From: an uncultured Actinomycetes bacterium
GTDB taxonomy: Bacteria > Actinomycetota > UBA4738 > JBBDTT01
DNA: 64,000 bases
Assembly (NCBI GenBank): GCA_963742735.1
Contig: CAVUMN010000003.1
Coordinates: 192,001 to 256,000 of the forward strand
Direction: 5' to 3'
Of the stretch, positions 1 through 64,000 are shown in pieces. The notes beneath the pieces were generated by a model that was not told the DNA's origin, made no database searches, and saw only the letters and a list, made by a program, of their open reading frames with translations. Numbering within the stretch: position 1 is the first letter of the stretch; each line of letters opens with the position of its first letter. The position numbers were made by a program, and so were the translations under genes.

Positions 1-345
1 CACCGGCCGGTCCAGGCGGCCGTTGGTCACGCCGACCCGGAGCATCCCCACGGCGGGATCGGCGCCGACCGCAAGCGCGTCGGGCCGTGCCGCGCGGACG
101 GCCTCGATCACGACGCCGGTCCCGGTCCCCACGTCCAGGACCCGCTCGCCCGGCTGGATATCGAGGGCCGCCACCAGGTCGCGGGCCACCTCGGCGGTGT
201 GCCGCGCGTCGCCGCGCTCGAAGGCCTCGGCGATCTGGTCGTAGGCGCCCGGGTCCTTCCGGTGGCGGCCGGGCGGGTGCGCCGGCGCGGCCTCTGCCGG
301 AGGCGCGGGCTCGGTCGTGCGGTCGCGTCGTTTGAAAAGGCCCAT
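1..345 (-). CDS. Class I SAM-dependent methyltransferase (partial, runs off the left edge)
   Basis: Not in the ORF track; translated by hand from ATG 345: MGLFKRRD...YDQIAEAF...PGERVLDVGTGTGVV...VGADPAVGML. Contains SAM motif I, VLDVGTGTG. Confidence 0.85.
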   Translation of the reverse strand, partial: MGLFKRRDRTTEPAPPAEAAPAHPPGRHRKDPGAYDQIAEAFERGDARHTAEVARDLVAALDIQPGERVLDVGTGTGVVIEAVRAARPDALAVGADPAVGMLRVGVTNGRLDRPV

Positions 346-451
346 CGATCCGCCAGACTACCGGGCGTCATCCGATTCCGGACCGGGTTTGCCAGCGGCG
401 CCGCCCGGCCGCGAAACTCTCCGGGCACCCCGATCGAAACGGAGCCGAGTC

Positions 452-2089
452 ATGGACAAGCCACGCCACGGAGGGCACCTCATCGCCGAGGCCCTCAAGC
501 GCGAGGGCGTGACCCATCTGTTCACCCTGTCGGGGGGCCACATCGCGCCCATCTACGACGGCTGCGTGGACCTCGGGATCCGGATCGTCGACCACCGCCA
601 CGAGCAGGCCGCCGCACACGCCGCCGACGGCTGGGCCCGGGTGACCGGCCGGACCGGGGTGGCCGCGGTCACGGCGGGCCCCGGGCTGACCGACGCCGTC
701 ACCGGCATCGCCAACGCCATGTACGCGAACTCGCCGATGCTCGTGTTCAGCGGCAAGAACCCGGTGTTCGAGTTCGAGATGGGCTCCCTGCAGGAGATGG
801 ACCAGGTCACGCTGGTGTCCTCGATCACCAAGTGGGCCAAGACCTGTTACGACACCCGCAAGCTCGGCGACTACGTGGCGACCGCGTTCCGCCACGCGAA
901 CGCCGGGCGCAAGGGGCCGGTGTTCCTGGACATCCCCCTCGACGTCCAGTTCAACTCGTGGCCCCCCGGGGTCGAGGTCCCGCGCGACTACCGGACGGAC
1001 TCGAAGCCCGAGGGCGACCCCGACTACGTCGCCCGGGCGGCGAAGCTCCTGCAGGAGGGCGAGCGCCCGGTGATCTTCGCCGGGGCCGGGGTCCGGTGGA
1101 GCGAGGCCCACGAGGCACTGGCCGAGCTCGCCCACGCGATGAAGGTCCCCGTCTTCCTGAATTCCCTGGGCCGGGGCTGCCTGTCTCCCGACCACCCGTA
1201 CTACTTCGCGGCCGCGCGCAAGTACGGGCTGGGCCGCGCCGACGTCGTGCTTGCCCTCGGGGTCGACTGGGACTTCCGCCTGGGCTACGGGCAGCGAGGG
1301 TTCAACGCGGACGCGCGGGTGATCCAGGTCGACGTCGACGCCACGCACATCGGGCGCAACCGGCCCGTCGACGTGGGGATCGTCGGCGATCCCGGCAAGG
1401 TCATCGCGCAGCTGCTGGGCGCCGGGGTCGGCTCCCCTGAGGAGCCCTCCTGGACGGCCGAGGTCCGCGACGAGGAGAACCGGCTGGCGGGGGAGGCCGA
1501 AGCGGGCATGTCCTCGGACGCCGTGCCCATCCACCCGCAGCGGTTCGCCCGCGAGATCCGCGACTTCCTGGACAAGGACGCGGTGGTGGTGGGCGACGGC
1601 GGCGACATCGTGGGAATCGCGGCGTCGGTGCTCCCGGCGTCCGCCCCCGGTCACTGGCTCGACCCCGGCCCGTTCGGCTGCCTGGGCGTGGGTCCGTCGT
1701 TCGCGATCGCGGCCAAGCTCGCGAAACCGGACAAGCAGGTGGCGATCGTCTACGGCGACGGGTCGTTCGGGTTGAACGCCATGGAGTACGAGAGCGCGAT
1801 CCGGCAGGACATCCCGTTCGTGGGCATCATCGGCAACGACGGCGCGTGGGGCCAGATCAAGGTGGCGCAGGAGGCGATGTACGGCGAGGGGAACGCGCCG
1901 GCGTCGGTGCTCGACGCGACCACGCCGTACCACGCGATGGTCGAGGGCCTGGGCGGCTACGGCGAGCTCGTCACCGAGCCGGGGGAGATCGGGCCCGCCC
2001 TCAAGCGCGCCTTCGACTCCGGCGTGGCCGCCTGTCTGAACGTGATCGTCGACCCGAACCTGATGAAGCGCGCCTCCTACCTGGCCTAG
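452..2089 (+). CDS. Thiamine pyrophosphate-dependent enzyme (acetolactate synthase-like / 2-hydroxyacyl-CoA lyase family)
   Basis: Motifs RHEQAAAHAADG, VTAGPG and TPP-binding GDGSFG...NDGAWG. ATG 452 follows GGAG. Confidence 0.9.
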   Translation: MDKPRHGGHLIAEALKREGVTHLFTLSGGHIAPIYDGCVDLGIRIVDHRHEQAAAHAADGWARVTGRTGVAAVTAGPGLTDAVTGIANAMYANSPMLVFSGKNPVFEFEMGSLQEMDQVTLVSSITKWAKTCYDTRKLGDYVATAFRHANAGRKGPVFLDIPLDVQFNSWPPGVEVPRDYRTDSKPEGDPDYVARAAKLLQEGERPVIFAGAGVRWSEAHEALAELAHAMKVPVFLNSLGRGCLSPDHPYYFAAARKYGLGRADVVLALGVDWDFRLGYGQRGFNADARVIQVDVDATHIGRNRPVDVGIVGDPGKVIAQLLGAGVGSPEEPSWTAEVRDEENRLAGEAEAGMSSDAVPIHPQRFAREIRDFLDKDAVVVGDGGDIVGIAASVLPASAPGHWLDPGPFGCLGVGPSFAIAAKLAKPDKQVAIVYGDGSFGLNAMEYESAIRQDIPFVGIIGNDGAWGQIKVAQEAMYGEGNAPASVLDATTPYHAMVEGLGGYGELVTEPGEIGPALKRAFDSGVAACLNVIVDPNLMKRASYLA

Positions 2090-2090
2090 C

Positions 2091-2447
2091 GTGCGCGCCG
2101 ACCTCCCCGACCCCGGCCGTCCGAAGCGCCGCCTCTTCGGCCGCGCGAAGAAGACGAAGCCGGCCGGCGGCGCCAAGCCCGACCGCGAGACCACCAAGTC
2201 GATCGAGCAGTTCGTGACGACGCGGGTCGGCGTGGAGGCGTACGTCGAGCCCCGAACCGCGACCGCGCCCCTGTCGGTGGTGCTCGTGGCGGCCGACGGC
2301 GAGTGGATCCGCAAGCGGATCCCCGACGTGAGCTTCCTGCAGAAGCTGTCGAAGGCAGGAGGGCTTCCCGTCTACGACGCCGCGCTGGTCGGGTACCCCA
2401 AGCGGATGCGCGAGTACCGCCGCCCCGGCCGCGACCCCGAGGCGTAG
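2091..2447 (+). CDS. Conserved actinobacterial small protein
   Basis: GVEAYVEPRT...LVAADGEW...VYDAALVGYPKRMREY, a recognisable actinobacterial family. Starts 1 nt after the upstream stop. Confidence 0.7.
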   Translation: MRADLPDPGRPKRRLFGRAKKTKPAGGAKPDRETTKSIEQFVTTRVGVEAYVEPRTATAPLSVVLVAADGEWIRKRIPDVSFLQKLSKAGGLPVYDAALVGYPKRMREYRRPGRDPEA

Positions 2448-2449
2448 CC

Positions 2450-3175
2450 TCAGGCGTCGGGGCGCGGCTCGGATCGGGGATCGAGCCGCTCGCCGCGCGG
2501 CGTGTAGACGGCCCCGTCGTCGCCCGTCTCGTGGAGCCGCAGGTAGAGGGCGGCGACGGCCCCCGCCAGCCACAGGTTGAGGACGGCGACCCCCGCCGGG
2601 ATCAGGACTCGCCACCACGCGGTGGCGCGCAACGCGTAGGTGATCGCCGCCAGGTTCAGGGCTGCGGGCACGATCGCGTACCAGGCCGATCCGGGCCAGG
2701 TCCGCCGCAATGCCCGGAAGCCGAGCCACACGGCGATCGAAACCCGGCGGGTCGAGTAGGCCAGCGGGGGCTGCAGGAAGATGACGGCGGCGGTGACGGC
2801 CGCGCCTCCCACCGTGAGGATCGTGGCGACGGCGTCGACCCGGCCGGTGACCAACACGTACGTCACCAGGGCCGCGATCAGCGGCACCGACGCAACGAGC
2901 CCGAGGATGAAGAAGCGGCCGAGGAACGACCAGGTGAACCGCCACAGCTCGACGGAGAGGATCGGAAGGCCCCGGTACGCCCGCAGGTAGAACATCAGCT
3001 GGGTGCCCTGCCATCCGATCGAGAACAGAAAGGCCGGCAGCAGCAAGAGGGACCATGGGTCGGGGGCCGACGCCGCCAGCCCCAGGGCGGCGGCGATCCC
3101 GATGATCCTCGGCTCCAGACGCCAGGCGCGGGCGGCCTGCCCCAGATCGGCGCGAAATCCAGTCCGCTCGCTCAT
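2450..3175 (-). CDS. Integral membrane hypothetical protein
   Basis: About 6 hydrophobic segments; ATGA overlap with the upstream thioesterase gene. Confidence 0.7.
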   Translation of the reverse strand: MSERTGFRADLGQAARAWRLEPRIIGIAAALGLAASAPDPWSLLLLPAFLFSIGWQGTQLMFYLRAYRGLPILSVELWRFTWSFLGRFFILGLVASVPLIAALVTYVLVTGRVDAVATILTVGGAAVTAAVIFLQPPLAYSTRRVSIAVWLGFRALRRTWPGSAWYAIVPAALNLAAITYALRATAWWRVLIPAGVAVLNLWLAGAVAALYLRLHETGDDGAVYTPRGERLDPRSEPRPDA

Positions 3176-3567
3176 GCGGTTCGCTCCCGTGCCGAGGTCA
3201 GGAAGCGCTCCCGGTCCACGACCACCCGAACGTGCCCGGCCCTCGCCACGACCCCGGCGTCGTCGGTGACCTCCACGGAGAACGTCAGCGTTCGCCCGTC
3301 CACGGCGTCGAGCGTCGCCCGCGCGATGACCCGTCCACCGAGCGGGGTGGGCGCAAGGTGATCGAGCACGATCCGCGATCCGACGGTGGTGGCGCCGTCG
3401 CCGAGGGCTCCGTGGAGCGCGTTCATCGCGGCCCGCTCGACGAGCGCGACGACCTCGGGCGTGGCCAGCACGGGGACCGAGCCGGACCCGACGCGCTCGG
3501 CCGTGACGGCGTCGGTCACCTCGACCGACGCCTCGCCGGTGGCCCCCGGACGCAGCTCCTCGCTCAC
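3172..3567 (-). CDS. Hotdog-fold thioesterase, FlK-like
   Basis: VLATP...LVE...TVG...HLAPTPLG matches the Thr/Glu/His pattern of the FlK family. Confidence 0.85.
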   Translation of the reverse strand: MSEELRPGATGEASVEVTDAVTAERVGSGSVPVLATPEVVALVERAAMNALHGALGDGATTVGSRIVLDHLAPTPLGGRVIARATLDAVDGRTLTFSVEVTDDAGVVARAGHVRVVVDRERFLTSARERTA

Positions 3568-3614
3568 CGGTCGAGGCTACTCCGGCCGCTCGGGTGGTGC
3601 CCAGCCCGGACGCC

Positions 3615-5276
3615 TCACGCCTCCAGGATGAGGGCCCGGAAGCGGTGATACATCAGGGAGCACAGGAGCAGCAGCATCCCCAGTGCGCCGAAGGCGATCA
3701 CGCGATGCGGCGTCGAGAGCAGCCACAGATCGATCGTGGCGACCTTCGAGATCGTGACGATCAGGATCCCCACGCCGACCAGCCGGGCCCGGCGGCGCCG
3801 GGTCAGGACGCCGGCGATCAGCAGTGCGGTCGCGTAAACGCTCCACTCGACCGTGAGGGTGAACTGGACGGCGCTCTCCGCGGACCCGGGGAGGACGCGG
3901 GTCCAGTAGGCCGCGGCCTCGAGCCCGCCCCACAGCAGCGCCAGCAGGTGCGCGCCGACCGATGCGCCGACGCGCAGCGTGCGACCGGTCTCGTCCTCGT
4001 CGTCGCGAAGCAGCCGGGCGAGCACGTGAAGTCCGGCGATCTGGAACAGCAGGGTGATCGACAGGCCCGAGACGATCGGGACGTCCGGGGCGTAATAGGC
4101 GCCCAGGCCGGCCTCGACGAGCAGCGAGTCGCCCAGGGCCAGGGCGAACAGGCCGACGCCGGCGTGGATGGCGACCTTCGAGCCCGATCGGCTCCCCAGG
4201 GCCACCAGCGCGATCGCCTGCACGGTCCAAGCCGCGGCGATCCCGCTTCCCTCGAACTGGATCGGCACGGCCAGGGCCAGGAACCCGCCGCCCAGGACGA
4301 GCATCGCGGCCCCGAGGTTTGCGCGGTCCTTCGATCCGGGCTGCACGGCCATCCCCAGCCCCAGGTGGGCCGCGCCGAGCAGGGCCGTCATCGCGCCACG
4401 CCACGGCTCCAGCCCGTTCACGCCCATCACCGTCATCGAGTACGCCCAGAAGGCGAAGGCGTTCGCGGCCGCGACCGGGGCCTCCTCGTCGTGGGTGCGA
4501 CGGCGGGAGAGCCCCGCGCGGATCACGGGCTGGACCGCGAACAGGGCCCAGAACAGCGCGCCGTACGCGATCGCCGTCCACGCCGTGGTGGAGCTCGCGG
4601 CGACGGCGGCGAAGATCCACGTTCCCGCGAGGGCCAGGCGCTGCACGATCCGCCATGGGCGGAAGGTGACCGTGGTCAGGATGGCCGCGTCGAGGATCGC
4701 CACGAAAGCCAGCACCGGCCCGGGCGACATGGCGTCGCCGATCAGGTACGGAACCAGGAAGCCACCGAACGCGCCGAGGATCGTCAGCGCTTCGGACTCG
4801 TGGCGCCAGGCGAGGGCCACGCCGAGGCCGGCGACGAACGCGAGCCCCCAGAACGCGGTGGGCGCGTCGATGAGCCCGTAGCGCTCGTACGCCGCCCACA
4901 GGGAGAGGTACAGGACGCCGGTCCCGCCCCCGGTGAGCGACTGGGCCAGCGACGACCATTCGTGCCGGCGGGACGCCTCACCGAGCAGGACCAGGACCAT
5001 GCCGAGGATCAGCCCCAGAGCCACGCGGGCGTGGGTCGTGACCAGGCCCTGCTCGACCGCGTAGGAGTAGCCGAACCCGGCCGCCAGGAGCAGCGCCACC
5101 GCGCCGATCCGGGCGAACCAGGTGGCGACGGCGTTGACCTCCTCCTCGGGGTCGCGCGGCGGGACCGCCGGAGGCGGGGGCGGAGGTCTTCGGGCCGCCG
5201 GCGGCGGGGGGGGCGGCAGGTTGGCCGGCGGCGGCGCCGGCGGGAGCTTCGCATTCGTGTACATGAACTCAGCCAT
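3615..5276 (-). CDS. DUF2339-like polytopic membrane protein
   Basis: Pro-rich N-terminus, WFARIGAVALL, LYLSLWAAY, C-terminal KVATIDL...RVIAF..LG.LLL. ATG 5276 follows GGAGGAG. Confidence 0.8.
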   Translation of the reverse strand: MAEFMYTNAKLPPAPPPANLPPPPPPAARRPPPPPPAVPPRDPEEEVNAVATWFARIGAVALLLAAGFGYSYAVEQGLVTTHARVALGLILGMVLVLLGEASRRHEWSSLAQSLTGGGTGVLYLSLWAAYERYGLIDAPTAFWGLAFVAGLGVALAWRHESEALTILGAFGGFLVPYLIGDAMSPGPVLAFVAILDAAILTTVTFRPWRIVQRLALAGTWIFAAVAASSTTAWTAIAYGALFWALFAVQPVIRAGLSRRRTHDEEAPVAAANAFAFWAYSMTVMGVNGLEPWRGAMTALLGAAHLGLGMAVQPGSKDRANLGAAMLVLGGGFLALAVPIQFEGSGIAAAWTVQAIALVALGSRSGSKVAIHAGVGLFALALGDSLLVEAGLGAYYAPDVPIVSGLSITLLFQIAGLHVLARLLRDDEDETGRTLRVGASVGAHLLALLWGGLEAAAYWTRVLPGSAESAVQFTLTVEWSVYATALLIAGVLTRRRRARLVGVGILIVTISKVATIDLWLLSTPHRVIAFGALGMLLLLCSLMYHRFRALILEA

Positions 5277-5472
5277 CGATATCTCCTCCGATCCCTCGAC
5301 GGAGTGCGCGGAGGTGACGCTCGAGCGGAGTGCCCGCGCACGGGTGGCTGTCCTCCGGTCGAATGAGGAGCTCGTACTCCGGCCGGCCGGGGTCGTCGTC
5401 GTCCACCCACCAGATGCCGCAGACGGGAGCGATCGTCTGCGGGTGCTCAGCCGCGAAGGTCGATGCGCCCAT
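5269..5472 (-). CDS. Small hypothetical protein (or 3' half of a split gene with 5447-5695)
   Basis: ATG preceded by GGGAGG; stop overlaps the DUF2339 start. Confidence 0.35.
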   Translation of the reverse strand: MGASTFAAEHPQTIAPVCGIWWVDDDDPGRPEYELLIRPEDSHPCAGTPLERHLRALRRGIGGDIDG

Positions 5473-5695
5473 AGGTCTCTCCCTCCCACACCTCGGCGTG
5501 GCGAACGGACAGCGCGGGGGGGTTCGGCTTCGCCATCCGCGGGGTCGCGTCGCTCGAAGCGACCAGCCCGATCAGGCCGACGGCCATCAGCGAAGCCATG
5601 GCCGTGCCCGCGATCGCCAGAAGCACCTTCAACACGAGACCGAGGTCTCGCCCGAGCTCCGAGACGTCGAGGTCGATGAACGCCAGTGCCTCCAT
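5447..5695 (-). CDS. Small single-TM hypothetical protein
   Basis: MEALAFIDLDVSELGRDLGLVLKVLLAIAG..., one hydrophobic helix; fills the gap downstream of the response regulator. Confidence 0.45.
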   Translation of the reverse strand: MEALAFIDLDVSELGRDLGLVLKVLLAIAGTAMASLMAVGLIGLVASSDATPRMAKPNPPALSVRHAEVWEGETYGRIDLRG

Positions 5696-5796
5696 GGATC
5701 CAAGGATGCGGTCCGAGCGCGGCGTGCGGTAGTCGGATTCGGACCCAAACGCGCAGGTCAAGTGCCCTAATTGCGTCTGGGTAGTTCCGGCAATCC

Positions 5797-6465
5797 CTAC
5801 TCGGGGGCTCGGTCGAGGCCCTTCTGGATCGCGTAGCGCATCAGCTCGTAGCGCCGGCGCATCTGGAGCTTGGCGAGGATGTTCTGCACGTGGTTCTGCA
5901 CGGTCTTCACCGAGACGAAGAGCTTCTCGGCGATCTCCTTGTAGGCGTAGCCCTTCGCGACGAGCACGAGGACCTCGTTTTCCCGCGGCGTGAGGCGTGG
6001 CTCGTTCGACGTCGCCTCGCCGCCGCCGGCGACCCGGCGGAACTCGTCCAGCACCAGCCCCGCCAGCGACGGCGTGAACACGGGCTCGCCGCCTCGGACA
6101 CGGCGGATGGCATCGACGACCTCCTCGCCGGTGGAGCTCTTCAGCAGGTAGCCGGACGCGCCGGCCTTCACGGCCTCCAGCACGTCGGCCTCCTCGCCCG
6201 AGGCGGACAGCACCAGCACACGGACGTGGGGCGATTCCTCGACGATCTGGCGCGTGGCCTCGACGCCGCTCACCGTCGGCAGGTTCAGGTCCATCACCAC
6301 CACTTCCGGCATCGACTCTCGAGCCGCCTCGATGGCCTCGCCGCCGTCGGAGGCCTCGGCGACGATCTCCGCGACGCCCGCTGCCTCCAGGTCGGCCCGC
6401 ACGCCGTCGCGCCACAGCGGATGGTCGTCGACGAGCATCACGCGGATCGGCTCCGTGGCGCTCAT
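5797..6465 (-). CDS. NarL/FixJ-family response regulator (MacR-like)
   Basis: Receiver VDDH...MDL...GYLLK; LuxR HTH LTPRE...TVQNHVQNIL.KLQ. Confidence 0.95.
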   Translation of the reverse strand: MSATEPIRVMLVDDHPLWRDGVRADLEAAGVAEIVAEASDGGEAIEAARESMPEVVVMDLNLPTVSGVEATRQIVEESPHVRVLVLSASGEEADVLEAVKAGASGYLLKSSTGEEVVDAIRRVRGGEPVFTPSLAGLVLDEFRRVAGGGEATSNEPRLTPRENEVLVLVAKGYAYKEIAEKLFVSVKTVQNHVQNILAKLQMRRRYELMRYAIQKGLDRAPE

Positions 6466-7673
6466 GGCGTCGACGTCTCCGGGACGCGCAGCTCGAGCTC
6501 GGTGCCCTCGCCGGGCGCGGTGGTGATGCGCACGTCGCCCCCGAGGTCCGTGATCCGTCCCATCACGCTTTTCAGGATGCCGCCCCGGCCGTCCGCGCGC
6601 AGCTTCTCAGGATCCATCACGAACCCGGCGCCGTCGTCGCGCACGTTCACCGAGATCCAGCCGTCCGCGGCCTCCGCGAACACCGTCGCCCGTGAGGCTT
6701 GCGCGTGGGTCTCCACGTTGGCAAGCGCCTGGCCCACCGCGGCGACGATCTCGGTGACCATCCCGCCCGGCAGCCAGATGGGCCCGACGGTGCTCACGGT
6801 TACCGGCACACCGTGGACCTCGCGGGCGGCCGTCTCCAGCGCGTCCCGCAGCGAGGTCGTGCCGCCGCCGGGAGCCGGCTCCGGCGAGCGCAGCAGCAGC
6901 TCGCGCAGGGCCCGCTCCTGATCCCCGGCCGTCTGTGCCAGCGCGAGCACCTCGTCGGGCTGGACCGACCCACGCGCTCCCAGCTCGCGGCCCCGCTTGT
7001 GGACCAGGGCCAGGGCCTGCAGCACGGAGTCGTGGATCTCGCGCGCGAGCAACTCCCGCTCCGCGTAGCGGGCCGCGCGTTCGCGCTCCCGGATGGCCTG
7101 CTTCGTGGCGGCGCGGAGCTCGGCGGACGAGCGATCGAGCAGCCGGGAGATCACCCCCGTCGCACCGCCGGCCAACAGCATGTAGATCATGCCGTTGGCG
7201 ACCTGCTGGATCTGGTTCGCGTCGAGCTCGTCCAGGGGGAGGCCGTTCAGGGGCCTGCTGGCCAGGAGCGCCGCGGCGAGGACGGCGCCGACGATCACCC
7301 CCGGGCCGGGGCCGCGCTCAGCTCCCCAGGTCAGCGCGGCCGAGGCCGGATACATGGTCGCCACGAACGGCCGCGGCCCGGAGACCTCGCCTTCGCCGAC
7401 CAGGAGCGCCGACATGACGATGAGCCCGATCGCGATCCCGAGGTCGGCCCACCGGTCGGCGGGCGAGAGGGGTCCGCGAACGAAGGTGAGTCGGATCGTC
7501 CACAGCCCGGCGACCCCGAGCGTCGCCCACAGCAGACCGGGCCGCTCGAACGGTCCGCCGGTCAGGGCGAGCACGAACATCCACGCCAGCGCTCCCCAGC
7601 GGAACACGAGGATTCCGGCGGCGAGCGTGCGGCGGGCCCGCTCCGGCTCGGTGGGTTGAGCGCTCTCGCGCAT
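6462..7673 (-). CDS. Membrane sensor histidine kinase (HisKA_3, MacS-like)
   Basis: H-box RELLAREIHDSVLQAL, N-box NVETHA, G1 DDGAGF, G2 PGEGT; N-terminal TM helices. Confidence 0.92.
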   Translation of the reverse strand: MRESAQPTEPERARRTLAAGILVFRWGALAWMFVLALTGGPFERPGLLWATLGVAGLWTIRLTFVRGPLSPADRWADLGIAIGLIVMSALLVGEGEVSGPRPFVATMYPASAALTWGAERGPGPGVIVGAVLAAALLASRPLNGLPLDELDANQIQQVANGMIYMLLAGGATGVISRLLDRSSAELRAATKQAIRERERAARYAERELLAREIHDSVLQALALVHKRGRELGARGSVQPDEVLALAQTAGDQERALRELLLRSPEPAPGGGTTSLRDALETAAREVHGVPVTVSTVGPIWLPGGMVTEIVAAVGQALANVETHAQASRATVFAEAADGWISVNVRDDGAGFVMDPEKLRADGRGGILKSVMGRITDLGGDVRITTAPGEGTELELRVPETSTP

Positions 7674-7718
7674 TCGATCGTTACCCTATCCCGCGATGCG
7701 AGCCCAGACGACGATCGC

Positions 7719-8495
7719 GTGAGGGGTCCCGCCGGCGTCCTCGCGCTGGTGCTGGCCGAGACCACGGCCGGCGCCGTCGCGTTCCTCTGGTTGGCGCCGC
7801 TGTGGGGGAAGGTCCGCCGGGGGTTCTTCGTCCTGACCGGCGCGATCCTGGTCGGGCTGGGCCTCGCGGCGTGGGGATCCGCTGCCGCGGCGACCGATCC
7901 CGGGGGCTCCATCGCGCCCCAGACGAGCCTGCTGATCCTCTCGGGGGCCACGGCCGTGTGGACCCTGCTGCTGTCGATCCGGCGTGACGCGATCGGGCGA
8001 TGGATGGGCCTGGCCACGGTGCCCGTGGCCCTGTGGTCCATCGTGGCGTTCGCGTCGGCGGGCGAGGGGTCGAGCGCGGTCGCGATCTTCCAGCTCGCGG
8101 CCGGCGCGGCGTTCATGGGTGCGGTCCTCGACGGCCTCCTGCTCGGGCACTGGTACCTGGTGGACCGAGGGCTGGCCCGAGGCCCGATCAACTTCTACGC
8201 GCGATCGCTGCTGGTGGCCGTCGTCCTGGAGGTCGTCGCGGTGGCCATGGAGGGCTTCGGCCAGATCGAGGCCGGCGCGGAGTTCTCCTCGCTCCTGTCC
8301 GCGGCGGGGGTGGCGTCGTATCTGGCGCTCGGGATGGTGCTGGCGACCGCACTGATCGCCGTGATGATCCGGCTGGTCCTCAAGGGGGAGCGGTCCTCGG
8401 CCGTGCAGGCCGCCACGGGGTTCTTCTACCTCGCGGTGATCACCGCGTTCGCCGGCGAGGTCGCGGCGAAGATCAGGTTCCTCCCCCGGGTGTGA
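7719..8495 (+). CDS. Polytopic membrane protein with LLGHWYL motif
   Basis: 3' part of ORF 6699-8495; GTG at 7719; about 8 TM segments; TGATG overlap with the next gene. Confidence 0.7.
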   Translation: MRGPAGVLALVLAETTAGAVAFLWLAPLWGKVRRGFFVLTGAILVGLGLAAWGSAAAATDPGGSIAPQTSLLILSGATAVWTLLLSIRRDAIGRWMGLATVPVALWSIVAFASAGEGSSAVAIFQLAAGAAFMGAVLDGLLLGHWYLVDRGLARGPINFYARSLLVAVVLEVVAVAMEGFGQIEAGAEFSSLLSAAGVASYLALGMVLATALIAVMIRLVLKGERSSAVQAATGFFYLAVITAFAGEVAAKIRFLPRV

Positions 8496-9106
8496 TGCGC
8501 GCCCTGGTGATGGCCGGCGGCGCGGTGAGCGTGGTCCTGGCGTGGCGGTTCGTGTCCGGTGGAGGCTCGCTGTGGTGGTCGACGGCGATCGTCAACGGGA
8601 CCTTGGGCATGCTGGGGCTGGTCCTCGGGTCGTTCGAGGCGTCTCCGGGCCTGCACCCGTTCATCGCGGGGATGCTCGGGATCGGCCTCGGTTGCGCGAT
8701 GTGGGCGGCCACACGGGCCTTCGTGTGGATGGCCGGGCGGTGGCCGCCGTTCGCGCGCCACACCAAGGACCTCTACGACCAGCGAGCGGGTCTCTCCCTG
8801 GCGGCCGCCGTCACGATCGCCGCCGTCGTGGTGGCGCCGGGCGAGGAGCTGTTCTGGCGCGGGCTGTTCCAGTCGGAGCTCGCGCAGGAGACGACCAGGA
8901 CGTCGGCGGCGCTGCTCACCTGGGCCGCCTACGCGCTGGCGAACGCGGCGAGCTTCCGGCTGCCGATCATCGCCGGTGGGATCGTGGGCGGCGCGGTGTG
9001 GGGAGCGTTGGCTTGGTGCACCGAGGGGGTCATGGCGTCGATCGCCTGCCATGTGGTGTGGACGGGGATGATGCTCGTGGCCCCGCCGCGCCAGGCCCGA
9101 ACGTGA
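8495..9106 (+). CDS. CPBP/Abi (CAAX) intramembrane metalloprotease
   Basis: EELFWRG motif 1 and C-terminal H (ACHVVW); multiple TMs. Confidence 0.85.
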   Translation: MRALVMAGGAVSVVLAWRFVSGGGSLWWSTAIVNGTLGMLGLVLGSFEASPGLHPFIAGMLGIGLGCAMWAATRAFVWMAGRWPPFARHTKDLYDQRAGLSLAAAVTIAAVVVAPGEELFWRGLFQSELAQETTRTSAALLTWAAYALANAASFRLPIIAGGIVGGAVWGALAWCTEGVMASIACHVVWTGMMLVAPPRQART

Positions 9107-9973
9107 AGCTCTCGAAGGAGGCACGCCGGGTCCTGGCCGAGGGGACGTTCTGTTCGATCGCGGCGCGGACCCCGGCCGGGCCGCACCTGACGCCGGTGGT
9201 CTACGTGGCCGACGGCCGGCGCATCTGGCTGACCACCGCGCGCACCTCCGGTGAAGGCACGGGCGTGGCGGGAGGACGAGAGGACGGCGGGACTGATCGT
9301 CCACGAGGGCCTGGCCGTCGCGTTCCGCGGGGACGTCCGCATGTTCGACCTGCTGGATCCGAAGACGTGGGGACCCTCGGCGGCGCGGAGCCCGATCATC
9401 ACTCGGGCGGCGGCTCGGTTCACCCTCAAGAACGCGCGTTTCTTCGCCGGCTACGCCCGCGACGCCCATCGGGTTCCGCTGTCGTGGACGCCGCCGGCGC
9501 GGGTGTTCGCGTCGGTCGAGCTCGACTCGGCGGCGCTGCTCGATCTCGGCGAGGGAACCGTCCTGGAACGGGTGGGGGAGTGGCCCGGCGAGGCCCCGCG
9601 CTCGAGCACCGCCCGGCGCCGTCCCGGACGGGACGATCCGCTCGCCGGCGTTCCCGAAGACGTCCGCCGGGCCGTCGCCCGCGAGGGCGACGGGGCGCTG
9701 GCCCTGGGTGCGGCCGTGCTGCCGTGTCATTGGCGGACGAACGAGGGGCTCCTCGAGGCCGCCGCGAGCTCGGAGCACCTCCAGCTGTGCGGGTCCGTGA
9801 CGGGGGGCCGGGCGGCGATCGCGGGGCAGCGTCCGTCGGCGTGGCGTGCCCGCGAGATGCGCGGCTTCCTCGCGCAGGGCCGGGTTCGGGTCCGACGGGC
9901 CGGGCCGGTGGAGCTCGAGCCGGAGCGCGTGGTGTGGTGGCACGGCTGGGCGACGGGTACGGTGGGCCGGTGA
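9103..9973 (+). pseudogene. Pyridoxamine 5'-phosphate oxidase-like split-barrel flavoprotein, +1 frameshift near 9248
   Basis: N-part VKLSKEARRVLAEGTFCSIAARTPAGPHLTPVVY...WLTTARTS continues as VKARAW in another frame (ORF 9251-9973). Both outer ends overlap neighbouring genes by GTGA. Confidence 0.75.
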
Positions 9974-10437
9974 GCCACATCCGGGTAGCGGTGAACGTCG
10001 ACGCGCCGCGACAGCTCGTCTGGGAGGTCGTCGCCGACCCGCGCAACCTGCCGGACTGGGACCGCCACGTCGTCTCGGTGAGGGACGTCCCCGAGGGAGG
10101 GCTCAAGGCGGGCACCAGCTACGTCACGGAGATCGCCGTCTTCAGGGTCAAGTCGCGGGTGGACGCGTTCGTGAAGGAGGTTCGTCCGCCGGAGTACGCG
10201 GAGATCGAGCTGATCGGCGCGCCGCTTCGGGCGACCGTGCGGACCACCCTCACGGAGCTCAGCCAGGACCGGACCCGGCTGGAGCAGGATGTCGAGTACC
10301 ACGTCCGCGGCGGTCCGCTGGGGGAGGTCCTCGGACGGGCGCTTCGAGTCCTCGGGGCCGAGGCGATCCTTCGCCGGGGGGTCGAGGGTCAGAAGCGCCA
10401 GGCCGAGGAGCACGCCCGCAAGGTCGGTGGCTGGTAG
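9970..10437 (+). CDS. SRPBCC/START-domain protein
   Basis: VNVDAPRQLVWEVVADPRNLPDW pattern. Confidence 0.88.
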   Translation: MSHIRVAVNVDAPRQLVWEVVADPRNLPDWDRHVVSVRDVPEGGLKAGTSYVTEIAVFRVKSRVDAFVKEVRPPEYAEIELIGAPLRATVRTTLTELSQDRTRLEQDVEYHVRGGPLGEVLGRALRVLGAEAILRRGVEGQKRQAEEHARKVGGW

Positions 10438-10440
10438 CGC

Positions 10441-11100
10441 CTAGAGGACGACCGAGACCGAGAGGCCGTCCCCGACGGGGACGACGTGGGACACGAGCCC
10501 GGGGTCCTCGAAGATCCGGCGGTTGAACTCCCGGACCGCGTCGGTGGAGGGCTCGCGAACCGACGGATCCGAGACGGTGCCCTGCCACAGGACGTTGTCC
10601 GCGCAGATCAGGCCGCCGCGCCGGACGAGTCGCCGGGCGTGATCCAGGTAGTCCGGGTACTCGGACTTCACCGCGTCCATGAAGCACAGGTCGTACGGCC
10701 CCTCGAGCCCCGGCAGGACGTCGAGCGCCGCCCCGAGCCGGATCTCCACCTGCTCATCGACGCCCGCGGCTTCGTAGTTCGTCCGGCAGACCGCCGCGTT
10801 CTCCTCGCTGAGCTCGATCGTCTCCAGCCGGCCGCCCTCGGCGAGGCCGCGGGCGATCCATATGCCGGAGTAGCCGGCGCCGGCCCCGACCTCGAGCGCC
10901 CGGGTCGCGCCGACCAGACGGACCAGGATCTCCAGCAGGCGTCCGGCCTCGGGAGAGATGCTGGGCCGACCCGGTACCGACCGCGCGTCGGCGTACGCCC
11001 GCTCGAGGACGGGGTCCTGTCCGAGCAGATCCCGTATGTAGGCGAGGTCGCGTTCGTGATCGCGGGGCGACTCCATCGCCTCGGGAGGGCGGCGGCTCAC
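10441..11100 (-). CDS. O-methyltransferase (CCoAOMT/MdmC-like)
   Basis: LEVGAGAGYSGIWIA, DLCFMDAVK, ADNVLWQG, PVGDGL. Start is GTG 11100 or ATG 11076. Confidence 0.92.
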   Translation of the reverse strand: MSRRPPEAMESPRDHERDLAYIRDLLGQDPVLERAYADARSVPGRPSISPEAGRLLEILVRLVGATRALEVGAGAGYSGIWIARGLAEGGRLETIELSEENAAVCRTNYEAAGVDEQVEIRLGAALDVLPGLEGPYDLCFMDAVKSEYPDYLDHARRLVRRGGLICADNVLWQGTVSDPSVREPSTDAVREFNRRIFEDPGLVSHVVPVGDGLSVSVVL

Positions 11101-11471
11101 TCGCCGGGGGGTCGTTGCCGGCGGTCCCCGCGGCCGGGCTTCGCCTCGGCCTCCGCCTCGCGGATGAGCCGGCGATGCACCTTCGAGGGACGCCCGAGCA
11201 GGTACCCGACCATGCCTCCGATCAGGCCGCAGACCAGGAACACCCAGATCAGGCGGGCGTCCGCGGTGACGAACACGAAGTCGACACCGTTGCTCTCGGA
11301 GACGGGCTTCGAGTTCCGGATGATGAACAGGATGAACAGCACCACCAGCACGAGGGCCACGACGATCTTGCCGAGCCGCGAGCGGCGGGCCTTGTCCAGC
11401 TCGCGCATGTGCTGAGCTCGTTCGCCCGGCGTTCCTCCGGCGGGGTGCTCGGCTCGCTCCTCGTCGCCCAT
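11097..11471 (-). CDS. LapA/DUF1049-family small membrane protein
   Basis: Two TMs with FIIRN...V.F.F pattern. Confidence 0.75.
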   Translation of the reverse strand: MGDEERAEHPAGGTPGERAQHMRELDKARRSRLGKIVVALVLVVLFILFIIRNSKPVSESNGVDFVFVTADARLIWVFLVCGLIGGMVGYLLGRPSKVHRRLIREAEAEAKPGRGDRRQRPPGE

Positions 11472-11531
11472 CGTGCCCTCCTCGATCGTGGTCCGGGCGA
11501 TTGTGGCACGGGCCTCGGTAGGCTACCGGCC

Positions 11532-12140
11532 ATGTCACGACGGGGGTTGGGGGGCGCCGCGCTCGCCGCGGCCGCCGCGTTCGGGGTCGCCGCCGTCACG
11601 GCGCGGGGGAAGCTCCGCGAGCTCGACGACGGGCTGTTCAAGCGCGTGAACCGCGAGCGCGGCCCGATGGCCGATCGGGTTTTCGACCGGGTGACCGATC
11701 TCGGCTCGTTCTGGGCCGCCCTGGGCGCCGCGGCGGCGATCGCGGGGACCGGCCGCCGCCGGGCCGCCGCCGACGCGCTCGCCGCGGCGTCGGGCGCCTG
11801 GCTCCTGGGGCAGGGCGTCAAGAAGCTCTTCGGGCGGGCGAGGCCGTACGACGCGATGACGGAGATGCGGCTCCTCGTCGGCCGTCAGATGGGCACGTCG
11901 TGGCCCAGCAGCCACCCGCTGGTGTTCACGGCGTTCGCCACCGTGGCCGCGCGCGACCTGGAGGTAGGCCGCGGCGGGCGAGCCGTCCTCGGCGGGGTCT
12001 CGGGCCTGGTGGCGTACTCGCGGGTCCACGTGGGCGTGCACTACCCCTCGGACGTCGTCGGCGGCGTCCTGCTCGGCCGAGCCTTCGGCCGGGCCTGGGC
12101 GGCGCTCCTCTCGCCGGCCCTTGCCGGGGACGGCCGCTAG
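11532..12140 (+). CDS. PAP2-family phosphatase
   Basis: KKLFGRARP, SWPSSH, SRVHVGVHYPSDV. Confidence 0.92.
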   Translation: MSRRGLGGAALAAAAAFGVAAVTARGKLRELDDGLFKRVNRERGPMADRVFDRVTDLGSFWAALGAAAAIAGTGRRRAAADALAAASGAWLLGQGVKKLFGRARPYDAMTEMRLLVGRQMGTSWPSSHPLVFTAFATVAARDLEVGRGGRAVLGGVSGLVAYSRVHVGVHYPSDVVGGVLLGRAFGRAWAALLSPALAGDGR

Positions 12141-12151
12141 ACTCGCCCGCC

Positions 12152-13471
12152 ATGGACGCCGTCGCCGCGATCGGCTGGGAGGTCCTCGACCGCTTCGACC
12201 TTGGGCCGCTGCGGATGTCCCCGCACGGGGTGGGGATCGCCCTCGGGTATCTCGCCGGGTCCTGGTGGCTCCTGCGGGAGGGCAAGGTGCGCGGCCTGAA
12301 CGAGGACGACATCTCCTCGGTCCTGCTCCGGGCGTTGATCGGGGCGATCCTGGGGGCCCGCTTCTTCTACGTCCTCGCCCACTTCTCGGAGTTCGACACC
12401 TACGTCGACATGCTCAAGATCTGGCAGGGCGGGATCAGCCTGATCGGCGGGATCTTCGGCGCGATCATCGCCGCGTACCCGTTCATGCGGAAGCACCGGA
12501 TGGGCTTCCTGCGCACGATGGACTCGGCCGCGATCGGCCTCGCCTTCGGGATCCTGTTCGGCCGGGTGGGGGATCTGATCATCGGCGACCACCTCGGGAA
12601 GCCGACGTCGTGGCTGCTGGCGTTCGTCTACAAGGGTGGGAACCTCAGCGGCTACGACTGCTCGATCGCCGACGTGTGCCGCACGACGCTGTCGGGCGAC
12701 CACACGCAGATCATCCAGGCGAGCCGGGCGGAGCTCCTGAACCCGGCCCACGAGGTCATCCAGAGCGGGATCGGCGTGCACCAGACCGCTCTGTACGACT
12801 TCATCAGCACCTTCTTCCTGTTCGGCCTGCTCGTTTGGCTCTCGCGCAAGAGCCATCGGCAGGGCTTCATGATCGCGGTCTTCGCGCTGTGGTACGGGGC
12901 GATGCGGATCGTCACCGACTTCCTCCGTGTGGACAAGCGGTTCTTCGGCCTCACCGGAAGCCAGTGGGCGAGCGTGGCCGTCGCGTCGATCGCCGCCTTC
13001 GCCCTGCTGAAGTGGATGCGCGCGGGCCGCATCGAGGCGTCCTCCGACGCGGCGACCGGCGCCGACGTCCTGGCAGCGGTGGCCGGCCCCGCGCCCCCGC
13101 CGGCCGCGCCCGTCGCGACCACGGAGGCGCCGGGAGAGCCGACGGTCGTGGAGCCGTCCGCCGCCGAGCCGTCCGTCGTGCAAGAGGAACCGGAGCGACC
13201 GCCGCCCGGGCCCGAACCCGAACGGCCGATCCCCGGACACGAGCCCGGCCCGGAACCGCCGCAGCCGCAGCTGCAGCCCGAGACGTCGCCCGGAGCGACA
13301 CGAGAGGCGACGAGCGAGGCGGCCACCGAGGCGACAAGCGAGGCGGCCACCGGGGAGGCCACCGAGGCGGCCGAACCGGATGCCCCGGCCGAGTCGCGGG
13401 ACGTGCCACGGGACGCGCCGTCGGACTCGGTCACGACGTTCACGCCCCCTCCGGATCCGACCTCGACCTAG
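12152..13471 (+). CDS. lgt: Prolipoprotein diacylglyceryl transferase with a long acidic/Pro-rich tail
   Basis: GAILGARFFYV, KIWQGG, GRVGD...G.HLGKPT, HQTALYD, YGAMR...DFLR. Confidence 0.85.
   Translation: MDAVAAIGWEVLDRFDLGPLRMSPHGVGIALGYLAGSWWLLREGKVRGLNEDDISSVLLRALIGAILGARFFYVLAHFSEFDTYVDMLKIWQGGISLIGGIFGAIIAAYPFMRKHRMGFLRTMDSAAIGLAFGILFGRVGDLIIGDHLGKPTSWLLAFVYKGGNLSGYDCSIADVCRTTLSGDHTQIIQASRAELLNPAHEVIQSGIGVHQTALYDFISTFFLFGLLVWLSRKSHRQGFMIAVFALWYGAMRIVTDFLRVDKRFFGLTGSQWASVAVASIAAFALLKWMRAGRIEASSDAATGADVLAAVAGPAPPPAAPVATTEAPGEPTVVEPSAAEPSVVQEEPERPPPGPEPERPIPGHEPGPEPPQPQLQPETSPGATREATSEAATEATSEAATGEATEAAEPDAPAESRDVPRDAPSDSVTTFTPPPDPTST
13304..13372 (+). repeat. 24-nt tandem repeat (EATSEAAT x2 plus a partial copy) in the Lgt tail
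   Basis: gaggcgacgagcgaggcggccacc / gaggcgacaagcgaggcggccacc. Confidence 0.8.
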
Positions 13472-13510
13472 GGAACGCGGCGTTCGAGCCGGGCGCGGTA
13501 CGCTCGGTGC

Positions 13511-16159
<2,649 letters not shown>

Positions 16160-16166
16160 CCCGCGG

Positions 16167-17663
16167 TCACAGCACGACCTCGCACTCCAGGACCAGATCG
16201 CCGACGTCGAACGAGCAGCTGTCCGTCCCCACGGAGCCGCGGACGAAGTCCTGTGTGTCCCCGTCGTCGCCGTGGAGGACGTCGTTGCCGGCGAACCCCA
16301 TGACCCAGCTCCCCACGCCGCCGAACCTGGCGGTCAGGACGTCGTCGCCACCCGATCCGTACACGTGGACGAACGAGGCGATCACGTCGGTGCCGAACGC
16401 CCCCGAGCTCGTCATCGCGGTCAGGTCGATCGTCTGTCCGGGACCGGATCCCTGGATGTCCGAGTACTCGATCGTGTCCGCCCCCGGCCCGCCGTCGGAC
16501 ATGGGGTCGTCCCCGAAGCCAGGCAGGAGGCGGTCGTCGCCGTTCCCGCCGTAGAGGCTGTCGTTCCCGAGGTTGCCGCGGACCTTGTCGTTCCCGTCGC
16601 CACCGCGAACGACGTCGTGGCCCTCCCTGCCGTCCAGGTAGTTCGCCTGCCCGTCGCCCGTGATGTCGTCGTTGTAGGGCGAGCCCTGGACCTGCTCGAT
16701 CGTGCTGACCTGAGCCCCCGCGGGCCCGGCGAACACGATCGAGTCCCACCCCGCGGCCTCGTTGTACCCGTAGCCGGCCGCGAGGTCGACGACGACTCCG
16801 GAGCCCGACACCGTGGTGTCGTAGAAGCCCGCCGCGTCCAGTCCGGCGCGGCCGTCCAGGTAGTCGTTCCCCCGGCAGCCGAGGAGGGTGTCGCCTCCGG
16901 CGCCGCCGATGAGCACGTCCCCGCCGTCCAGGCCGACGATGCCGTCGTCTCCGGGACCGCCGCAGATCACGTTGGCCGTCGGCGAGGGGTCCGCCAGCTG
17001 ATCGTTGCCGGTCGTGCCCAGAACATGGCAGTTCTCGCCGTGGGGCGTCGAGTCCCACACCCGCCAGTCCTGCGCGGAGTCCGTGTCGTTGTCCATGGTC
17101 GGGCGGAACAGGGAGAAGTCGGGCTGGACGCCGTCGTCCGTGCCCACCGCCGGCCCCAGGTTGATCAGCGGGCCTCCCGCGATCCGCGCCGAGGGGATGT
17201 CGGCCTCGTACGCCACCGCGTCGAACACGAAGTTCGTCGCGGTGTTGATCAGCGCGAGCCCGTCGGGCCCGTTCTGGATCTGGTTGCTGTCACCCGGGAG
17301 CGCGAACGTCGCCGACCCGCCGGGCATCAGGAACGGCAGCGTCCCGCTGGCGATCGTCACGATGCCGAGCGGGGGGATCGAGCCCGACAGCGGGACCCGA
17401 AGGTATTCGCTCGCCGGCGTGTCGCCGGCGTTGAAGAACACGACCGCGACGTTGGTCAGGCCGACCGACGTCCGGGCCATGTTGTAGATCTCGACGAACT
17501 CCGCCGTGTCCGTGGAGGGCTGGTCGTAGTCGACCTCGCTGATCACGAGGTTCACCGACGCAGCGCTTGCGGGCGCGGCGAGGATTGGAACAAGGGTCGC
17601 CACGACCATCGCGGCGAGCAGCCATCCCAGGCGACGAAGTCGCGGAGCGGGACCGGGCAGCAT
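16167..17663 (-). CDS. Secreted lamin-tail-domain protein with RTX-like Ca-binding repeats
   Basis: Signal peptide (..PASA); VISEVDYD..STDTAEFVEIYN; many GGxGxD nonapeptides; GGAGG RBS. Confidence 0.85.
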   Translation of the reverse strand: MLPGPAPRLRRLGWLLAAMVVATLVPILAAPASAASVNLVISEVDYDQPSTDTAEFVEIYNMARTSVGLTNVAVVFFNAGDTPASEYLRVPLSGSIPPLGIVTIASGTLPFLMPGGSATFALPGDSNQIQNGPDGLALINTATNFVFDAVAYEADIPSARIAGGPLINLGPAVGTDDGVQPDFSLFRPTMDNDTDSAQDWRVWDSTPHGENCHVLGTTGNDQLADPSPTANVICGGPGDDGIVGLDGGDVLIGGAGGDTLLGCRGNDYLDGRAGLDAAGFYDTTVSGSGVVVDLAAGYGYNEAAGWDSIVFAGPAGAQVSTIEQVQGSPYNDDITGDGQANYLDGREGHDVVRGGDGNDKVRGNLGNDSLYGGNGDDRLLPGFGDDPMSDGGPGADTIEYSDIQGSGPGQTIDLTAMTSSGAFGTDVIASFVHVYGSGGDDVLTARFGGVGSWVMGFAGNDVLHGDDGDTQDFVRGSVGTDSCSFDVGDLVLECEVVL

Positions 17664-18057
17664 GGTTCCTCCTCTCCGGGGGAGGAGACGCGCGAACGCT
17701 AGCAGGGGGGTCTGACACGGCCTCCCCCCGCCGGAACCGAGTCGGGGTCGGGGCTCGTCACCGAACCTTCACGACGTCTTCACGCGTTCCGCTCCTCCGG
17801 CCGCCGGGGATGCCGTAGAACGTTCGGAATGCTTGGACCTGTCCTCCTCGAGGCGTCGCCAGTGCTGGGCGGACAGGCGGGCCAGGACGGCATCGTGCTG
17901 CTCCCGCCGTTGCTCTTCCTCTTGCTTGCACTCGCGTTCCTGATCGCGGGACCGATGATCGGGGCGGCAACGGTGGGCCTGCTCGTGGCCGTCGTGCATC
18001 TCATGCGGCGACTGGGCGGGGAAGCGCAGCTCCTCCGAAACGGTGGCTCGGAGGCGG

Positions 18058-19224
18058 CTAGTGGGAGTGGCCGGCGTGGTCGTGGCCGGCGTGGCCGCCG
18101 CCGTTTCCGGACGGCGCGGCGCCCGCGGCGACCGTCAGGCCGAGGGGCTTGCCGACCTTGCTCTTCGACAGCCGGGCGATCTGGCTCGCCACCTCGCGGA
18201 GCTGGACGCTGGCGGGCGAGTCGGGGTCGGAGACCATGATCGGGGTGCCGGAGTCGCCGCCCTCGCGCAGGCTGGCCACCAGCGGGATCTGGCCGAGGAG
18301 CGGCACGTCGAGCGTCTCGGCCGCCTCGCGCCCGCCGCCCTCGCCGAAGATCTGGTGGCGCTCGTTGCAGGAGGGGCACACGAAGTAGCTCATGTTCTCG
18401 ACGACGCCGAGGACCTTCAGCCGGGCCTGGCCGGCCATCTTCCCCGCCCGCTCGGCGACCTTGCGGGCCGCCTCCTGCGGGGTGGTGACCACCAGCATGT
18501 TCGCGCCGGGGAGGAACGAGGCCATCGAGATCGACACGTCGCCGGTCCCCGGGGGCAGGTCGGCGAGCAGGAAGTCCAGGTCCCCCCAGTAGACGTCGCC
18601 CAGGAACTGCTGGACGGCCTTGTGGAGCATGGGCCCGCGCCAGATCACCGGGGTCTCCTCCGGCACGAAGAACCCCATCGAGATGATCTTCACGCCGTGG
18701 GACTCGAGCGGCAGGATCATCTGGTTGAACGCGACGGGCCGGCCGGAGATCCCCATCATCCGGGGGATGGAGAAGCCCCACACGTCCGCGTCGAGGATGC
18801 CCACGCGGTGACCCTCCGCGGCCAGCGCCACGGCCAGATTCGCGGTCACGCTCGACTTGCCGACGCCGCCCTTGCCGGACGCGACCGCGATCACGCTGGT
18901 CTGCCCGTCGGTGAAGAACGCCTGCGCCTCGGGCCGGCCGCCGCGCAGAGAGGTGACCAGGCCCTCCCGCTGCTCCGAGGACATCTCGCCGAGGACCACG
19001 TCCACCCGCGTCACGCCCTCCAGGGGCGCGACGGCGTCGGTGACGCGGCGGTTGATCTCGTCCTTCAGGGGGCAGCCGGGAACGGTGAGCAGGACGTCCA
19101 CGCGGACCACGCCGTCGGGGGCGATCGCGATGCCCTTGAGCATCCCGATCTCCTCGATCGGACGGTTGATCTCGGGGTCGTGGACGCTGCGAAGCGCCTC
19201 GCGTACCTGTTCCTCGGTAACCAT
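18058..19224 (-). CDS. mrp: Mrp/ApbC/NBP35 Fe-S cluster carrier ATPase
   Basis: N-terminal DPE...T.PGCP domain, GKGGVGKS, DLPPGTGD, ENMSYFVCPSC, His-rich tail. Confidence 0.95.
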   Translation of the reverse strand: MVTEEQVREALRSVHDPEINRPIEEIGMLKGIAIAPDGVVRVDVLLTVPGCPLKDEINRRVTDAVAPLEGVTRVDVVLGEMSSEQREGLVTSLRGGRPEAQAFFTDGQTSVIAVASGKGGVGKSSVTANLAVALAAEGHRVGILDADVWGFSIPRMMGISGRPVAFNQMILPLESHGVKIISMGFFVPEETPVIWRGPMLHKAVQQFLGDVYWGDLDFLLADLPPGTGDVSISMASFLPGANMLVVTTPQEAARKVAERAGKMAGQARLKVLGVVENMSYFVCPSCNERHQIFGEGGGREAAETLDVPLLGQIPLVASLREGGDSGTPIMVSDPDSPASVQLREVASQIARLSKSKVGKPLGLTVAAGAAPSGNGGGHAGHDHAGHSH

Positions 19225-19288
19225 CAGAGATTTATCCTGTTTGGCACGGTGCCTATCTCACATGGTAGTCGGGGCTCGGAGATGCGTC

Positions 19289-19960
19289 ATGCCTGAGGTC
19301 AAAGATCTCGAGGTCCACAAGGCCCTCGCCGACGACACGCGGTACCGGCTGTACCGCCACCTGGGGCTGGCGGGTCGCCCCACGTCGGTCCAGGAGCTGT
19401 CCCGCCGCCTGTCCCTGCATCCGAACACGCTCCGTCCGCACCTGCGACGGCTCGAGGAGGCGGGGCTCGTCTCCCGCGAGGTCCGCAAGGGCGCCTCGGT
19501 CGGCCGTCCCCAGACCCTCTACGCCCTGGCCGCAGCGACGCCGGGCCCCACGGGCGACCACCGCCTCCTGGCCGAGATCCTGGCCGGCAGCCTGCGGGGC
19601 AAGCGCGCGATGACCGACGTGGAGGCGCTGGCGGAGGAGTGGGGCACGTACCTGGTCAGCCAGGGCGGCCCGAAGCCGGGCGTCGAGCTGCCGGCCCGAA
19701 GGAACCTGGCCATCCTCCAGGAAGCGATGGCGCGGGCGGGCTTCCAGCCGAGGTTCCGACGGACCGGGACGACCGTGGAGGTGACCATGCGCGACTGCCC
19801 CTTCCGCGACCTGGTCGAGGAGCACCGCGAGCTGGTGGAGATCGTTCACCGAGGCCTGCTGACCGGGATGCTGAAGGGCCTGAAGCCGGGGATGAAGCTG
19901 AAGGAGCTCAAGCCCTTCGTCGAACGCAACCTCTGCCGCCTCGTCGCCGGCTCCCGGTAG
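19289..19960 (+). CDS. ArsR/SufR-like helix-turn-helix regulator
   Basis: ALADDTRY, HPNTLRPHLRRLEEAGLV...GRP; C-terminal DCPF...VH.G...C. Confidence 0.85.
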   Translation: MPEVKDLEVHKALADDTRYRLYRHLGLAGRPTSVQELSRRLSLHPNTLRPHLRRLEEAGLVSREVRKGASVGRPQTLYALAAATPGPTGDHRLLAEILAGSLRGKRAMTDVEALAEEWGTYLVSQGGPKPGVELPARRNLAILQEAMARAGFQPRFRRTGTTVEVTMRDCPFRDLVEEHRELVEIVHRGLLTGMLKGLKPGMKLKELKPFVERNLCRLVAGSR

Positions 19961-19963
19961 ACC

Positions 19964-20968
19964 GTGCTCTCTGACACGATCAAGACGGTGGGCGCTTCCG
20001 AGGGACGATGCTCGGGCCGCGGACGAAGACGCCTGAGCCAACCAGCGAGGGCGACGATCTCGCTAAGGCTCGGCTTGGTTCTGGCCACCTTGACTTGTCT
20101 GAGCCACTGCACGCCCAGTGATTCCCGGCCGGTGCCCTCAGCTTCTGCTGCCGCAGAGGAAACGCCTACCCACCTCGCGCTGGATCGCGACGTAACCCGC
20201 GAATTGGAGGAGGCTCTCTTCAGATATGGCGTCGGGTTCAATGCTGGACTGAAGGTGTCTGACGGCCTCCAGGTCTCGGCGGATATCGCCTTCGCCCTCT
20301 ATGAGGCGAATTCCGGCCTCCTCGGGTTTGCGGGTTTCGAGAGGCGCGACGGGGCCTGGCAAGTCGCGGACACGATCGCTGGGCCATGGAGCGAAGTACC
20401 GGAACCTGGCTCCGCCTTTTATGTGCTCTTTCCCGTCACCGTCGATGGCGCGACGGCTGTTGGTGGGCGTGTCGATGCGGAAACAGACGTTGTCATCAGC
20501 CTTGATAGCAAGGGGAGGCCAATCGACAGTGACACTCCGCGGCGGGGCCTTGTGACGCTGATGGCCACTGACGGCGCGCAAGTCCGAGGGCTGGAGGGAG
20601 ACGAGACTGCCTTTGCCTACCCATTCGGTGTCGTTACCGTCCCTGCAGCACAGAGGGTTCCGGCTGATGCCCGAGCGACGACGGATTCGTTCATGTCCTC
20701 CCTGAAATCGGTCGATTGGCCGTCAGCAGCAGGCTTTGTAAGTGATGCGGTGAGTCCTGATGTGTTTGTTGCGCTGCTCCACGATCTCCAGGGTACCGCC
20801 GGTCTCGGAGATGGAGGCGTGCGGCACGACCCCGGAGGGTTCACCTACTTGGTCTCGAACGGGCGCCGCACAGCGTTGCAGCTGCTCCTTCGTCGGGAGG
20901 GCGGGGACTGGAAGGTTTGGTATTACCTGTACCGGTCGTGCGTTGTTAGACCTGGCGTGTGCCCGTAG
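19964..20968 (+). CDS. Hypothetical exported/lipoprotein, atypical composition (start uncertain)
   Basis: 334-aa ORF; hydrophobic stretch ending LTCLSHC; many A/T third positions. Confidence 0.6.
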   Translation: MLSDTIKTVGASEGRCSGRGRRRLSQPARATISLRLGLVLATLTCLSHCTPSDSRPVPSASAAAEETPTHLALDRDVTRELEEALFRYGVGFNAGLKVSDGLQVSADIAFALYEANSGLLGFAGFERRDGAWQVADTIAGPWSEVPEPGSAFYVLFPVTVDGATAVGGRVDAETDVVISLDSKGRPIDSDTPRRGLVTLMATDGAQVRGLEGDETAFAYPFGVVTVPAAQRVPADARATTDSFMSSLKSVDWPSAAGFVSDAVSPDVFVALLHDLQGTAGLGDGGVRHDPGGFTYLVSNGRRTALQLLLRREGGDWKVWYYLYRSCVVRPGVCP

Positions 20969-21005
20969 TAGTTCTCGAGATCTCGATCGGGGATCTGACG
21001 GTCCG

Positions 21006-23159
21006 TCAGGTTCCCAACGGTTCGAGCTCGATGATCGAGTCGAAGATGCGCAGGCCGAGGTCGCCGTCCTCGTCGAACATGTCGTCGGGGCCGAAGACCA
21101 CCGCGACGATCACGGAGCCGTCGTCGGCCAAGCCGGCGCCGGCGCGCACGTCCCCGCCCGGGTAGTCGTACCAGCGCTTCCGGGGGTTCTCCAGGCTCAG
21201 GAAGAAGTCCGTGTCCGTCCCCAGGCTCTCATCGAAAACCGGCTTGCCCGGGAAGAAGTTGCTGAAGATGTCGATGGTTCCGTCCAGCAGGTCGAACGTC
21301 GCGTCGGCTCGCGGCGGCGACCACCGGAACACGTAGACGCCCGCGTCGTTCGCCTCGCTCACGAACCCGTCGTACCAGCCCGCGGCGAAGTGCTCGCTTC
21401 GCACCCAGTCGGTCGGGCGGCACATGGCCGCGTTCAGGTCCCGCGGCACGTACGCGGAGAGCTCCGGCAGCGCCACCTCGGACTCGCCGGTCGACAGCAG
21501 CCGCCCGTTCACGTACAGCTCGACCCGGTAGGTCCCCTCGCGCAGGCAGCTCGGGGGGAAGCTCGAGGCCAGCCACGACCGCAGGACGAAGAAGCCTCCG
21601 TCGTCCTCCTCGGTGGGGGTCACGACCCCCGACACGTTCGGCAGCGAGGCCCACCCCAGCCCGGAGGGGTCCCGGTAGTACCACTGCTGGCTCACCACGT
21701 CGGTCGCCGCGTCGTAGTTCGGCAGGTCGGCCTGCCACTGCACCTCCGCCGGGAACGCCGCCACGTCGATCGCCCCGATCTCCACGGCGGTCTCGCCGAT
21801 GCCGATCATGCCGAGCGAGGCCGACCCGACGATGAGCTCCTTCAGCTCCTGCACCGGCCCGGCAACGTCCGGCCGAGCCCCCACCAGCAGCTCCAGGTCG
21901 GTGAGCGCGCCCGCCACGTAGAACTGCTCGGTCCCGGGGTCCTGGCGAAGGACCTGCTCGCCGACATCGGAGTAGATCGTCAGGCCGATGGCGTCCTCGT
22001 AGGCCGCACGGGCCTCCTCGACCTCGCCCGTCGCCAGCAGGGCCACGCCCAGGTTGTAGCCGAAGATCGGGTTCCGGGGATTGATCTCCATCGCGCGGCG
22101 CGTGTAGCCCACGCTCCGCTCGAACGGCTCGTCGGAGTCCCCGTTCAGTCCCTCCAGGAACGCGTGGAAGCCGAGGTTCCCCAGGACCGTCTGGTTCTCG
22201 ACCCCCAGCTCCAACGCCTTCTCGAGGTCCCGCGTGGAGGCCTCGAGCGCCTCGGGCGCGATCACGCTGAGGGCCCCCTGCGCCTGCGGCGAGCCGGCGC
22301 CGACGATCGCCTCCGAGCGCTCCTGGTACGCCTGCCCGAACGTCGGACGGAGCTCGATGGCTCGGTCGAAGTCGGCGACGGCCGCCTGGTACTGCGCCCG
22401 GGATCCCGCGGACTGCAGCTTCACATGGCCGCTGGCGAACGCGTCCGCGGCCGTCTCGGACGGCGCCTCGGGCGAGGACGCCGCGACCACCGCCGCCCAC
22501 CCCGAGCCGAGCACCACCAGCGCCAGCCCGAGCCCCGCGAACATCCGCTTGATCCCGAACGTCACCGTCAGCGAGAGGCCGAGCAAGTACAGGGCCACGG
22601 CGAAGAGCGTGAGGATCGCCGTGTACGTCGACTCCTTGCTGCTCCACGCGCCGTCGGCCTCGTTCGCCGCGTCCTGCAGCGCGCGGAGCCGGACGGCCCC
22701 GCGGATGGAGTTGGCGAAGAACTCGGTGGGGAACCCGGGATCCAGCACCGGTCCGTCCGGCCGGTCGGCGGTGATCGCGGTCAGCTCGGCGGTCTGCGTG
22801 GCGAGCTGCTCCCACCGGTCCTGCGCCAGGGTGGCCGTCTGCTCGTATGGCCCGGTCAGGAAGATGAACCGCTGCCGGGCCGACGCCGCCAGCCGGCGCT
22901 GCCGGTCCGCCAGCGCGTAGTTCTCGAAGTCGACCTGGGCGCTCTGCTGCGCGCGCAGCAGCTGGCCCATGGCCTGGGTCGCGTACCGCTGCGCGGCCAC
23001 GCCGGCCGCGCTCGACTGGCGTCCCGCCGAGGTCTGCAGGAACCCCACCACGGCCCCGGCCAGGGTCCCGACGACGATGAGGGTCGCCGCGATCCGAGAG
23101 AAGCGGTCGCGGAGCTCTTCGGAGTCCGGCACGTTGATGTCGGGCGCGTTGCTGCTCAC
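21006..23159 (-). CDS. Membrane protein with TPR repeats and a C-terminal extracytoplasmic domain
   Basis: 3 TMs; TPR patterns YQAAVADFDRAIELRP and YNLGVALLATGEVEEARAAYEDAI; GTGA overlap with the upstream gene. Confidence 0.8.
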   Translation of the reverse strand: MSSNAPDINVPDSEELRDRFSRIAATLIVVGTLAGAVVGFLQTSAGRQSSAAGVAAQRYATQAMGQLLRAQQSAQVDFENYALADRQRRLAASARQRFIFLTGPYEQTATLAQDRWEQLATQTAELTAITADRPDGPVLDPGFPTEFFANSIRGAVRLRALQDAANEADGAWSSKESTYTAILTLFAVALYLLGLSLTVTFGIKRMFAGLGLALVVLGSGWAAVVAASSPEAPSETAADAFASGHVKLQSAGSRAQYQAAVADFDRAIELRPTFGQAYQERSEAIVGAGSPQAQGALSVIAPEALEASTRDLEKALELGVENQTVLGNLGFHAFLEGLNGDSDEPFERSVGYTRRAMEINPRNPIFGYNLGVALLATGEVEEARAAYEDAIGLTIYSDVGEQVLRQDPGTEQFYVAGALTDLELLVGARPDVAGPVQELKELIVGSASLGMIGIGETAVEIGAIDVAAFPAEVQWQADLPNYDAATDVVSQQWYYRDPSGLGWASLPNVSGVVTPTEEDDGGFFVLRSWLASSFPPSCLREGTYRVELYVNGRLLSTGESEVALPELSAYVPRDLNAAMCRPTDWVRSEHFAAGWYDGFVSEANDAGVYVFRWSPPRADATFDLLDGTIDIFSNFFPGKPVFDESLGTDTDFFLSLENPRKRWYDYPGGDVRAGAGLADDGSVIVAVVFGPDDMFDEDGDLGLRIFDSIIELEPLGT

Positions 23160-23959
23160 AGGATCCTCGTCTCGACCAGGGCGAACGCGATGAGCCCGGC
23201 GACGCCCACGGCCACGCCCGCCACCGCGAACAGGCCCCGGATGGCCGCGCCGGCGAACTGAGCGATGGTCAGGAAGAACAGGGCCACGACGACGAGCGTG
23301 AACACGCCGACCAGCCGGACCGTTCGGTCGTGCTCCTCATCGGCGCGGCGGAACGTCGCCTGCGGATCGAGCACCGGCAGGTACTGGTTGTTGGCCTCCA
23401 GGTTGGCCAGGACGAAGTCGCGGTCGTAGGCCACGACCCCTTCGTCGTCGCCGAAGTCGGGGGTGCCTCCCTGGAAGAACCCGCGGAGCGACCGGGCCAG
23501 GGCGAGCTCGCCCTGCGCCTCGGCGGCCAGGGCGTCGGCCAGCTCCTGGTCCTTCCCGCGCTGGGCCTCGGCCTGCTTCTGGAGCAGCCGCCAGGCCAGG
23601 ATGTGCTCCTGGTAGCGGGCGAACAGCCGCTGGTCGTTCGCGACCAGGCCCTCGATCGAGGCCCGCTCCTGCTCCTCCAGGACGAGCTCCTGCGTGCCCT
23701 GCTCGTCCAGGTCGCCCGCCGCGTTCGAGGACACCGACGCGCGCCACGCGACGACCGCTCCCAGGATCGAGGTGACGGCGATGAGGACGGCCACGACGGT
23801 CTTGAACCGGCCGGCGTCGTCCTCGCCGGTGAGGTCCTCGGACGGCGGGACCGGCGGCGGCGCATACGGCGGCTCGGACGACTCGGGAGGCTCGGGAGGC
23901 GGCATCGGACGCTCCAGCCCGAGCTCCTCGGGCGGCACCTCGGGAGGACGGCCGGCCAT
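23156..23959 (-). CDS. Three-TM membrane protein (DUF4337-like), paralogous to the N-terminus of the downstream gene
   Basis: TM, helical loop, then two TMs; RF..VAVLI....GAVV shared with 21006-23159. Confidence 0.75.
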   Translation of the reverse strand: MAGRPPEVPPEELGLERPMPPPEPPESSEPPYAPPPVPPSEDLTGEDDAGRFKTVVAVLIAVTSILGAVVAWRASVSSNAAGDLDEQGTQELVLEEQERASIEGLVANDQRLFARYQEHILAWRLLQKQAEAQRGKDQELADALAAEAQGELALARSLRGFFQGGTPDFGDDEGVVAYDRDFVLANLEANNQYLPVLDPQATFRRADEEHDRTVRLVGVFTLVVVALFFLTIAQFAGAAIRGLFAVAGVAVGVAGLIAFALVETRIL

Positions 23960-26794
23960 CTACAGACCCGGGGGGAGGAGGCCGGTGTAGATGTCGTCCC
24001 CGCCGTTCACGGCGTCCTGCCACGCCAGCCGGAGCCCGGAGAGGGCGGGGAACCCCTGCTGCCCGCGCAACCCCGGGAGGACGTCGTAGGTGGTCCCGGT
24101 TCCGAAGCTGAACAGATACAGGTCGGTGTCGGGCACGGGCAGGCCGCCCGAGCCGAGGTTCTGGGCGACGCTGCCGCCCAGGTTGCCGACGACCTGCCCC
24201 CACACCGCGTACTCGCCGGAGAGCGCGGCCCCGAACGGCGAGGCCTGCTCCGAGAGGACGGCCTCCGTCCCCGACGCCAGGTCGAAGAGCGTGGCGGTGC
24301 CCTGGTAGATCGTCTCGTTGCCGGAGGTGGTCGAGATGGCCAGCACGCGGTCGCCGAACGCTCCGACCGCGAGGACCAGGGACTTCGGCGTTCGCAGCAC
24401 GTTGGGGACCTGTCCCGGCTTCCACACGACGACCTCGCCCGCGGAGGTCCCGATGGCCACCGTCCCCCCGCCGGTGGCGATGGACTCGGGCAGGGTCGAG
24501 ACGGGGTACCGCTCGCGCTGCAGGTTCCCCTCCGGGTCCACGAACGTCATCGTCGAGGATGCCGAGTCGACCCACGCGGCGCCCTCGGCCGATCCGGCCA
24601 CTCCGACGAGCACGCTGTCGCCGTCCACGGTTCCCAGGTCGGTCACGGCCCCGTTCGAGAGGTCGTAGCGGCGCACGACCGGGGGGCTTCCGTTCTGCGC
24701 CGCGATCAGCGCGTCGCCGGCGAAGGCGGCCGAGATCGTGGTGGCCTCGGCGGTTGCGACCGAGGGCTCACCGCCGACCCGCAGGGAGGACGGCTGGGCG
24801 AGCACCCCCTCCGACGCGCCGAAGTCGAGCCACGCGATCCGATCGCCCGAGACCGAGGGGGTCTTCTGCGTGGCGACGGAGGTGGCGATGGCGACGGCGG
24901 GGGTGACCGGCGTCTCCACGCATCCCCGGCAGATGCGGTTCTGGTCGAAGACCTCGCGGGCCACTCGCAGGATCACCGGATCGGCCTGGAGCTCCTGCGC
25001 CGCCTGCTCGATGGCGGTCCGCGCGGCCAGGAACCCGGAGGTGGGGCCGAGGTGTCGCGTGAGGGCGGCGTACACCACCCCGTCGAACGCGCGGGCGAGC
25101 GGCGAGTCGTTTCCGGGCTTGTTGTCGATCTGGGCCAGGCGGGTGCGGATCGACCACAGCGCCTGGTTCCAGATCGCGCTGTTCAGATGGACCCCGCCGT
25201 TGTCCTGGTTGAACCCCAGGAACTTGAACGAGATCGGCATGTCCAGGTAGTAGAGGTAGTCGGCCAGGGTGGCCCCGTTCAGCATGTACCGCTGAGAGAA
25301 CCGGCCCTCCGGGTCGCGGCGGCATACGGGGTTGTCCGCGGCCACGCCGCGGCACCCGTCCTCGTACAGCGAGGCCCCGTCCGTGCCGTTCAACTGGTTG
25401 CCGATCACGTTTCCGAAGTAGTCCGAGAACGACTCGTTCAGGGCCCCCGACTGCCCGCTGTAGATCAGGCCGGCGGTGACATCGGTCACCCCGTGGGTGA
25501 TCTCGTGGCCGGCGGTGTCGATGTCGGTGTCGGTGGCGCTGTACGGGCAGCCGCCCGAGTCGCCGTAGACCATCTGCTCGCCGTTGAAGTAGGCGTTGCA
25601 CGGCAGCTCCATGTTGGCGGTGGAGATGAGCTTGCCGCCCTGCCCGTCCCAGGAGCGGCGAGCGTGCGCCTCCAGGTAGTACTCCAGGACGTAGCGCCCG
25701 TAGGCGTGGGCGGCCAGGGTGTCGGCGTCCAGCCACGGACCGTCCCCCAGCTGGGCGGCGATGGGGCCGGGGAGCGTGTCCTTGCTCGCGGCGGTGCCGT
25801 CGTGGGTCTCGATCGTGGCCGTCCGGCCCTCGCCGGTGGGGTCCACCAGCAGGACCGCCCCGTCGGCGCGACGGGTCCCCACCGCCTGCAGGGGCTGGCC
25901 GAGCGGGCCCGCGCCGGAGACCTCGACGGTCGGAGGGCCGGAGACCTGCCCGAGGACCGACGAACGGAGGCCGCTGATCGCCCGGCCGAGCGCCGAGACC
26001 CGCTCGGCCGAGGCGGGGACGACGGAGAGCACCGTTCCGGTCGCCGCGTCCAGGTAGTAGCGCGCGCTGGCCATCCCCCCCGCGGCGGGGTCGCCCGGCG
26101 CGGTGACGGTGACCTCCCAGGCCAGGGTGCCGCCCTCGGTGTTCGGCATGACCACCAGGCGCAGGTCGCCGACGTTCCCGCCCGAGGCGCGCCGCGCCAG
26201 CGTCCGGGCCCGGTCCCGTCCGATCGTCGGCTCGGGCGGGGGAGCGATGCCGGCGAACGACCGTCCTCGCACCCCGAACACCGCGGGGACCTGTCCCGCC
26301 CGGACGGTGAACACCAGCCGGCCGTCGAGCACGGGAACGCCGCCCGCCCGCTGCTCGCCGATCAGCACGAAGGTGGGGGCGTCCGGGGTCTCACCCTCGG
26401 GTCGCAGGTCCACCTCCGCGCCGGAGATCCCGAACAGATCGCGGCCCGCCCCGTCCAGCAGGCGCCGGGCCACGTCCTCGGGAGCCTCGCCGCCGGCCGA
26501 CTTCAGCGAGCCGCCGGACAGCTGGGCCAGGTAGCCCGTCTCGTCGTCCTGGACGCCCACCCACCCCGAGGAGGTCTCGGCGCGCAGGCGTTCGATGGCC
26601 TCGGTCAGGGACCGCAGCCGGGAGCCGAATTCCTCGGCGGGGACCGATTGCTGGAAGACCGGGGAGGGCACCAGGACCCGCGGGGTGGGATCGTCCCGGC
26701 CGATCAGGCGCTGGTCGGCGCAGGCCGAACCCAGCAGCGACACCGTGAGCAGGGCGACGGCCAGCGAACGAGCGCTCGGGAGTCGTGAGGTCAA
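23960..26794 (-). CDS. M4 (thermolysin-family) metalloprotease lipoprotein with propeptide and C-terminal beta-propeller-like extension
   Basis: NAYFNGEQMVYGD, HEITH, GALNESFSD, DNGGVHLNS; lipobox LGSAC; PepSY-like YYLDAATG. TTG start at 26794 is inferred. Confidence 0.9.
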   Translation of the reverse strand: MTSRLPSARSLAVALLTVSLLGSACADQRLIGRDDPTPRVLVPSPVFQQSVPAEEFGSRLRSLTEAIERLRAETSSGWVGVQDDETGYLAQLSGGSLKSAGGEAPEDVARRLLDGAGRDLFGISGAEVDLRPEGETPDAPTFVLIGEQRAGGVPVLDGRLVFTVRAGQVPAVFGVRGRSFAGIAPPPEPTIGRDRARTLARRASGGNVGDLRLVVMPNTEGGTLAWEVTVTAPGDPAAGGMASARYYLDAATGTVLSVVPASAERVSALGRAISGLRSSVLGQVSGPPTVEVSGAGPLGQPLQAVGTRRADGAVLLVDPTGEGRTATIETHDGTAASKDTLPGPIAAQLGDGPWLDADTLAAHAYGRYVLEYYLEAHARRSWDGQGGKLISTANMELPCNAYFNGEQMVYGDSGGCPYSATDTDIDTAGHEITHGVTDVTAGLIYSGQSGALNESFSDYFGNVIGNQLNGTDGASLYEDGCRGVAADNPVCRRDPEGRFSQRYMLNGATLADYLYYLDMPISFKFLGFNQDNGGVHLNSAIWNQALWSIRTRLAQIDNKPGNDSPLARAFDGVVYAALTRHLGPTSGFLAARTAIEQAAQELQADPVILRVAREVFDQNRICRGCVETPVTPAVAIATSVATQKTPSVSGDRIAWLDFGASEGVLAQPSSLRVGGEPSVATAEATTISAAFAGDALIAAQNGSPPVVRRYDLSNGAVTDLGTVDGDSVLVGVAGSAEGAAWVDSASSTMTFVDPEGNLQRERYPVSTLPESIATGGGTVAIGTSAGEVVVWKPGQVPNVLRTPKSLVLAVGAFGDRVLAISTTSGNETIYQGTATLFDLASGTEAVLSEQASPFGAALSGEYAVWGQVVGNLGGSVAQNLGSGGLPVPDTDLYLFSFGTGTTYDVLPGLRGQQGFPALSGLRLAWQDAVNGGDDIYTGLLPPGL

Positions 26795-26802
26795 GAACGC
26801 TG

Positions 26803-26832
26803 AGTATTCGAGTGGATTGACGGGAATGTCAA
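26803..26832 (-). promoter_or_regulatory. Housekeeping-type promoter for the M4 operon, overlapped by the inverted repeat TTGAC-N6-GTCAA
   Basis: Minus strand TTGACA-N18-AATACT, 8 nt upstream of the TTG start; inverted repeat at 26817-26832. Confidence 0.5.
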
Positions 26833-26928
26833 GGCGGGTGTCCGGGTCCCGCGGACCCGTCCGGCCGCGTTGACGGCCGGGATGGTGGCGGCCAGAATGC
26901 CCGGCGACCGCGACGTCGAGGAGGACGC

Positions 26929-28137
26929 ATGGACTGTCCCTCATGCAGGACGGCGAACCCCGAGTCGGCCTCCTTCTGCTTCAAGTGCGGAACCGCCCTG
27001 CGCGGCGCGGACGCCTCGAGGTACGGCCGCGGGGGGGCCTACGCCGCGTCGGCGTCGGAGAACGTGACCCAGCTCGCGTTGATCTCCACGATCATGCCCC
27101 ACACCTCTCGCCGGGTGGCGGACAACTACCGGTGGGCACTCCTGGTGACGAGCGTGATCGTGGTCGGGCTGACCCTGGCGGGGATCCTCCCGGCGGCGAT
27201 CCTGGCGGCCGCGTTCCTGGTCCCCCTCACGTACCTCGTCTACATCTACGACGTGAACCTGTGGGAGGACGCTCCGGGGCCGGTCACCGCCGGGCTGTTC
27301 GTGTTCACCGGCCTGCTGGCGGTGGGCGTCTCGCTGGTGTTCTTCCGCTGGGTGTTCGACGGGCAGTTCCACCAGCTGGGGGCCACCGCGGGGGGCGGTC
27401 GCACGGGACTCGGGACGACGTTTCCCCTCGTCCCCATCCTGATCTTCGCCGTCCTGCTGCCCATCGTCTCGGAGGTCGCGAAGCAGCTCGGCCCGCTCGT
27501 CCTGGCGGCGCGGCCCCAGTTCGACGACATGGTGGACGGGCTTACCTTCGGCATCGCGTCGGGCGCCGCCTACGCCGCGTTGGAGACCGTGATCGTGTTC
27601 CTCCCGGTGTTCACCTCCGGTCAGCTGCGGACGACCGACAACCTCATGTTCTGGCTGTTCATCGTGCTGAACCAGATGGTGGTGAAGTCGCTCATCTACG
27701 GGACCGCCACCGGGATCGCCGTGGCGCAGTACTCGGGGCTCGGCGAGGGGTACGACGGCCTCACCAAGCGGTACTACCGGTCGTTCGCGTTCGCCGCGCT
27801 GGCGAACATCGTCTACTGGCTGGGCGTCCACATCCTGGCCCGTGCCCCGTTCGGCGTGGCGCTCGGGCTCCTGTGGGGGCTGATCGTGCTGGCCTTCCTG
27901 GTCATCCGGGTCCGTATCATGCTGCACACCGCGCTGCTGGAGGCGGCCGTGGAGGACGCGGCGCGGGAGGCGGGCGGAAAGCGCGCCACGGGGGCGTCGG
28001 GCGGGTTCTGCCCGGAGTGTGAGATGCCGCTGCTGCCCGGGGCCCTGTTCTGCATCGTGTGCGGGACCTCGGTCCGCGCCGCCTCGCACGTGGCCCAGCG
28101 AGGGCTCCGTGGACCGAGCGAGGGAGGTGCGGCGTGA
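26929..28137 (+). CDS. Zinc-ribbon / PrsW-like intramembrane protein
   Basis: CPSC..FCFKCG at the N-terminus, CPEC..FCIVCG at the C-terminus; SEVAK, DGLTFG..SGAAYAALE; GGAGG RBS. Confidence 0.8.
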   Translation: MDCPSCRTANPESASFCFKCGTALRGADASRYGRGGAYAASASENVTQLALISTIMPHTSRRVADNYRWALLVTSVIVVGLTLAGILPAAILAAAFLVPLTYLVYIYDVNLWEDAPGPVTAGLFVFTGLLAVGVSLVFFRWVFDGQFHQLGATAGGGRTGLGTTFPLVPILIFAVLLPIVSEVAKQLGPLVLAARPQFDDMVDGLTFGIASGAAYAALETVIVFLPVFTSGQLRTTDNLMFWLFIVLNQMVVKSLIYGTATGIAVAQYSGLGEGYDGLTKRYYRSFAFAALANIVYWLGVHILARAPFGVALGLLWGLIVLAFLVIRVRIMLHTALLEAAVEDAAREAGGKRATGASGGFCPECEMPLLPGALFCIVCGTSVRAASHVAQRGLRGPSEGGAA

Positions 28138-29123
28138 GCACCGAGCCCCCCACCCCGCCCACGGGCCCCACTCCGCCGAGCCCTCCTCCCGTCCCGACCC
28201 CGCCTCCGACGCCCCCGACCCCGCCCCCGGCACCGACGCCCCCTCCGGCTCCGACGCCGCCCCCGACGCCTGCCCCCACCCCCGCGCCCACTCCGCCGGC
28301 GGCTCCCGCCACCCCGGCCCCCACGGCCACGACCCAGGTCCTCCCGCCCGCCGCGCCGCCCCCGGTCCCCCCCGCCGCGGCGGGTGTGCCGCCCGCCGGG
28401 CCTCCGGGCGCCGGAGTGCCCGGCAGGGGGAAGACGATCGCGTTGATCGTCGGCGGGGTGGTCGGCCTCGCCGCGATCGGCCTCGTCCTGTGGCTCGTCC
28501 TGGGTGGGAAGGACGAGCCCAAGACGACGACGACGCTGCCGACGCCGTCGGGGACCCTGGCCCCCTCACCCGTCTCGACCGGGACGATCGTCCCGACGAC
28601 GTCGCCGACGAGCTCGCCGACGACCCCGGCGACGACGGAGCCCCCGCCGCCTCCGCCCGGGGAGAGCGTGACGATCGGCGGGCACACGCAGGTCCCGGTT
28701 CCCGAGGGGTGGCAGGTCCTCGGCTCCAACGAGGATGCCGTGGAGATGGCCGACGACAAGAACGACTACTACTTCGCCCAGATCGAGCACGGCGTGGACC
28801 CGTCCGGGGACGCCGCCGCCGGCATCGGCCAGGTCGTCGACCAGCTCCTGGCCGAGGGCTACAGCCAGGTCGAGACCATCGATCCGCAGTCGTTCCAGCC
28901 GTTCGGGGGGTTGGTGAGCGTGGCCCGCGTCGACTATCGCGGCATCTGGAGCAACCAGCAGGGCTCGTTCGAGGTGCAGGGATTCATCGTGCTGGCGATC
29001 CGCCAGGACGGTGAGGCCCTCGTCTCGATGGTCGAGGGCACGCCGCCGGATGCGTTCGGGGAGAACGAGCCGTTCTGGCAGCCGGTGACCGTGGGGACCC
29101 TGAGCAGCTTCGCGGGGGCCTGA
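28134..29123 (+). CDS. Pro/Thr-rich single-TM membrane protein with an extracytoplasmic domain
   Basis: PTPP repeats, TM IALIVGGVVGLAAIGLVLWLVL, then VPEGW...; GTGA overlap with the upstream gene. Confidence 0.8.
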   Translation: MSTEPPTPPTGPTPPSPPPVPTPPPTPPTPPPAPTPPPAPTPPPTPAPTPAPTPPAAPATPAPTATTQVLPPAAPPPVPPAAAGVPPAGPPGAGVPGRGKTIALIVGGVVGLAAIGLVLWLVLGGKDEPKTTTTLPTPSGTLAPSPVSTGTIVPTTSPTSSPTTPATTEPPPPPPGESVTIGGHTQVPVPEGWQVLGSNEDAVEMADDKNDYYFAQIEHGVDPSGDAAAGIGQVVDQLLAEGYSQVETIDPQSFQPFGGLVSVARVDYRGIWSNQQGSFEVQGFIVLAIRQDGEALVSMVEGTPPDAFGENEPFWQPVTVGTLSSFAGA

Positions 29124-29159
29124 GAGGCCCGGGAGCGAGCTTGGGGGGCACGATCGGGC

Positions 29160-29186
29160 TCAAGTCCGGCGTATCGGGCGCCGATA
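29160..29186 (+). promoter_or_regulatory. Sigma28/WhiG-type promoter
   Basis: TCAAG-tccggcgtatcgggc(15)-GCCGATA, 16 nt upstream of ATG 29203. Confidence 0.8.
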
Positions 29187-29202
29187 CGGGGCTAAGGCCC
29201 AC

Positions 29203-29871
29203 ATGACGAGCACTGCTGCCTCTCTCACTGCGCTCTACGTCGGTGGCCACACGTTGTCTCGCGATGCCATGCGGACGGCCCTGGCCCACGGCGGTATCAG
29301 GCTGTCCACCGCGGTGTCCATCCCCGACGCGCTCGAACGGATCGAATCCGAGGGCCCCTTCCAGGTGGCCCTCGTGGACGACGACGGGCTCGGCGAGCGC
29401 CTGGCGCTCGAGGCGATCGATACCCTGGTGACCCTGGACGCGTGTCCCGTCGCGGTCATCTCCGCGAGCCGTTCGCCCGTGTTCCCCGCGGACGCCGTCC
29501 GGGCCGGCGCCTCGGGCTACCTCTCGAAGGAGACCGGCCTCGAGGAGCTCAGCCAGGCCATCCAGAGGATCTCCGAGGGCCTGGTCGTCGTGGACCCGAT
29601 GGTGACCCGGACGCTCCTGGGCATCCTGGGCCCGCAGGGCGTCGCCGAGTCGACGAACGGGTCGAGCGCCCCAGGACCCCACCTCACCCCGGTCGAGCGA
29701 CGGGTCCTGGTGCTCGTTGCGGAGGGCAAGGTCAACAAGCAGATCGGCGCCTCCCTGGGGTTGTCGCCGCTCACCGTGAAGAACCACCTCGCCCGCATCC
29801 GGGCGCGCCTCGGCGCGGGGGACAAGGCCCAGGCCGTCGCCATCGCGTTGCGTTCCGGGCTGCTCGACTAG
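29203..29871 (+). CDS. Atypical orphan LuxR-family response regulator, WhiI-like
   Basis: Receiver lacks the first acidic pair (YVGGH in place of VDDH); HTH LVAEG..NKQIG.SLGLSPLTVKNHLARI...LG.GD.A.AVAIALR.G. Confidence 0.85.
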   Translation: MTSTAASLTALYVGGHTLSRDAMRTALAHGGIRLSTAVSIPDALERIESEGPFQVALVDDDGLGERLALEAIDTLVTLDACPVAVISASRSPVFPADAVRAGASGYLSKETGLEELSQAIQRISEGLVVVDPMVTRTLLGILGPQGVAESTNGSSAPGPHLTPVERRVLVLVAEGKVNKQIGASLGLSPLTVKNHLARIRARLGAGDKAQAVAIALRSGLLD

Positions 29872-29896
29872 CGGCCGAAGGGCCAAAACGAGGGGG

Positions 29897-29925
29897 TTGA
29901 CCGACTCCGGAACGGCAAGTAAGTT
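29897..29925 (+). promoter_or_regulatory. Housekeeping sigma70-type promoter for the sulfatase gene
   Basis: TTGACC-N17-TAAGTT. Confidence 0.65.
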
Positions 29926-29969
29926 CGGGTGATGCGCTCCATCGCCCTGGTGCCCGCTTCCCCGATCCG

Positions 29970-32417
29970 ATGACCTCCGCTCGCCGCCGCGCGTCCGCCG
30001 CGCTCCTCCTCGCGCTCTTCGTGCTCGCGTCCGGGCTCAGCCCGGCCTCCGCGGACGCCACGTTCACCGTCACCACGACCGAGGACACGAACGGCGCGTG
30101 TGCGTTGGAGCACTGCTCGCTCCGCGAGGCGATCACGGCGGCGAACGCCGCGACGGGAACCGACGTGATCAACTTCGCGTTGCCCGGTCCCGACTACGCG
30201 ATCGTTCTCGGCTCGCCCCTTCCGAGCGTGACCGAGGCCGTCTCGATCGACGGCACCAGCCAGGCGGGCTACGCGGGCACCCCGGTGGTGAGCCTGGACG
30301 GCTCGGGGGCGGGGGCCGGCGACGGCCTGGTGCTGGCGGGCTCGGGCATCACCGTGGCCGGGCTGGCCATCGTCAACGTCTCCGGCACCGGCATCAAGAT
30401 CTCCGGCTCCGGGAACGCGGTGGAGGCCTCGACGATCGGGACCGACGGCGCGGACACCACGGGCCTGGGCAACGCGACGAACGGCCTGTTCGTCGCCGGG
30501 TCGAACACCGTGGTGGGAGGCTCCGAGCCCGGGGCGGGCAACGTGATCGCCAACAACGGCGCGTCGGGAGTTCGTATCGCCAACCTGGTGACGGGCAACC
30601 TGATCCAGGGCAACCGGATCGAATCGAACACCGCGAACGGGGTTCTGGTGATCGGGGGGAGCGGGCACACCGTCCGGGCCAACGCGATCTCCGACAACGG
30701 CGCGCTGGGGATCGACCTCCACCCCGCCGGGGTGGCCCCGAACGACAGCGCCGACCCGGACTCGGGCGCCAACGGCCTGCAGAACTTCCCGGTGATCACC
30801 TCGGCCGTCCACGACGAGGAGAGCGCCTCCACGCTCGTGACGGGTTCGTTGAACAGCACCGCGTCCACGACCTTCACCGTGGAGCTCTTCTCGAACGCAT
30901 CGTGCGACGCCTCCGGGAACGGGGAGGCCGAGGTGCCCCTCGGGACGAAGCAGGTCGTCACCGGGGCCAACGGCGCGGGTCCGTTCACCTTGACCGTCCC
31001 TGACCCCGGTCTTCCCGTCGGCGCGATCGTCACCGCCACCGCCACCAACCCGTCGGGAAGCACGTCGGAGCTCTCGGCGTGTGAGACGGTGGAGGAGGAG
31101 GCGCCCCTGGACCAGCCGAACATCCTGGTGATCCTCACCGACGACCAGAGCTACGACTCGATCCCGCGGACCCCGGCCGCCATGCCCTATCTGCAGGGAC
31201 GGGTCCAGAATCCGGCGGACCACTGGGCTCGGTTCTCCCGGGCGTACCTCAACACCCCGCTGTGCTGCCCCTCGCGGGCCAGCCTGCTCACGGGCCGGTA
31301 CTCCCATCATCACGGGGTGGACGACAACTCGGAGGGCAACAAGCTCGACGAGTCCTCGACGCTCGCGACCTGGCTGGACGACGCCGGCTACCGCACGGGG
31401 CTGATCGGCAAGTACTTCAACAACTATCCGTGGAACCGGGGCAACTACACCCCGCCGGGGTGGGACGACTGGGCCGCGGTCGTGGGGGAGGTCGACCTCT
31501 ACTACAACTACCGGATCAACGACAACGGGACGCTCACCACCCACGGCAACGACCCGGACGACTACTCCACCGACGTCCTGCGTGACCGGGCCCTCGACTT
31601 CCTGGACGAGACCGGCTCGGATCCGTTCTTCCTCTACTTCGCGCCGAACGCGCCGCACGCTCCGCGCACGCCAGCGCCCCGGCACGCGGGCCTGGGGACG
31701 TCGTTCCCGAACGTCCGGAACCCCAGCTTCAACGAGGCGAATGTTTCCGACAAGCCGGAGTGGGTCCGCAAGCTCCCCCTCCTGAACGCCAATGCGATCA
31801 AGAAGCAGGACAAGTTCCGCCGGGACGCGTACCTCACCCTGCTCGCGGTCGACGAGGCCATCGCCGCGCTCATCGGCGAGATCGAACAGCAGGGCAAGCT
31901 CGACAACACCATCATCGTGTTCACGACGGACAACGGCTTCTCGTTCGGTGAGCACCGGCACCAGGGAAAGCTGTGCGCCTACTTGAGGTGCTCGGCGACT
32001 CCGCTGTTCATCCGCGCCCCGGGGATGACCTCGGCCTCGCTCCCCGCGCTGGTGAGCAACGTGGACATCGCCCCGACCCTCGCCGAGCTGGCCGGGGTGG
32101 CACCGGCTTCGTCGGTCGACGGGCACAGCCTGGTGCCGTTGATGACCGGTGTCGAGACCCAGGTGCGCCAGGACGTGCTCATCGAATGGATCGGGAACCG
32201 CTTCGTGCCCCGGTACTGGGCGCTGCGAAACACCACCTACACCTACGTCGAGTACGCGACCGGAGAGGTCGAGCTCTACGACCTCGCCGGGGCGCTCGGC
32301 CCCGCCGACCCCGACGAGCTCGTCAACAAGTGCCCGGGGCTTCCCGCGGTGTGCGCCCAGGGGTACACCTCGGTGCGCAACGCCCTGTCGGCTCGACTCG
32401 CGGCCCTGAAGGCGTAG
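29970..32417 (+). CDS. Secreted CSLREA/right-handed beta-helix protein fused to a Cys-type sulfatase
   Basis: VTTTEDTNGAC...CSLREAI; beta-helix repeats; GANGLQNFPVI; TSELS; then PNILVILTDD, CCPSRASLLTGRY, GKY, FTTDNG...GEH...GK, NVDIAPT, ELYDL. Confidence 0.92.
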   Translation: MTSARRRASAALLLALFVLASGLSPASADATFTVTTTEDTNGACALEHCSLREAITAANAATGTDVINFALPGPDYAIVLGSPLPSVTEAVSIDGTSQAGYAGTPVVSLDGSGAGAGDGLVLAGSGITVAGLAIVNVSGTGIKISGSGNAVEASTIGTDGADTTGLGNATNGLFVAGSNTVVGGSEPGAGNVIANNGASGVRIANLVTGNLIQGNRIESNTANGVLVIGGSGHTVRANAISDNGALGIDLHPAGVAPNDSADPDSGANGLQNFPVITSAVHDEESASTLVTGSLNSTASTTFTVELFSNASCDASGNGEAEVPLGTKQVVTGANGAGPFTLTVPDPGLPVGAIVTATATNPSGSTSELSACETVEEEAPLDQPNILVILTDDQSYDSIPRTPAAMPYLQGRVQNPADHWARFSRAYLNTPLCCPSRASLLTGRYSHHHGVDDNSEGNKLDESSTLATWLDDAGYRTGLIGKYFNNYPWNRGNYTPPGWDDWAAVVGEVDLYYNYRINDNGTLTTHGNDPDDYSTDVLRDRALDFLDETGSDPFFLYFAPNAPHAPRTPAPRHAGLGTSFPNVRNPSFNEANVSDKPEWVRKLPLLNANAIKKQDKFRRDAYLTLLAVDEAIAALIGEIEQQGKLDNTIIVFTTDNGFSFGEHRHQGKLCAYLRCSATPLFIRAPGMTSASLPALVSNVDIAPTLAELAGVAPASSVDGHSLVPLMTGVETQVRQDVLIEWIGNRFVPRYWALRNTTYTYVEYATGEVELYDLAGALGPADPDELVNKCPGLPAVCAQGYTSVRNALSARLAALKA

Positions 32418-32422
32418 GAACG

Positions 32423-32452
32423 CGAACGCGCCGCCCGAGGGCGGCGCGTTCG
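32423..32452. terminator. GC-rich hairpin between convergent sulfatase and tadC genes
   Basis: cgaacgcgccgcc-cgag-ggcggcgcgttcg, 13-bp stem. Confidence 0.75.
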
Positions 32453-32472
32453 AGCTTCGTTCGAGGTGGCGT

Positions 32473-33357
32473 CTACTGGGTGAACAGCGTCCCCATGATC
32501 CGGATGATGGCCGGGCCCAGGATCACGATCAGCAGGGCCGGGAAGATCCCGAAGATCAGCGGGAACAGGATCTTGACCGGGGTCTTGGCGGCCTGCTCAC
32601 GGGCCCGCTGACGGCGCTTCGTCCGCTGCTCGTTCGCCTGGGTGCGCAGGACCTTGCCCACGGCAATGCCGAGCGAGTCCGCCTGCAACAGCGCCAGGAC
32701 GAACGAGCTCATCTCCGGGACGTTCACCCGGCGGCGCATCTCCATGAACGCCTCGCGGCGCGACGCCCCGAGCTGCATCTCGCGCAGCAGGCGGGAGTAC
32801 TCCTCGCCGAGCGCGCCGCCCAGGTCCTCGGCCGCGCGAGCGAGCGCGCCCTCGAGCCCGACGCCGGCCTCGACCGAGATGGCCATGAGGTCGAGCGAGT
32901 CGGGGAGCGCCCGGCGGATGTCCGCCGACCGTGTCTCCTGCCGCCGGCGAAGCCACACGTCCGGGTAGAAGAACCCGATCGGCGCCATGAGCACCAGGAC
33001 CGTCATCCCGAGGGCGAACGACGACGCCATGGTCCACAACCCGAGGACGACGCCGATGGCCAGGGTCATCCCCTTGTAGGCGATGAACCGCTCGGCCGAG
33101 ATGTTCGCGCCGAGGTCGGACAGCTTCGAGCGGGTGCCTTCCAGGAACCCCGCCGGCGTGAGCCTGCGGGCGATCCCGCCGAACCACCGGATCGCGGGTC
33201 CGCCGTCGGCGGCGCCCTCGATGCCGTTGGTGCCACCCAGGTACCGCATGGCGGCGTGGTGGCCGGCCTGCACGGTGCGCGCCCGGGACATGCCCAGGGC
33301 GAGCGCCGGGATGGAGGCGGCGAGGGCCGCCAGTCCGATGACCAGTAGGAGACCCAT
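32473..33357 (-). CDS. tadC: Tad pilus platform protein TadC
   Basis: LPDSLDLMAISVEAG, LG.SRREA, QADSLG, PVKILFPLIF.IFPA. Confidence 0.92.
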   Translation of the reverse strand: MGLLLVIGLAALAASIPALALGMSRARTVQAGHHAAMRYLGGTNGIEGAADGGPAIRWFGGIARRLTPAGFLEGTRSKLSDLGANISAERFIAYKGMTLAIGVVLGLWTMASSFALGMTVLVLMAPIGFFYPDVWLRRRQETRSADIRRALPDSLDLMAISVEAGVGLEGALARAAEDLGGALGEEYSRLLREMQLGASRREAFMEMRRRVNVPEMSSFVLALLQADSLGIAVGKVLRTQANEQRTKRRQRAREQAAKTPVKILFPLIFGIFPALLIVILGPAIIRIMGTLFTQ

Positions 33358-33360
33358 CGT

Positions 33361-34284
33361 CTACACCTCCACCTTCACGATTTTCATCATCCACGCCGCG
33401 CCGATCGCCATCAGGACCGTGGCGGCGAGGGTCATTCCCCAGCCCAACGGCGTCGAGATGAGCGGCGCGAGGTAGCCGGGGTTGGTCAGGGTGAAGAAGC
33501 CGGCGACCGCGAACGGGAGCCCGACCAGCACGTACGCGCTGACCCGGCCCTCCGCCGTGAGCGCCGAGACCTCACGCTTGAGCTCCTGGCGCCACCGCAT
33601 GAACTCGCCGAGCGTCCGCAGGACGCCCGCGAGCGAGGCCCCGAACTCCTGCTGGATGCCGACGGCCTGCACGCACCAGGCGTAGTCGCGGCTGCCGACC
33701 CGCTGGACGCTGGCCTGCATCGCCTCGGTGAGCGGCACGCCCAGGCGAGTCTCCGCCAGGACCTGCGCGAACTCCTCGCTGACCGGCGGGTCGCCCTCGT
33801 CGGCGACGAGCGCCATGGCCTGCGGGAGCGACGAACCGGCCTCGAGCGAGGCGGCCAGCAGGTCGAACGCCTCCGGAAGCTGTGCGTCGAAGGTGGTCAG
33901 CCACCGCTTGGCCCGCATCCGGACCCACAGACGGGCCACGAGGGCGACGACGCCCGCGAGGATCAGCCCGAACAACGGCGAGAACAGCAGTCCGGTGAGC
34001 AAGCCGAAGATCGCCATCCCCACCGCGGTGGCGGCGACGAACTCGGCCGGCGTGTAGGCGATGCCCGCGCGGGGCAGCTCCAGCGTCAGCGAACGGGTGA
34101 GCTCCTTGCCGGCCAGGACCTCCCCGGCCACGCGGGCCACCGCGCCGAAGCGCGGGCTGCCCGGGTTCCCGTAGCCGATGTTGTCCGGGATGTCGACCTT
34201 CTTCGGCCGCGCGGCCAGCGCCCAGGCCCAGGCCGTGATGGCCAGGCCCAGGAACACGATCCCTGCGTAGCCGACGACGCTCAC
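33361..34284 (-). CDS. tadB: Tad pilus platform protein TadB
   Basis: QLPEAFDLLAASLEAG, ETRLG, LTAEGRVSAYVL; GTG 34284 overlaps the cpaF stop. Confidence 0.92.
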   Translation of the reverse strand: MSVVGYAGIVFLGLAITAWAWALAARPKKVDIPDNIGYGNPGSPRFGAVARVAGEVLAGKELTRSLTLELPRAGIAYTPAEFVAATAVGMAIFGLLTGLLFSPLFGLILAGVVALVARLWVRMRAKRWLTTFDAQLPEAFDLLAASLEAGSSLPQAMALVADEGDPPVSEEFAQVLAETRLGVPLTEAMQASVQRVGSRDYAWCVQAVGIQQEFGASLAGVLRTLGEFMRWRQELKREVSALTAEGRVSAYVLVGLPFAVAGFFTLTNPGYLAPLISTPLGWGMTLAATVLMAIGAAWMMKIVKVEV

Positions 34285-35633
34285 GACGCCCTCCGCTTCG
34301 ACGCGCTCCGAGAGGGCGCGCTGGTCCGGGCGAACGGCGGCGGGATGTCCACCCCATGCTCGATCAGCTTGTCCAGCAGGTGGGGACGCAGTCCGGTCCA
34401 CTTGATCTTTCCGGCGTGGTAGTCGTAGTCGAACAGGGTCTGCAGGATGATCACGTCGCCCTCCATGCCCTGCACCTCGGTCACCTCGGTCACGCGGCGG
34501 GTTCCGTCCTTCATCCGCGAGAGGTGCACGATGAGGTTGATGCCGGACGCGATCTGCTCGCGGATGGCCCGCACCGGAAGGTCCAGGCCCGCCATCAGCA
34601 CCATGGTCTCCACCCGCGACAGCACGTCGCGGGGGGAGTTCGCGTGCACCGTCGTGAGCGAGCCCTCGTGGCCGGTGTTCATGGCCTGGAGCATGTCCAG
34701 CGCCTCGCCGCCACGAGCCTCGCCGACCACGATGCGGTCGGGCCGCATGCGCAGGGCGTTGCGGACCAGGTCGCGGATCCCGACCTCGCCCCGTCCCTCC
34801 GCATTGGCCGGCCGCGACTCGAGGCTCACCACGTGCGGCTGCATGAGGCGCAGCTCCGCGGCGTCCTCGATCGTGACGATGCGCTCCTCGTCGGGGATGA
34901 AGCTCGACACCACGTTCAGCAGCGTCGTCTTGCCGGTGCCGGTTCCGCCGCTGACGATGGCGTTCTGCTTGCCCCGGACGCAGCACTCGAGGAACAGCGC
35001 GAGCTCCATGGAGATCGACCCCAGGTTGATGAGGTCCTTCACCCGATACGGCTCCGTCCGGAACTTGCGGATCGTCAGGATCGGCGCGTGGGTCGCCAGC
35101 GGCGGGATGATCGCGTTCACGCGGCTGCCGTCGGGGAGCCGCGCGTCGACCATCGGCGATGACTCGTCCAGGCGCCGGCCGACGCCGGTCACGATCTTGT
35201 CGATGACCGCGCGGTAGTGCTCGTCGTCGGAGAACCCGGTGGTGGTCTTCTCGATGATGCCGGCGCGCTCCACCCAGACCTCGTCGTGGGCGTTGCACAT
35301 GATCTCGGTCACGCTCGGGTCGGCCAGGTACGGGTCGAGGGGACCGTAGCCCAGGATGTCGCTGGCGATCTCCTCGACGAAGGCCTTGCGCGTCGACGGC
35401 GTGACCCGGACGTCCTCACGGTCCAGGACGTCGTCGAGCGCGTCGCGAACCACGGCGCGGAGCTCGGCCTGGGTGTGGCGCTCGCGGTACAGCTTGGGGC
35501 CGATCTCGGCGAGGACCCGGCCGCGGATCTGACGCTTGAGCGCGCCCCAGGCGGAGGGAGCCTTCGGGCGCTCCTCCTTCATGGGGGCCGGGCCGTTGGT
35601 GTCGGCTCGGGCCAGCTTCTCGGACAGTTTCAT
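34281..35633 (-). CDS. cpaF: Tad pilus ATPase CpaF/TadA
   Basis: DARLPDGSRVN, GGTGTGKTT, LRMRPDRIVVGE, AMNTGHEGSLTTVHANS. Confidence 0.96.
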   Translation of the reverse strand: MKLSEKLARADTNGPAPMKEERPKAPSAWGALKRQIRGRVLAEIGPKLYRERHTQAELRAVVRDALDDVLDREDVRVTPSTRKAFVEEIASDILGYGPLDPYLADPSVTEIMCNAHDEVWVERAGIIEKTTTGFSDDEHYRAVIDKIVTGVGRRLDESSPMVDARLPDGSRVNAIIPPLATHAPILTIRKFRTEPYRVKDLINLGSISMELALFLECCVRGKQNAIVSGGTGTGKTTLLNVVSSFIPDEERIVTIEDAAELRLMQPHVVSLESRPANAEGRGEVGIRDLVRNALRMRPDRIVVGEARGGEALDMLQAMNTGHEGSLTTVHANSPRDVLSRVETMVLMAGLDLPVRAIREQIASGINLIVHLSRMKDGTRRVTEVTEVQGMEGDVIILQTLFDYDYHAGKIKWTGLRPHLLDKLIEHGVDIPPPFARTSAPSRSASKRRAS

Positions 35634-35654
35634 CGTCGTGCCTCCTCTGGGTGT

Positions 35655-36905
35655 CTAGTGGTCGTCCGCGGGCACGAACGTGCGGAAGATGCGCTTCCAG
35701 ACGCCCGGCTGGTGGCCGTTTCCGTTGGTCTCGGCCGAGGCCGACGAGAACAGCGCCGGCTCCTCGGGCACGATCTGGTGGATCGTCTCCAGGAGCTTCC
35801 GGCTGATGTCGCTGTCGGGGCTCAGCTCGAGCACCGGGTTGCCGGTGTTGAAGGAGCGGGAGACCTCCTTGGAGTAGGGAAGGATCCCGCTGAAGGCCTG
35901 CGGGAACAGCCGCTGGACCTCCGCGGGGGACAGCCCCACGTCCCGCTCGGCCTTGTTCAGGATCAGCGACACGCCGTCCTGGGGGATCTTCAACCGGTCG
36001 AGGGTCGACAGGAACACGCCCAGGTTCTTGACCGACGGCAGGTCGAGGGTCGCCAGCACGACCAGCGCCTCGGAGACGTCGAACGCGGCGAGCACCGGCT
36101 CGGACAGCGCAGCCGGGGTGTCGATGATCACGTAGTGGTAGAGCTCCTTGGCGATCGCCAGGATCGACGTGACGTCGGGCGAGGTGATCGTGTCGGCCTG
36201 GTGCGGCTCGTGCGGCGCGGCAAGGACCTCGACGCCGCTCGAGTGCCGGGACATGTACTCGCGCAGCTGGTGCTTCAACGCGTCGTGGCCGGCGTCGCGG
36301 CCCTCCAGGACGTCGTGGATCGTGTACTTCGGCCGCAGCCGGAGCGCGGTCTCCACCTCGCCGAACTGGAAGTCCAGGTCGATGACGCCGACCCGCTTGC
36401 CGGTCTTCACCGCAAGCAGGTAGGCCAGGTTCGTGGCGAAGAACGTCTTGCCGGAGCCCCCGCTGGGGCTCGTGATCGTGATCGCCCTGCCGAGCCCCGT
36501 GCCGTCACCGTTCGACGACTCGCGACCGTGCAGGATGCCGGCCATGTCGACCGCGCGCTCCAGGGCGGCGCGGATCGTCTGCGCCGCCGCGGGGAACGGA
36601 ACCAGGTCCGACGCGCCGGCGCGCACGACGTCGCGCACCGGGACGTGGGCACCCTCCTTCGTGGTGACCAGGACGGTCACCACCGAGGGGTGCTGCTCGT
36701 GGACGCGCTGGAGGAATCGCATCCCTCCGGGCGTCACGAACGACGGACCCGCAACCAGCACTCGATACCGGTCACCCGCCAGCTCCCGTTCGGCCTTGGC
36801 CGTCTGGTGGCAGGCGTCGATCAGGCCCTCCAGCGTGGGCGCCGCGTCGCGGCAGGCGAGCGCGAGCTCGTCGTCGCGATCGAGGACCAGGATCCGTCCG
36901 GGCAT
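35655..36905 (-). CDS. cpaE: CpaE/TadZ (pseudo-receiver plus ParA/MinD ATPase)
   Basis: SPSGGSGKT..ATNLA, DLDFQFG, IIDT; degenerate N-terminal receiver. Confidence 0.9.
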   Translation of the reverse strand: MPGRILVLDRDDELALACRDAAPTLEGLIDACHQTAKAERELAGDRYRVLVAGPSFVTPGGMRFLQRVHEQHPSVVTVLVTTKEGAHVPVRDVVRAGASDLVPFPAAAQTIRAALERAVDMAGILHGRESSNGDGTGLGRAITITSPSGGSGKTFFATNLAYLLAVKTGKRVGVIDLDFQFGEVETALRLRPKYTIHDVLEGRDAGHDALKHQLREYMSRHSSGVEVLAAPHEPHQADTITSPDVTSILAIAKELYHYVIIDTPAALSEPVLAAFDVSEALVVLATLDLPSVKNLGVFLSTLDRLKIPQDGVSLILNKAERDVGLSPAEVQRLFPQAFSGILPYSKEVSRSFNTGNPVLELSPDSDISRKLLETIHQIVPEEPALFSSASAETNGNGHQPGVWKRIFRTFVPADDH

Positions 36906-37648
36906 CAGATCTGCCCCTGGGGGTTCAGCGAGACGGCCAGGCCGCCGGTCGCGTCGGCCGCGTCGGGGTCGGGGCTGATCTGCCCTTCGGGAATCAGGGT
37001 GAGGCTGACCTCGCCCATCCGCTGTCCGTAGATGAGCTTTCCGGCCTGCTGCGGGGTGACCGCGAGGACGAACAGCAGCCCCGTGGTCGTGCCCGGCGAG
37101 ACGCCGGTCAGCTTGTCGCCGGCCTGCGGGTTCGCCTGGGTGGCGATCACCAGGACGTTGGACAGCAGCTTGCGGGTGGTCGCAACGCCCTGCTTGAACG
37201 TGGCGTAGACGCTGACCTTGTCGCCGGGCTGGGCGTACTGCCCGAGCCCGCCGTCGATGCTGGTGGCGATCGCGACGGCCTCGTGGCCCTTCGGGATCGG
37301 CAGCCGGCCCTCGGACTCGCCCACCTGGCCGAAGTCGGAGGTGGTCAGGGTCTGTCCGGGCACGATGGTGCGGGTCGTGAACTGTTCGGTCACGGCCGCG
37401 AGGTCCTCGAGCGCCCCGGGCTGCAGGTACGCCCGCGGGATCTCCTTCTCCTCGGTGACGTCCACGATGACCGAGCCGGGGGTCCCCGCGGCGATCGGCT
37501 CGAGCGCCACGAAGGCGGTCACCATCTCGGACTTGGACGCGGCGCGTCCCTCGACGTTCCGCACGTACGCGAAGGTCAGGGTGGCCCCCAACAGGCCCAG
37601 CACCAGCCCTCCGATGAGCAGCATTGACTGACGGCGCATCTGACTCAC
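36905..37648 (-). CDS. cpaB: Flp pilus assembly protein CpaB/RcpC
   Basis: N-terminal TM, SAF-like region, IPKG..AVAI...PGDKVSV, LSNVLVIA. Confidence 0.88.
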   Translation of the reverse strand: MSQMRRQSMLLIGGLVLGLLGATLTFAYVRNVEGRAASKSEMVTAFVALEPIAAGTPGSVIVDVTEEKEIPRAYLQPGALEDLAAVTEQFTTRTIVPGQTLTTSDFGQVGESEGRLPIPKGHEAVAIATSIDGGLGQYAQPGDKVSVYATFKQGVATTRKLLSNVLVIATQANPQAGDKLTGVSPGTTTGLLFVLAVTPQQAGKLIYGQRMGEVSLTLIPEGQISPDPDAADATGGLAVSLNPQGQI

Positions 37649-38109
37649 TCCTCTCTCATGGTTGCGGTCGAGGTGATCACGACGCCGCCCTCGGGAAAGG
37701 GCTCATCGGCGCTGACCATCCCGGCGATCCAATTGGCCACTCGGCCCAGCGGACCGAACGACACGTTCTTCGTCACCGTCACGGTGATCTGCGTCCCCGG
37801 GAAGGCGTTCGCCGGGTCCGGGCTCACGGTGACGGAGTCCAGGGGGGCGTCGGAGATCCGGCGGATGTAGGCCACCACGGCGGCCGCGTCCGGTCGGAAC
37901 CGATAGACGCCCGGGTTCTCGGGGTCCTGGTGGGCGGCGGTCGCGTATCGCGCCCCCGCCTCGGACACCTGGTTCATCTGGATGTAGCCGATGACGGAGG
38001 ACACGACGGGGACCGCCGTCATCACGATGAAGACCATGATCGGCAGGAACAGGGCGAACTCGATCGCCGCCGTGCCTCGCTGGTCCCGGATGCGGCGCCG
38101 CAGGCTCAT
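37645..38109 (-). CDS. tadE: TadE-like pseudopilin
   Basis: QRG/TAAIEFALFLP...AGARYA. Confidence 0.88.
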   Translation of the reverse strand: MSLRRRIRDQRGTAAIEFALFLPIMVFIVMTAVPVVSSVIGYIQMNQVSEAGARYATAAHQDPENPGVYRFRPDAAAVVAYIRRISDAPLDSVTVSPDPANAFPGTQITVTVTKNVSFGPLGRVANWIAGMVSADEPFPEGGVVITSTATMREE

Positions 38110-38540
38110 TCGCGCCTCACCTCCGCCTCGGAGCTGATGGTCAGGGTGCTCGGGATCTCCTCGCCCCAGCCGAAGGCGCGAAGCGGGGCGAACAGGGCGT
38201 AGACCGGGTTGGCGACCTCGTAGGTGACGACGACCTTGAAGGGGGCGCCGCGGGTCGAGCCGCTCGGGGACGTGATGGTGACGGTGGAGGGGGTCAGCAG
38301 CGGGGTGGAGGTGTCGACGGCCTGGAACACCTCGGCGTTGGTCGGGTAGGCGCGCAGGTTGGCCGACGAGGGGATCGAGGCGTAGCGCGCGCCCTCCTGG
38401 GCCCCGCGGTCAAGGATCGTCTTCGCGACCCCGACCCATCCGCCGAACAGGACCAGGCCCACGACGGCGAGGAAGATCGGCAGGACGAGAGCGAACTCGA
38501 CCACGGCGGCGCCCCGCTGCTCGGACCGAAGGCGGGTCAT
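38106..38540 (-). CDS. tadE: TadE-like pseudopilin
   Basis: QRG/AAVVEFALVLP...EGARYA. Confidence 0.88.
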   Translation of the reverse strand: MTRLRSEQRGAAVVEFALVLPIFLAVVGLVLFGGWVGVAKTILDRGAQEGARYASIPSSANLRAYPTNAEVFQAVDTSTPLLTPSTVTITSPSGSTRGAPFKVVVTYEVANPVYALFAPLRAFGWGEEIPSTLTISSEAEVRRE

Positions 38541-39718
38541 GACCGGACCAGGGTTGCGCCGAAGAGGCCGTTCGCCCGGGAGAGGTCCGCGAGCGGGACG
38601 GGGACCAGCCCGCGGAAGTTGCCGTTCGCGAGGGGCGACAGGTACGCGGCGGTGAAGTCGAAGGCGGGGATGCCCAGGATCGGCATCGTGAACACCCGCA
38701 GGATGAAGACGGGCTCCCCGCGCCGAGCCGCCTCGAGGGCGATCTCGGCCGGCGAGGGCGGCGTCGCGCCGGTCGGCGGGTTGTACACGTCCTCGATGTC
38801 CAGGAGCATCCCGGACAGGTCGACCTGGCCGGCCGTACGCGAGGACAGCTCCTGGTTGGCCCGCCACAGCTGCGGCATGATCGTGTTGCGGACCTGCGCG
38901 GCGGTGACGTTCAGGTTCAGGTTGTTGAGGTCGCCCGGCGCCCCGCTCAGGAGGTCCGTGACGATCGAGGGCAGGCCCAGGGCGCTGGTGCGCACCGCCG
39001 GGACGACGACGATGTTCTTGAACCGGCGGCGGGCCAGCGCGGTCGCGGTCAGCGTGTTCACGCCCGAGAAGAAGCCGGGGACGGGGACGGGCGCCTCGAC
39101 CTTCTCGCGGATCGTGACGCGAACCTTGGGGGTCAGGGCGGCCGGCGACAGGTTGTTGGGCAGGCCGTCGATGAGGGCGTCGAGCCGGTTGCAGTCGCCC
39201 AGCGACAACAGACCCAGCAGCGGATCGAGGAGCCCGCGAAGCGGGCCACACAGGTTCTGGGCCTGAACCGGCCCGAGCAGCGAGGACAGCGCCTGCTGGA
39301 CCCGGGCGATCAGCGCCCAGTCGAACAGAGCCTCGACGCTCACGCCGTCGACGCAGGTCGGGCCGGCGGCCGTGGCGGCCAGCTCGTTGGACAGGGGGGC
39401 GGCGGCGGGGGTCAGCAGGCGCTCGGCCTGGTCGCACGCCGTGGTCTGGGGCTCGGCCGGGGCCAGGAGCCCCGTGAGCGGAAGGTTGGCCGCGCCGGCG
39501 AGCGCGGAGAGGTTGGCGGCGCGCTGGTGCTCGCGCTTGACGCCGACCAGGGTCGCGCCGTTCGCAGCCCAGAGAGAGATGAGGACCAGGCCCGCGATCA
39601 GCGCCGCCATCAGGGGGGCGATCGCGCCGTCTTCGCGGCCGAGCCGGATCATGATGCAGCCGGACAACGACGAGCGGCGCCGGGTGCTCTTGAGCTCCCG
39701 GCGCCGCGTCATCGTCAT
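38537..39718 (-). CDS. TadG-like pilus tip/pseudopilin protein
   Basis: EDG/AIAPLMA...QRAANLSALAGA. Start is 39718 (AAGGGA RBS) or 39652. Confidence 0.75.
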   Translation of the reverse strand: MTMTRRRELKSTRRRSSLSGCIMIRLGREDGAIAPLMAALIAGLVLISLWAANGATLVGVKREHQRAANLSALAGAANLPLTGLLAPAEPQTTACDQAERLLTPAAAPLSNELAATAAGPTCVDGVSVEALFDWALIARVQQALSSLLGPVQAQNLCGPLRGLLDPLLGLLSLGDCNRLDALIDGLPNNLSPAALTPKVRVTIREKVEAPVPVPGFFSGVNTLTATALARRRFKNIVVVPAVRTSALGLPSIVTDLLSGAPGDLNNLNLNVTAAQVRNTIMPQLWRANQELSSRTAGQVDLSGMLLDIEDVYNPPTGATPPSPAEIALEAARRGEPVFILRVFTMPILGIPAFDFTAAYLSPLANGNFRGLVPVPLADLSRANGLFGATLVRS

Positions 39719-39749
39719 CAGTCCCTTGAGATCTCGATCGGGATCCGGG

Positions 39750-39950
39750 TTAGACGCCTGCGCCGGTAAGGGCGTCGACGATCGCCTGGAACGCGTCCTT
39801 GATCTTCGGGCCAAGCAGGGCGACGGTCGCAACCACAACGGCCGCGATCAGGGCGACGAGCATGCCGTACTCGACGGCGGACGCACCCTCCTCACGGTCG
39901 CGAAGGTCGGAGACCTTGCCGGTCAGGAACAGGTAGAAACGAGTGATCAT
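39750..39950 (-). CDS. flp: Flp type IVb/c pilin
   Basis: EEG/ASAVEYGMLVALIA; AAAGGAG RBS. Confidence 0.95.
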   Translation of the reverse strand: MITRFYLFLTGKVSDLRDREEGASAVEYGMLVALIAAVVVATVALLGPKIKDAFQAIVDALTGAGV

Positions 39951-40101
39951 GACGGTGCTCCTTTCGCGGGCAGATCGTGTTGCTCTGTCGGTGAGGTCGG
40001 GCGGCGGGCGAGTGTCGTGGTTCCGAGAACTCGCGTACCGGCCCGCCTCACCTCCTTCGGCCGACGGCTTCTTGGGCCGCCTCTGCCTCTCACGTAAGGA
40101 G

Positions 40102-40127
40102 ATCGGCTACAAGCGGGAAGCGCTTGA
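40102..40127 (-). promoter_or_regulatory. Sigma28/WhiG-type promoter of the tad operon
   Basis: Minus strand TCAAG-cgcttcccgcttgta(15)-GCCGAT, about 150 nt upstream of flp. Confidence 0.8.
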
Positions 40128-40226
40128 TGAGCCGAGCGGATACGGCGGATGGTCGGATCGGGTTGAAATTCCTTGCCGCGTTAGCCCCGATGGATCAACG
40201 AGACGTACGAATGCGGACGGATCGAC

Positions 40227-40931
40227 CTATCGATTCGGGCTGCCGGTGATCAGATAGACCATCACGTAGTGACAGGCGGTCGCGACGACCACGAAGACGT
40301 GCCAGATCTCGTGGTACCCGAAGGAGGCCGGCCACGGATCGGGCCGCTTGCGAGCCAGGACGAGGGACCCGACGGCGCTGAGACCCAGCCCCACGAGTCC
40401 GAGCTGGGCTTCCGTCGGCGTCAGCCTCTCGAGGAGCGGGGGGATGATGAACAGGGCCAGTGCGCTCAGGAAGGAGTACAGGAAGGCTCCGAACGCCCTG
40501 ACCGTGTCGAATCGCGTGAGCTTCAGCGTGATCCCCAGGGCCGCACCGCCCCACTCGATGCCGAGCACGATCCAGCGGAGCCAGCCGTCGAGGGCGATCA
40601 GGGCGACGGGCGTGTACGAGGCCGCGATCATCACGTAGATCATCGAGTGGTCGATCCGCTGGATCGATCGGATCCCTCCGAGTCGCCAGGCGCCTCGGTG
40701 GTGGCCCGCGCTGCTCAGATACATGCAGGTGAACGCGGTCGCGAACACCGCGGCGGCGAACTGGCCGGCGGTCCCCCGGGCGTGCAGCACGAGGATCACC
40801 CCCGCCGGGATGGATACGTAGACCCACGTCTGGTGGAGCCGCCCTCGATGCCGGGGCTTGCCGTGAAGTCGGTCGGCCACGGAGACCACCGCGACCGCCT
40901 GATCCGCCGGGGTCTCGCCCCCGTCCGTCAC
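40227..40931 (-). CDS. Hemolysin III / PAQR-family membrane protein (start uncertain)
   Basis: KPRHRGRLH, SAGHH, RIDHSMIY..IAASYTP, PDPWP..FGYHEIWH..V..A..CHY. Confidence 0.9.
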   Translation of the reverse strand: MTDGGETPADQAVAVVSVADRLHGKPRHRGRLHQTWVYVSIPAGVILVLHARGTAGQFAAAVFATAFTCMYLSSAGHHRGAWRLGGIRSIQRIDHSMIYVMIAASYTPVALIALDGWLRWIVLGIEWGGAALGITLKLTRFDTVRAFGAFLYSFLSALALFIIPPLLERLTPTEAQLGLVGLGLSAVGSLVLARKRPDPWPASFGYHEIWHVFVVVATACHYVMVYLITGSPNR

Positions 40932-40945
40932 CTCCGGGCGGGGCG

Positions 40946-42367
40946 TTACGAGTTGCCTTCGGCGAGCCACCGCAGCGCACCGATGCTCGGCTGGAACAGA
41001 TACTCGCCACCGCGACATTCGGTGAAGCTCGGCTGGGGGTGGAGGAAGAAGGGCGGGTTCCCGGGGATCGTCATCTTGTCGTTCTCGTCGTCCGGCTCAC
41101 CGATCAGGAAGTCTCGGTCCTTGCCCACGCCGAGCGCGTCGCCGTCGTCGACCCAGAACGCCTGGATCGTCTCGAACTGCCGCTCGATGCTCGTGCAGAA
41201 GCACACGAAAGCCAGTCCGCGCTCCTGGCCGTCATCCTCCAGGGCGCCCTCCGCCAGGGGCGGTCCGTACGACCTCCCTCGCCGGATGATGCGGTGGCGC
41301 CGGGTGAGCTCGCCGCCGTAGAACTCGCGCGAGTCGCGAGGATTGGCCCGCCGGATGTGCGCGCCGAGCGGGCAGCGGAGCCCCTGGTCGTCCGGCTCGT
41401 AGGTGAAGTCGTTGATCCGGTTGGGATCGCCCGAGATCGCGGGGTCCGGCCGGTCGGGCGAGAGCTCGAGCGGGGTTCCGTCGCGCCACCGGCCGACGAT
41501 CTTCGCCGCGAGCATCTCGGGACCACCCGGATAGGCCTTCCCCTTCTCCTCGAGGTAGGAGCGGAATCCGGCGACGTTCGTGGCGAGCTTGCGAAACACC
41601 ATGAAGGTGGCGTTGCGGTCGAACGGGGCGGCCGGGGCGGCGGGGATGCCCTTGTCCTCGTCCACGTACCCGAACACGAAGTCGCCCGTGGCCAGGGCGC
41701 GCCAGCGACCCTTGCCCGTCGGGTGGCCGTCTCCCGGCCGTGGGGTCACGCCGCTTCCCTCGATGGCCGGCTGGGAGATTCCGTCGATGAAGCCGAAGTG
41801 GTCTCGCCCGCCGGGCAAGGCCTCCGCGCGCTGCTCGAAGAGGACCGTCGTCGATCCCGAGGACTGTCCGATCTGGTGCAGCTGATCGCGGCGCGCGTCC
41901 AGCCGTTCGTCGTCGACCGCGTACACCGTCACCAGCGCGTGGACCTCGCCGCTCCCCAGGCCCGGATCCCAGCGCTCCGGCGCGCTCGGCCCTCGGTCGC
42001 CGAGGCGAGCCGCCCGCGCGGCCATGCCCTCGCGAAACTCCGGCGGGAACGTCTCCAGGATGGCATCGGACACCCCGAGCGCCTGCAACCCGGCATAGGT
42101 GAAGGCAACCTGCATGGCGGTTGGAGGAGGGTCGCCGGTCCACGGCTCGGCCGTGGTGATCTGGGGCAGCATCCCGCGCAGCAGCTCCCGCGCGCGATCG
42201 GGGTGGTCGATGCGAAGGAAGACGTACGCCGCTGTCGGGTAGGTGTAGCCGCGGAGGACGTTGCCCTGCAGGTCGGCCAGGTCGACGTTCGCGGTCTCGC
42301 CCTCGCGAACGGGGAGGTCCGGCGGCCGTCGAACGGGCTCGGTCTTCGTCTGCCCCTGATCAGCCAT
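40946..42367 (-). CDS. DyP-type peroxidase, copy 1
   Basis: DLQGNVL, FGFIDGISQP (GxxDG), proximal His AHIRRANPR, distal Arg IIRRGRSY. Confidence 0.92.
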   Translation of the reverse strand: MADQGQTKTEPVRRPPDLPVREGETANVDLADLQGNVLRGYTYPTAAYVFLRIDHPDRARELLRGMLPQITTAEPWTGDPPPTAMQVAFTYAGLQALGVSDAILETFPPEFREGMAARAARLGDRGPSAPERWDPGLGSGEVHALVTVYAVDDERLDARRDQLHQIGQSSGSTTVLFEQRAEALPGGRDHFGFIDGISQPAIEGSGVTPRPGDGHPTGKGRWRALATGDFVFGYVDEDKGIPAAPAAPFDRNATFMVFRKLATNVAGFRSYLEEKGKAYPGGPEMLAAKIVGRWRDGTPLELSPDRPDPAISGDPNRINDFTYEPDDQGLRCPLGAHIRRANPRDSREFYGGELTRRHRIIRRGRSYGPPLAEGALEDDGQERGLAFVCFCTSIERQFETIQAFWVDDGDALGVGKDRDFLIGEPDDENDKMTIPGNPPFFLHPQPSFTECRGGEYLFQPSIGALRWLAEGNS

Positions 42368-42921
42368 CAGCTCTGTCCCTCCCCGAAGGTGGCGTAGAAG
42401 CGTCGATGCAGTTCCTCGGCGTCCAGACCCTGCGCCGCGATCGCGAAGTCGACGACTCGCCGCCGGGCGTCGAGGCTCTCCAGGACCTCCGGAACCGACC
42501 CCTGAAAGCTCGAGGCGAACGACGACGAGAGCAGCTGGTGAGCGCGCATGTAGCGCTTGAATGCGATGCGGTCTGAGGTCCCGGGATAGCCGATGCAGTG
42601 GCTCCACCACGAGTCCGCCTCCGCGGGAAGCCGCTCGCAGATCGCGTCGAGGAAGGCCTCGGCGTCGCCGCTGATCGTGGCCGTGAACACCATGTAGTTC
42701 GTGGTCAGGTGGTCCGGCTTCACCTTGGGTCCCGGATGCACCAGGTGGTCGAAGATCTGCAGGCGCGAATAGTGGAGCTGTTCGAGCCGCGCCAGCGGGC
42801 TGGCTTCCCCCCACGCGAGCGCGTCGATGGCCTCGCGCGCGGCGGTCTCGTGACCGGGGGTCACGGGCGCGAAGACGGTGAGCGCGTAGTGGACCCCGTC
42901 CTTGTTCCCCCGCTCACCCAT
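42367..42921 (-). CDS. DyP-associated hypothetical protein B1
   Basis: LTVFAPV...LHYSR...FLDAIC...WW..C.GYPG; TGATG overlaps on both sides; paralog at 51942. Confidence 0.85.
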   Translation of the reverse strand: MGERGNKDGVHYALTVFAPVTPGHETAAREAIDALAWGEASPLARLEQLHYSRLQIFDHLVHPGPKVKPDHLTTNYMVFTATISGDAEAFLDAICERLPAEADSWWSHCIGYPGTSDRIAFKRYMRAHQLLSSSFASSFQGSVPEVLESLDARRRVVDFAIAAQGLDAEELHRRFYATFGEGQS

Positions 42922-43532
42922 CAGAGCGACCTCTGGTAGGTGGTGAGGAACCGGTCGTACGCCGTCTTGAACTCCGCCGGGCTCAGCCCGCGACCCTCCG
43001 CCTTCAGGGCCTCGAGACCGGTGCGGACCCGTAGCGCGTCCCGGACGATCTCCGGGCTCGCCTCGGGGTAGGCGGCGTAGTAGTGGCCGCCCTCCATGCT
43101 GTTGCGGGCGATCCAGGCCTTCAGCGGCTCGGCCGGGGGCGGCTTCGGGAAGTGGAAGCCCCGTCCCCACACGAACCCGATCACCTGAGGGATCACGTAG
43201 GCGAACGCGTCGATGTAGTTCTGCCACGACTGGTCGAAGTGCGCCTCGAAGAAGATGTAGTTGTAGTTGAGCTTGGTGTGGTCCTTCGGATCACCGACGT
43301 TGGGCATCGTCTTCTTGAGCACCGCCGTGCGCATGAAGGCGATCCGCCCCACGACGACCAGGCGCTTGTTCAGCTTCGGGAAGTACTTCGCCAGCCACAG
43401 CACCACCCTCAGGGGGCGCACCCACGCCGGCCGGACCGGCGTGTACAGGGAGAGCCCGGTCATGCGCCCGATCGTGTTGCCGGGAACGGGACCCGCGTTG
43501 CGCGGGAGTGGACTCGTCAGGGCCTGCGCCAT
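42921..43532 (-). CDS. DyP-associated hypothetical protein A1
   Basis: LNY.Y.FFE..FD...YIDAFAYV.P...WG.GF.FPKPPP..AYPEA; GGAGG RBS; paralog at 51319. Confidence 0.85.
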   Translation of the reverse strand: MAQALTSPLPRNAGPVPGNTIGRMTGLSLYTPVRPAWVRPLRVVLWLAKYFPKLNKRLVVVGRIAFMRTAVLKKTMPNVGDPKDHTKLNYNYIFFEAHFDQSWQNYIDAFAYVIPQVIGFVWGRGFHFPKPPPAEPLKAWIARNSMEGGHYYAAYPEASPEIVRDALRVRTGLEALKAEGRGLSPAEFKTAYDRFLTTYQRSL

Positions 43533-43536
43533 CGAT

Positions 43537-44994
43537 CTACCTCCCCCATAGTTGCTTGCCTTCCACCTGCCGGCGCGCGTGATTCGGGTTGCCGAACCGC
43601 TCGTAGTACTCGAGCTCGAGATGCGAGAACTGTGTCCAGATGCCCGGAAGGTAGAACGCGTCGGTGTGCGCGGGGAACCGTCCGTACGTCTCGTACAGAT
43701 AGCGACAGATCTCCTTGGCGTACTTGATCGCTTCCGGCGGATGCGGCTTGGCGTTGCGGAGGTAGGTCTCCGCGCTGTCGCGATCCTTGTACGCCAGACC
43801 GAACATCTCGACGTCCCCGTAGATCCCCTTCGGGCCCATCTTCTCCTCCAGGAGCTGGTCGACGGCCGCATCCATGTCCGTGACGTACGGTGGGCACAAT
43901 CCCTCGAGCACGCCGTCGATCCCGACGTAGTTCGGCTGCGAGGCCGGAACCGGCGGCATCCGGCGCCAGCGCCCCTTCGGCGTCTTGGTGGTGTGCTGTC
44001 GGAAGCCCAGTCCGAGCGCCTGGTTCTCGGGATCGCGCTGCATGATGTGCGGGGCCAGGGGAGCGCTGTGCACCCAGCCGCCCAGGCGGAGGGCCTCGCC
44101 GGTCAGCAGCAGGTTCTGCAGCAGCAGGAACGCCTCGTAGTCGGTGCGCGCCGAGCCGAGGGCCCCCATGGGCACGGGCACGTCGGTGGTGACGAATCCT
44201 CCCTTGACCCGCTTGATGCCGCCGATCGGCTGGTAGGGGATCGGGTCGACGAACCCCAGCTTGGCGGCGGCCCACGCAATGCGCTCGACGGGGCCCTTCG
44301 GATGGAACTTCCGCCAGTCATCGACGAAGAGCGGTGCGGCACCCGGCTGCTCCGAAAGCAGGATCAGGAGCGCGTTGATGTACTGCCGGGTGTTGTCGAC
44401 GACCGGCAGGAAGCACGTGGTGCCCGGCGCGTTGGAGTGGTGGGCGTTCCAACCCAGGTAGTAGGGCCACCGGCGCGGGAACGTCATCCGCTCCTCGTGG
44501 ACCTTCACCTTGACCAGGTTCGCGTAGGTGAGCCAGTCGTCCTCGGTGCGGTCCTCCCACCGGCGGGGAATCTGCCGGAAGATCTCCAGGGCGTCCCGGC
44601 CCCACGGGCGCCGCAGGAGCCAGATGCCCTCGTCGTTGATCATGAACATCGTGGTCGCCTGGGCGTTGTCCGGGCTCGGGCCGGCCCGGCCGACGGGATG
44701 CATCATCGACATGCCCATCTCCGGGAAGCCGTCCAACCGGAACAGCGGGCCGTCGTTCATGATCGGCCCCGTCGGCCCCGTGGCGGCGATGAGGATCGCC
44801 TCCTCGAGCGGGGTGACGGGTGACGGCGGATTGGCGCTCTCGTACGTCATCGGCCCGGCGGGCAGCGAGACCCCTTGCGCCACCCGTCGTGTTCGGCGGT
44901 CCTGGAGCGCCTCGGTCAACGGGTAGCTGAAGAGGTCCTGGAGGCCGGCATGGGCCGCCGGTCCGGAGGCCGGGCGCGCGTTCGCTGGATCCAT
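43537..44994 (-). CDS. Large hypothetical protein, tentatively nitroreductase-like fold
   Basis: 486-aa ORF with host-like codon use; LTEALQDRRTRR, GPSPDNAQ and LLQNLLLTGEALRLGGW resemble nitroreductase FMN-binding segments. Confidence 0.7.
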   Translation of the reverse strand: MDPANARPASGPAAHAGLQDLFSYPLTEALQDRRTRRVAQGVSLPAGPMTYESANPPSPVTPLEEAILIAATGPTGPIMNDGPLFRLDGFPEMGMSMMHPVGRAGPSPDNAQATTMFMINDEGIWLLRRPWGRDALEIFRQIPRRWEDRTEDDWLTYANLVKVKVHEERMTFPRRWPYYLGWNAHHSNAPGTTCFLPVVDNTRQYINALLILLSEQPGAAPLFVDDWRKFHPKGPVERIAWAAAKLGFVDPIPYQPIGGIKRVKGGFVTTDVPVPMGALGSARTDYEAFLLLQNLLLTGEALRLGGWVHSAPLAPHIMQRDPENQALGLGFRQHTTKTPKGRWRRMPPVPASQPNYVGIDGVLEGLCPPYVTDMDAAVDQLLEEKMGPKGIYGDVEMFGLAYKDRDSAETYLRNAKPHPPEAIKYAKEICRYLYETYGRFPAHTDAFYLPGIWTQFSHLELEYYERFGNPNHARRQVEGKQLWGR

Positions 44995-45223
44995 CAATGC
45001 GGGAGCTGCCCCTGTGGCGGGCGCTCGGTCTGGAACGTGCTCGGGCCGCTACGGGGCGCCACAGTCAATCCGGACCCTTCGTCTCGAGAGTAACGATCGG
45101 AAGAAATCTATCGGCGATCTGGGCCCGCGCGCAAGCGCGCGACCCGCCCCCGGGGACGGCTAGCGGTCGCCTGCGCCTGCGTGATACAAGGACCGACGAG
45201 TCCGACGAAACCAACATGAAGGG

Positions 45224-46303
45224 ATGTGGATGAGCGTGAGCGGCGCCCCGGCGCCCTGGACGGGTGCCGCCCCCGAGCACCCGCAGCGACCGCTTCGGCT
45301 CGACGCCCCGCGCCCTCTGGGCGTGACGACGTCGGACGGGTATCGGGTGGGCCTCACCCGCTACTCGGGGGGATCGAAGGGGCCGGTCATGCTGGCTCCC
45401 GGCTTCGGCACCACCACCTACGGGTTCGTCCTCGACACCGTGGAGACGAACCTCACGGAATTCCTGGTCGCGGAGGGATACGACGTCTGGCTTTTCGACT
45501 ACCGGGCCAGTCCCGCGCTGGACTCCGCCGACCAGCCGTACTCGGTCGACGACATCGCCCTGCGCGACTGGCCCGCCGCGGTCGACACCGTGCGCGCCGA
45601 GACCGGAGCCGACAGCGTCCAGGTCGTGGCGCACTGCGTCGGATCGATCTCCTTCCTGATGGCGAAGCTCGGGGGCCTCGAGGGAGTTCGGTCGGCGGTG
45701 TCCTCCGCGCTCACGACGCACCCGGCGCCGCCCACGTCGCTCGCCCTGAAGACCGGCCTGCACTTCTCCTCCTTCCTCGAGGGGGCGGGGGTCGACACGA
45801 TCACCACCGACTACGAGGGCGACTGGGACGACCGGGTGATCGATCGACTCATGCACGCGTATCCCACGCAGGAGCGCTGCGAGCTCCCGGAGTGCCGGCG
45901 GATCCTGTTCATCTACGGCGAGGTCTTCGACCACGACCAGCTGAACACCGCGACCCATCAGGCGGTCCCGGAGATGTTCGGGATGGCGAGCCTGAGCCCG
46001 TTCCGCCACCTGGCCCGCATCATGCGCAAGGGGCACGTCGTGAACACGGAGGGGGAGGAGACCTACCTCACACACCTCGACCGGCTGGCGTTCCCCCTGA
46101 CGTTCATCCACGGGGCGAACAACCGGATGTTCCTCCCCGAGGGGACCAAGAACACGTACGACATCGTCAGGGAAGCCAACGGCGACCACTGGTACAAGCA
46201 CCACGTGATCCCCGGCTACTCCCACATGGACGCGTTCATCGGCAAGGACGCCTCCCGCGACGTCTTCCCGCTGATCCTGCAGGAGCTCGCCGAGCACCAG
46301 TGA
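45224..46303 (+). CDS. Alpha/beta hydrolase with a Cys at the nucleophile elbow
   Basis: GPVMLAPG, GYDVWLFDYRAS, VAHCVGS, GYSHMD; colinear with the C-terminal domain of 47694-51101. Confidence 0.88.
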   Translation: MWMSVSGAPAPWTGAAPEHPQRPLRLDAPRPLGVTTSDGYRVGLTRYSGGSKGPVMLAPGFGTTTYGFVLDTVETNLTEFLVAEGYDVWLFDYRASPALDSADQPYSVDDIALRDWPAAVDTVRAETGADSVQVVAHCVGSISFLMAKLGGLEGVRSAVSSALTTHPAPPTSLALKTGLHFSSFLEGAGVDTITTDYEGDWDDRVIDRLMHAYPTQERCELPECRRILFIYGEVFDHDQLNTATHQAVPEMFGMASLSPFRHLARIMRKGHVVNTEGEETYLTHLDRLAFPLTFIHGANNRMFLPEGTKNTYDIVREANGDHWYKHHVIPGYSHMDAFIGKDASRDVFPLILQELAEHQ

Positions 46304-46310
46304 CGTGGAG

Positions 46311-46330
46311 GCCCCGCCGGGGGGCGGGGT
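46311..46330. terminator. Hairpin between convergent genes
   Basis: gccccgcc-gggg-ggcggggt. Confidence 0.5.
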
Positions 46331-46343
46331 GCGCGGCGGCCCG

Positions 46344-47683
46344 TCAGCCGATCTCGTGCGTGCTCAGGTCGTTGATCGTGCCGGTCCAGGCCTCGAACGC
46401 GGGGGCGCCCTTCACGAGCTGTGACCCCGCGTGCTCACCCTCCCGGTAGAAGATCGTGTACGTCAGGCTCTTCCAGCTGAGCCAGTCGTCACCCGCGTCC
46501 CCCTGCCGGTGGACCGGACGCCACGTGCCCGTGTTGATGTAGATGCGCTCGTGGTCGTTCGGAGGGTCGCCGACGAAGCCGACCGGCCGCACGTCGGCCG
46601 CGTGGGTGTGTCCGTACACGACGTACAGCACGCGGCCGGCGGTCTCGACGTCGCGATCCAGGCGACGGAACTCCTCGACCGCCTTTTGGCCGAACGCCAC
46701 CTCCTGCTTCAGCTCCGCCTGGTCGATCCCCTTCAGGGAACGGTCGAACTTGGTGAACTTGAGGACCTGCAGGGCCTTCATCAAGATCTGGAGCCGGTCG
46801 GCCCGGTCGAACGGGTTCGACATGCGGTCGTGCTTGTCGAACCAGCCCTTCACGAACGGAACGCTCTCGAAATCGTCCGCGGCCCCGCGCATGGCCTCGT
46901 TCAGCATCGCCTTGACGTCCTCGTCGAAGCGGTCCGTGTGGTAGCCGAGCCAGTGGATAAGCGACATCATCGGCCGCACGTCGAAGAGGTTCTGGAACTT
47001 GTGGTACAGCCCGATGCGGTCGGGGTGGTCCTCGGGCATCACCTCCAGCACCTTCAGCGGCAGCTTCGAGGCCATCTCGCTGGCCAGCAGGTCGCCGATG
47101 GGGATCTTCATGTAGTCCTCGAACGGGATCTGGACGTGGTCGCGGATGCTGAACGCGTCGCTCTCCTCGAAGTTGAACGGGTCCCACTCCTGGCCGTGGC
47201 GGGCATACACGCCGTAGTCGAGGTCCAGGAACGTGTGGTCGAACGGAGCGTCGCTCGGAGGGATGCCGAAAACCTCCCGCGCGCGGACCCGGAGCGTCGG
47301 ATACAGGTTGACGAGCCGGTCGTGGTTGCCGGGGACGAAGACGCGCTCGGGCTCCACCGGAAAGTCGAACTGCTCGCCAAGGCTCCCCTGGAAGATGTCG
47401 AAGGTCGCCTTGTTCTCCGAGACCACGCTCTCGAACACCTTCGTCACCGCCTCCAGGGAGGGGTTCCCCCCCACGGGCGCTCCTCGGGATCGATCGTGAA
47501 CCACTGCTCCGTTCGGATCAGGTCGAAGATGTCGCCGAGGAACACGATCTTGATGTCCTTGGCGCCGGCCTCCCGGGCCTTGGTACCCAGGTCGCGGAAG
47601 ATCCGCTGAAACACGTCGACGCCCAGGTAGTGCTGACCGCTCGACCCGTCCATGAGATGGAGATCGCTGACGATGATGAGCAC
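46344..47683 (-). pseudogene. Calcineurin-like metallophosphoesterase split by a frameshift in a G7 run (47466-47472)
   Basis: GTG 47683 with GGAGG RBS. SDLH and GDIFD lie in one frame; GNHD, HG, GHTH and NTGTW lie in another. One extra G joins them (PWGG-NP). Confidence 0.85.
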
Positions 47684-47693
47684 GCTGTCCTCC

Positions 47694-50600
47694 CTACTCC
47701 TGTTCCAGTGCCTGGAGCACGATCGGGTACACGTTCTTGGCGGCGCCCTCGCCGATGAGGACATCTGCATGACCATTGCCGGGGATCAGGTGCCGGCTGA
47801 CCCGCGCGGCCGGGTTCCCCTGCAGGAGCGTCTCCACGGTCGTGGCGCTGCCCTCGGGGAGGAACACGACGTCCTCCTCGCCGTGCACGAACGTGAGGGG
47901 CAACCCGAGCCGGTCGAGGTGGGGGAGGTAGACGTCCTCTCCGGTCGCCGAGACGAGCCGTCCCCGCGCGGCCATCAGGCCGAGGTGGTCGAGCAGCGTG
48001 GGATCGGGTGCTCCGTACAGCTCCGCCAGGGCGCCGTGGGTCGCCGGCGCCAGGCCCGTGTGTGAGAACTGTGGCCCGTAGAGGACCGAGATCCTGGCGC
48101 ACGCAGGGCTGCCACAGTCGTCCGCCGCATCCCGGCCGAGCGTGGCGCCCGCCGCGTCGATCAGGGGGATCCACCCGCCACGATCCACGCCCAGCATCGC
48201 CGACGCGGAGTCGGCCTGAAGCGTCTGAAGGGCCGCGGGGACGAACAGGCCGCCCCGGGCGCCGTCGCCCGTGACCGCGGGGTGAGCGCTCGCGCCGATC
48301 ACCACGGCGGCGCGCACTCCCTCGGTCCCTCCGAGCAGGCTCATGAGCAGGGTGAGCCCGCCGGCGCCGTGGCCGACCGCCTGCACGCTGGCGGCGGCGG
48401 TGCGGCTCAGGACCTCCTGGATCGCGGCGGGCCAGTCCTGCGTCGCGACGTCGTCCGCGTTCGAGGCGTCGCGGGCCCCGGGGAGGATCACGCTGTCCCG
48501 CCAGTCCAGGAGCCAGACGTCGAACTTGTGGGCCACCAGGTACTCGACCAGGTTGGGCTGCACGGTGTCCAGGGCGAACACCCGGCTCCACGTCCCCACG
48601 TCGTGGGCGAGGATCACCGGGCCGCGGGTCCCTCCCTCGAACCGGGTCAGACGCAGCCCGACGCCGGCGTCCGATCGGACGGGGAACACCTCGGGGGTCG
48701 GAGCCCGAAGCGGTCGCAGCTTGCGCGGCGGGACGTCGGGGTCGAGGAAGGACGCGCGGGGGGGCCGGTCCTTGCCGCCCCCGAACCCCAGGTAGACGTG
48801 GGCCAGCTCGCCCATGAAGAACCGGATGAACTTCGTCTGGGTCTCCAGGCGTTCGACGATCGAGCCGGTGTTGATCGCGACCGTGCCCTGCATCTGGCGC
48901 AGGAAGTCGAGGGGCGCGATCTTCAGCAGTCCGCGGCCGGCGAGCGGCGCCGCGTCGTCCTCACCGTCGTAGACGGAGATGTACAGGGTGGTCGTGTCGG
49001 CCCAGGTGTCCGGCCCCGGGTCGTCGCGGACCACCTTGTAGCCGTCGAAGAACAGGCGGCGGCCCTCCTCGGTGGACAGGTGCATGCGATACCGCATCTC
49101 CCGTCCCCGGCCGCGTTCCGGATCCGGGGCCAGCAGGTTGAACTCCCCCTTGGTCACGGCGATCGGGTCGCGGGAGAGATGGGGAGCGACGACGGAGCCC
49201 ACGATCTGGGCGGCGTGGCGGTCGTCGCCCAGGAGCCCGTCGAGGTCCTGGCTGGCGATCGTCAGCGTGAACTCGAAGGAGGACCCGTTCGCCTCGCCCT
49301 GCGCGGCTCCCTCCGCGTAGTCGTCGATCGGGAGCGTGGACACATGGCCGTGCATCCGCTCCGTGAACCGGACCCCGGGCTTGCGGGCGGGCGGCGCGGC
49401 GCGCGGCGCCGGTGGCTCGGCGGGCTCCGTCCAGCCGCGCTCGGAGGTGAGCAGGGCCACCGATCGTTCGGCCACCGCCGAGATCGTGAACGAGGGGTTG
49501 ATCCCGAGCGAGCGCGGCACCACCGACCCGTCGCAAACCAGGAGCGAGTCGTACACCGCGTCACCCTCTCCCGTGAACACCTGGCCGCGGTGGTTCACCG
49601 CACCCGTCGAGGCGTCCTCGCCCATGGGGCACCCGCCCAGCGGATGCACGGTGACCAGGTCGTGCCCCAGGAGGCCGCTCCAGACCGGGTTCCGGATGTA
49701 CCGGCCGCCGTTCGCCTCGGCGGCGCGGCGCATGACGTCGTCCAGCCGCGCCCATCGGGCCTGCTCTCCCACGCCCGGCCACACGACCCGCGACCGGTCG
49801 TCGTCCAGGACGATGCGGCCGCCGGCGTCGTCGTGCGCCATGACCAGGTAGATCTGCGAGTGGTTCACGGAGCCGGAGTACGGACCGTTCACCAGGCTGT
49901 CGAGCTCGTGCTGCGTCTCGACGGGCGAGGCCGCGCCGGGGGTCACATCGACACCGGCGGTCCGCGCCGCGAGGGCGAACGCCTCCGGCAGCGCGCCGGC
50001 CAGCGCCCCGGGGATGACTCCCTCCTGGACGATCAACCCCTGGTCCAGCTCGGGCTGCTCGCGGAGGTCGATCACGCCCGTGATGCAGGGACCCACCGGC
50101 TCTCGGCCCGCCGGGCTCTGCGAGCCGAACCCGACGGCGTTCACCGGCTGCTCCCCGTTGTAGGCGAACCCGATCAGGTCACCGTTCCCGGAGAACCTCG
50201 ACCCGACGGCCGACGAGAGGGGGAGCCCGCGATCCCGCGAGCGAAGGAGGATCTCCGTCGAGCCGAGCGTGCCGGCGCCGAGCACGACCACGCCGGCCCG
50301 GACGAAGAGCTCCGGCGCGTGGAACCGCTCCCGTCCGGCCTGCATGGGCTGGTAGTGGACCAGCCAGCCGTCGTCGGACCGCTCGAGGGACCGCACCGCC
50401 GCCTGCGTGAAGATGTCCGCGCCGTGCGCGTAGGCGTCCGGCAGATAGTTCATGAGCGTCGTGCTCTTGGCGGCGTAGTTGCATCCCGAGACGCAGTCGC
50501 CGCACAGCATGCATGCGCTCTGCTGGACCCCAACGGGGTTGGGACCGTCCTCGTACCGCACGTTGATCGGCGTGCGGGCGAACGGCGCCCCCAGGTGCGC

Positions 50601-51101
50601 CGCGGAGCGCTCGAGGGCCTCCAGCTTCAGCAGCCGCGGCCAGTCCGCGGGAAAGGCCCCCGGGGTGAGCATCGCCTCGGCGCGCCGGTAGCCCTGCTCC
50701 AGGCCTCCCTCGACGTCGGCCCGGAACGCTTCCGGCCACTCGGGGGCCTGCAGCACCCGGGGCTCGGGGCGCATGTAGACGTTGGCGTTGATGAGGGAGG
50801 TCCCCCCCAGGCCGCACCCCACCAGGACGTGCATGTCCTGGTTGGCATGGAAGTCGAACATTCCGACGTGGGAACCGATATGGCCGGCGGGGGCGTCGAG
50901 CTGAAACTCGAGGGCCGCCTCCAGCTGCGTGTCGGGGTACTCGCCGGGCCGGATCTCTCTGCCGCGCTCGAGGACGCAGACCCGCCGCCCGGCGCGTGCC
51001 AGCCGAGAAGCGGCGATGCCTCCACCGTAGCCGGACCCCACGACGACGACGTCGTAGCGGTCCCCGATGTTCTGGAGCGGAGAGGAGATCGCCGAGATCA
51101 T
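47694..51101 (-). CDS. GMC oxidoreductase (cholesterol oxidase-like) fused to a central domain and a degenerate alpha/beta hydrolase
   Basis: VVGSGYGG, LGGTSLIN, CMLCGDCVSGC, TVHPLGG, DGS..P..LGINP..TI; C-terminal hydrolase has GHGAGG. Confidence 0.92.
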   Translation of the reverse strand: MISAISSPLQNIGDRYDVVVVGSGYGGGIAASRLARAGRRVCVLERGREIRPGEYPDTQLEAALEFQLDAPAGHIGSHVGMFDFHANQDMHVLVGCGLGGTSLINANVYMRPEPRVLQAPEWPEAFRADVEGGLEQGYRRAEAMLTPGAFPADWPRLLKLEALERSAAHLGAPFARTPINVRYEDGPNPVGVQQSACMLCGDCVSGCNYAAKSTTLMNYLPDAYAHGADIFTQAAVRSLERSDDGWLVHYQPMQAGRERFHAPELFVRAGVVVLGAGTLGSTEILLRSRDRGLPLSSAVGSRFSGNGDLIGFAYNGEQPVNAVGFGSQSPAGREPVGPCITGVIDLREQPELDQGLIVQEGVIPGALAGALPEAFALAARTAGVDVTPGAASPVETQHELDSLVNGPYSGSVNHSQIYLVMAHDDAGGRIVLDDDRSRVVWPGVGEQARWARLDDVMRRAAEANGGRYIRNPVWSGLLGHDLVTVHPLGGCPMGEDASTGAVNHRGQVFTGEGDAVYDSLLVCDGSVVPRSLGINPSFTISAVAERSVALLTSERGWTEPAEPPAPRAAPPARKPGVRFTERMHGHVSTLPIDDYAEGAAQGEANGSSFEFTLTIASQDLDGLLGDDRHAAQIVGSVVAPHLSRDPIAVTKGEFNLLAPDPERGRGREMRYRMHLSTEEGRRLFFDGYKVVRDDPGPDTWADTTTLYISVYDGEDDAAPLAGRGLLKIAPLDFLRQMQGTVAINTGSIVERLETQTKFIRFFMGELAHVYLGFGGGKDRPPRASFLDPDVPPRKLRPLRAPTPEVFPVRSDAGVGLRLTRFEGGTRGPVILAHDVGTWSRVFALDTVQPNLVEYLVAHKFDVWLLDWRDSVILPGARDASNADDVATQDWPAAIQEVLSRTAAASVQAVGHGAGGLTLLMSLLGGTEGVRAAVVIGASAHPAVTGDGARGGLFVPAALQTLQADSASAMLGVDRGGWIPLIDAAGATLGRDAADDCGSPACARISVLYGPQFSHTGLAPATHGALAELYGAPDPTLLDHLGLMAARGRLVSATGEDVYLPHLDRLGLPLTFVHGEEDVVFLPEGSATTVETLLQGNPAARVSRHLIPGNGHADVLIGEGAAKNVYPIVLQALEQE

Positions 51102-51158
51102 GGGCCCTCACAGACGTGGGGCGTGCAGTGGTGGGCTGGGGCGAGCATGTGGGTCCGA

Positions 51159-51282
51159 AGCCTGAAGGGCAGCCCTCGTACCTGTCAAGAGTTGCGGAGT
51201 GGACACCCGCGGACCGTCGAGTTCCGACTCGGGACCCAGGCGAAGTGGCACCTTGTCAGTCCCTCCGGACGCGTAGGACAAT
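51159..51282. promoter_or_regulatory. Back-to-back housekeeping-type promoters
   Basis: Minus strand TTGACA-N18-CAGGCT (51188-51159); plus strand TTGTCA-N18-GACAAT (51253-51282). Confidence 0.45.
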
Positions 51283-51318
51283 GCGCCGCCAGGGCAGCGC
51301 AACCGCAGGAAGGGACCG

Positions 51319-51942
51319 ATGAAGCGTCAACCCGCCGCTCCTCCCGGCCCCGGCCGGGCAGCCGAGCCGTCCTCGCGTCGCCGCCGCAACCCCCTGAGCA
51401 GGCTCACCAGCGTGCAGGGGTTCACGCCGATCCGTCCCGCCCTGCTCCCGGTGGTTCGGCCGCAGATGTTCCTGGTCCGCTACCTGCTGCCCCTGCAGAA
51501 GCGAGCCCTCAAGGTGGGCAAGGTCCACTTCATGCGCTTCGTGGTCATGCGGGAGCTTCCCCACGCCGGCGGGAAGGAGATGAGCCAGCGGCTGAACTAT
51601 CCCTACGTCTTCTTCGAGAGCTACTTCGACGGCGAGCTGGGCCACTATCTCGACGCCTTCGCCTACGTGTTCCCGGTCGTGCTCATCCAGGCCTGGGGAG
51701 CCGGGTTCGACTTCCCCAAGCCGCCCCCCTCGGAGCCGATGAAGGCCTGGGTCACTCGCAACATGCTTCGGGGCGCCCACACGTACTCCGCGTACCCGGA
51801 GGCGACCGTCCAGATGGTGCGGGCCTCGCTGAACGTCCGCGACCGCCTCCGGGAGCTCCTCAGGACCGCTCCCGGCCTGAGCCCCGGAGCCTTCAAGGCG
51901 GCGTACGAGGAGTTCCTGACCGATCTGCAGGGCGATCTGTAG
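51319..51942 (+). CDS. DyP-associated hypothetical protein A2
   Basis: Paralog of 42921-43532 (LNYPYVFFESYFD, YLDAFAYV, GFDFPKPPP, AYPEA). Confidence 0.85.
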   Translation: MKRQPAAPPGPGRAAEPSSRRRRNPLSRLTSVQGFTPIRPALLPVVRPQMFLVRYLLPLQKRALKVGKVHFMRFVVMRELPHAGGKEMSQRLNYPYVFFESYFDGELGHYLDAFAYVFPVVLIQAWGAGFDFPKPPPSEPMKAWVTRNMLRGAHTYSAYPEATVQMVRASLNVRDRLRELLRTAPGLSPGAFKAAYEEFLTDLQGDL

Positions 51943-52499
51943 TGGGCGAGCGTCGCAACCGCCGCGGGATCCACTACGGGCTCACCGTGTTCACGCCGAT
52001 CGCCGAGGGCAAGGAGGCCGAGGTTCGGGCGCGGATCGAGTCCCTGCAGCCCGACGAGGACAGCCCGTTGGCCGGCCTCGACTCCCTGCACTTCGCGCGC
52101 CTCGTGATCATGGACCGCATCAACGCGTTCGGGCCGAAGCAGAAGAAGCCCGACACCCTGAAGTACCCCTACCTGGTGTTCACCGCCGTCTTCGACGGCG
52201 ACCTCGACCGGTTCCTGGACGCGATCTGCGACCGCATCCCCGATGCGGCCGACGACTGGTGGGGCGCCTGCGTGGGGTACCCCGGGACCTCCGACCGCCG
52301 GGCGTTCGCCGACTACATCCGAGCGCACCAGATCGACGCGGCCGTGTTCGAGGGGGCCGAGCAGAAGTCCACCGTGGCCGAGCGTCTCGCCAGCCTGGAT
52401 CTGCGGGACCGGGTCATCCGGTTCGCCGGCGAGGGACAGTCGCTCGACCCGGCCGCGCTCAAGGAGCGCTTCCTGGCCTCGTTCGCGGGAGACGCATGA
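51942..52499 (+). CDS. DyP-associated hypothetical protein B2
   Basis: 3' end of ORF 48282-52499; GTG in a TAGTG overlap; paralog of 42367-42921 (FLDAIC, C.GYPGTSDR..F..Y.RAHQ). Confidence 0.85.
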   Translation: MGERRNRRGIHYGLTVFTPIAEGKEAEVRARIESLQPDEDSPLAGLDSLHFARLVIMDRINAFGPKQKKPDTLKYPYLVFTAVFDGDLDRFLDAICDRIPDAADDWWGACVGYPGTSDRRAFADYIRAHQIDAAVFEGAEQKSTVAERLASLDLRDRVIRFAGEGQSLDPAALKERFLASFAGDA

Positions 52500-53908
52500 G
52501 CGAGGCGACGCCGACTCGGCTCGAGGGCCGGCCTCCCGAGCTGGGGCGGCGCCCGCCCGAGCCGGCCGCGGTCGACCTTGCCGATCTGCAGGGCAACGTC
52601 CTTCGCGGCTACACGTACCCGACCGCCGCCTACATCTTTCTGCGCATCGACGACCCCGCCCGGGCCCGGACCCTCCTCGGCTCGATGCTGCCGCAGGTGA
52701 CCACGGCCGAGCCGTGGTCGAACGGGGGGCCGCACACCGCCATGCAGGTCGCGTTCACCAACACGGGACTGCAGGCGCTCGGCGTGTCGGAGAGCATCCT
52801 CGAGACGTTTCCGCCGGAGTTCCGCGAGGGGATGGCCGCCCGAGCGGAGCTCCTGGGCGATCGTGGCCCCTCGGCGCCCGAGCGATGGGACCCGGGGTTG
52901 GGCACCGGCGAGGCGCACGTCCTGGTGACCGTCTACGCGGACGACGACGCGCATCTCCAGGAACGGCGGGCGCAGCTCCACGAGATCGGCCAGGCCGCCG
53001 GCGCGTCGACGGTCGTCCACGAGCAGCGTGCCGCGGCCCTGCCCGGAGGGCGGGATCAGTTCGGATTCTTCGACGGGATCGCCCAGCCGGACGTCCGGGG
53101 CAACGGGGTCCAGGCGCGGCCGGGGGACGGCCACCCGAACGGCAAGGGGCGGTGGCGGTCGCTGGCCACCGGCGAGTTCCTCCACGGCTACCCCGACGAG
53201 GACGGTGGGCTCCCCGCCGCCCCGGCGGCCCCGCTCGATCGCAACGGGACGTTCGCGGTGTACCGCAAGCTCGCGACGGACGTCGCCGGGTTCCGTGCCT
53301 ACCTCCATGAGCGCGGGCAGCACTATCCGGGTGGAGCGGAGATGCTCGCGGCCAAGATCGTCGGCCGCTGGCCGGACGGCACCCCGCTGGAGCTCTCTCC
53401 GGACCGGCCCGACGCGGCGATCTCCGGCGATCCGAACCGGATCAACGACTTCACCTACGCCGACGACGACGCCGGTCTCCGATGCCCCGTGGGCGCGCAC
53501 ATCCGCCGTGTGAACCCTCGCGAGTCCAAGGGGTTCTTCGACGGCGCGCTCAGCCTGCGGCACCGCATCATCCGACGCGGCCGCCCCTACGGGCCCGCGC
53601 TCCCGGAGGGGGCCCTCGAGGACGACGGCCAGGACCGCGGGCTCGTCTTCGTCTGCTTCGAGGCGAGCATCGCGAGGCAGTTCGAGATCATCCAGGCCCT
53701 GTGGATCGACGACGGGGATCCGTTCGGCCTGGGTCGGGACCGAGACTTCTTCGTCGGCCAGCCGGAGGGAGACGACGGCAAGATGACGATCCCCGGACGC
53801 CCGCCGTTCTTCCTGACGCCCCAGCCGGGGTTCGTGACGTGCCGGGGCGGCGAATACCTCTACCAGCCGAGCCTGACGGGCCTCCGCTGGCTCGCCGAGG
53901 GGGGCTGA
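52496..53908 (+). CDS. DyP-type peroxidase, copy 2
   Basis: FGFFDGIAQP, AHIRRVNPR, IIRRGRPY; ATGA overlap with the upstream gene. Confidence 0.92.
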   Translation: MSEATPTRLEGRPPELGRRPPEPAAVDLADLQGNVLRGYTYPTAAYIFLRIDDPARARTLLGSMLPQVTTAEPWSNGGPHTAMQVAFTNTGLQALGVSESILETFPPEFREGMAARAELLGDRGPSAPERWDPGLGTGEAHVLVTVYADDDAHLQERRAQLHEIGQAAGASTVVHEQRAAALPGGRDQFGFFDGIAQPDVRGNGVQARPGDGHPNGKGRWRSLATGEFLHGYPDEDGGLPAAPAAPLDRNGTFAVYRKLATDVAGFRAYLHERGQHYPGGAEMLAAKIVGRWPDGTPLELSPDRPDAAISGDPNRINDFTYADDDAGLRCPVGAHIRRVNPRESKGFFDGALSLRHRIIRRGRPYGPALPEGALEDDGQDRGLVFVCFEASIARQFEIIQALWIDDGDPFGLGRDRDFFVGQPEGDDGKMTIPGRPPFFLTPQPGFVTCRGGEYLYQPSLTGLRWLAEGG

Positions 53909-53914
53909 CCCGAG

Positions 53915-54802
53915 CTACTTCGTGCGCCCGGCCTTGTCGTCGAAGGCCTGGCCGGTCGCGCCGAGGACGCCGGCCAGCAGGTTCGTCAGCTCCATCGGGA
54001 TGACGAACTTCGTGGACGGTGACAGGCCGATCTGCTTGAGGGCCTCCAGGTACTGAAGGCTCATCGTGTTCGCGTCGATCCCCTTCGCCGTCTCGAAGAT
54101 CTTCTGCAGCGCGAGCGCGAAGCCCTCGGCCTGCAGGATCGCGGCCTGACGAAGACCCTGGGCGTTGAGGATCGCGGCGTCCTTGTTGCCCTCGGCGATG
54201 GTGACCGCGGCCTCGCGCGTGCCCTCGGCCTCGGTGACCACGGCCCGCCGGGTTCGCTCGGCGGACATCTGACGGGTCATCGCGTCCAGGACGTCGGGCG
54301 GGGGCAGGATCTCGCGGACCTCGACGTTCGTCACCTTCACGCCCCATCGCTCGGTGACCTCGTCGAGCTTCGCGCGCAGCGTCTCGTTGATCTGGTCGCG
54401 CTTGGCCAGCACATCGTCCAGGGACATGTCGCCGACCACGCTCCGCAGGGTCGTGGCCGCGATCGACTGGGCGGCGCCGGCGAAGTTCTGGACCTGGATC
54501 ACGCTCATCGCCGGGTCGACGACCTTGTAGAAGACGATGAAGTCGATGTTGATCGAGGCGTTGTCCTTCGTGATCGCGGTCTGCGAGGGGATCTCCAGGT
54601 AGAACTCGCGCAGGTCGACCCACACGCCCTTGTCCACGATGGGGATCAGGATCACCAGGCCCGGGCCCTTCGTCCCGATGGCCCGGCCCAAGCGAAACAC
54701 CATCAGCCGCTGGTACTCGGGGACGACCTTCAGCGCCGCGCGCAGGAACAGCAGCACGAACAGGACGACGACGCCGATGATGATCAGGCTGGTCGGACTC
54801 AT
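53915..54802 (-). CDS. SPFH/band 7 (stomatin-like) protein
   Basis: FRLGR...GPGL, ITKDN, TTLRSVVG, WGVKV..VE, QM.AER.RRA. Confidence 0.95.
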   Translation of the reverse strand: MSPTSLIIIGVVVLFVLLFLRAALKVVPEYQRLMVFRLGRAIGTKGPGLVILIPIVDKGVWVDLREFYLEIPSQTAITKDNASINIDFIVFYKVVDPAMSVIQVQNFAGAAQSIAATTLRSVVGDMSLDDVLAKRDQINETLRAKLDEVTERWGVKVTNVEVREILPPPDVLDAMTRQMSAERTRRAVVTEAEGTREAAVTIAEGNKDAAILNAQGLRQAAILQAEGFALALQKIFETAKGIDANTMSLQYLEALKQIGLSPSTKFVIPMELTNLLAGVLGATGQAFDDKAGRTK

Positions 54803-56148
54803 CAGGTTTCGCTTCCTCTCTTGGCCGGGGCGGGCTCCGCCGCCTCGTCGGTCTCCGCCGGCTCGACCTCGAGCCGAAGGCTGTTCACGGCGCGGACCCG
54901 CACCGGCGCGCCCTTGGGGATCGCCGCTCCGTTGGTGTAGGCGCTCCAGGACTCGCCGCGGACCCGGACGTTGCCGCCCTGGGCGATGCGCGTCTCGGCG
55001 ACGCCGACCGAGCCGATCAGCGCCTCCTGTCCGGCCTCGACCGGCAGGCGCCGGGCCTCCAGGACCTTCTTGACGGTGAACCCGAAGAACAGCGCGAGGA
55101 GCACCGCCACGGCGCCGATCATCGGGATCGACACGCGGGCGTTCGGCACGCTCGAGTCGAACAGGAACAGCCCGCCCAGGATCAGCGTGACCAGGCCGAT
55201 GCCGGTCGCGGCTCCCGTTCCCGGCGCCTTGAGGTCCACGAAGAACGAGATCGCCGAGATCGCGAGCAGGACGAGGCCCACGACCGTGACCGGGAGCTGG
55301 CCCAGCGCGATGAACGACGCAGCGATCATCAGCAGGCCCAGCACGCCGGGCACCGAGACCCCCGGGTGCAGCGCCTCGACGATCAGCAGGATGAGCCCCA
55401 GGAAGAAGAACAGGAAGGCCAGGTCCGGCGTCAGCAGACCGTGCAGGATCGACGCCCCGAGCCCCATGTTCCGCTCGACGACGATTGCGCCGGCGGTGAA
55501 CAGGGTCACCGTCTCGCCGGCCGCAACCTCGACCTCGCGGCCATCCGCCGCGGCGAGAAGCTCCGTTCGATCAGGGGCGATGAGGTCGATCACGTCCAGT
55601 TCGAGAGCCTCCTCGGCGGTGGCGCTGACCGACTGCCTCACCGCGCGCTCCGCCCAGTCGGCGTTGCGGCCGCGTGCCTCGGCGAGAGATCTGATGTACG
55701 CCGCCGCGTCGTTCTCGGCCTTCTGCGACTCGATCACGCCCGACACGCCGACGGGGTGGGCGGCACCGACGTTCGTTCCGGGAGCCATCGCCGCGAGCGG
55801 ACAGGCGATCAGGATGAACGCCCCGGCGCTCGCCGCCCGCGCTCCCTGCGGTCCAACCCAGCAGATCACCGGGACGCGCGAGTTGAGGACCGCCTGGATG
55901 ATGTCGCGCATGGACGAGGACAGCCCGCCCGGCGTGTCGATCGTCAGGAGGATCGCCTCGTTGCCCGCGGCTTCCGCGTCATCGATCGCCTCCTGCACGT
56001 AGGAGGCCAGGAACGGGTCCACCACGCCCTCGAGCGAGACCTCCAGGACGGGCGCAGGCTGGCTGCCCTGGGCGGATGCGGTCGAGGAGAGGCCGAGGAT
56101 GCCGGCGAGCAGGAGCACGATCGCGAGCGGGAGGCGAACGCTTCTCAC
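54802..56148 (-). CDS. nfeD: NfeD long form (ClpP-class protease, TM region, OB fold)
   Basis: IDTPGG, RAASAG, TNVGAAHP, ARGRN, V.GESWSA. Confidence 0.93.
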   Translation of the reverse strand: MRSVRLPLAIVLLLAGILGLSSTASAQGSQPAPVLEVSLEGVVDPFLASYVQEAIDDAEAAGNEAILLTIDTPGGLSSSMRDIIQAVLNSRVPVICWVGPQGARAASAGAFILIACPLAAMAPGTNVGAAHPVGVSGVIESQKAENDAAAYIRSLAEARGRNADWAERAVRQSVSATAEEALELDVIDLIAPDRTELLAAADGREVEVAAGETVTLFTAGAIVVERNMGLGASILHGLLTPDLAFLFFFLGLILLIVEALHPGVSVPGVLGLLMIAASFIALGQLPVTVVGLVLLAISAISFFVDLKAPGTGAATGIGLVTLILGGLFLFDSSVPNARVSIPMIGAVAVLLALFFGFTVKKVLEARRLPVEAGQEALIGSVGVAETRIAQGGNVRVRGESWSAYTNGAAIPKGAPVRVRAVNSLRLEVEPAETDEAAEPAPAKRGSET

Positions 56149-56234
56149 GTCCTCTCCATGATCGCACCCGCGCGCGGACTGCGTGCGGTTGCGGGGCCCG
56201 ATCCGGGAAACGGTGACTCACGGCACCGCACGAG

Positions 56235-56250
56235 GGTGATAATGATCACC
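56235..56250. promoter_or_regulatory. Inverted repeat GGTGAT-N4-ATCACC in the nfeD/ECF divergent region
   Basis: ggtgat-aatg-atcacc. Confidence 0.45.
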
Positions 56251-56309
56251 GAGGCTCGTCAGTCCCCGGACGGGCGGGCTCACGTACTACCGAGCGAAGG
56301 AGCGGCACG

Positions 56310-56879
56310 TTGGCGTTCCCCATCGAAGGGCCCCTGACCCCGGAGGTGGAACGGCAGTTGATGCGAGATCTCACGCTCGGCAACGAGGAGGCGGTGCGCG
56401 TGCTCTACGCGCGCTTCTCCCGTCCCGTCTACACGCTGGGCCGGCGGCTCCTCGGCACGCCCGAGGCCGCCGAGGAGCTCACCCAGGACGTGTTCCTCGC
56501 CGCGTGGCGCAAGGCCCCGCGGTTCGACCCCGCGCGCGGACGGCTCTCCACCTGGCTGATGACCATCGCCCACAACCTGGCGGTCGACCGGATCCGCCAC
56601 GACCGCGGGACCACCAGGCCGCCGCTGGTCCTGGTCGACGAGCTGCCCGAGCCGCTCGACCTGCCCGAGGAGGACGAGGCCGCGCTGAACCGCGAGACCG
56701 CTCGGCGGGCCATGGCCACGCTGAGCCCGGCCGAGCGCAAGCTGCTCTCGCTCGCGTATTTCCACGGGTGGACCGCCCGTGAGATCGCCCTGGCCGACGG
56801 GATCCCCCTCGGAACCGTGAAGACCCGGCTGCGCACGGCGCTCATCCGCCTGCGCCGGACCCAGATCAAGGCGGAGTGA
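56310..56879 (+). CDS. ECF sigma factor (SigK-like)
   Basis: AEELTQDVFL..WRKA.RFD...WL.TIAHNLAVD; GIPLGTVKTR; TTG start after AAGGAG. Confidence 0.93.
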   Translation: MAFPIEGPLTPEVERQLMRDLTLGNEEAVRVLYARFSRPVYTLGRRLLGTPEAAEELTQDVFLAAWRKAPRFDPARGRLSTWLMTIAHNLAVDRIRHDRGTTRPPLVLVDELPEPLDLPEEDEAALNRETARRAMATLSPAERKLLSLAYFHGWTAREIALADGIPLGTVKTRLRTALIRLRRTQIKAE

Positions 56880-57664
56880 TGGCCCGGCAGAGCTCTCCCA
56901 CCTCCGGCGTCTCCTCGATCGCCTGCGCGGACGTTCGCGAGCGGCTCGACGAGTACGTCCTCGGGGCCCTGGACCAGGAGGACAGCCGGCGGCTGTCCCG
57001 CCACCTGGAGTGGTGCGCCGGATGCCGCAAGGAGCTCGCCGAGCTCGAGGAGGGCGTCGCCGCGGTGGGCCTGGCCCTCGAGCCGATCGCGCCGCCGGCC
57101 GAGCTCGAGGCGAAGGTGGTCGAGCGCGTCGCCCTGGCCACCGGGGCCCGGGCCCGCGAGCGCCGCCGGTTCCGGATCGTCACCACGATCGCGGTGCTGG
57201 CCACGTTCTTCGGCGTCGCGTCGCTCGGCTACGCGGCCGCCGTCGCCGGCAAGCTGTCCCGGCTGGAGGCCGAGTCCGCCACGGCGGTCGAGCAGGCGCA
57301 GGTGCTCCAGGGGCTGCTCGACACCTTCGGCGGCCGCCAGATCCTTCCCGCCCGCCTCGGCCCCGTCGAGGGCCGCGAGGGCGGCGGCCAGGCCATCGTC
57401 TATCTCTCCGGCGCCGACAGCTCCGACTGGGTGCTGGTCATCGCCGGCGGCCTGCCGGCGGGGGGCGGGCCGTACCACGCGAGCCTGGTCCACGGCAGCG
57501 GCATCGAGGTCCCGATCGGGGAGATGTTCCCGAGCCAGGAGGGACAGGTCAGCGCGTACCGGTTCTTCACCCAAGACCTTGCGTCGTTCCGCCGCATCGT
57601 CGTGACGAACGACGCCGGCCAGGTCGTCCTGCGCGGAGTGATCCAGGCCCTAGAGGCCGGCTGA
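56879..57664 (+). CDS. Zinc-binding transmembrane anti-sigma factor (RskA-like)
   Basis: YVLGALD...HLEWCAGC (HxxxCxxC), one TM, extracytoplasmic domain; overlaps the sigma stop. Confidence 0.9.
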   Translation: MARQSSPTSGVSSIACADVRERLDEYVLGALDQEDSRRLSRHLEWCAGCRKELAELEEGVAAVGLALEPIAPPAELEAKVVERVALATGARARERRRFRIVTTIAVLATFFGVASLGYAAAVAGKLSRLEAESATAVEQAQVLQGLLDTFGGRQILPARLGPVEGREGGGQAIVYLSGADSSDWVLVIAGGLPAGGGPYHASLVHGSGIEVPIGEMFPSQEGQVSAYRFFTQDLASFRRIVVTNDAGQVVLRGVIQALEAG

Positions 57665-57936
57665 GCCAAGATGCGGGCGCGGGAGCTGGGCTGGCACGGG
57701 CAGCCGGACGTCGAGCCCTTTTTGATGGCTGGCACTCCGTCGGCGAGGGCTGGGTGTTCCGGTTCTCCGAGGCGGATAGAGACGAAGTCATCGAGCCGGC
57801 CTAGCAACTTCGCGCAGGTCGCCGGCGGGACCGGGCAACGAGGGGGGGGACGGCCGGCGCGGGAGCAGCAGGCCATAGTCAGATGATCCGCTGGGCTCGA
57901 GACACGAGCGAAGGGCAGGAAAAGAGATCGGGACAT

Positions 57937-58215
57937 TCAGCTCGCTGCGGAAACCCCTCGACCCGCCCCACGAGACAAGCCAAGCAAGACGCTTGAAGCT
58001 ATAACCCCAACCCCAAGAATCAGAATCTGGCGGGGTTGCCGATTCACTGGGCAGGAGGCGATTTTCGGGTCCGGGGCGCGCATCCCGTCCGGACCCCGCG
58101 AAGGGATCACGCAATCCCGAAACTGTGGGACCAAGAGCGCCGCTACGATCGAGCCGAGAAGGATCATCCCTGCAAAGACCCCAAAAGCCACGCGAAGTCT
58201 CTGGCTTCTCGCCAT
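57937..58215 (-). CDS. Small two-TM hypothetical protein
   Basis: Two hydrophobic helices flanking a loop with 2 Cys; lower GC. Confidence 0.45.
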   Translation of the reverse strand: MARSQRLRVAFGVFAGMILLGSIVAALLVPQFRDCVIPSRGPDGMRAPDPKIASCPVNRQPRQILILGVGVIASSVLLGLSRGAGRGVSAAS

Positions 58216-58289
58216 AGCTACAACTCGTTCTGTTGATAACGCGGTGATGTTGACAACCGGCGTAACGTTACTCGATGGAGGGTTGACAC

Positions 58290-59069
58290 GTGACGACGTC
58301 CCGTCTTCGTCAACTGGCTTCCATCGCATCACTGCTGCTAGTTGTGGCGTCGATCGTTCCGGTCAGGAGCGCATACGCCCAGGACCCACTCACCTGTATC
58401 ACGGAGGAGTCGATCTTCTGGGGCTATCAGTCCGGAGGCCAGTTTCGGCAGCAGTACGGAACGAAATCCGATCACACCGTCAGGAATCGCGGAGTCAACG
58501 CCGCTTGTGATGGCGCCAACGCAGGCAGTACCAGCAATAACTTTCTCGGCACCTACCAAGGGAATTGGATTGAGGGGGGGTGGTTTATCTGGAAGGACTC
58601 CCCAACGGCGCCCAAGGAGTACCACTGGTTCGTGGAGGCGGCGATCAATGGCGCGCTCCTGATAAATCCCGTTCCCCATGGGGAGCTGACGTCCAAGTGC
58701 GACAAGGCAGTGGGCGATGGAACGGCTCTTCAGTTCAAGGTGGCGCACTTTCCCATCGGCTCAACGGACTGGATTGTCGACCTAAATTGCCTTGATGGAC
58801 AGGGTTGGCAGAACCTTCGGACACTCGACAACCTCGGCTGGTACACCGGCCTCTCTATGGTCGAAACCTTTCGCTTTGGGGGGACACTCACAGGGATGGC
58901 CGACGATCAGGACAACATTCAGCGCAAGGACTCCAGCAACGTCTGGCGTAACTGGGCCGATATGTCGTGCCACAGTGACAACGCGAGCAACTGGCACGGC
59001 GGGTACATATCCACCGACCACTACAAGACGACCAAATCGACTCTGAACTACTGTCCTGGACCGGTCTGA
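58290..59069 (+). CDS. Secreted Cys-containing protein, possibly neprosin-like glutamic peptidase fold
   Basis: Signal peptide ending AYA; GGAGG RBS; NWIEGGW and SMVET segments; 6 Cys. Confidence 0.65.
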   Translation: MTTSRLRQLASIASLLLVVASIVPVRSAYAQDPLTCITEESIFWGYQSGGQFRQQYGTKSDHTVRNRGVNAACDGANAGSTSNNFLGTYQGNWIEGGWFIWKDSPTAPKEYHWFVEAAINGALLINPVPHGELTSKCDKAVGDGTALQFKVAHFPIGSTDWIVDLNCLDGQGWQNLRTLDNLGWYTGLSMVETFRFGGTLTGMADDQDNIQRKDSSNVWRNWADMSCHSDNASNWHGGYISTDHYKTTKSTLNYCPGPV

Positions 59070-59070
59070 C

Positions 59071-59661
59071 ATGGAGGTTGTCTTGGGGCGGAGATGGCGC
59101 GCTCTGACGGTAGGACTCCTTCTCGTTCTTCTAACCGCGTGCGCTGGGCTGGGTGGTCCGGCGCAGGAGGCTATGCCTGCCCCAGACGAACCTCCGGCCC
59201 GAGGCCCCGCTCTGAACTGGGATCAACCGAGTATCTGCGGTGTACACGTGGGGAATGCTGAGGCCGCGAGAGACGACCTGAATTTCGTCCCCGAGGATGC
59301 CCGAACCTTGGGTGAACCGGAAGCGATCACGCTCGACGGTATCTGTGTACCCCGCGCCAATAGAACTCTCGCGTTTGTATTCAACGACAGCCGGGGACGA
59401 TTCCTCGTCCTCCAACGGGCCGCCGGGCAGCGAACGGAGGAGAGCCTGACCGGACTGCTCGCCTACAACAGCCCGACGAATCTCACCAAACTCTCAACGA
59501 CCTCGATCCGCGGGAACATTACGGCGCTACTCATTCAGGCTGGTGGCCCGGGCCAAGCAAACAGCATTGAGTGGATCGAAGGTGGCGTGGACTACGTCAT
59601 CCTGGGCCCTATGGAAACGTTCTCGCTGGAGCTCGCCGAACAACTCGCGAACGAACTCTGA
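59071..59661 (+). CDS. Hypothetical lipoprotein
   Basis: RRWR, hydrophobic core and LTAC lipobox; C-terminal W..GGVDY.I.G...LA..L (DUF4367-like). Confidence 0.75.
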   Translation: MEVVLGRRWRALTVGLLLVLLTACAGLGGPAQEAMPAPDEPPARGPALNWDQPSICGVHVGNAEAARDDLNFVPEDARTLGEPEAITLDGICVPRANRTLAFVFNDSRGRFLVLQRAAGQRTEESLTGLLAYNSPTNLTKLSTTSIRGNITALLIQAGGPGQANSIEWIEGGVDYVILGPMETFSLELAEQLANEL

Positions 59662-59760
59662 GCAGCGAAATCCCGAGCGGACCGTGCGACGAGTGCGGCC
59701 TCCCGTGGCCGTTCGTTTGCATAGCGTTCCCCCTCTATATTGCTCGCCCGCCGTACCCCG

Positions 59761-62079
59761 CTAGTCCACCCCGCTGGACACCGGCTCGGGCTTCGACGCC
59801 GGCGCACGGGTGCTCCCCTCCAGCGCGACGTGCGGAAGCAGGCGGTCCAGCCAGCCGGGCAGCCACCAGTTCCAGTCGCCCATCAGCCGCATCGTGGCCG
59901 GCACCAGGATCGTTCGGATCAAGGTGGCGTCCAGGAACACCGCCGTGGCCAGCCCGAAGCCCATCGCCTTGATCGGAACGAGCTCGGCGAACGCGAAGGC
60001 CCCGAACACCACGACCATGATCGCCGCGGCGCTGGTGATGATCCTCGCCGTGTGCTCCAGGCCCCACCCGACGGCCTCGGTGTTGTCCTTCGTCCGCAGG
60101 TACTCCTCGCGGATGCGGGCGAGCAGGAACACCTCGTAGTCCATGGACAGCCCGAACAGGGTGGTGAACAGGAACAGCGGCAGGAAGGCCTCGATGTGGC
60201 CCGAGGCCTGGAAGCCGAGCAGCCCCTCGAAGTGCCCGTCCTGGAACACGTACACCAGCACCCCGTAGGCGGCCAGCACCGACGCCAGGTTCATCAGGAT
60301 CGCCTTCAGCGGCAGCAGCAGCGACCGGAAGAACAGCATCAGCACCAGGAACGAGAGCAGCAGGACCAGACCGACCACCGGGATGAGCTTGTCGCCCATC
60401 TCCTCGGTCAGGTCCAGGTCCAGGCCCGGCTGCCCGCCGACCAGGACGGTCGAGCCCGCGCCGACGACGCCGGGGAGCCGGTCGCGGAGCCGGTTGATGA
60501 GCTGGTGCACGGTCTCCGACTGCGCCGAGTGCACCGTGACGGCCTGGATCTGCGTGGAGCGCCCGTCGGAGCTCACGAACTGGGCGAACAGCTGCCGGCC
60601 CTCGGGGGTGCCGAGCGCCTGCTCCGGCGTCGTTCCCGGCGGCAGGAGCGTCGTGATCGACGCCACCTGCAGGACCTCGGGGTCGGCCTGGGCGGCCTCG
60701 GAGACCGCGGCCACCTCCGCCAGTCCCTCGGACGAGGTCACCGGCTCCGAGGTCCGGAGCAGGATCACCGTGGGCTCGCCCTGGCCCTCGCCGAACGCCT
60801 CGGAGGCGATCTCGAACGCGCGGCGGGCGGGGTGGTCCGCCGGAAGGATCGAGGGGCCCGAGGAACCCAGGGCCAGGTTGCGCGCCGGCAGGGCCAGGAA
60901 CAGCAGCAGCCCCAGCGACAGGAGCAGGGCGGTCCACGGCCGCTTCATGACGGCCATGGCCCAGCGGTGCCAGTAGCGGCCCTCCTGCCGGTCCGCCCGG
61001 CGATGGATCGAGAACTTGTCGATGCGCTTGCCCACCCAGCCGAGGAGCGCGGGGAGCAGGGTGACCGCCGCGAGCGCGGCGATCGTGACCGCGATCATGG
61101 CGGCGACGCCCATCGTCCGGTAGGCCTGGATGTTGACCAGCAGCACGCCCGACAGCGCCACGACCACCGTGAGCCCCGAGACCAGCACGGCCTTCCCCGA
61201 GGTGGCCACGGCCTCGGCCACGGCCTCGCCGACCGACAGGCCCGACTTCAGCTCCGAGCGGAACCGGGCCAGGATGAACAGGGCGTAGTCGATCCCGACG
61301 CCGATCCCGATCATCGACGCCAGGTTCTGTGCGAAGACGTTGGTCTCGACGAACGTGGCGAACAGGCCGATGAGCGCGAACGAGATCATGAGGCTCATCA
61401 GGGCGAGGGCCAGCGGCATCCCCGCCGCGATCAGCGACCCGAGGGCGGCGATCAGGATCAGCAGCGCGATGGGGACGGCGATGCTCTCGGAGCGCTCCAG
61501 GTCGTGCTGGGTGATGTCCTGGAACGCGCGGTAGAAGGAGGGAGCGCCCGTGATCAGCACCTGGACGTCGTCGGTCGACGCCGCCTTCACGGCGGCCTCG
61601 AGATCCGGCGCGATCTCCAGGGCGTCGTCCTGCGTCCCGTCGACGTTGACGATGGAGGTCGCGACCGTCCCGTCCTTCGAGATCAGCTGGGCCGGGGCGT
61701 CGTACGGGCTGGCCGCGGAGGAGATGTGGTCCACCTGCAGCAGCCGGCGCAGGGTGTCCTGGACGACCGCCTGGTACTCGGGTTCCTGCGCCGTGCTCGT
61801 CTCCGAGGAGAACACGACGAGCGCCGTCAGCTCGGTCTGTCCCTCGAACTCGGTCTCCAGGGCCTGCCGGACCTGGTCCGACTGCGAGCCGGGCACCTCG
61901 AACCCGCCGTTGGACAGCCGCGACGTCAGCGAGCTCAGCATCGGGACCGACGCGAGCGTCGCCACCAGCCAGATCAGGATCATCACCCGGCGGTTGCGCA
62001 CGCCGAACATCGCGATGCGATAGATCAGGGTCTGCTCGACGGGCTTGGGTTGCTGGGCTCCGTTGCCGCTGCGCGCCAT
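59761..62079 (-). CDS. MMPL-family RND transporter
   Basis: GIGVGIDYALF..RFR.E, G.AV..SG.TV, FGLSMDYEVFLL.RIREE, WNWWLP. Confidence 0.96.
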   Translation of the reverse strand: MARSGNGAQQPKPVEQTLIYRIAMFGVRNRRVMILIWLVATLASVPMLSSLTSRLSNGGFEVPGSQSDQVRQALETEFEGQTELTALVVFSSETSTAQEPEYQAVVQDTLRRLLQVDHISSAASPYDAPAQLISKDGTVATSIVNVDGTQDDALEIAPDLEAAVKAASTDDVQVLITGAPSFYRAFQDITQHDLERSESIAVPIALLILIAALGSLIAAGMPLALALMSLMISFALIGLFATFVETNVFAQNLASMIGIGVGIDYALFILARFRSELKSGLSVGEAVAEAVATSGKAVLVSGLTVVVALSGVLLVNIQAYRTMGVAAMIAVTIAALAAVTLLPALLGWVGKRIDKFSIHRRADRQEGRYWHRWAMAVMKRPWTALLLSLGLLLFLALPARNLALGSSGPSILPADHPARRAFEIASEAFGEGQGEPTVILLRTSEPVTSSEGLAEVAAVSEAAQADPEVLQVASITTLLPPGTTPEQALGTPEGRQLFAQFVSSDGRSTQIQAVTVHSAQSETVHQLINRLRDRLPGVVGAGSTVLVGGQPGLDLDLTEEMGDKLIPVVGLVLLLSFLVLMLFFRSLLLPLKAILMNLASVLAAYGVLVYVFQDGHFEGLLGFQASGHIEAFLPLFLFTTLFGLSMDYEVFLLARIREEYLRTKDNTEAVGWGLEHTARIITSAAAIMVVVFGAFAFAELVPIKAMGFGLATAVFLDATLIRTILVPATMRLMGDWNWWLPGWLDRLLPHVALEGSTRAPASKPEPVSSGVD

Positions 62080-62116
62080 GGAAACGGCCTCCTCGGAGTT
62101 CGGGTGGTCGCCGACG

Positions 62117-62144
62117 ATCCTATCCCCGAATGACCGATGGTCAC
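62117..62144 (-). promoter_or_regulatory. Candidate MMPL promoter with overlapping inverted repeat TGACC-N3-GGTCA
   Basis: Minus strand GTGACC-N16-TAGGAT; inverted repeat at 62131-62143 overlaps the -35 element. Confidence 0.5.
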
Positions 62145-62178
62145 TAGGTCGAGGGATGTGAGCTTCGTCTCATTCGTT

Positions 62179-63195
62179 CTACGTCAGGCGCTCCGCGAGG
62201 TAGCGCATGGCGATCGGGTAGCGGTACTCGATGTCCATGTGCGTGCCCTCGAACAGCTCGAAGAAGGGCTCGATCCCCAGCGCGTCGAGCTCGCCAACGA
62301 ACGCCTCGGCGCCCAGGTCCAGGTACCACTCGTCGTTCTTGCCGGCGTCGACGTAGATCGCCCGCATCGACTTGAGCTCCTCGGCCTTGAACGGCGCCAT
62401 CCGCACCGGGTCCAGGGCCAGCCACCGCGACCACACCTCGGGGATCAGCCGGCCCGTGGCGGGCTCGAAGGGCAGGTCGATCGTGCCGTCCTCGTTCGCC
62501 GAGTAGCAGGCGGCCATGCACCACGAGTTCAGGAGTGCGCCGTCCTCCTTGTGCGAGAACGCAGGCCTCGACCGGAAGTTCGCCCAGAACTGTTCGTACG
62601 AGCCGTCGTACGTGTCGCGCAGCGTCCGGGCGTTCTCCCGGAACTCGGGCTGGTAGCAGACCTCGAACAGCGCGTCGCCGGCGTGGGTGGCCAGGGCGCC
62701 GAACACCTCGGGCCGCATCATCGGCACGACCATCGCCCCGTAGCCGCCGCTCGACTTCCCGAGGATCCCCCGGTGGTCGCGGTCGGCCTGCGTCCGATAG
62801 TTCGCGTCGACGAACGGGACGATCTCGTCGCACAGGTAGTCCTGGTAGCGGCCGGTGCCGGGGGAGTTCACGTACTGCGACCCGCCGAGGGAGGTCATCG
62901 CGTCCACGTAGACGACCACCGCCGGCGGGCATCCATCCTTCGCGAACAGGCTGTCGGTGAGCTCGGGGAACGTCGGGCGGAACGGCTTGCGGTTCCACCA
63001 CATGTCCACCGAGCCGGTGAGGCCCTGGATCAGGTACAGCGTGGGGTAGCGCGCGTCCGAGGCGTCGTAGCCGGGCGGCGTGTACACCCACAGGGGGCGC
63101 TCGGCAGGGTCGCCCAGCGCGTTTCCCTGCAGGACATCGCTGGTGATCGTGTGGTCGTGGAACGTGCCCCCGAACTCGCCTCGATACGGCTGCAT
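62179..63195 (-). CDS. Alpha/beta hydrolase esterase (enterochelin esterase/Fes-like)
   Basis: VYTPPGY, GKSSGGYGA, DAG..DE, FEGTH; GGAGG RBS. Confidence 0.9.
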   Translation of the reverse strand: MQPYRGEFGGTFHDHTITSDVLQGNALGDPAERPLWVYTPPGYDASDARYPTLYLIQGLTGSVDMWWNRKPFRPTFPELTDSLFAKDGCPPAVVVYVDAMTSLGGSQYVNSPGTGRYQDYLCDEIVPFVDANYRTQADRDHRGILGKSSGGYGAMVVPMMRPEVFGALATHAGDALFEVCYQPEFRENARTLRDTYDGSYEQFWANFRSRPAFSHKEDGALLNSWCMAACYSANEDGTIDLPFEPATGRLIPEVWSRWLALDPVRMAPFKAEELKSMRAIYVDAGKNDEWYLDLGAEAFVGELDALGIEPFFELFEGTHMDIEYRYPIAMRYLAERLT

Positions 63196-63242
63196 GCCCT
63201 CGCCTCCCTGTGATCGCGTCAAATGGGGAACAATCTTGACCG

Positions 63243-64000
63243 ATGCCAGGGGTATCCGACGTGGTGGGGATCGGCCTGGCCGGTGGTTCCGGGGTCCGCG
63301 CCCGCCCGCTCACGCTGAAGGCTCCCGGATACCTGCGGTCGAAGGCGGCGATGGCGTTCGTCGGCCGCCGCCTGATCCGGTGGGTCCTGCAGATCCTCCA
63401 GGCCGAGGGGATGAAGGAGTACTACATCGTCGCCCACGGCAAGGAGAACCGGTACCAGATCAAGGTGCTGGTGGGCTACGGCGAGGACCTCGGCGTCGAC
63501 ATCCAGTACTCGCCGGTCAAGTACGACGCGCTGTCCACGGGGAGCGCCGACTCGACGCTGCGGCTCCTGGAGCACTGGGACCTCGGCGGACCGGCCCTGG
63601 TGTTCCCGACGGACTCGATCATCGACTTCGACCTGGAGCCGATGCTCCAACAGCACCTGGAGACGGGGGCCGTGGTCACCATCGCCGCGATGACCCGCGC
63701 CCCCGAGGACGTGGCGGAGAAGTACGGGGTCATGCTCACCGACTCGAACGGACGGATCTTCGAGTTCGTCGAGAAGCCGACGATCGCGGACATCCGCAAC
63801 CACTTCAAGGTCCGCGACGAGGACGAGTTCGACCGGCTGCCGCTGCTCACGAACGCGGGGTTCTACCTGGTCGACGCGGCCCGCCTGCGCGCGCTGGCCG
63901 AGGACCCGCACGTCGCGCGCCTGCGGCGGACCCGGCTCGACTTCGGCAAGGACCTCCTGCCGTGGCTGGTCGGCAACGGCCACCTGCTGCAGGCGTTCCC
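63243..64000 (+). CDS. Sugar-phosphate nucleotidyltransferase (partial, runs off the right edge)
   Basis: Not in the ORF track; hand translation gives GLAGGSGVRARPLT...KYGV...FVEKP...NAGFY...DFGKDLLP. Confidence 0.9.
   Translation, partial: MPGVSDVVGIGLAGGSGVRARPLTLKAPGYLRSKAAMAFVGRRLIRWVLQILQAEGMKEYYIVAHGKENRYQIKVLVGYGEDLGVDIQYSPVKYDALSTGSADSTLRLLEHWDLGGPALVFPTDSIIDFDLEPMLQQHLETGAVVTIAAMTRAPEDVAEKYGVMLTDSNGRIFEFVEKPTIADIRNHFKVRDEDEFDRLPLLTNAGFYLVDAARLRALAEDPHVARLRRTRLDFGKDLLPWLVGNGHLLQAF

Follow-up and report, generated by a model that had tools for sequence, protein, structure and literature searches.

A pair of small proteins, A and B, encoded directly upstream of a dye-decolorizing peroxidase (DyP), was found to form with it a real and widely conserved unit, which is present in two copies in the 64,000-nucleotide stretch of DNA from an uncultured Actinomycetes bacterium analysed here (the window). 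A adjoined B in all 80 related loci, and DyP followed B in 73 of the 77 that had room for it; such loci were held by Actinomycetota, Gemmatimonadota and Acidobacteriota. The best explanation overall, which we hold tentatively and at a little short of even confidence, would be a cytoplasmic DyP and A/B system that, with clade-specific accessory enzymes, oxidises a hydrophobic small molecule. A partner family recurring beside such peroxidases in many bacterial groups offers a handle on their cellular role.

The gene models were built on a frame plot of third-position GC together with lists of start codons, and they matched exactly the coordinates of the first-pass annotation (Table 1). They also bore out its two A-B-DyP cassettes pointing outwards (43532 to 40946 and 51319 to 53908), which enclose four genes for a nitroreductase-superfamily protein (N), a Cys alpha/beta-hydrolase (H), a frameshifted metallophosphoesterase and a 1135-aa fusion of a GMC domain, an unknown domain and a hydrolase domain. 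As claimed, start and stop codons overlapped at all four junctions inside the cassettes (1, 1, 1 and 4 nt by the gene-model coordinates), and the N stop was separated from the A_L start by a 4-nt gap without overlap. By a hydropathy heuristic the enzymes of the locus lack export signals, in agreement with the earlier view that they have no obvious signal peptide: the Kyte-Doolittle scan, which is not a signal-peptide predictor, gave no hydrophobic N-terminus and no 19-residue window above 1.6 in them, and only the PAQR and SPFH proteins were hydrophobic.

Table 1. Features of the locus, in positions of the window.
Feature	Position	Strand	Description
PAQR/HlyIII (TrhA-like) membrane protein	40227-41018	-	Pfam and NCBIfam matches
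DyP_L	40946-42367	-	473 aa
B_L	42367-42921	-	184 aa
A_L	42921-43532	-	203 aa
N (nitroreductase-like)	43537-44994	-	485 aa
H (Cys hydrolase)	45224-46303	+	AHCVG elbow
Metallophosphoesterase	46344-47683	-	broken frame; Pfam Metallophos
GMC fusion, whole	47694-51101	-	1135 aa
C-terminal hydrolase-like domain of GMC fusion	47694-48701	-	GHGAG
Middle domain of GMC fusion	48702-49421	-	residues 561-800
GMC flavoenzyme domain	49422-51101	-	residues 1-560 of fusion
A_R	51319-51942	+	207 aa
B_R	51942-52499	+	185 aa
DyP_R	52496-53908	+	470 aa
MMPL transporter	59761-62079	-	Pfam MMPL, E = 1.3e-99

DyP_L is a class V (C/D-type) peroxidase in which Pfam DyP_N and Dyp_perox_C both exceeded the cut-off and NCBIfam TIGR01413 scored 114.8 (cut-off 100.5), and DyP_R gave the same Pfam and NCBIfam matches. 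The nearest solved structure to DyP_L is D. radiodurans DrDyP (8re3, E = 8.4e-95), whose haem pocket has five residues (H, D, R, L, F; PMC10820274) that aligned to H337, D195, R362, L385 and F387, all conserved. Judged from this alignment, the haem-pocket residues of DyP_L are intact; among 31 A/B-linked DyPs, H337, R362 and F387 were invariant and D195 nearly so. The window DyPs differ from EfeB in being class V, and the EfeB-type model TIGR01412 scored 23 bits (cut-off 428).

The likeness of the two cassette copies is far beyond chance. The identity was 46% between A_L and A_R (85/185, E = 3e-60), 52% between B_L and B_R (94/181) and 74% between DyP_L and DyP_R (343/465). At the DNA level, the DyP genes formed a 1344-nt inverted repeat of 76% (40956-42299 / 52558-53901) and the A genes had shorter inverted-repeat arms. 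DyP_R was sister to DyP_L in the DyP tree (support 97), and A_R, in spite of its long branch, was sister to A_L (support 97). The two A-B-DyP copies in the window are thus due to a duplication in its own lineage, and the mirror symmetry by which the locus was first described, although real as a pair of inverted cassettes, is by the trees a lineage-specific event rather than something inherent in how the system is designed.

Neither A_L nor B_L matched Pfam or NCBIfam, B_L had no PDB match by sequence, and no sequence relation of A and B to DyP itself was found. The profiles of A and B aligned with each other at 99.8% probability (hhalign, E = 4.6e-29 over 177 columns), and the two are, at the level of profiles, distant paralogues of one unnamed family absent from Pfam and NCBIfam. 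B_L has 189 homologues; none of the 120 listed carried a Pfam domain, and among these the ones named by a source were called "hypothetical protein". In the right-hand cassette, B_R keeps every invariant column of alignment A1 and A_R every one of alignment A3. Among nine longer family proteins found, five carried a tandem pair of A/B-type domains (~420 aa), and in three a B-type domain was joined to a complete DyP (768-788 aa). Literature searches found no paper describing the family.

AlphaFold gave a confident model of B_L (pLDDT 86.1), with a helical C-terminal extension. Foldseek returned nothing at E<=1e-3 with this model; the top matches were ABM/SchA-like and IsdG-type proteins (best TM 0.41), and the predicted fold weakly resembles ABM-type alpha+beta barrels. 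Proteins with ABM/IsdG-type barrels normally act as dimers. The best matches being polyketide ABM/SchA-like proteins (WhiE-ORFI, AbxO), the locus might serve the tailoring or detoxification of aromatic polyketides or quinones, in which N would reduce quinones, A/B would be cofactor-free oxygenases of the ABM type, DyP would be a peroxidase that cleaves anthraquinones and MMPL would be the exporter. SnoaL-like cyclase genes and P450s in several related loci agree with such a role, as does the preference of DyPs for anthraquinone dyes noted in two reports (PMC13188919, PMC8395514). We consider it improbable, because the fold matches of B are weak, no PKS or NRPS domains occurred among the 20 other window genes scanned, the window holds no SnoaL or P450 homologue, and the neighbours in other phyla suggest fatty-acid enzymes rather than aromatic pathways. 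The IsdG structures among the matches could alternatively point to haem or iron handling, in which A/B would be haem-degrading or haem-carrying barrels and DyP would act like the EfeB/YfeX group; B has invariant residues at His50 and Arg53, and the Granulicella triad is followed by a TonB-dependent receptor. This role is very improbable, as the DyPs are not of the EfeB type, the aligned His is absent from A_L and A_R, and the 80 loci share no conserved transporter for iron or haem.

The association of the core genes with A-B-DyP, on which the first description relied, recurred in part: N and H accompanied A-B-DyP in 35 of the 80 loci, and none of N, H and GMC did so in 45. The N/H-containing loci belonged to one DyP clade (support 99). 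GMC or its middle domain lay within 10 kb in 15 of the 35 N-containing loci against 1 of the 45 others, the count of 15 being a lower bound because several matches lie right at the limit of the flanking sequence retrieved. Twelve plasmid or chromid loci, picked from 74 records for taxonomic spread, all contained a single A/B-like gene beside a class V DyP (34-44% identical to DyP_L), placed directly upstream of it or within about 1 kb, and no N, H or GMC homologue was found in them. They include the locus of the crystallised Deinococcus DrDyP (L089), where the A/B-like gene ends at 3927 and DyP starts at 3929. For a DyP clade further removed (28.6-33.5% identity), four of four loci showed no A/B-family gene beside the peroxidase. 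The lack of N, H and GMC from the 45 loci and the 12 plasmid or chromid loci indicates that the accessory set is clade-specific and that the oxidase is no obligate peroxide source; different clades may act on different substrates.

The window N protein had no Pfam match, and PF00881 matched 22 of 57 N-family members (best E = 4.5e-5). The N-family profile gave 16 weak matches in PDB, of which 14 bore a nitroreductase or flavin reductase name (best match 1bkj, E = 1.2e-4), and the family comprises 1215 representative clusters at E<=1e-3. We place N in the nitroreductase (FMN) superfamily as a divergent member of double length. H scored 21.2 against Abhydrolase_1, below the cut-off of 25.8, and its nucleophile elbow AHCVG has a Cys nucleophile, with Cys at the elbow in all nine free-standing H proteins checked. 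H is, by full-length alignment (39% identity, E = 6e-80), a paralogue of the C-terminal hydrolase domain of the GMC fusion. In such fused domains the nucleophile position was Cys in 47 of 55 and Gly in 6, including that of the window, where the nucleophile is replaced (GHGAG). The GMC domain matched GMC_oxred_N (52 bits, cut-off 23) and GMC_oxred_C (43.2 bits, cut-off 24.6); among solved structures, Streptomyces cholesterol oxidases come nearest to it (E about 2e-23), and it scored 144 bits against the cut-off of 850 for the cholesterol oxidase equivalog. It is best described as a cholesterol-oxidase-like flavoenzyme, whose sequence does not discriminate between oxidase and dehydrogenase. The middle domain had no Pfam match and belonged to no known family.

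The GMC fusion with its phosphoesterase and the H-N-A-B-DyP operon could also be two unrelated neighbouring modules sharing neither substrate nor peroxide. The ~1135-aa fusion architecture is widespread on its own (64 matches, in Nitrospira, Archangium and Brevibacillus, and 127 Ralstonia records); one Ralstonia fusion has cytochrome c and metallophosphoesterase genes and no DyP annotated within 9 kb, and GMC was absent within 10 kb of A-B-DyP in 64 of the 80 loci. Such independence is nevertheless unlikely, given the enrichment of GMC or its middle domain near N-containing loci, the paralogy of the operon's leading H with the fusion's own hydrolase domain, and the fusion of the middle domain to H directly upstream of N-A-B-DyP in Gemmatimonadota. 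Within related loci, the middle domain either had a gene of its own or was joined to GMC or to the hydrolase, and the same neighbourhoods showed GMC, middle domain and hydrolase as split genes, as pairwise fusions or as one full fusion; P0301 carries GMC, middle domain, hydrolase and Metallophos in a single 1598-aa protein.

Of the 80 related loci, 24 had an MMPL gene, and 23 of these also contained N; in L005 MMPL lies divergently upstream of H-N-A-B-DyP. The window MMPL is 37.6% identical to it over the full length and is possibly the displaced counterpart of this operon neighbour. A Gemmatimonadota locus (L006) has an RND system (OEP, HlyD, AcrB), and P450 was present in 29 of the 80 loci, in 10 directly after DyP. 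Neighbours of A/B-like and DyP genes in the 12 plasmid or chromid loci included a catalase-related gene (7), 3-hydroxyacyl-CoA dehydrogenase (3) and oleate hydratase (2). These and the MMPL and RND pumps lend indirect, independent support to the lipid substrate among those first proposed, a reading that rests on how neighbours in remote lineages are annotated and on families of transporters that also carry non-lipid substrates. The catalase-family neighbours also suggest general peroxide or oxidative-stress defence, in which DyP would remove H2O2 or organic hydroperoxides with A/B as stress-related helpers; the Granulicella triad has Fur-family and katG genes at a distance of 4 kb, and DR_A0145 is listed among Deinococcus oxidative-stress proteins in a review (PMC6300522). 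The same review, however, rates DR_A0145 less important than other peroxidases and reports that the catalase-like neighbour DR_A0146 lacks catalase activity. The nearby regulators are TetR-type, typical of small-molecule pathways, and the presence of dedicated flavoenzymes, a hydrolase, P450s and pumps favours a specific substrate, which makes general defence quite improbable.

In the preferred model of DyP and A/B oxidising a hydrophobic small molecule, the functional unit would be the cytoplasmic class V haem peroxidase with its small partners. A and B would pair as a heterodimer that docks on DyP or passes substrate to it, and DyP would carry out the peroxide-dependent oxidation of a hydrophobic, probably lipid-derived molecule. 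In the clade of the window, several upstream enzymes may prepare or recycle the DyP substrate, namely H as a Cys-nucleophile alpha/beta-hydrolase or acyl-transferase, N as an FMN enzyme of the nitroreductase superfamily, and the GMC flavoenzyme, cholesterol-oxidase-like and bearing a middle domain of its own, alongside a phosphoesterase. An MMPL or RND pump would carry substrate or product across the membrane. Local H2O2 may come from the GMC enzyme, a plausible supplier, or from N. The first-pass annotation knew of no characterised pathway of such composition, and literature searches likewise found none.

Two further genes stand outside the conserved set. The metallophosphoesterase, counted in the first description, has an orthologue in only 1 of the 80 related loci and is frameshifted rather than an intact 386-aa frame: Pfam Metallophos matched the 386-aa part (23.7 bits against 21.5), and the first 79 codons with the DxH motif sit in another frame, which breaks at a G7 run (47466-47472). 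The gene starts with GTG at 47683, 10 nt past the GMC stop, with an RBS-like GGGAGG. A Metallophos gene of some type adjoined or lay near GMC in L006, L009, L011, L018 and L030 and, with one gene between, in Ralstonia. The phosphoesterases of the different lineages showed no mutual similarity detectable by phmmer, and their recurrence could be partly chance since the superfamily is so common. For PAQR, at first counted in the left operon, a homologue occurred in 0 of the 80 related loci, so its link to the cassette is one of position only. It matched Pfam HlyIII (110 bits, cut-off 26.2) and NCBIfam TrhA NF011669 (121.4 bits, cut-off 80), and its start either gives a 73-nt overlap with DyP_L or lies at 40931, 14 nt past the DyP_L stop.

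The window has a G+C content of about 71% and therefore its genes were called by third-position GC together with the start-codon context. These independent calls matched exactly the gene coordinates of the first-pass annotation, which had described a mirror-symmetric locus with two copies of the cassette A-B-DyP, where A and B are small paralogous genes of an unnamed family and DyP is a peroxidase gene. The same annotation had claimed start/stop overlaps inside the cassettes, and all four internal junctions were found to overlap, by 1, 1, 1 and 4 nt. The left (_L) and right (_R) copies are 46% identical in A, 52% in B and 74% in DyP, and the DNA of DyP_L and DyP_R forms an inverted repeat of 1344 nt with 76% identity. 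The region between the cassettes contains the nitroreductase-superfamily-like gene N (485 aa, ending 4 nt before A_L), the divergent gene H for a putative alpha/beta-hydrolase with a predicted Cys nucleophile, a metallophosphoesterase gene and a 1135-aa GMC fusion made of GMC, middle and hydrolase-like domains. A heuristic hydropathy scan detected no export signal or membrane segment in the cassette and intervening enzymes, in agreement with the earlier view that they lack an obvious signal peptide.

Coordinates of the cassette genes and the metallophosphoesterase gene in the window
Feature	Position	Strand	Remark
A_L	42921-43532	minus	
B_L	42367-42921	minus	
DyP_L	40946-42367	minus	
A_R	51319-51942	plus	
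B_R	51942-52499	plus	
DyP_R	52496-53908	plus	
metallophosphoesterase	46344-47683	minus	frame break at G7 run 47466-47472

The phosphoesterase gene is broken, its first 79 codons being out of frame with the 386-aa ORF. The 79-codon N-terminal piece carries the DxH motif and the GTG start, which lies 10 nt past the GMC stop, and the Metallophos match (PF00149, 23.7 bits against a cut-off of 21.5) falls on the larger 386-aa piece without the DxH motif. The frameshift could be a homopolymer assembly error or a true pseudogene. No Rfam family reached its gathering score in the 38-58 kb region or in the whole window, no tRNA was found, and the scans for promoters and terminators gave no signal above the shuffled expectation. 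Membership of a defence system was not supported, PADLOC returning 0 matches for 7 proteins.

The genes on both sides of the locus were also recorded. SPFH/Band 7 and NfeD genes directly follow DyP_R and are succeeded by genes for an ECF sigma factor and a zf-HC2 anti-sigma factor (window 53915-57664). A low-GC stretch (0.61 vs ~0.71) at 58290-59661 on the plus strand, between the anti-sigma and MMPL genes, contains two ORFs of 259 and 196 aa whose N-termini are signal-peptide-like or lipoprotein-like. The stretch 59761-63195 (minus) holds a PF00756 esterase gene and, downstream of it, the gene for an MMPL transporter. Just left of the locus, at 32473-39718 (minus), there is a set of Tad/Flp-type pilus genes comprising two TadB/C-like T2SSF genes, a TadA-like ATPase, a ParA-like gene, RcpC/CpaB, two TadE-like genes and a 393-aa gene without Pfam match. 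The PAQR and SPFH genes were considered as parts of the system and were treated as mere neighbours, homologues being present in 0/80 and 1/80 of the related loci, respectively.

Both window DyPs matched the Pfam domains DyP_N (59.9 and 62.2 bits; cut-off 27.5) and Dyp_perox_C (22.3 and 20.2 bits; cut-off 20) as well as TIGR01413 (114.8 and 102.7 bits; cut-off 100.5). The nearest solved structure was DrDyP of Deinococcus radiodurans (8re3, E 8.4e-95), and the top 20 PDB matches comprised DrDyP, fungal D-type DyPs, AnaPX and DyP2, with the EfeB/YcdB types appearing solely at E>1e-3. Judged by these closest solved relatives, the window DyPs are assigned to class V (C/D) rather than to class I or P. 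They share domains, length and the lack of a signal peptide with the class V enzymes DrDyP (8RE2/8RE3), DyP2 of Amycolatopsis sp. 75iv2 (4G2C) and AnaPX of Anabaena (5C2I). The pocket residues of DrDyP named in the accessible text of PMC10820274 (H324, D189, R348, L373 and F375) aligned with H337, D195 (in GFIDG), R362, L385 and F387 of DyP_L, all five being conserved, and DyP_R has the same pocket motifs. The GXXDG motif is full in the window DyPs, whereas in DrDyP, according to the same text (PMC10820274), Met occupies the fifth position.

The operon contexts of DyPs given in the accessible part of PMC9719856 are EfeUOB iron uptake, the encapsulin-packaged DyP and the Sco/ECuC/DtpA copper pathway, and a DyP subclass fused to P450 is also mentioned there. 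The window locus resembles these systems in that a DyP is encoded together with its own partner genes, by which the role in the cell is set (PMC9719856). However, their DyPs belong to class I or P and are either exported through Tat or equipped with a tail for encapsulin targeting, whereas the window DyP is of class V by its sequence, is apparently cytoplasmic, and has partners without Pfam or NCBIfam model.

Neither A nor B matched any Pfam or NCBIfam family at E<=0.01, and no meaningful PDB sequence match was obtained. Profile comparison established their paralogy (99.8% probability, E 4.6e-29, 177 columns). The possibility that A and B are split halves of a DyP-like protein was rejected because both are without profile similarity to DyP. 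The model of B (pLDDT 86.1) has a beta-alpha-beta core and a helical tail, and its best structure matches in Foldseek were ABM/SchA-like and IsdG-type alpha+beta barrels; these matches are weak, with a probability of 0.96-1.00, E values of 9e-3 or weaker, TM <=0.41 and 0 matches at E<=1e-3. On these weak matches the B model would share its core with the dimeric alpha+beta barrels such as IsdG haem oxygenase, ABM monooxygenases, WhiE-ORFI and AbxO, but A/B showed no sequence-level match to any ABM model, are about twice as long as the minimal ABM domain and have an extra three-helix C-terminal extension. The A/B family has tandem two-domain versions, and two-domain forms also occur among ABM proteins. 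A role of the locus in haem or iron handling, to which the IsdG-type barrels would point and the class of the window DyPs would not, is regarded as very improbable.

The B profile also matched 9 longer proteins, the domains of which were mapped. In three of these (768-788 aa) a complete DyP comes after a B-type domain, and five are tandem A/B-type proteins of ~420 aa. These fusions lend support, short of proof, to the view that A and B work together and that the peroxidase is their target or partner. The large merged ORFs of L028 and L033 were rejected as fusions, since DyP fragments had been run into unrelated genes by the ORF caller, and L079, which may be a B-DyP fusion or may have a miscalled stop, was left out of the fusion evidence.

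The conservation of the arrangement was monitored by scanning one-genome-per-species contigs with the B profile. The scan gave 149 relatives, and the best 80 of the 149 loci were taken with flanks of <=10 kb per side; 54 were from Actinomycetota (mostly Thermoleophilia), 20 from Acidobacteriota and 6 from Gemmatimonadota. A was directly upstream of B in 80/80 loci, and DyP came directly after B in 73 of the 77 loci with room for it, the exceptions being L007, L029, L031 and L050. The other core genes had been expected to accompany A-B-DyP elsewhere; N was present in the flank of 35/80 loci (adjoining A in 30/77), H in 33/80, and GMC or its middle domain in 16/80, 15 of them among the 35 loci with N and 1 among the other 45. 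MMPL genes were found in 24/80 loci, of which 23 have N, and P450 genes in 29/80, with 10 located directly after DyP. The triads of Acidobacteria showed no conserved neighbour beyond A-B-DyP. As a separate observation, the window MMPL is 37.6% identical to the MMPL encoded divergently upstream of H-N-A-B-DyP in related loci.

In a DyP tree of 72 rows, from which matches with <80% coverage or with stops were left out, an 'A-B-DyP only' clade was separated from an 'N-linked' clade with a support of 99 each. The two DyPs of the window are sisters within the N-linked clade (97). The A and B trees, which cover loci L001-L057 only, include cross-matches of the paralogous family among their rows and were used only for the sister relation of the window copies, placed the two A copies (97) and the two B copies (78) as sisters. 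With DyP, A and B copies each sisters, these trees indicate that the mirror arrangement is a duplication in the window's own lineage. A second, inverted cassette was present in 4/80 loci. In the B tree, a separate group (99) is made up of the second cassettes of L015, L019, L023 and L052. That the locus is made of two independent modules, one of GMC fusion and phosphoesterase and the other of H-N-A-B-DyP, is an explanation that we consider unlikely.

The N protein of the window matched no Pfam (PF00881) or NCBIfam model. Its family comprises 1215 representative clusters, and PF00881 Nitroreductase was detected in 22/57 members, though weakly (best E 4.5e-5). The N profile searched against PDB gave 16 matches, of which 14 were named nitroreductase or flavin reductase, and 2 reached E<=1e-3 while covering ~40 residues. 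The earlier label 'nitroreductase-like' is thus reasonable at the superfamily level. When N and a homologue were used as Atlas queries, only 'hypothetical protein' clusters were returned, one of them with 16% Nitroreductase. The helix-strand core conserved in the nitroreductase/flavin reductase superfamily (FRP 1BKJ, NfsA 1F5V) is what the N profile weakly matched, but N is about twice as long as such proteins. The N-terminus of N carries an Arg-rich motif, RRTRR, a feature of the nitroreductase family.

The nucleophile elbow of H reads AHCVG, with Cys as the predicted nucleophile, and the elbow Cys was present in 9/9 free-standing homologues. H scored below the cut-off with Abhydrolase_1 (21.2 vs 25.8 bits) and with the PHA synthase models TIGR01838 (21.9 vs 622.65 bits) and TIGR01836 (17.5 vs 365.3 bits). 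Along its full length it shares 39% identity with the hydrolase-like domain at the C-terminus of the GMC fusion, in which the elbow is GHGAG instead of AHCVG. When proteins >1000 aa and that of the window were counted, Cys was at the elbow in 47/55 fused hydrolase domains.

The GMC domain of the fusion passed both Pfam models (52 bits vs 23 for the N-terminal domain; 43.2 vs 24.6 for the C-terminal domain). Streptomyces cholesterol oxidase (1B4V and relatives) was its best solved match (E ~2e-23) and also the best NCBIfam model, but the equivalog NF058674 scored 144 bits against a cut-off of 850, and the protein was therefore classed as a GMC enzyme and not as cholesterol oxidase. It further differs from cholesterol oxidase by 575 extra residues, which make up the middle domain and the nucleophile-less hydrolase-like domain, and by having no export signal. 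The ~1135-aa GMC-middle-hydrolase architecture is widespread, with 64 matches that include Nitrospira, Archangium and Brevibacillus. The three parts are separate genes in the related loci of Solirubrobacterales, GMC and middle are fused in L018 and L030, and in Gemmatimonadota middle and H are fused directly upstream of N-A-B-DyP. A Metallophos gene adjoins or is near GMC in L006, L009, L011, L018 and L030, and on the Ralstonia solanacearum megaplasmid it is one gene away from a GMC fusion homologue. Orthology of the GMC-linked phosphoesterases across lineages was rejected because neither phmmer nor tblastn found similarity among those of different lineages. The R. solanacearum locus L082 (CP052103.1, 8905-15613) contains a full-length GMC-middle-hydrolase homologue of 46% identity, then a 628-aa cytochrome c and the metallophosphoesterase, with a cytochrome-c peroxidase gene ~8 kb off. 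Another GMC-fusion homologue, P0301 (1598 aa), has a Metallophos PF00149 domain in the same polypeptide.

Gene order, translational coupling, paralogy, conservation, fusions and the intact catalytic residues are established by the analysis. The reading that we infer for the A/B-DyP contacts, the substrate and the peroxide source is tentative, and we put it slightly below an even chance. The functional core would be DyP plus A/B, in which A and B may form a heterodimeric barrel binding the substrate or the enzyme. In the window's clade, the upstream steps would be those of H, N and the GMC enzyme, with a molecule that is hydrophobic and probably lipid-derived as their substrate; a pump would move this molecule, and a flavoenzyme might be the supplier of peroxide. 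For bacterial pyranose 2-oxidase, likewise a GMC flavoenzyme, the accessible text of PMC6581175 proposes that it supplies H2O2 to DyP-type peroxidases and re-reduces the radical products. That model is extracellular, was obtained in vitro and does not derive from gene linkage (PMC6581175), whereas the window GMC resembles cholesterol oxidase, has two further domains in the same polypeptide, is apparently cytoplasmic and is linked to the cassette in part of the family only. Tailoring or detoxification of an aromatic polyketide or quinone was weighed against the lipid-type reading; the ABM-type fold matches of B and the P450 genes would suit it, whereas these fold matches are weak and the neighbours in other phyla point to fatty-acid enzymes, and the chance of this alternative appears low.

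The search was extended to a plasmid collection, in which DyPs 28-44% identical to DyP_L occurred in 74 records. Sixteen of the 74 were inspected, hand-picked for taxonomic spread and identity range, and A/B-like genes were detected with HMMs built from the B-family and A-family alignments. In 12/12 loci with a DyP identity of 34-44%, an A/B-family gene was directly upstream of or within ~1 kb of DyP. These plasmid or chromid loci are from Granulicella, Streptomyces, Rhodococcus, Sinorhizobium, Sphingobium, Novosphingobium, Methylorubrum, Ketogulonicigenium, Brucella anthropi, two Nostoc strains and D. radiodurans. The weakest A/B-like matches were those of L083 (25-28 bits), L087 (30-31) and L090 (26-30), and the first hhalign checks of the plasmid A/B-like proteins gave a probability of 88-98%. 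In Granulicella tundricola, the A and B genes bear the RefSeq name 'hypothetical protein'. In D. radiodurans (L089, NZ_OV024759.1), the A/B-family gene at 3196-3927 ends 1 nt before the DrDyP gene, which is followed by a catalase-family gene, and 3-hydroxyacyl-CoA dehydrogenase and TetR genes are upstream. DrDyP thus has one A/B-like gene immediately upstream, in contrast to the two paralogous partner genes of the window, where, unlike at the DrDyP locus, the whole unit is also doubled and linked to the N, H and GMC genes. A search of the 12 loci for homologues of these three genes found none. As neighbours, 7 of the loci have a 'catalase family protein', 4 a TetR regulator, 3 a 3-hydroxyacyl-CoA dehydrogenase and 2 an oleate hydratase. 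The catalase-family neighbours are relevant to a function in general peroxide defence, to which the TetR regulators and the flavoenzymes, hydrolase, P450s and pumps of the A-B-DyP loci are less suited; we judge this function quite improbable.

A wider hypothesis, speculative and in our estimate unlikely, is that A/B are the missing partner of bacterial class V DyPs generally, which would bind DyP and, at cytoplasmic pH, activate it or bring it a lipid-derived substrate. That they bind the peroxidase is suggested by the B-DyP fusions found in nature. Originally the pair might have served, along with oleate hydratase, 3-hydroxyacyl-CoA dehydrogenase and the catalase-related protein, to process fatty acids that are oxidised or hydroxylated, and the window would then be a two-partner, flavoenzyme-fed elaboration of the ancestral pair. 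Such activation or substrate delivery would explain why DrDyP, when purified by itself, is six-coordinate low-spin and shows no activity above pH 4.

On what class V DyPs of bacteria do in the cell, the accessible parts of two sources state that physiological roles are 'not yet established' (PMC8395514) and that the cellular role is 'still largely unknown' (PMC11107159), and interactions with other proteins may govern DrDyP activity in vivo (PMC10820274, accessible text). The partner family, immediately beside class V DyPs in at least six phyla and sometimes fused to them, is a candidate for these other proteins. The available portion of a Deinococcus review mentions the catalase-like neighbour of DrDyP and not the upstream gene, DR_A0144 being named 0 times in it (PMC6300522). 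As neither the partner family nor the gene set was encountered in a literature search with most subscription journals outside its range, the locus is classed as a DyP system whose partner family is so far undescribed. The DyPs of lignin and dye applications were apparently characterised without their neighbour genes, and their use would change if the partner is required or the native substrate is of lipid type. The accessory genes of the window (predicted FMN enzyme, putative Cys-hydrolase, GMC fusion and pumps) would represent a pathway without characterised counterpart.

The more distant DyP clade of the plasmid collection (28.6-33.5% identity) had an A/B gene in 0/4 loci, and 3/4 of these loci have a common upstream partner other than A/B. 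This conserved protein of 376-467 aa is encoded in L095 (1086-2489), L096 (1356-2486) and L097 (1263-2483), from Bradyrhizobium, Mycetohabitans and Nostoc; the three proteins match each other in phmmer at 1e-35 to 1e-48 and are unrelated to A/B by hhalign. A further protein of ~340 aa without Pfam match is encoded beside the A/B-like and DyP pair in Nostoc (L090, 3862-4890) and Streptomyces (L083, 3968-4981), and the two proteins are alike with E 1e-140.

Follow-up and report, generated by a model that had tools for sequence, protein, structure and literature searches.

Paired A and B proteins linked to DyP-type peroxidases are predicted to form an ABM-type barrel that docks on the peroxidase

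A and B belong to a large, uncharacterized protein family that is almost always encoded beside, or fused to, a DyP-type peroxidase. In the window analyzed here (a stretch of 64,000 nucleotides from an uncultured Actinomycetes bacterium), they occur in two translationally coupled operons, A1-B1-DyP1 on the minus strand and A2-B2-DyP2 on the plus strand. The reading that we favor, and consider rather probable, is that A and B form a dedicated heterodimeric ABM-type barrel subunit of a DyP clade, which presents a substrate or a radical-accepting site. A and B would be paralogous halves of one alpha+beta barrel, and this barrel would be a dedicated, probably stoichiometric subunit of a cytoplasmic class V (C-type) DyP clade. 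The predicted docked partner may help to explain the cellular role of these poorly understood enzymes.

Two cassettes with homologous A and B genes

Genes were called from codon-position GC, ORF translations, and start mapping. Cassette 1 (minus strand) begins with unk486 (positions 43537 to 44997; 486 aa, no known family), followed by A1 (42921 to 43532; 203 aa), B1 (42367 to 42921; 184 aa), and DyP1 (40946 to 42367; 473 aa). Cassette 2 (plus strand) consists of A2 (51319 to 51942; 207 aa), B2 (51942 to 52499; 185 aa), and DyP2 (52496 to 53908; 470 aa). A candidate sigma-70-like promoter, which is a consensus match only, lies upstream of A2 at 51253 to 51282 on the plus strand. Stop and start codons overlap between A, B, and DyP in both cassettes (junctions TGATG, TGATG, TAGTG, and ATGA). 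The range that the original prediction gave for the four proteins (42367 to 52499) covers both A/B pairs, but it also takes in four to five unrelated genes between them. The gene for abh359, an acid-lipase-like alpha/beta hydrolase (45224 to 46303, plus strand), is divergent from cassette 1, and that for a 1135-aa GMC-hydrolase fusion (47694 to 51101, minus strand) is divergent from cassette 2. The oxidoreductase of this fusion is of the GMC (cholesterol-oxidase-like) type and is followed at the C terminus by an alpha/beta hydrolase; in loci L014, L017, and L020, ORFs that match the C-terminal part (E of about 1e-118) precede unk486-A-B-DyP.

The four proteins had been described as mutually homologous and unannotated, and we confirmed both points. 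By BLASTP, A1 and A2 are 46% identical (E = 3e-60), B1 and B2 52% (E = 3e-63), A2 and B2 29% (E = 2e-20), and A1 and B1 19% (E = 0.002). A four-way alignment contains all of the shared motifs quoted in the original prediction (TxFTP, H(F/Y)xR, FDG, and LDA), together with FPKPPP and AYPEA in the A-type proteins and WWxxCxGYPGTSDR and RAHQ in the B-type proteins. A1 and B1 have profile matches at E = 1.6e-60 and E = 6.3e-72, respectively. None of the four matched a Pfam family at E <= 0.01, Pfam ABM included, and searches of NCBIfam and of PDB sequences returned no match. Relatives are named "hypothetical protein" in RefSeq, and at E <= 1 their only Pfam match was a chance-level one to pectate lyase. 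Two assignments by sequence were rejected. For the Pfam ABM sequence family, no profile match rose above threshold. For a relationship to the DyP domain, aligning the A/B profile with DyP2 in hhalign gave a probability of 0.1%, and there was no DyP Pfam match.

Conservation differs between the two types. Among 50 B-type sequences, H50, R53, W107, and C110 are present in every one and D85 in 48; B1 carries the His and Arg (HYSR), the Asp (SGD), and the Cys (HCIGYPG). Position 109 is His in 46 of these 50 and Ala in B2 itself. The invariant His-x-x-Arg, Trp, and Cys-x-Gly-Tyr-Pro-Gly, with the near-invariant Asp, suggest that B is likely to be the ligand-binding or catalytic half. In A1 the His is replaced by Ala, as had been noted, but its loss is not special to A1: across 50 A-type sequences the position is variable, including His (20), Glu (19), Lys (5), Arg (3), and Tyr (2).

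DyP1 and DyP2 are both class V peroxidases (C/D-type in the case of DyP1). Respectively, they scored 59.9 and 62.2 bits against Pfam DyP_N (cutoff, 27.5) and 114.8 and 102.7 bits against TIGR01413 (curated cutoff, 100.5); DyP1 also matched Pfam Dyp_perox_C. Their closest solved relative is DrDyP, the class V (C-type) enzyme of Deinococcus radiodurans (PDB 8RE2/8RE3; E = 2e-88), with whose motifs their own FGFIDG/FGFFDG, GAHIRR, and RHRIIRRG align. In DyP2, the GXXDG motif includes D193, and the proximal His and distal Arg are H335 and R360, respectively. F189, G190, D193, G194, and R360 are invariant in 50 DyPs, and H335 is nearly so. W403 is also nearly invariant in these 50 and aligns with Trp377 of the fungal AauDyP, reported to be a solvent-exposed, high-turnover site (PMC7961821). 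By eye, DyP1 has no N-terminal Tat-like signal.

Fold, fusions, and genomic linkage to DyP

The ferredoxin-like core of ABM-type proteins spans about 100 residues in the order beta-alpha-beta-beta-alpha-beta. The AF2 model of B2 (pLDDT 88) has this dimeric alpha+beta-barrel fold plus C-terminal helices. Foldseek matched it to ABM proteins with probabilities of 0.93 to 0.99 (E = 0.02 at 0.99). In a VIA search it matched WhiE-ORFI with Z 9.0 and many further ABM proteins with Z 6 to 7.7, and the alignments with many ABM proteins (Z 6 to 9) cover its residues 8 to 142. A natural A-B fusion (P0049) was modeled as a tandem-ABM pseudo-dimer (pLDDT 93, pTM 0.91). Both of its domains aligned with tandem-ABM chains (9lmn, Z 14.9 over 218 residues; 9ltx, Z 11.8; 3mcs, Z 10.7; 3f44, Z 10.2), and in this model two units make up one barrel. 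The models therefore bear out the ferredoxin-like alpha-beta barrel that had been suggested from sequence. No DyP or Cld chain is among the 50 matches listed in either VIA search (B2 or fusion). The match to 1tuw, for polyketide cyclases of the TcmI type (Z 6.6 against B2, 4.8 against the fusion), is within the general ABM background.

An exhaustive search with the A/B profile found 3907 cluster representatives at E <= 1e-3. About half of the best 148 of these are fused: 62 as A-B proteins and another 9 as A-B proteins with a C-terminal extension, which in 3 of the 9 contains a DyP domain. Together with the confident tandem-barrel model, the 62 fusions support the claim that A and B are one unit. 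Some fusions are A-B-mini-catalase proteins without DyP, whereas a 998-aa Rhizobium protein is a partner-DyP fusion and a 1620-aa Sulfitobacter protein, encoded on a plasmid, is a P450-partner-DyP fusion. In many relatives (Nostoc, Streptomyces, Sinorhizobium, and Deinococcus) the partner is a single gene; therefore, the A/B split is not universal.

Synteny also ties the family tightly to DyP. We examined 80 related loci from Actinomycetota, Gemmatimonadota, Acidobacteriota, Dormibacterota, and Pseudomonadota, which were chosen by the B-type motif and therefore sample one subfamily. The order A-B-DyP was found in 78 of the 80, across several phyla, with A upstream in 79 and a DyP gene on the same strand downstream in 78; the exceptions were two contig ends and one divergent DyP gene. 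DyP also adjoined the partner in all seven of the remote relatives fetched (7/7). Among 40 listed DyP-bearing plasmids, in which partner and DyP were cross-matched by hand from tables, a partner gene lay within about 1.6 kb in 38. The other two, both from Streptomyces, had no detectable partner within 3 kb, and therefore the DyP clade can exist alone. Another gene lies between partner and DyP in Streptomyces and one Rhizobium, and in R. rosettiformans the partner is downstream of DyP. In D. radiodurans, a hypothetical gene of the partner family (E = 2.6e-20) ends 2 bp upstream of the DyP gene and a catalase-like gene follows. The original prediction had offered a DyP subunit as one possible role of A/B and had named homologues that usually lack DyP as contrary evidence. 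Synteny and fusions point the other way, and none of its refuting outcomes was encountered; binding itself is predicted from the modeling described below.

Predicted complex and proposed role

A three-chain prediction of A2, B2, and DyP2 scored 0.88 in all three runs, whereas the best of three controls scored 0.16. What is scored is only the position of DyP2 relative to A2 and B2, at a mark of 0.88. Of 157 solved complexes, 116 reached this mark, as did 2 of 215 mismatched pairs, although this calibration is only rough here because our job used its own alignments and three chains. The runs agreed in at least 65% of contacts, with a partner pLDDT of at least 87. The predicted interface involves A2 residues 24-28, 65-66, 104, 112-113, 116-117, 136-139, 161-169, and 197-207, B2 residues 159-167, and DyP2 residues 326-355, 398-414, and 429-441. 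Most of the predicted DyP2 contacts come from A2, mainly through A-specific motifs, and they surround W403. The interpretation offered in the original prediction is partly supported, namely in the homology of A and B, the fold, the A+B unit, and the tight link to DyP, to which the predicted interface adds.

If the model is right, A would be a degenerate docking half, with FPKPPP, AYPEA, and its last helix placed on the heme-bearing C-terminal domain of DyP. Their contacts there would be with the loop that runs from the proximal His to the distal Arg and with the RQFExxQxxW segment, a conserved stretch that holds W403. The barrel would hold the physiological substrate (probably hydrophobic and possibly lipid derived) or a radical-accepting site near the long-range oxidation route of DyP, and the three-protein complex would be the real enzyme. 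The substrate-presenting role and the lipid link are what we infer.

A link to lipids is suggested by the annotation of neighboring genes, which differs between lineages. abh359 resembles gastric lipase (1k8q; E = 9.5e-6), and an acid-lipase-like hydrolase of its type occurs in 21 of the 80 loci. A Pfam scan of 93 flanking ORFs found patatin at 2 loci, GDSL lipase at 2, and P450 at 8, and a 3-hydroxyacyl-CoA dehydrogenase gene lies ahead of the D. radiodurans operon. unk486 occurs in 22 of the 80 loci and has no Pfam, NCBIfam, or PDB sequence match; its Atlas lead is nitroreductase, found in 16% of the members of one cluster.

These recurring lipases and P450s also fit a different explanation, which we regard as possible but doubtful. 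A/B might itself be an oxygenase, either cofactor free (like the ABM anthrone oxygenases) or metal dependent, that passes an organic, perhaps fatty-acid, hydroperoxide to the attached heme enzyme. In that case, it would parallel, in bacteria, the fusions of lipoxygenase with allene oxide synthase and of dioxygenase with P450. DyP, the catalase-like domain, and P450 are unrelated heme enzymes, and the module occurs fused or adjacent to all three; the ABM superfamily includes cofactor-free oxygenases, and B has its conserved His, Arg, and Asp. Furthermore, DrDyP is reported to be inactive with H2O2 at physiological pH (PMC10820274), and DR_A0146 reportedly lacks catalase activity (PMC6300522). 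However, Pfam, PDB, and NCBIfam searches found no sequence similarity to known oxygenases. The Z scores to oxygenases (7.2 for the anthrone-oxidase-like 5f9p and about 6 for SnoaB and ActVA-Orf6) do not exceed the scores to isomerases, mutarotases, and decarboxylases, and the predicted interface is at the surface-Trp region of DyP rather than at an evident entry to the heme channel.

It is less probable still that A/B is a regulatory switch without a substrate of its own, which activates, inhibits, or gates DyP, for example, by activating a resting heme that is six-coordinate and low spin. The inactivity of DrDyP at pH 7.5 is attributed to low-spin heme, and its authors ask which event confers activity (PMC10820274). 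The partner-family gene immediately upstream of DrDyP, the predicted contacts with the loop between proximal His and distal Arg, and the faster divergence of A/B (45 to 50% identity between cassettes versus 73% for DyP) are all consistent with a switch. Even so, a pure regulator would not need invariant His, Arg, and Cys and a near-invariant Asp in a buried-looking barrel, and fusion to three different heme enzymes favors a shared chemical role.

Heme binding by A/B, whether as a chaperone or store that serves DyP, as an additional redox-active heme site, or as a degrader of the IsdG/MhuD type, seems equally improbable. IsdG and MhuD heme oxygenases use an Asn-Trp-His catalytic triad. A/B shares a fold with IsdG, MhuD, and HmoB, B has an invariant His and Cys and usually a His at position 109, and the Sinorhizobium locus has a hemA gene upstream. 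However, the heme-binding proteins match no better than other ABM proteins (Z 6.1 to 6.5 for B2 and 5.4 for the fusion). By sequence inspection, the Cys and second His are missing from single-type relatives, and B2 lacks that second His. The heme site of the DyPs is already complete in itself (GXXDG, proximal His, and distal Arg), and permanent fusion to DyP is unexpected for a transient chaperone.

Finally, A/B and DyP could be successive or parallel enzymes of a pathway, cotranscribed but not stably bound, as operon linkage alone is no proof of binding, some genomes have the intervening gene or reversed order, and a false-positive score is conceivable for a three-chain job unlike the calibration set, but this is unlikely given the recurring covalent A-B-DyP and partner-DyP fusions, the overlapping stop and start codons in both cassettes, the gap between the complex score and the best control, and the position of conserved A-specific motifs in the predicted interface.

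Relation to known systems

The closest structural parallel to the proposed barrel subunit is with the tandem ABM/SchA-like proteins of type II polyketide clusters, such as WhiE-ORFI (9lmn) and the Abx(+)O decarboxylase (9ltx), and more generally with ABM-family dimeric alpha+beta-barrel proteins. They have the same ferredoxin-like beta-alpha-beta core, build a barrel from two such units (for the A-B fusion, Z 14.9 and 11.8; for B2 alone against WhiE-ORFI, 9.0), and, like A/B, are small and cytoplasmic. However, A/B has no sequence similarity to them detectable in Pfam or PDB searches, an extra C-terminal helix pair in each half, and a different set of conserved residues, and its genomic partner is DyP rather than a polyketide synthase.

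DrDyP resembles DyP1 and DyP2 in having a partner-family gene just upstream, but its locus has one partner gene instead of an A/B pair, and the catalase-like gene follows in the operon. It was studied as a lone enzyme and reported inactive at physiological pH; in the paper on it (PMC10820274), the words "operon" and "neighbo..." are absent.

The oxylipin-forming fusions of lipoxygenase with allene oxide synthase (catalase related) and of dioxygenase with P450 are described as joining a non-heme-peroxidase module to a small catalase-like or P450 heme domain that handles peroxide. A-B proteins fused to a catalase-like domain, or beside or within P450 and DyP proteins, may be analogous, although the A/B module is unrelated to lipoxygenases or cyclooxygenase-like dioxygenases.

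Dedicated partners encoded alongside DyP are reported for the EfeUOB iron-uptake operon, encapsulin cargo DyPs, and DtpA with GlxA (PMC8197335). Those DyPs belong to class I or P or have targeting peptides, whereas DyP1 and DyP2 are of class V with no obvious signal sequence. In those systems the partner is a transporter, a shell, or a copper oxidase; here it is an ABM-like barrel, as modeled.

Organization of the two peroxidase cassettes

Because the G+C content of the window is approximately 70%, gene mapping combined ORFs with codon-position G+C. Cassette 1 is on the minus strand and begins with unk486, whose 486-aa product belongs to no known family (43537 to 44997), followed by A1 (42921 to 43532), B1 (42367 to 42921), and DyP1 (40946 to 42367), which encodes a class V (C/D-type) dye-decolorizing peroxidase. 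Cassette 2 is on the plus strand and contains A2 (51319 to 51942), B2 (51942 to 52499), and DyP2 (52496 to 53908). Stop and start codons overlap within both cassettes (TGATG, TGATG, TAGTG, and ATGA), and purine-rich stretches lie 5' of A1 and of A2. Because of these features, both cassettes read as operons with translational coupling. The unk486 protein had no match in Pfam, NCBIfam, or PDB sequence searches, and a weak nitroreductase lead in the ESM Atlas was borne by 16% of one cluster. Among 80 related loci, 22 conserve it together with A-B-DyP.

Three genes separate the cassettes. They encode an acid-lipase-like alpha/beta hydrolase (45224 to 46303, divergent from cassette 1), a metallophosphoesterase (46344 to 47504, minus strand), and a 1,135-aa fusion of a cholesterol-oxidase-like GMC oxidoreductase to a C-terminal alpha/beta hydrolase (47694 to 51101, minus strand, divergent from cassette 2). 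The C-terminal hydrolase of the fusion appears to be related to the free hydrolase. A relative of this C-terminal part is encoded immediately before unk486-A-B-DyP in three Gemmatimonadaceae loci (L014, L017, and L020). GMC oxidases of the cholesterol-oxidase-like kind usually produce H2O2. Therefore, the fusion protein could supply H2O2 to DyP.

Some other features of the region were recorded. Flanking metallophosphoesterase genes recur at the A-B-DyP clusters of L034 and L065, and a 114-codon frame with a coding-like third-position G+C of 0.85 (47444 to 47785, minus strand) lies between the metallophosphoesterase and GMC fusion genes. A gene for a haemolysin-III-family membrane protein (40227 to 41018, minus strand; Pfam E = 1.8e-31) follows DyP1. 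Its longest ORF overlaps the DyP1 3' end by about 70 bases, so its true start is probably further downstream. Two membrane-protein genes (53915 to 56148, minus strand) are downstream of DyP2, and by eye we take their products to resemble an SPFH/stomatin-type protein and an NfeD-type partner.

The original prediction held that the four unannotated proteins resemble each other both between and within the cassettes, and the alignments bore this out. A1 and A2 are 46% identical (E = 3e-60) and B1 and B2 are 52% identical (E = 3e-63), and the A and B types are also mutually homologous (29% identity and E = 2e-20 for A2/B2; 19% and E = 0.002 for A1/B1). All of the predicted motifs were present in a four-way alignment, as was the Ala at the His position of A1, and none of the four proteins had a Pfam or NCBIfam match. 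No other copies of the family occur in the genome that the window comes from (5 contigs totaling 3.08 Mb, 88.9% complete). DyP1 and DyP2 are reciprocal best matches with 73% identity. As judged by pairwise identities alone, the basis on which we compared recent duplication with separate acquisition, the A copies and the B copies of the two cassettes are about as distant from each other as from those of other genomes.

Association of the A/B family with DyP

An exhaustive profile search with a 33-sequence alignment of A and B proteins found 3,907 cluster representatives at E ≤ 1e-3, 2,291 at E ≤ 1e-10, and 550 at E ≤ 1e-30. In contrast, a word-indexed search gave 39 matches for B2 and 6 for A2, with the query counted in each, which is a severe underestimate of the family. 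Members were found in named, culturable bacteria, including Deinococcus radiodurans, Granulicella, Streptomyces, Nostoc, rhizobia, and sphingomonads.

To survey gene order, species-representative genomes were scanned with a B-type motif from a B-only alignment, which sampled one subfamily. This yielded 80 loci from Thermoleophilia, Acidimicrobiia, Frankia, Gemmatimonadaceae, Acidobacteriaceae, Dormibacterota, Rhodanobacteraceae, and Acetobacteraceae. In 79 of them, B is immediately preceded by an A-type gene, and the exception (L054) begins at a contig end. In 78, B is immediately followed by a gene like DyP1 and DyP2 in the same orientation; the other two were a locus at a contig end (L079) and one in which DyP is divergent (L022). 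In the loci of the closest relatives (L007, L008, L009, L018, and L042), genes for a 373- to 388-aa protein that ends in a cupredoxin domain and for a CHASE2-adenylate cyclase lie 3' of the cluster on the opposite strand, which may be lineage synteny only.

Because these loci had been chosen by the B-type motif and represent one subfamily, we widened the sampling. Family matches were found in 1 of 60 genomes sampled from the order to which the window belongs and, at E ≤ 1e-5, in 9 of 400 genomes from the rest of the phylum, including one unpublished genome (G077). Seven remote matches from six of these genomes were fetched, and all seven genes directly adjoin a gene resembling DyP1 (E = 1e-65 to 1e-113). 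A DyP2 search of plasmids returned 77 records, 40 of them listed. When DyP and partner positions were cross-matched by hand from tables and with a profile scan, a gene of the partner family lay no more than about 1.6 kb from DyP in 38 of the 40 listed plasmids, mostly directly upstream, once downstream, and sometimes one gene away. The other two, both from Streptomyces, had no partner within 3 kb of DyP. Plasmid pACIX901 of Granulicella tundricola has an A/B pair beside DyP, and Nostoc, Streptomyces, and Sinorhizobium have single partner genes. On a Sinorhizobium chiapasense plasmid (L109, 6362 to 7273), the region downstream of DyP encodes a NIPSNAP-family protein, from another alpha+beta barrel family, and a 171-aa protein that is a second match to the partner family, weaker than the first (E = 8e-8); hemA is upstream.

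In D. radiodurans (NZ_OV024759.1; L113, 3915 to 8141), the order is a divergent TetR gene, 3-hydroxyacyl-CoA dehydrogenase, a 243-aa hypothetical protein, DyP, and a catalase family protein. The hypothetical protein matches the family (E = 2.6e-20), and the dehydrogenase, partner, DyP, and catalase-like genes form an apparent operon.

Fusions also join the family to heme proteins. Separate A-type and B-type profiles were used to classify the best 148 representatives (150 listed, minus the two from the window). There were 64 with B alone, 62 A-B fusions, 9 A-B fusions with a C-terminal extension, 6 with A alone, 3 B-A fusions, 1 B-A fusion with an N-terminal extension, and 3 odd arrangements. 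A Pfam scan of 18 long or fused representatives found DyP_N plus Dyp_perox_C in three (P0050, P0052, and P0071), a weak Catalase match in three, and no match in 12. The extra domains of all seven metagenomic representatives compared with the 361-aa D. radiodurans catalase family protein (P0101, P0062, P0148, P0058, P0083, P0078, and P0140) were homologous to it (E = 2.4e-7 to 5.7e-33). On plasmids, we found a 998-aa partner-DyP fusion with an N-terminal segment x in Rhizobium leguminosarum (L114, 2972 to 5968; annotated "hypothetical protein") and a 1,620-aa P450-partner-DyP fusion in Sulfitobacter sp. SK025 (L112, 2685 to 7547; annotated "cytochrome P450").

Genomic context covers about 130 of the 3,907 representatives, chosen in ways that favor DyP-linked members, and in it one large DyP clade is nearly always accompanied by a dedicated partner family, for which neither Pfam nor NCBIfam has a model. 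In the text that they covered, literature searches found no paper describing this partner family.

Predicted fold and complex

A ferredoxin-like alpha-beta barrel had been suggested, and structure prediction supported it. A B2 model built with the family alignment as input (pLDDT 88) has a predicted ferredoxin-like unit of the antibiotic biosynthesis monooxygenase (ABM) type at residues 8 to 142, and then two C-terminal helices. Foldseek gave probabilities up to 0.99 at E = 0.02 for this unit and no match at E ≤ 0.001, so the ABM assignment needed the VIA structure search, which matched WhiE-ORFI (Z = 9.0) and many ABM proteins, mutarotases, TcmI, IsdG, and MhuD (Z = 6 to 7.7). A natural A-B fusion, P0049, was modeled with 56 fusions as the alignment (pLDDT 93, pTM 0.91), and tandem-ABM chains match the model across both domains (9lmn, Z = 14.9 over 218 residues; 9ltx, Z = 11.8; 3mcs, Z = 10.7; 3f44, Z = 10.2). 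A PDB sequence search with the family profile returned nothing except chance-level matches to designed repeat proteins, and an ESM Atlas search with B2 returned only "hypothetical protein" clusters. At the level of sequence, the comparison with DyP led us to reject descent of A and B from DyP domains (hhalign probability, 0.1%).

We also predicted the three-chain complex of A2, B2, and DyP2, using a 50-row alignment for each chain from the same loci and scoring DyP2 as the partner. The cognate set scored 0.88 in all three runs, compared with 0.16 for the best of three controls, which is consistent with the original proposal of an A/B subunit of DyP. Among solved complexes, 116 of 157 attain the complex-score mark, versus 2 of 215 mismatched pairs, a calibration that is only rough for three chains and our own alignments. 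Contact agreement between runs was at least 65%, and partner pLDDT was at least 87. To our knowledge, no complex of this type has been solved, and the PDB contains no sequence relative of the family. Therefore, a high score from model memory is unlikely.

The predicted contacts come mostly from A2: residues 136 to 139 (in FPKPPP), 161 to 169 (AYPEA and following), the last helix (197 to 207), 104, and 112 to 113. B2 contributes residues 159 to 167. On the DyP2 side, they involve residues 326 to 355, 398 to 414, and 429 to 441. The first stretch is bracketed by the proximal His (H335) and distal Arg (R360), and the second surrounds W403, which is nearly invariant among 50 DyPs. W403 aligns with Trp377 of Auricularia DyP, which the available text of a comparative paper describes as a solvent-exposed, high-turnover oxidation site (PMC7961821).

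Conservation differs between the two types. All 50 B-type sequences compared keep H50, R53, W107, C110, and GYPG, and 48 of them have D85. In 50 A-type sequences, Y96, F99, F103, Y110, D112, W126, P133, P137, and K142 are invariant, and the His position is occupied by His (20), Glu (19), Lys (5), Arg (3), or Tyr (2). In 56 A-B fusions, the only invariant residues are one A-half Tyr and the B-half His and Arg. His-x-x-Arg and an Asp-rich motif are retained in the single-type relatives, from which the Cys is absent. We infer that A is the docking half and B is the ligand-binding or catalytic half.

Possible function of the partner

The family is recurrently paired with or fused to DyP, a mini-catalase, or P450, which points to a shared peroxide-linked chemistry on a specific substrate. 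An acid-lipase-like hydrolase is encoded in 21 of the 80 loci and unk486 in 22, and a Pfam scan of 93 flanking ORFs found patatin in two loci, GDSL lipase in two, and P450 in eight, amid many lineage-specific genes. These neighbors are a weak lead to a lipid link.

We infer that the partner most plausibly acts as a substrate-presenting or radical-receiving subunit of DyP. An oxygenase that forms a hydroperoxide ranks second. Heme binding, one of the roles originally proposed, ranks lower still, together with pure regulation and mere co-transcription. Beyond the preferred subunit role, a possible, if rather improbable, reading is that the A/B barrel and its heme partner (DyP or, elsewhere, a noncatalatic mini-catalase or P450) constitute an unrecognized multisubunit class of peroxide-handling enzymes. 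The barrel would be the substrate-activating subunit, either making an organic hydroperoxide or taking an oxidizing equivalent from the DyP surface tryptophan.

Two papers acknowledge that it is still an open question which substrates cytoplasmic bacterial DyPs use in the cell and what roles they have there (PMC10820274 and PMC8197335). If the partner is a true subunit, then published in vitro studies of these DyPs used an incomplete enzyme, and the role of DyP is directly testable by coexpressing the neighboring genes.

The closest solved DyP is the class V enzyme of D. radiodurans, DrDyP (E = 2e-88). In the available text of its report, DrDyP is inactive at physiological pH owing to low-spin heme, and the authors pose the question of its substrates and activating events (PMC10820274). 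The catalase-like DR_A0146, encoded next to DrDyP, is without catalase activity according to the accessible part of a review (PMC6300522). The gene upstream of DrDyP goes unmentioned in the available text of both sources. If the multisubunit reading is true, it would account for the apparent inactivity of class C DyPs such as DrDyP, and of DR_A0146, when each is studied alone.
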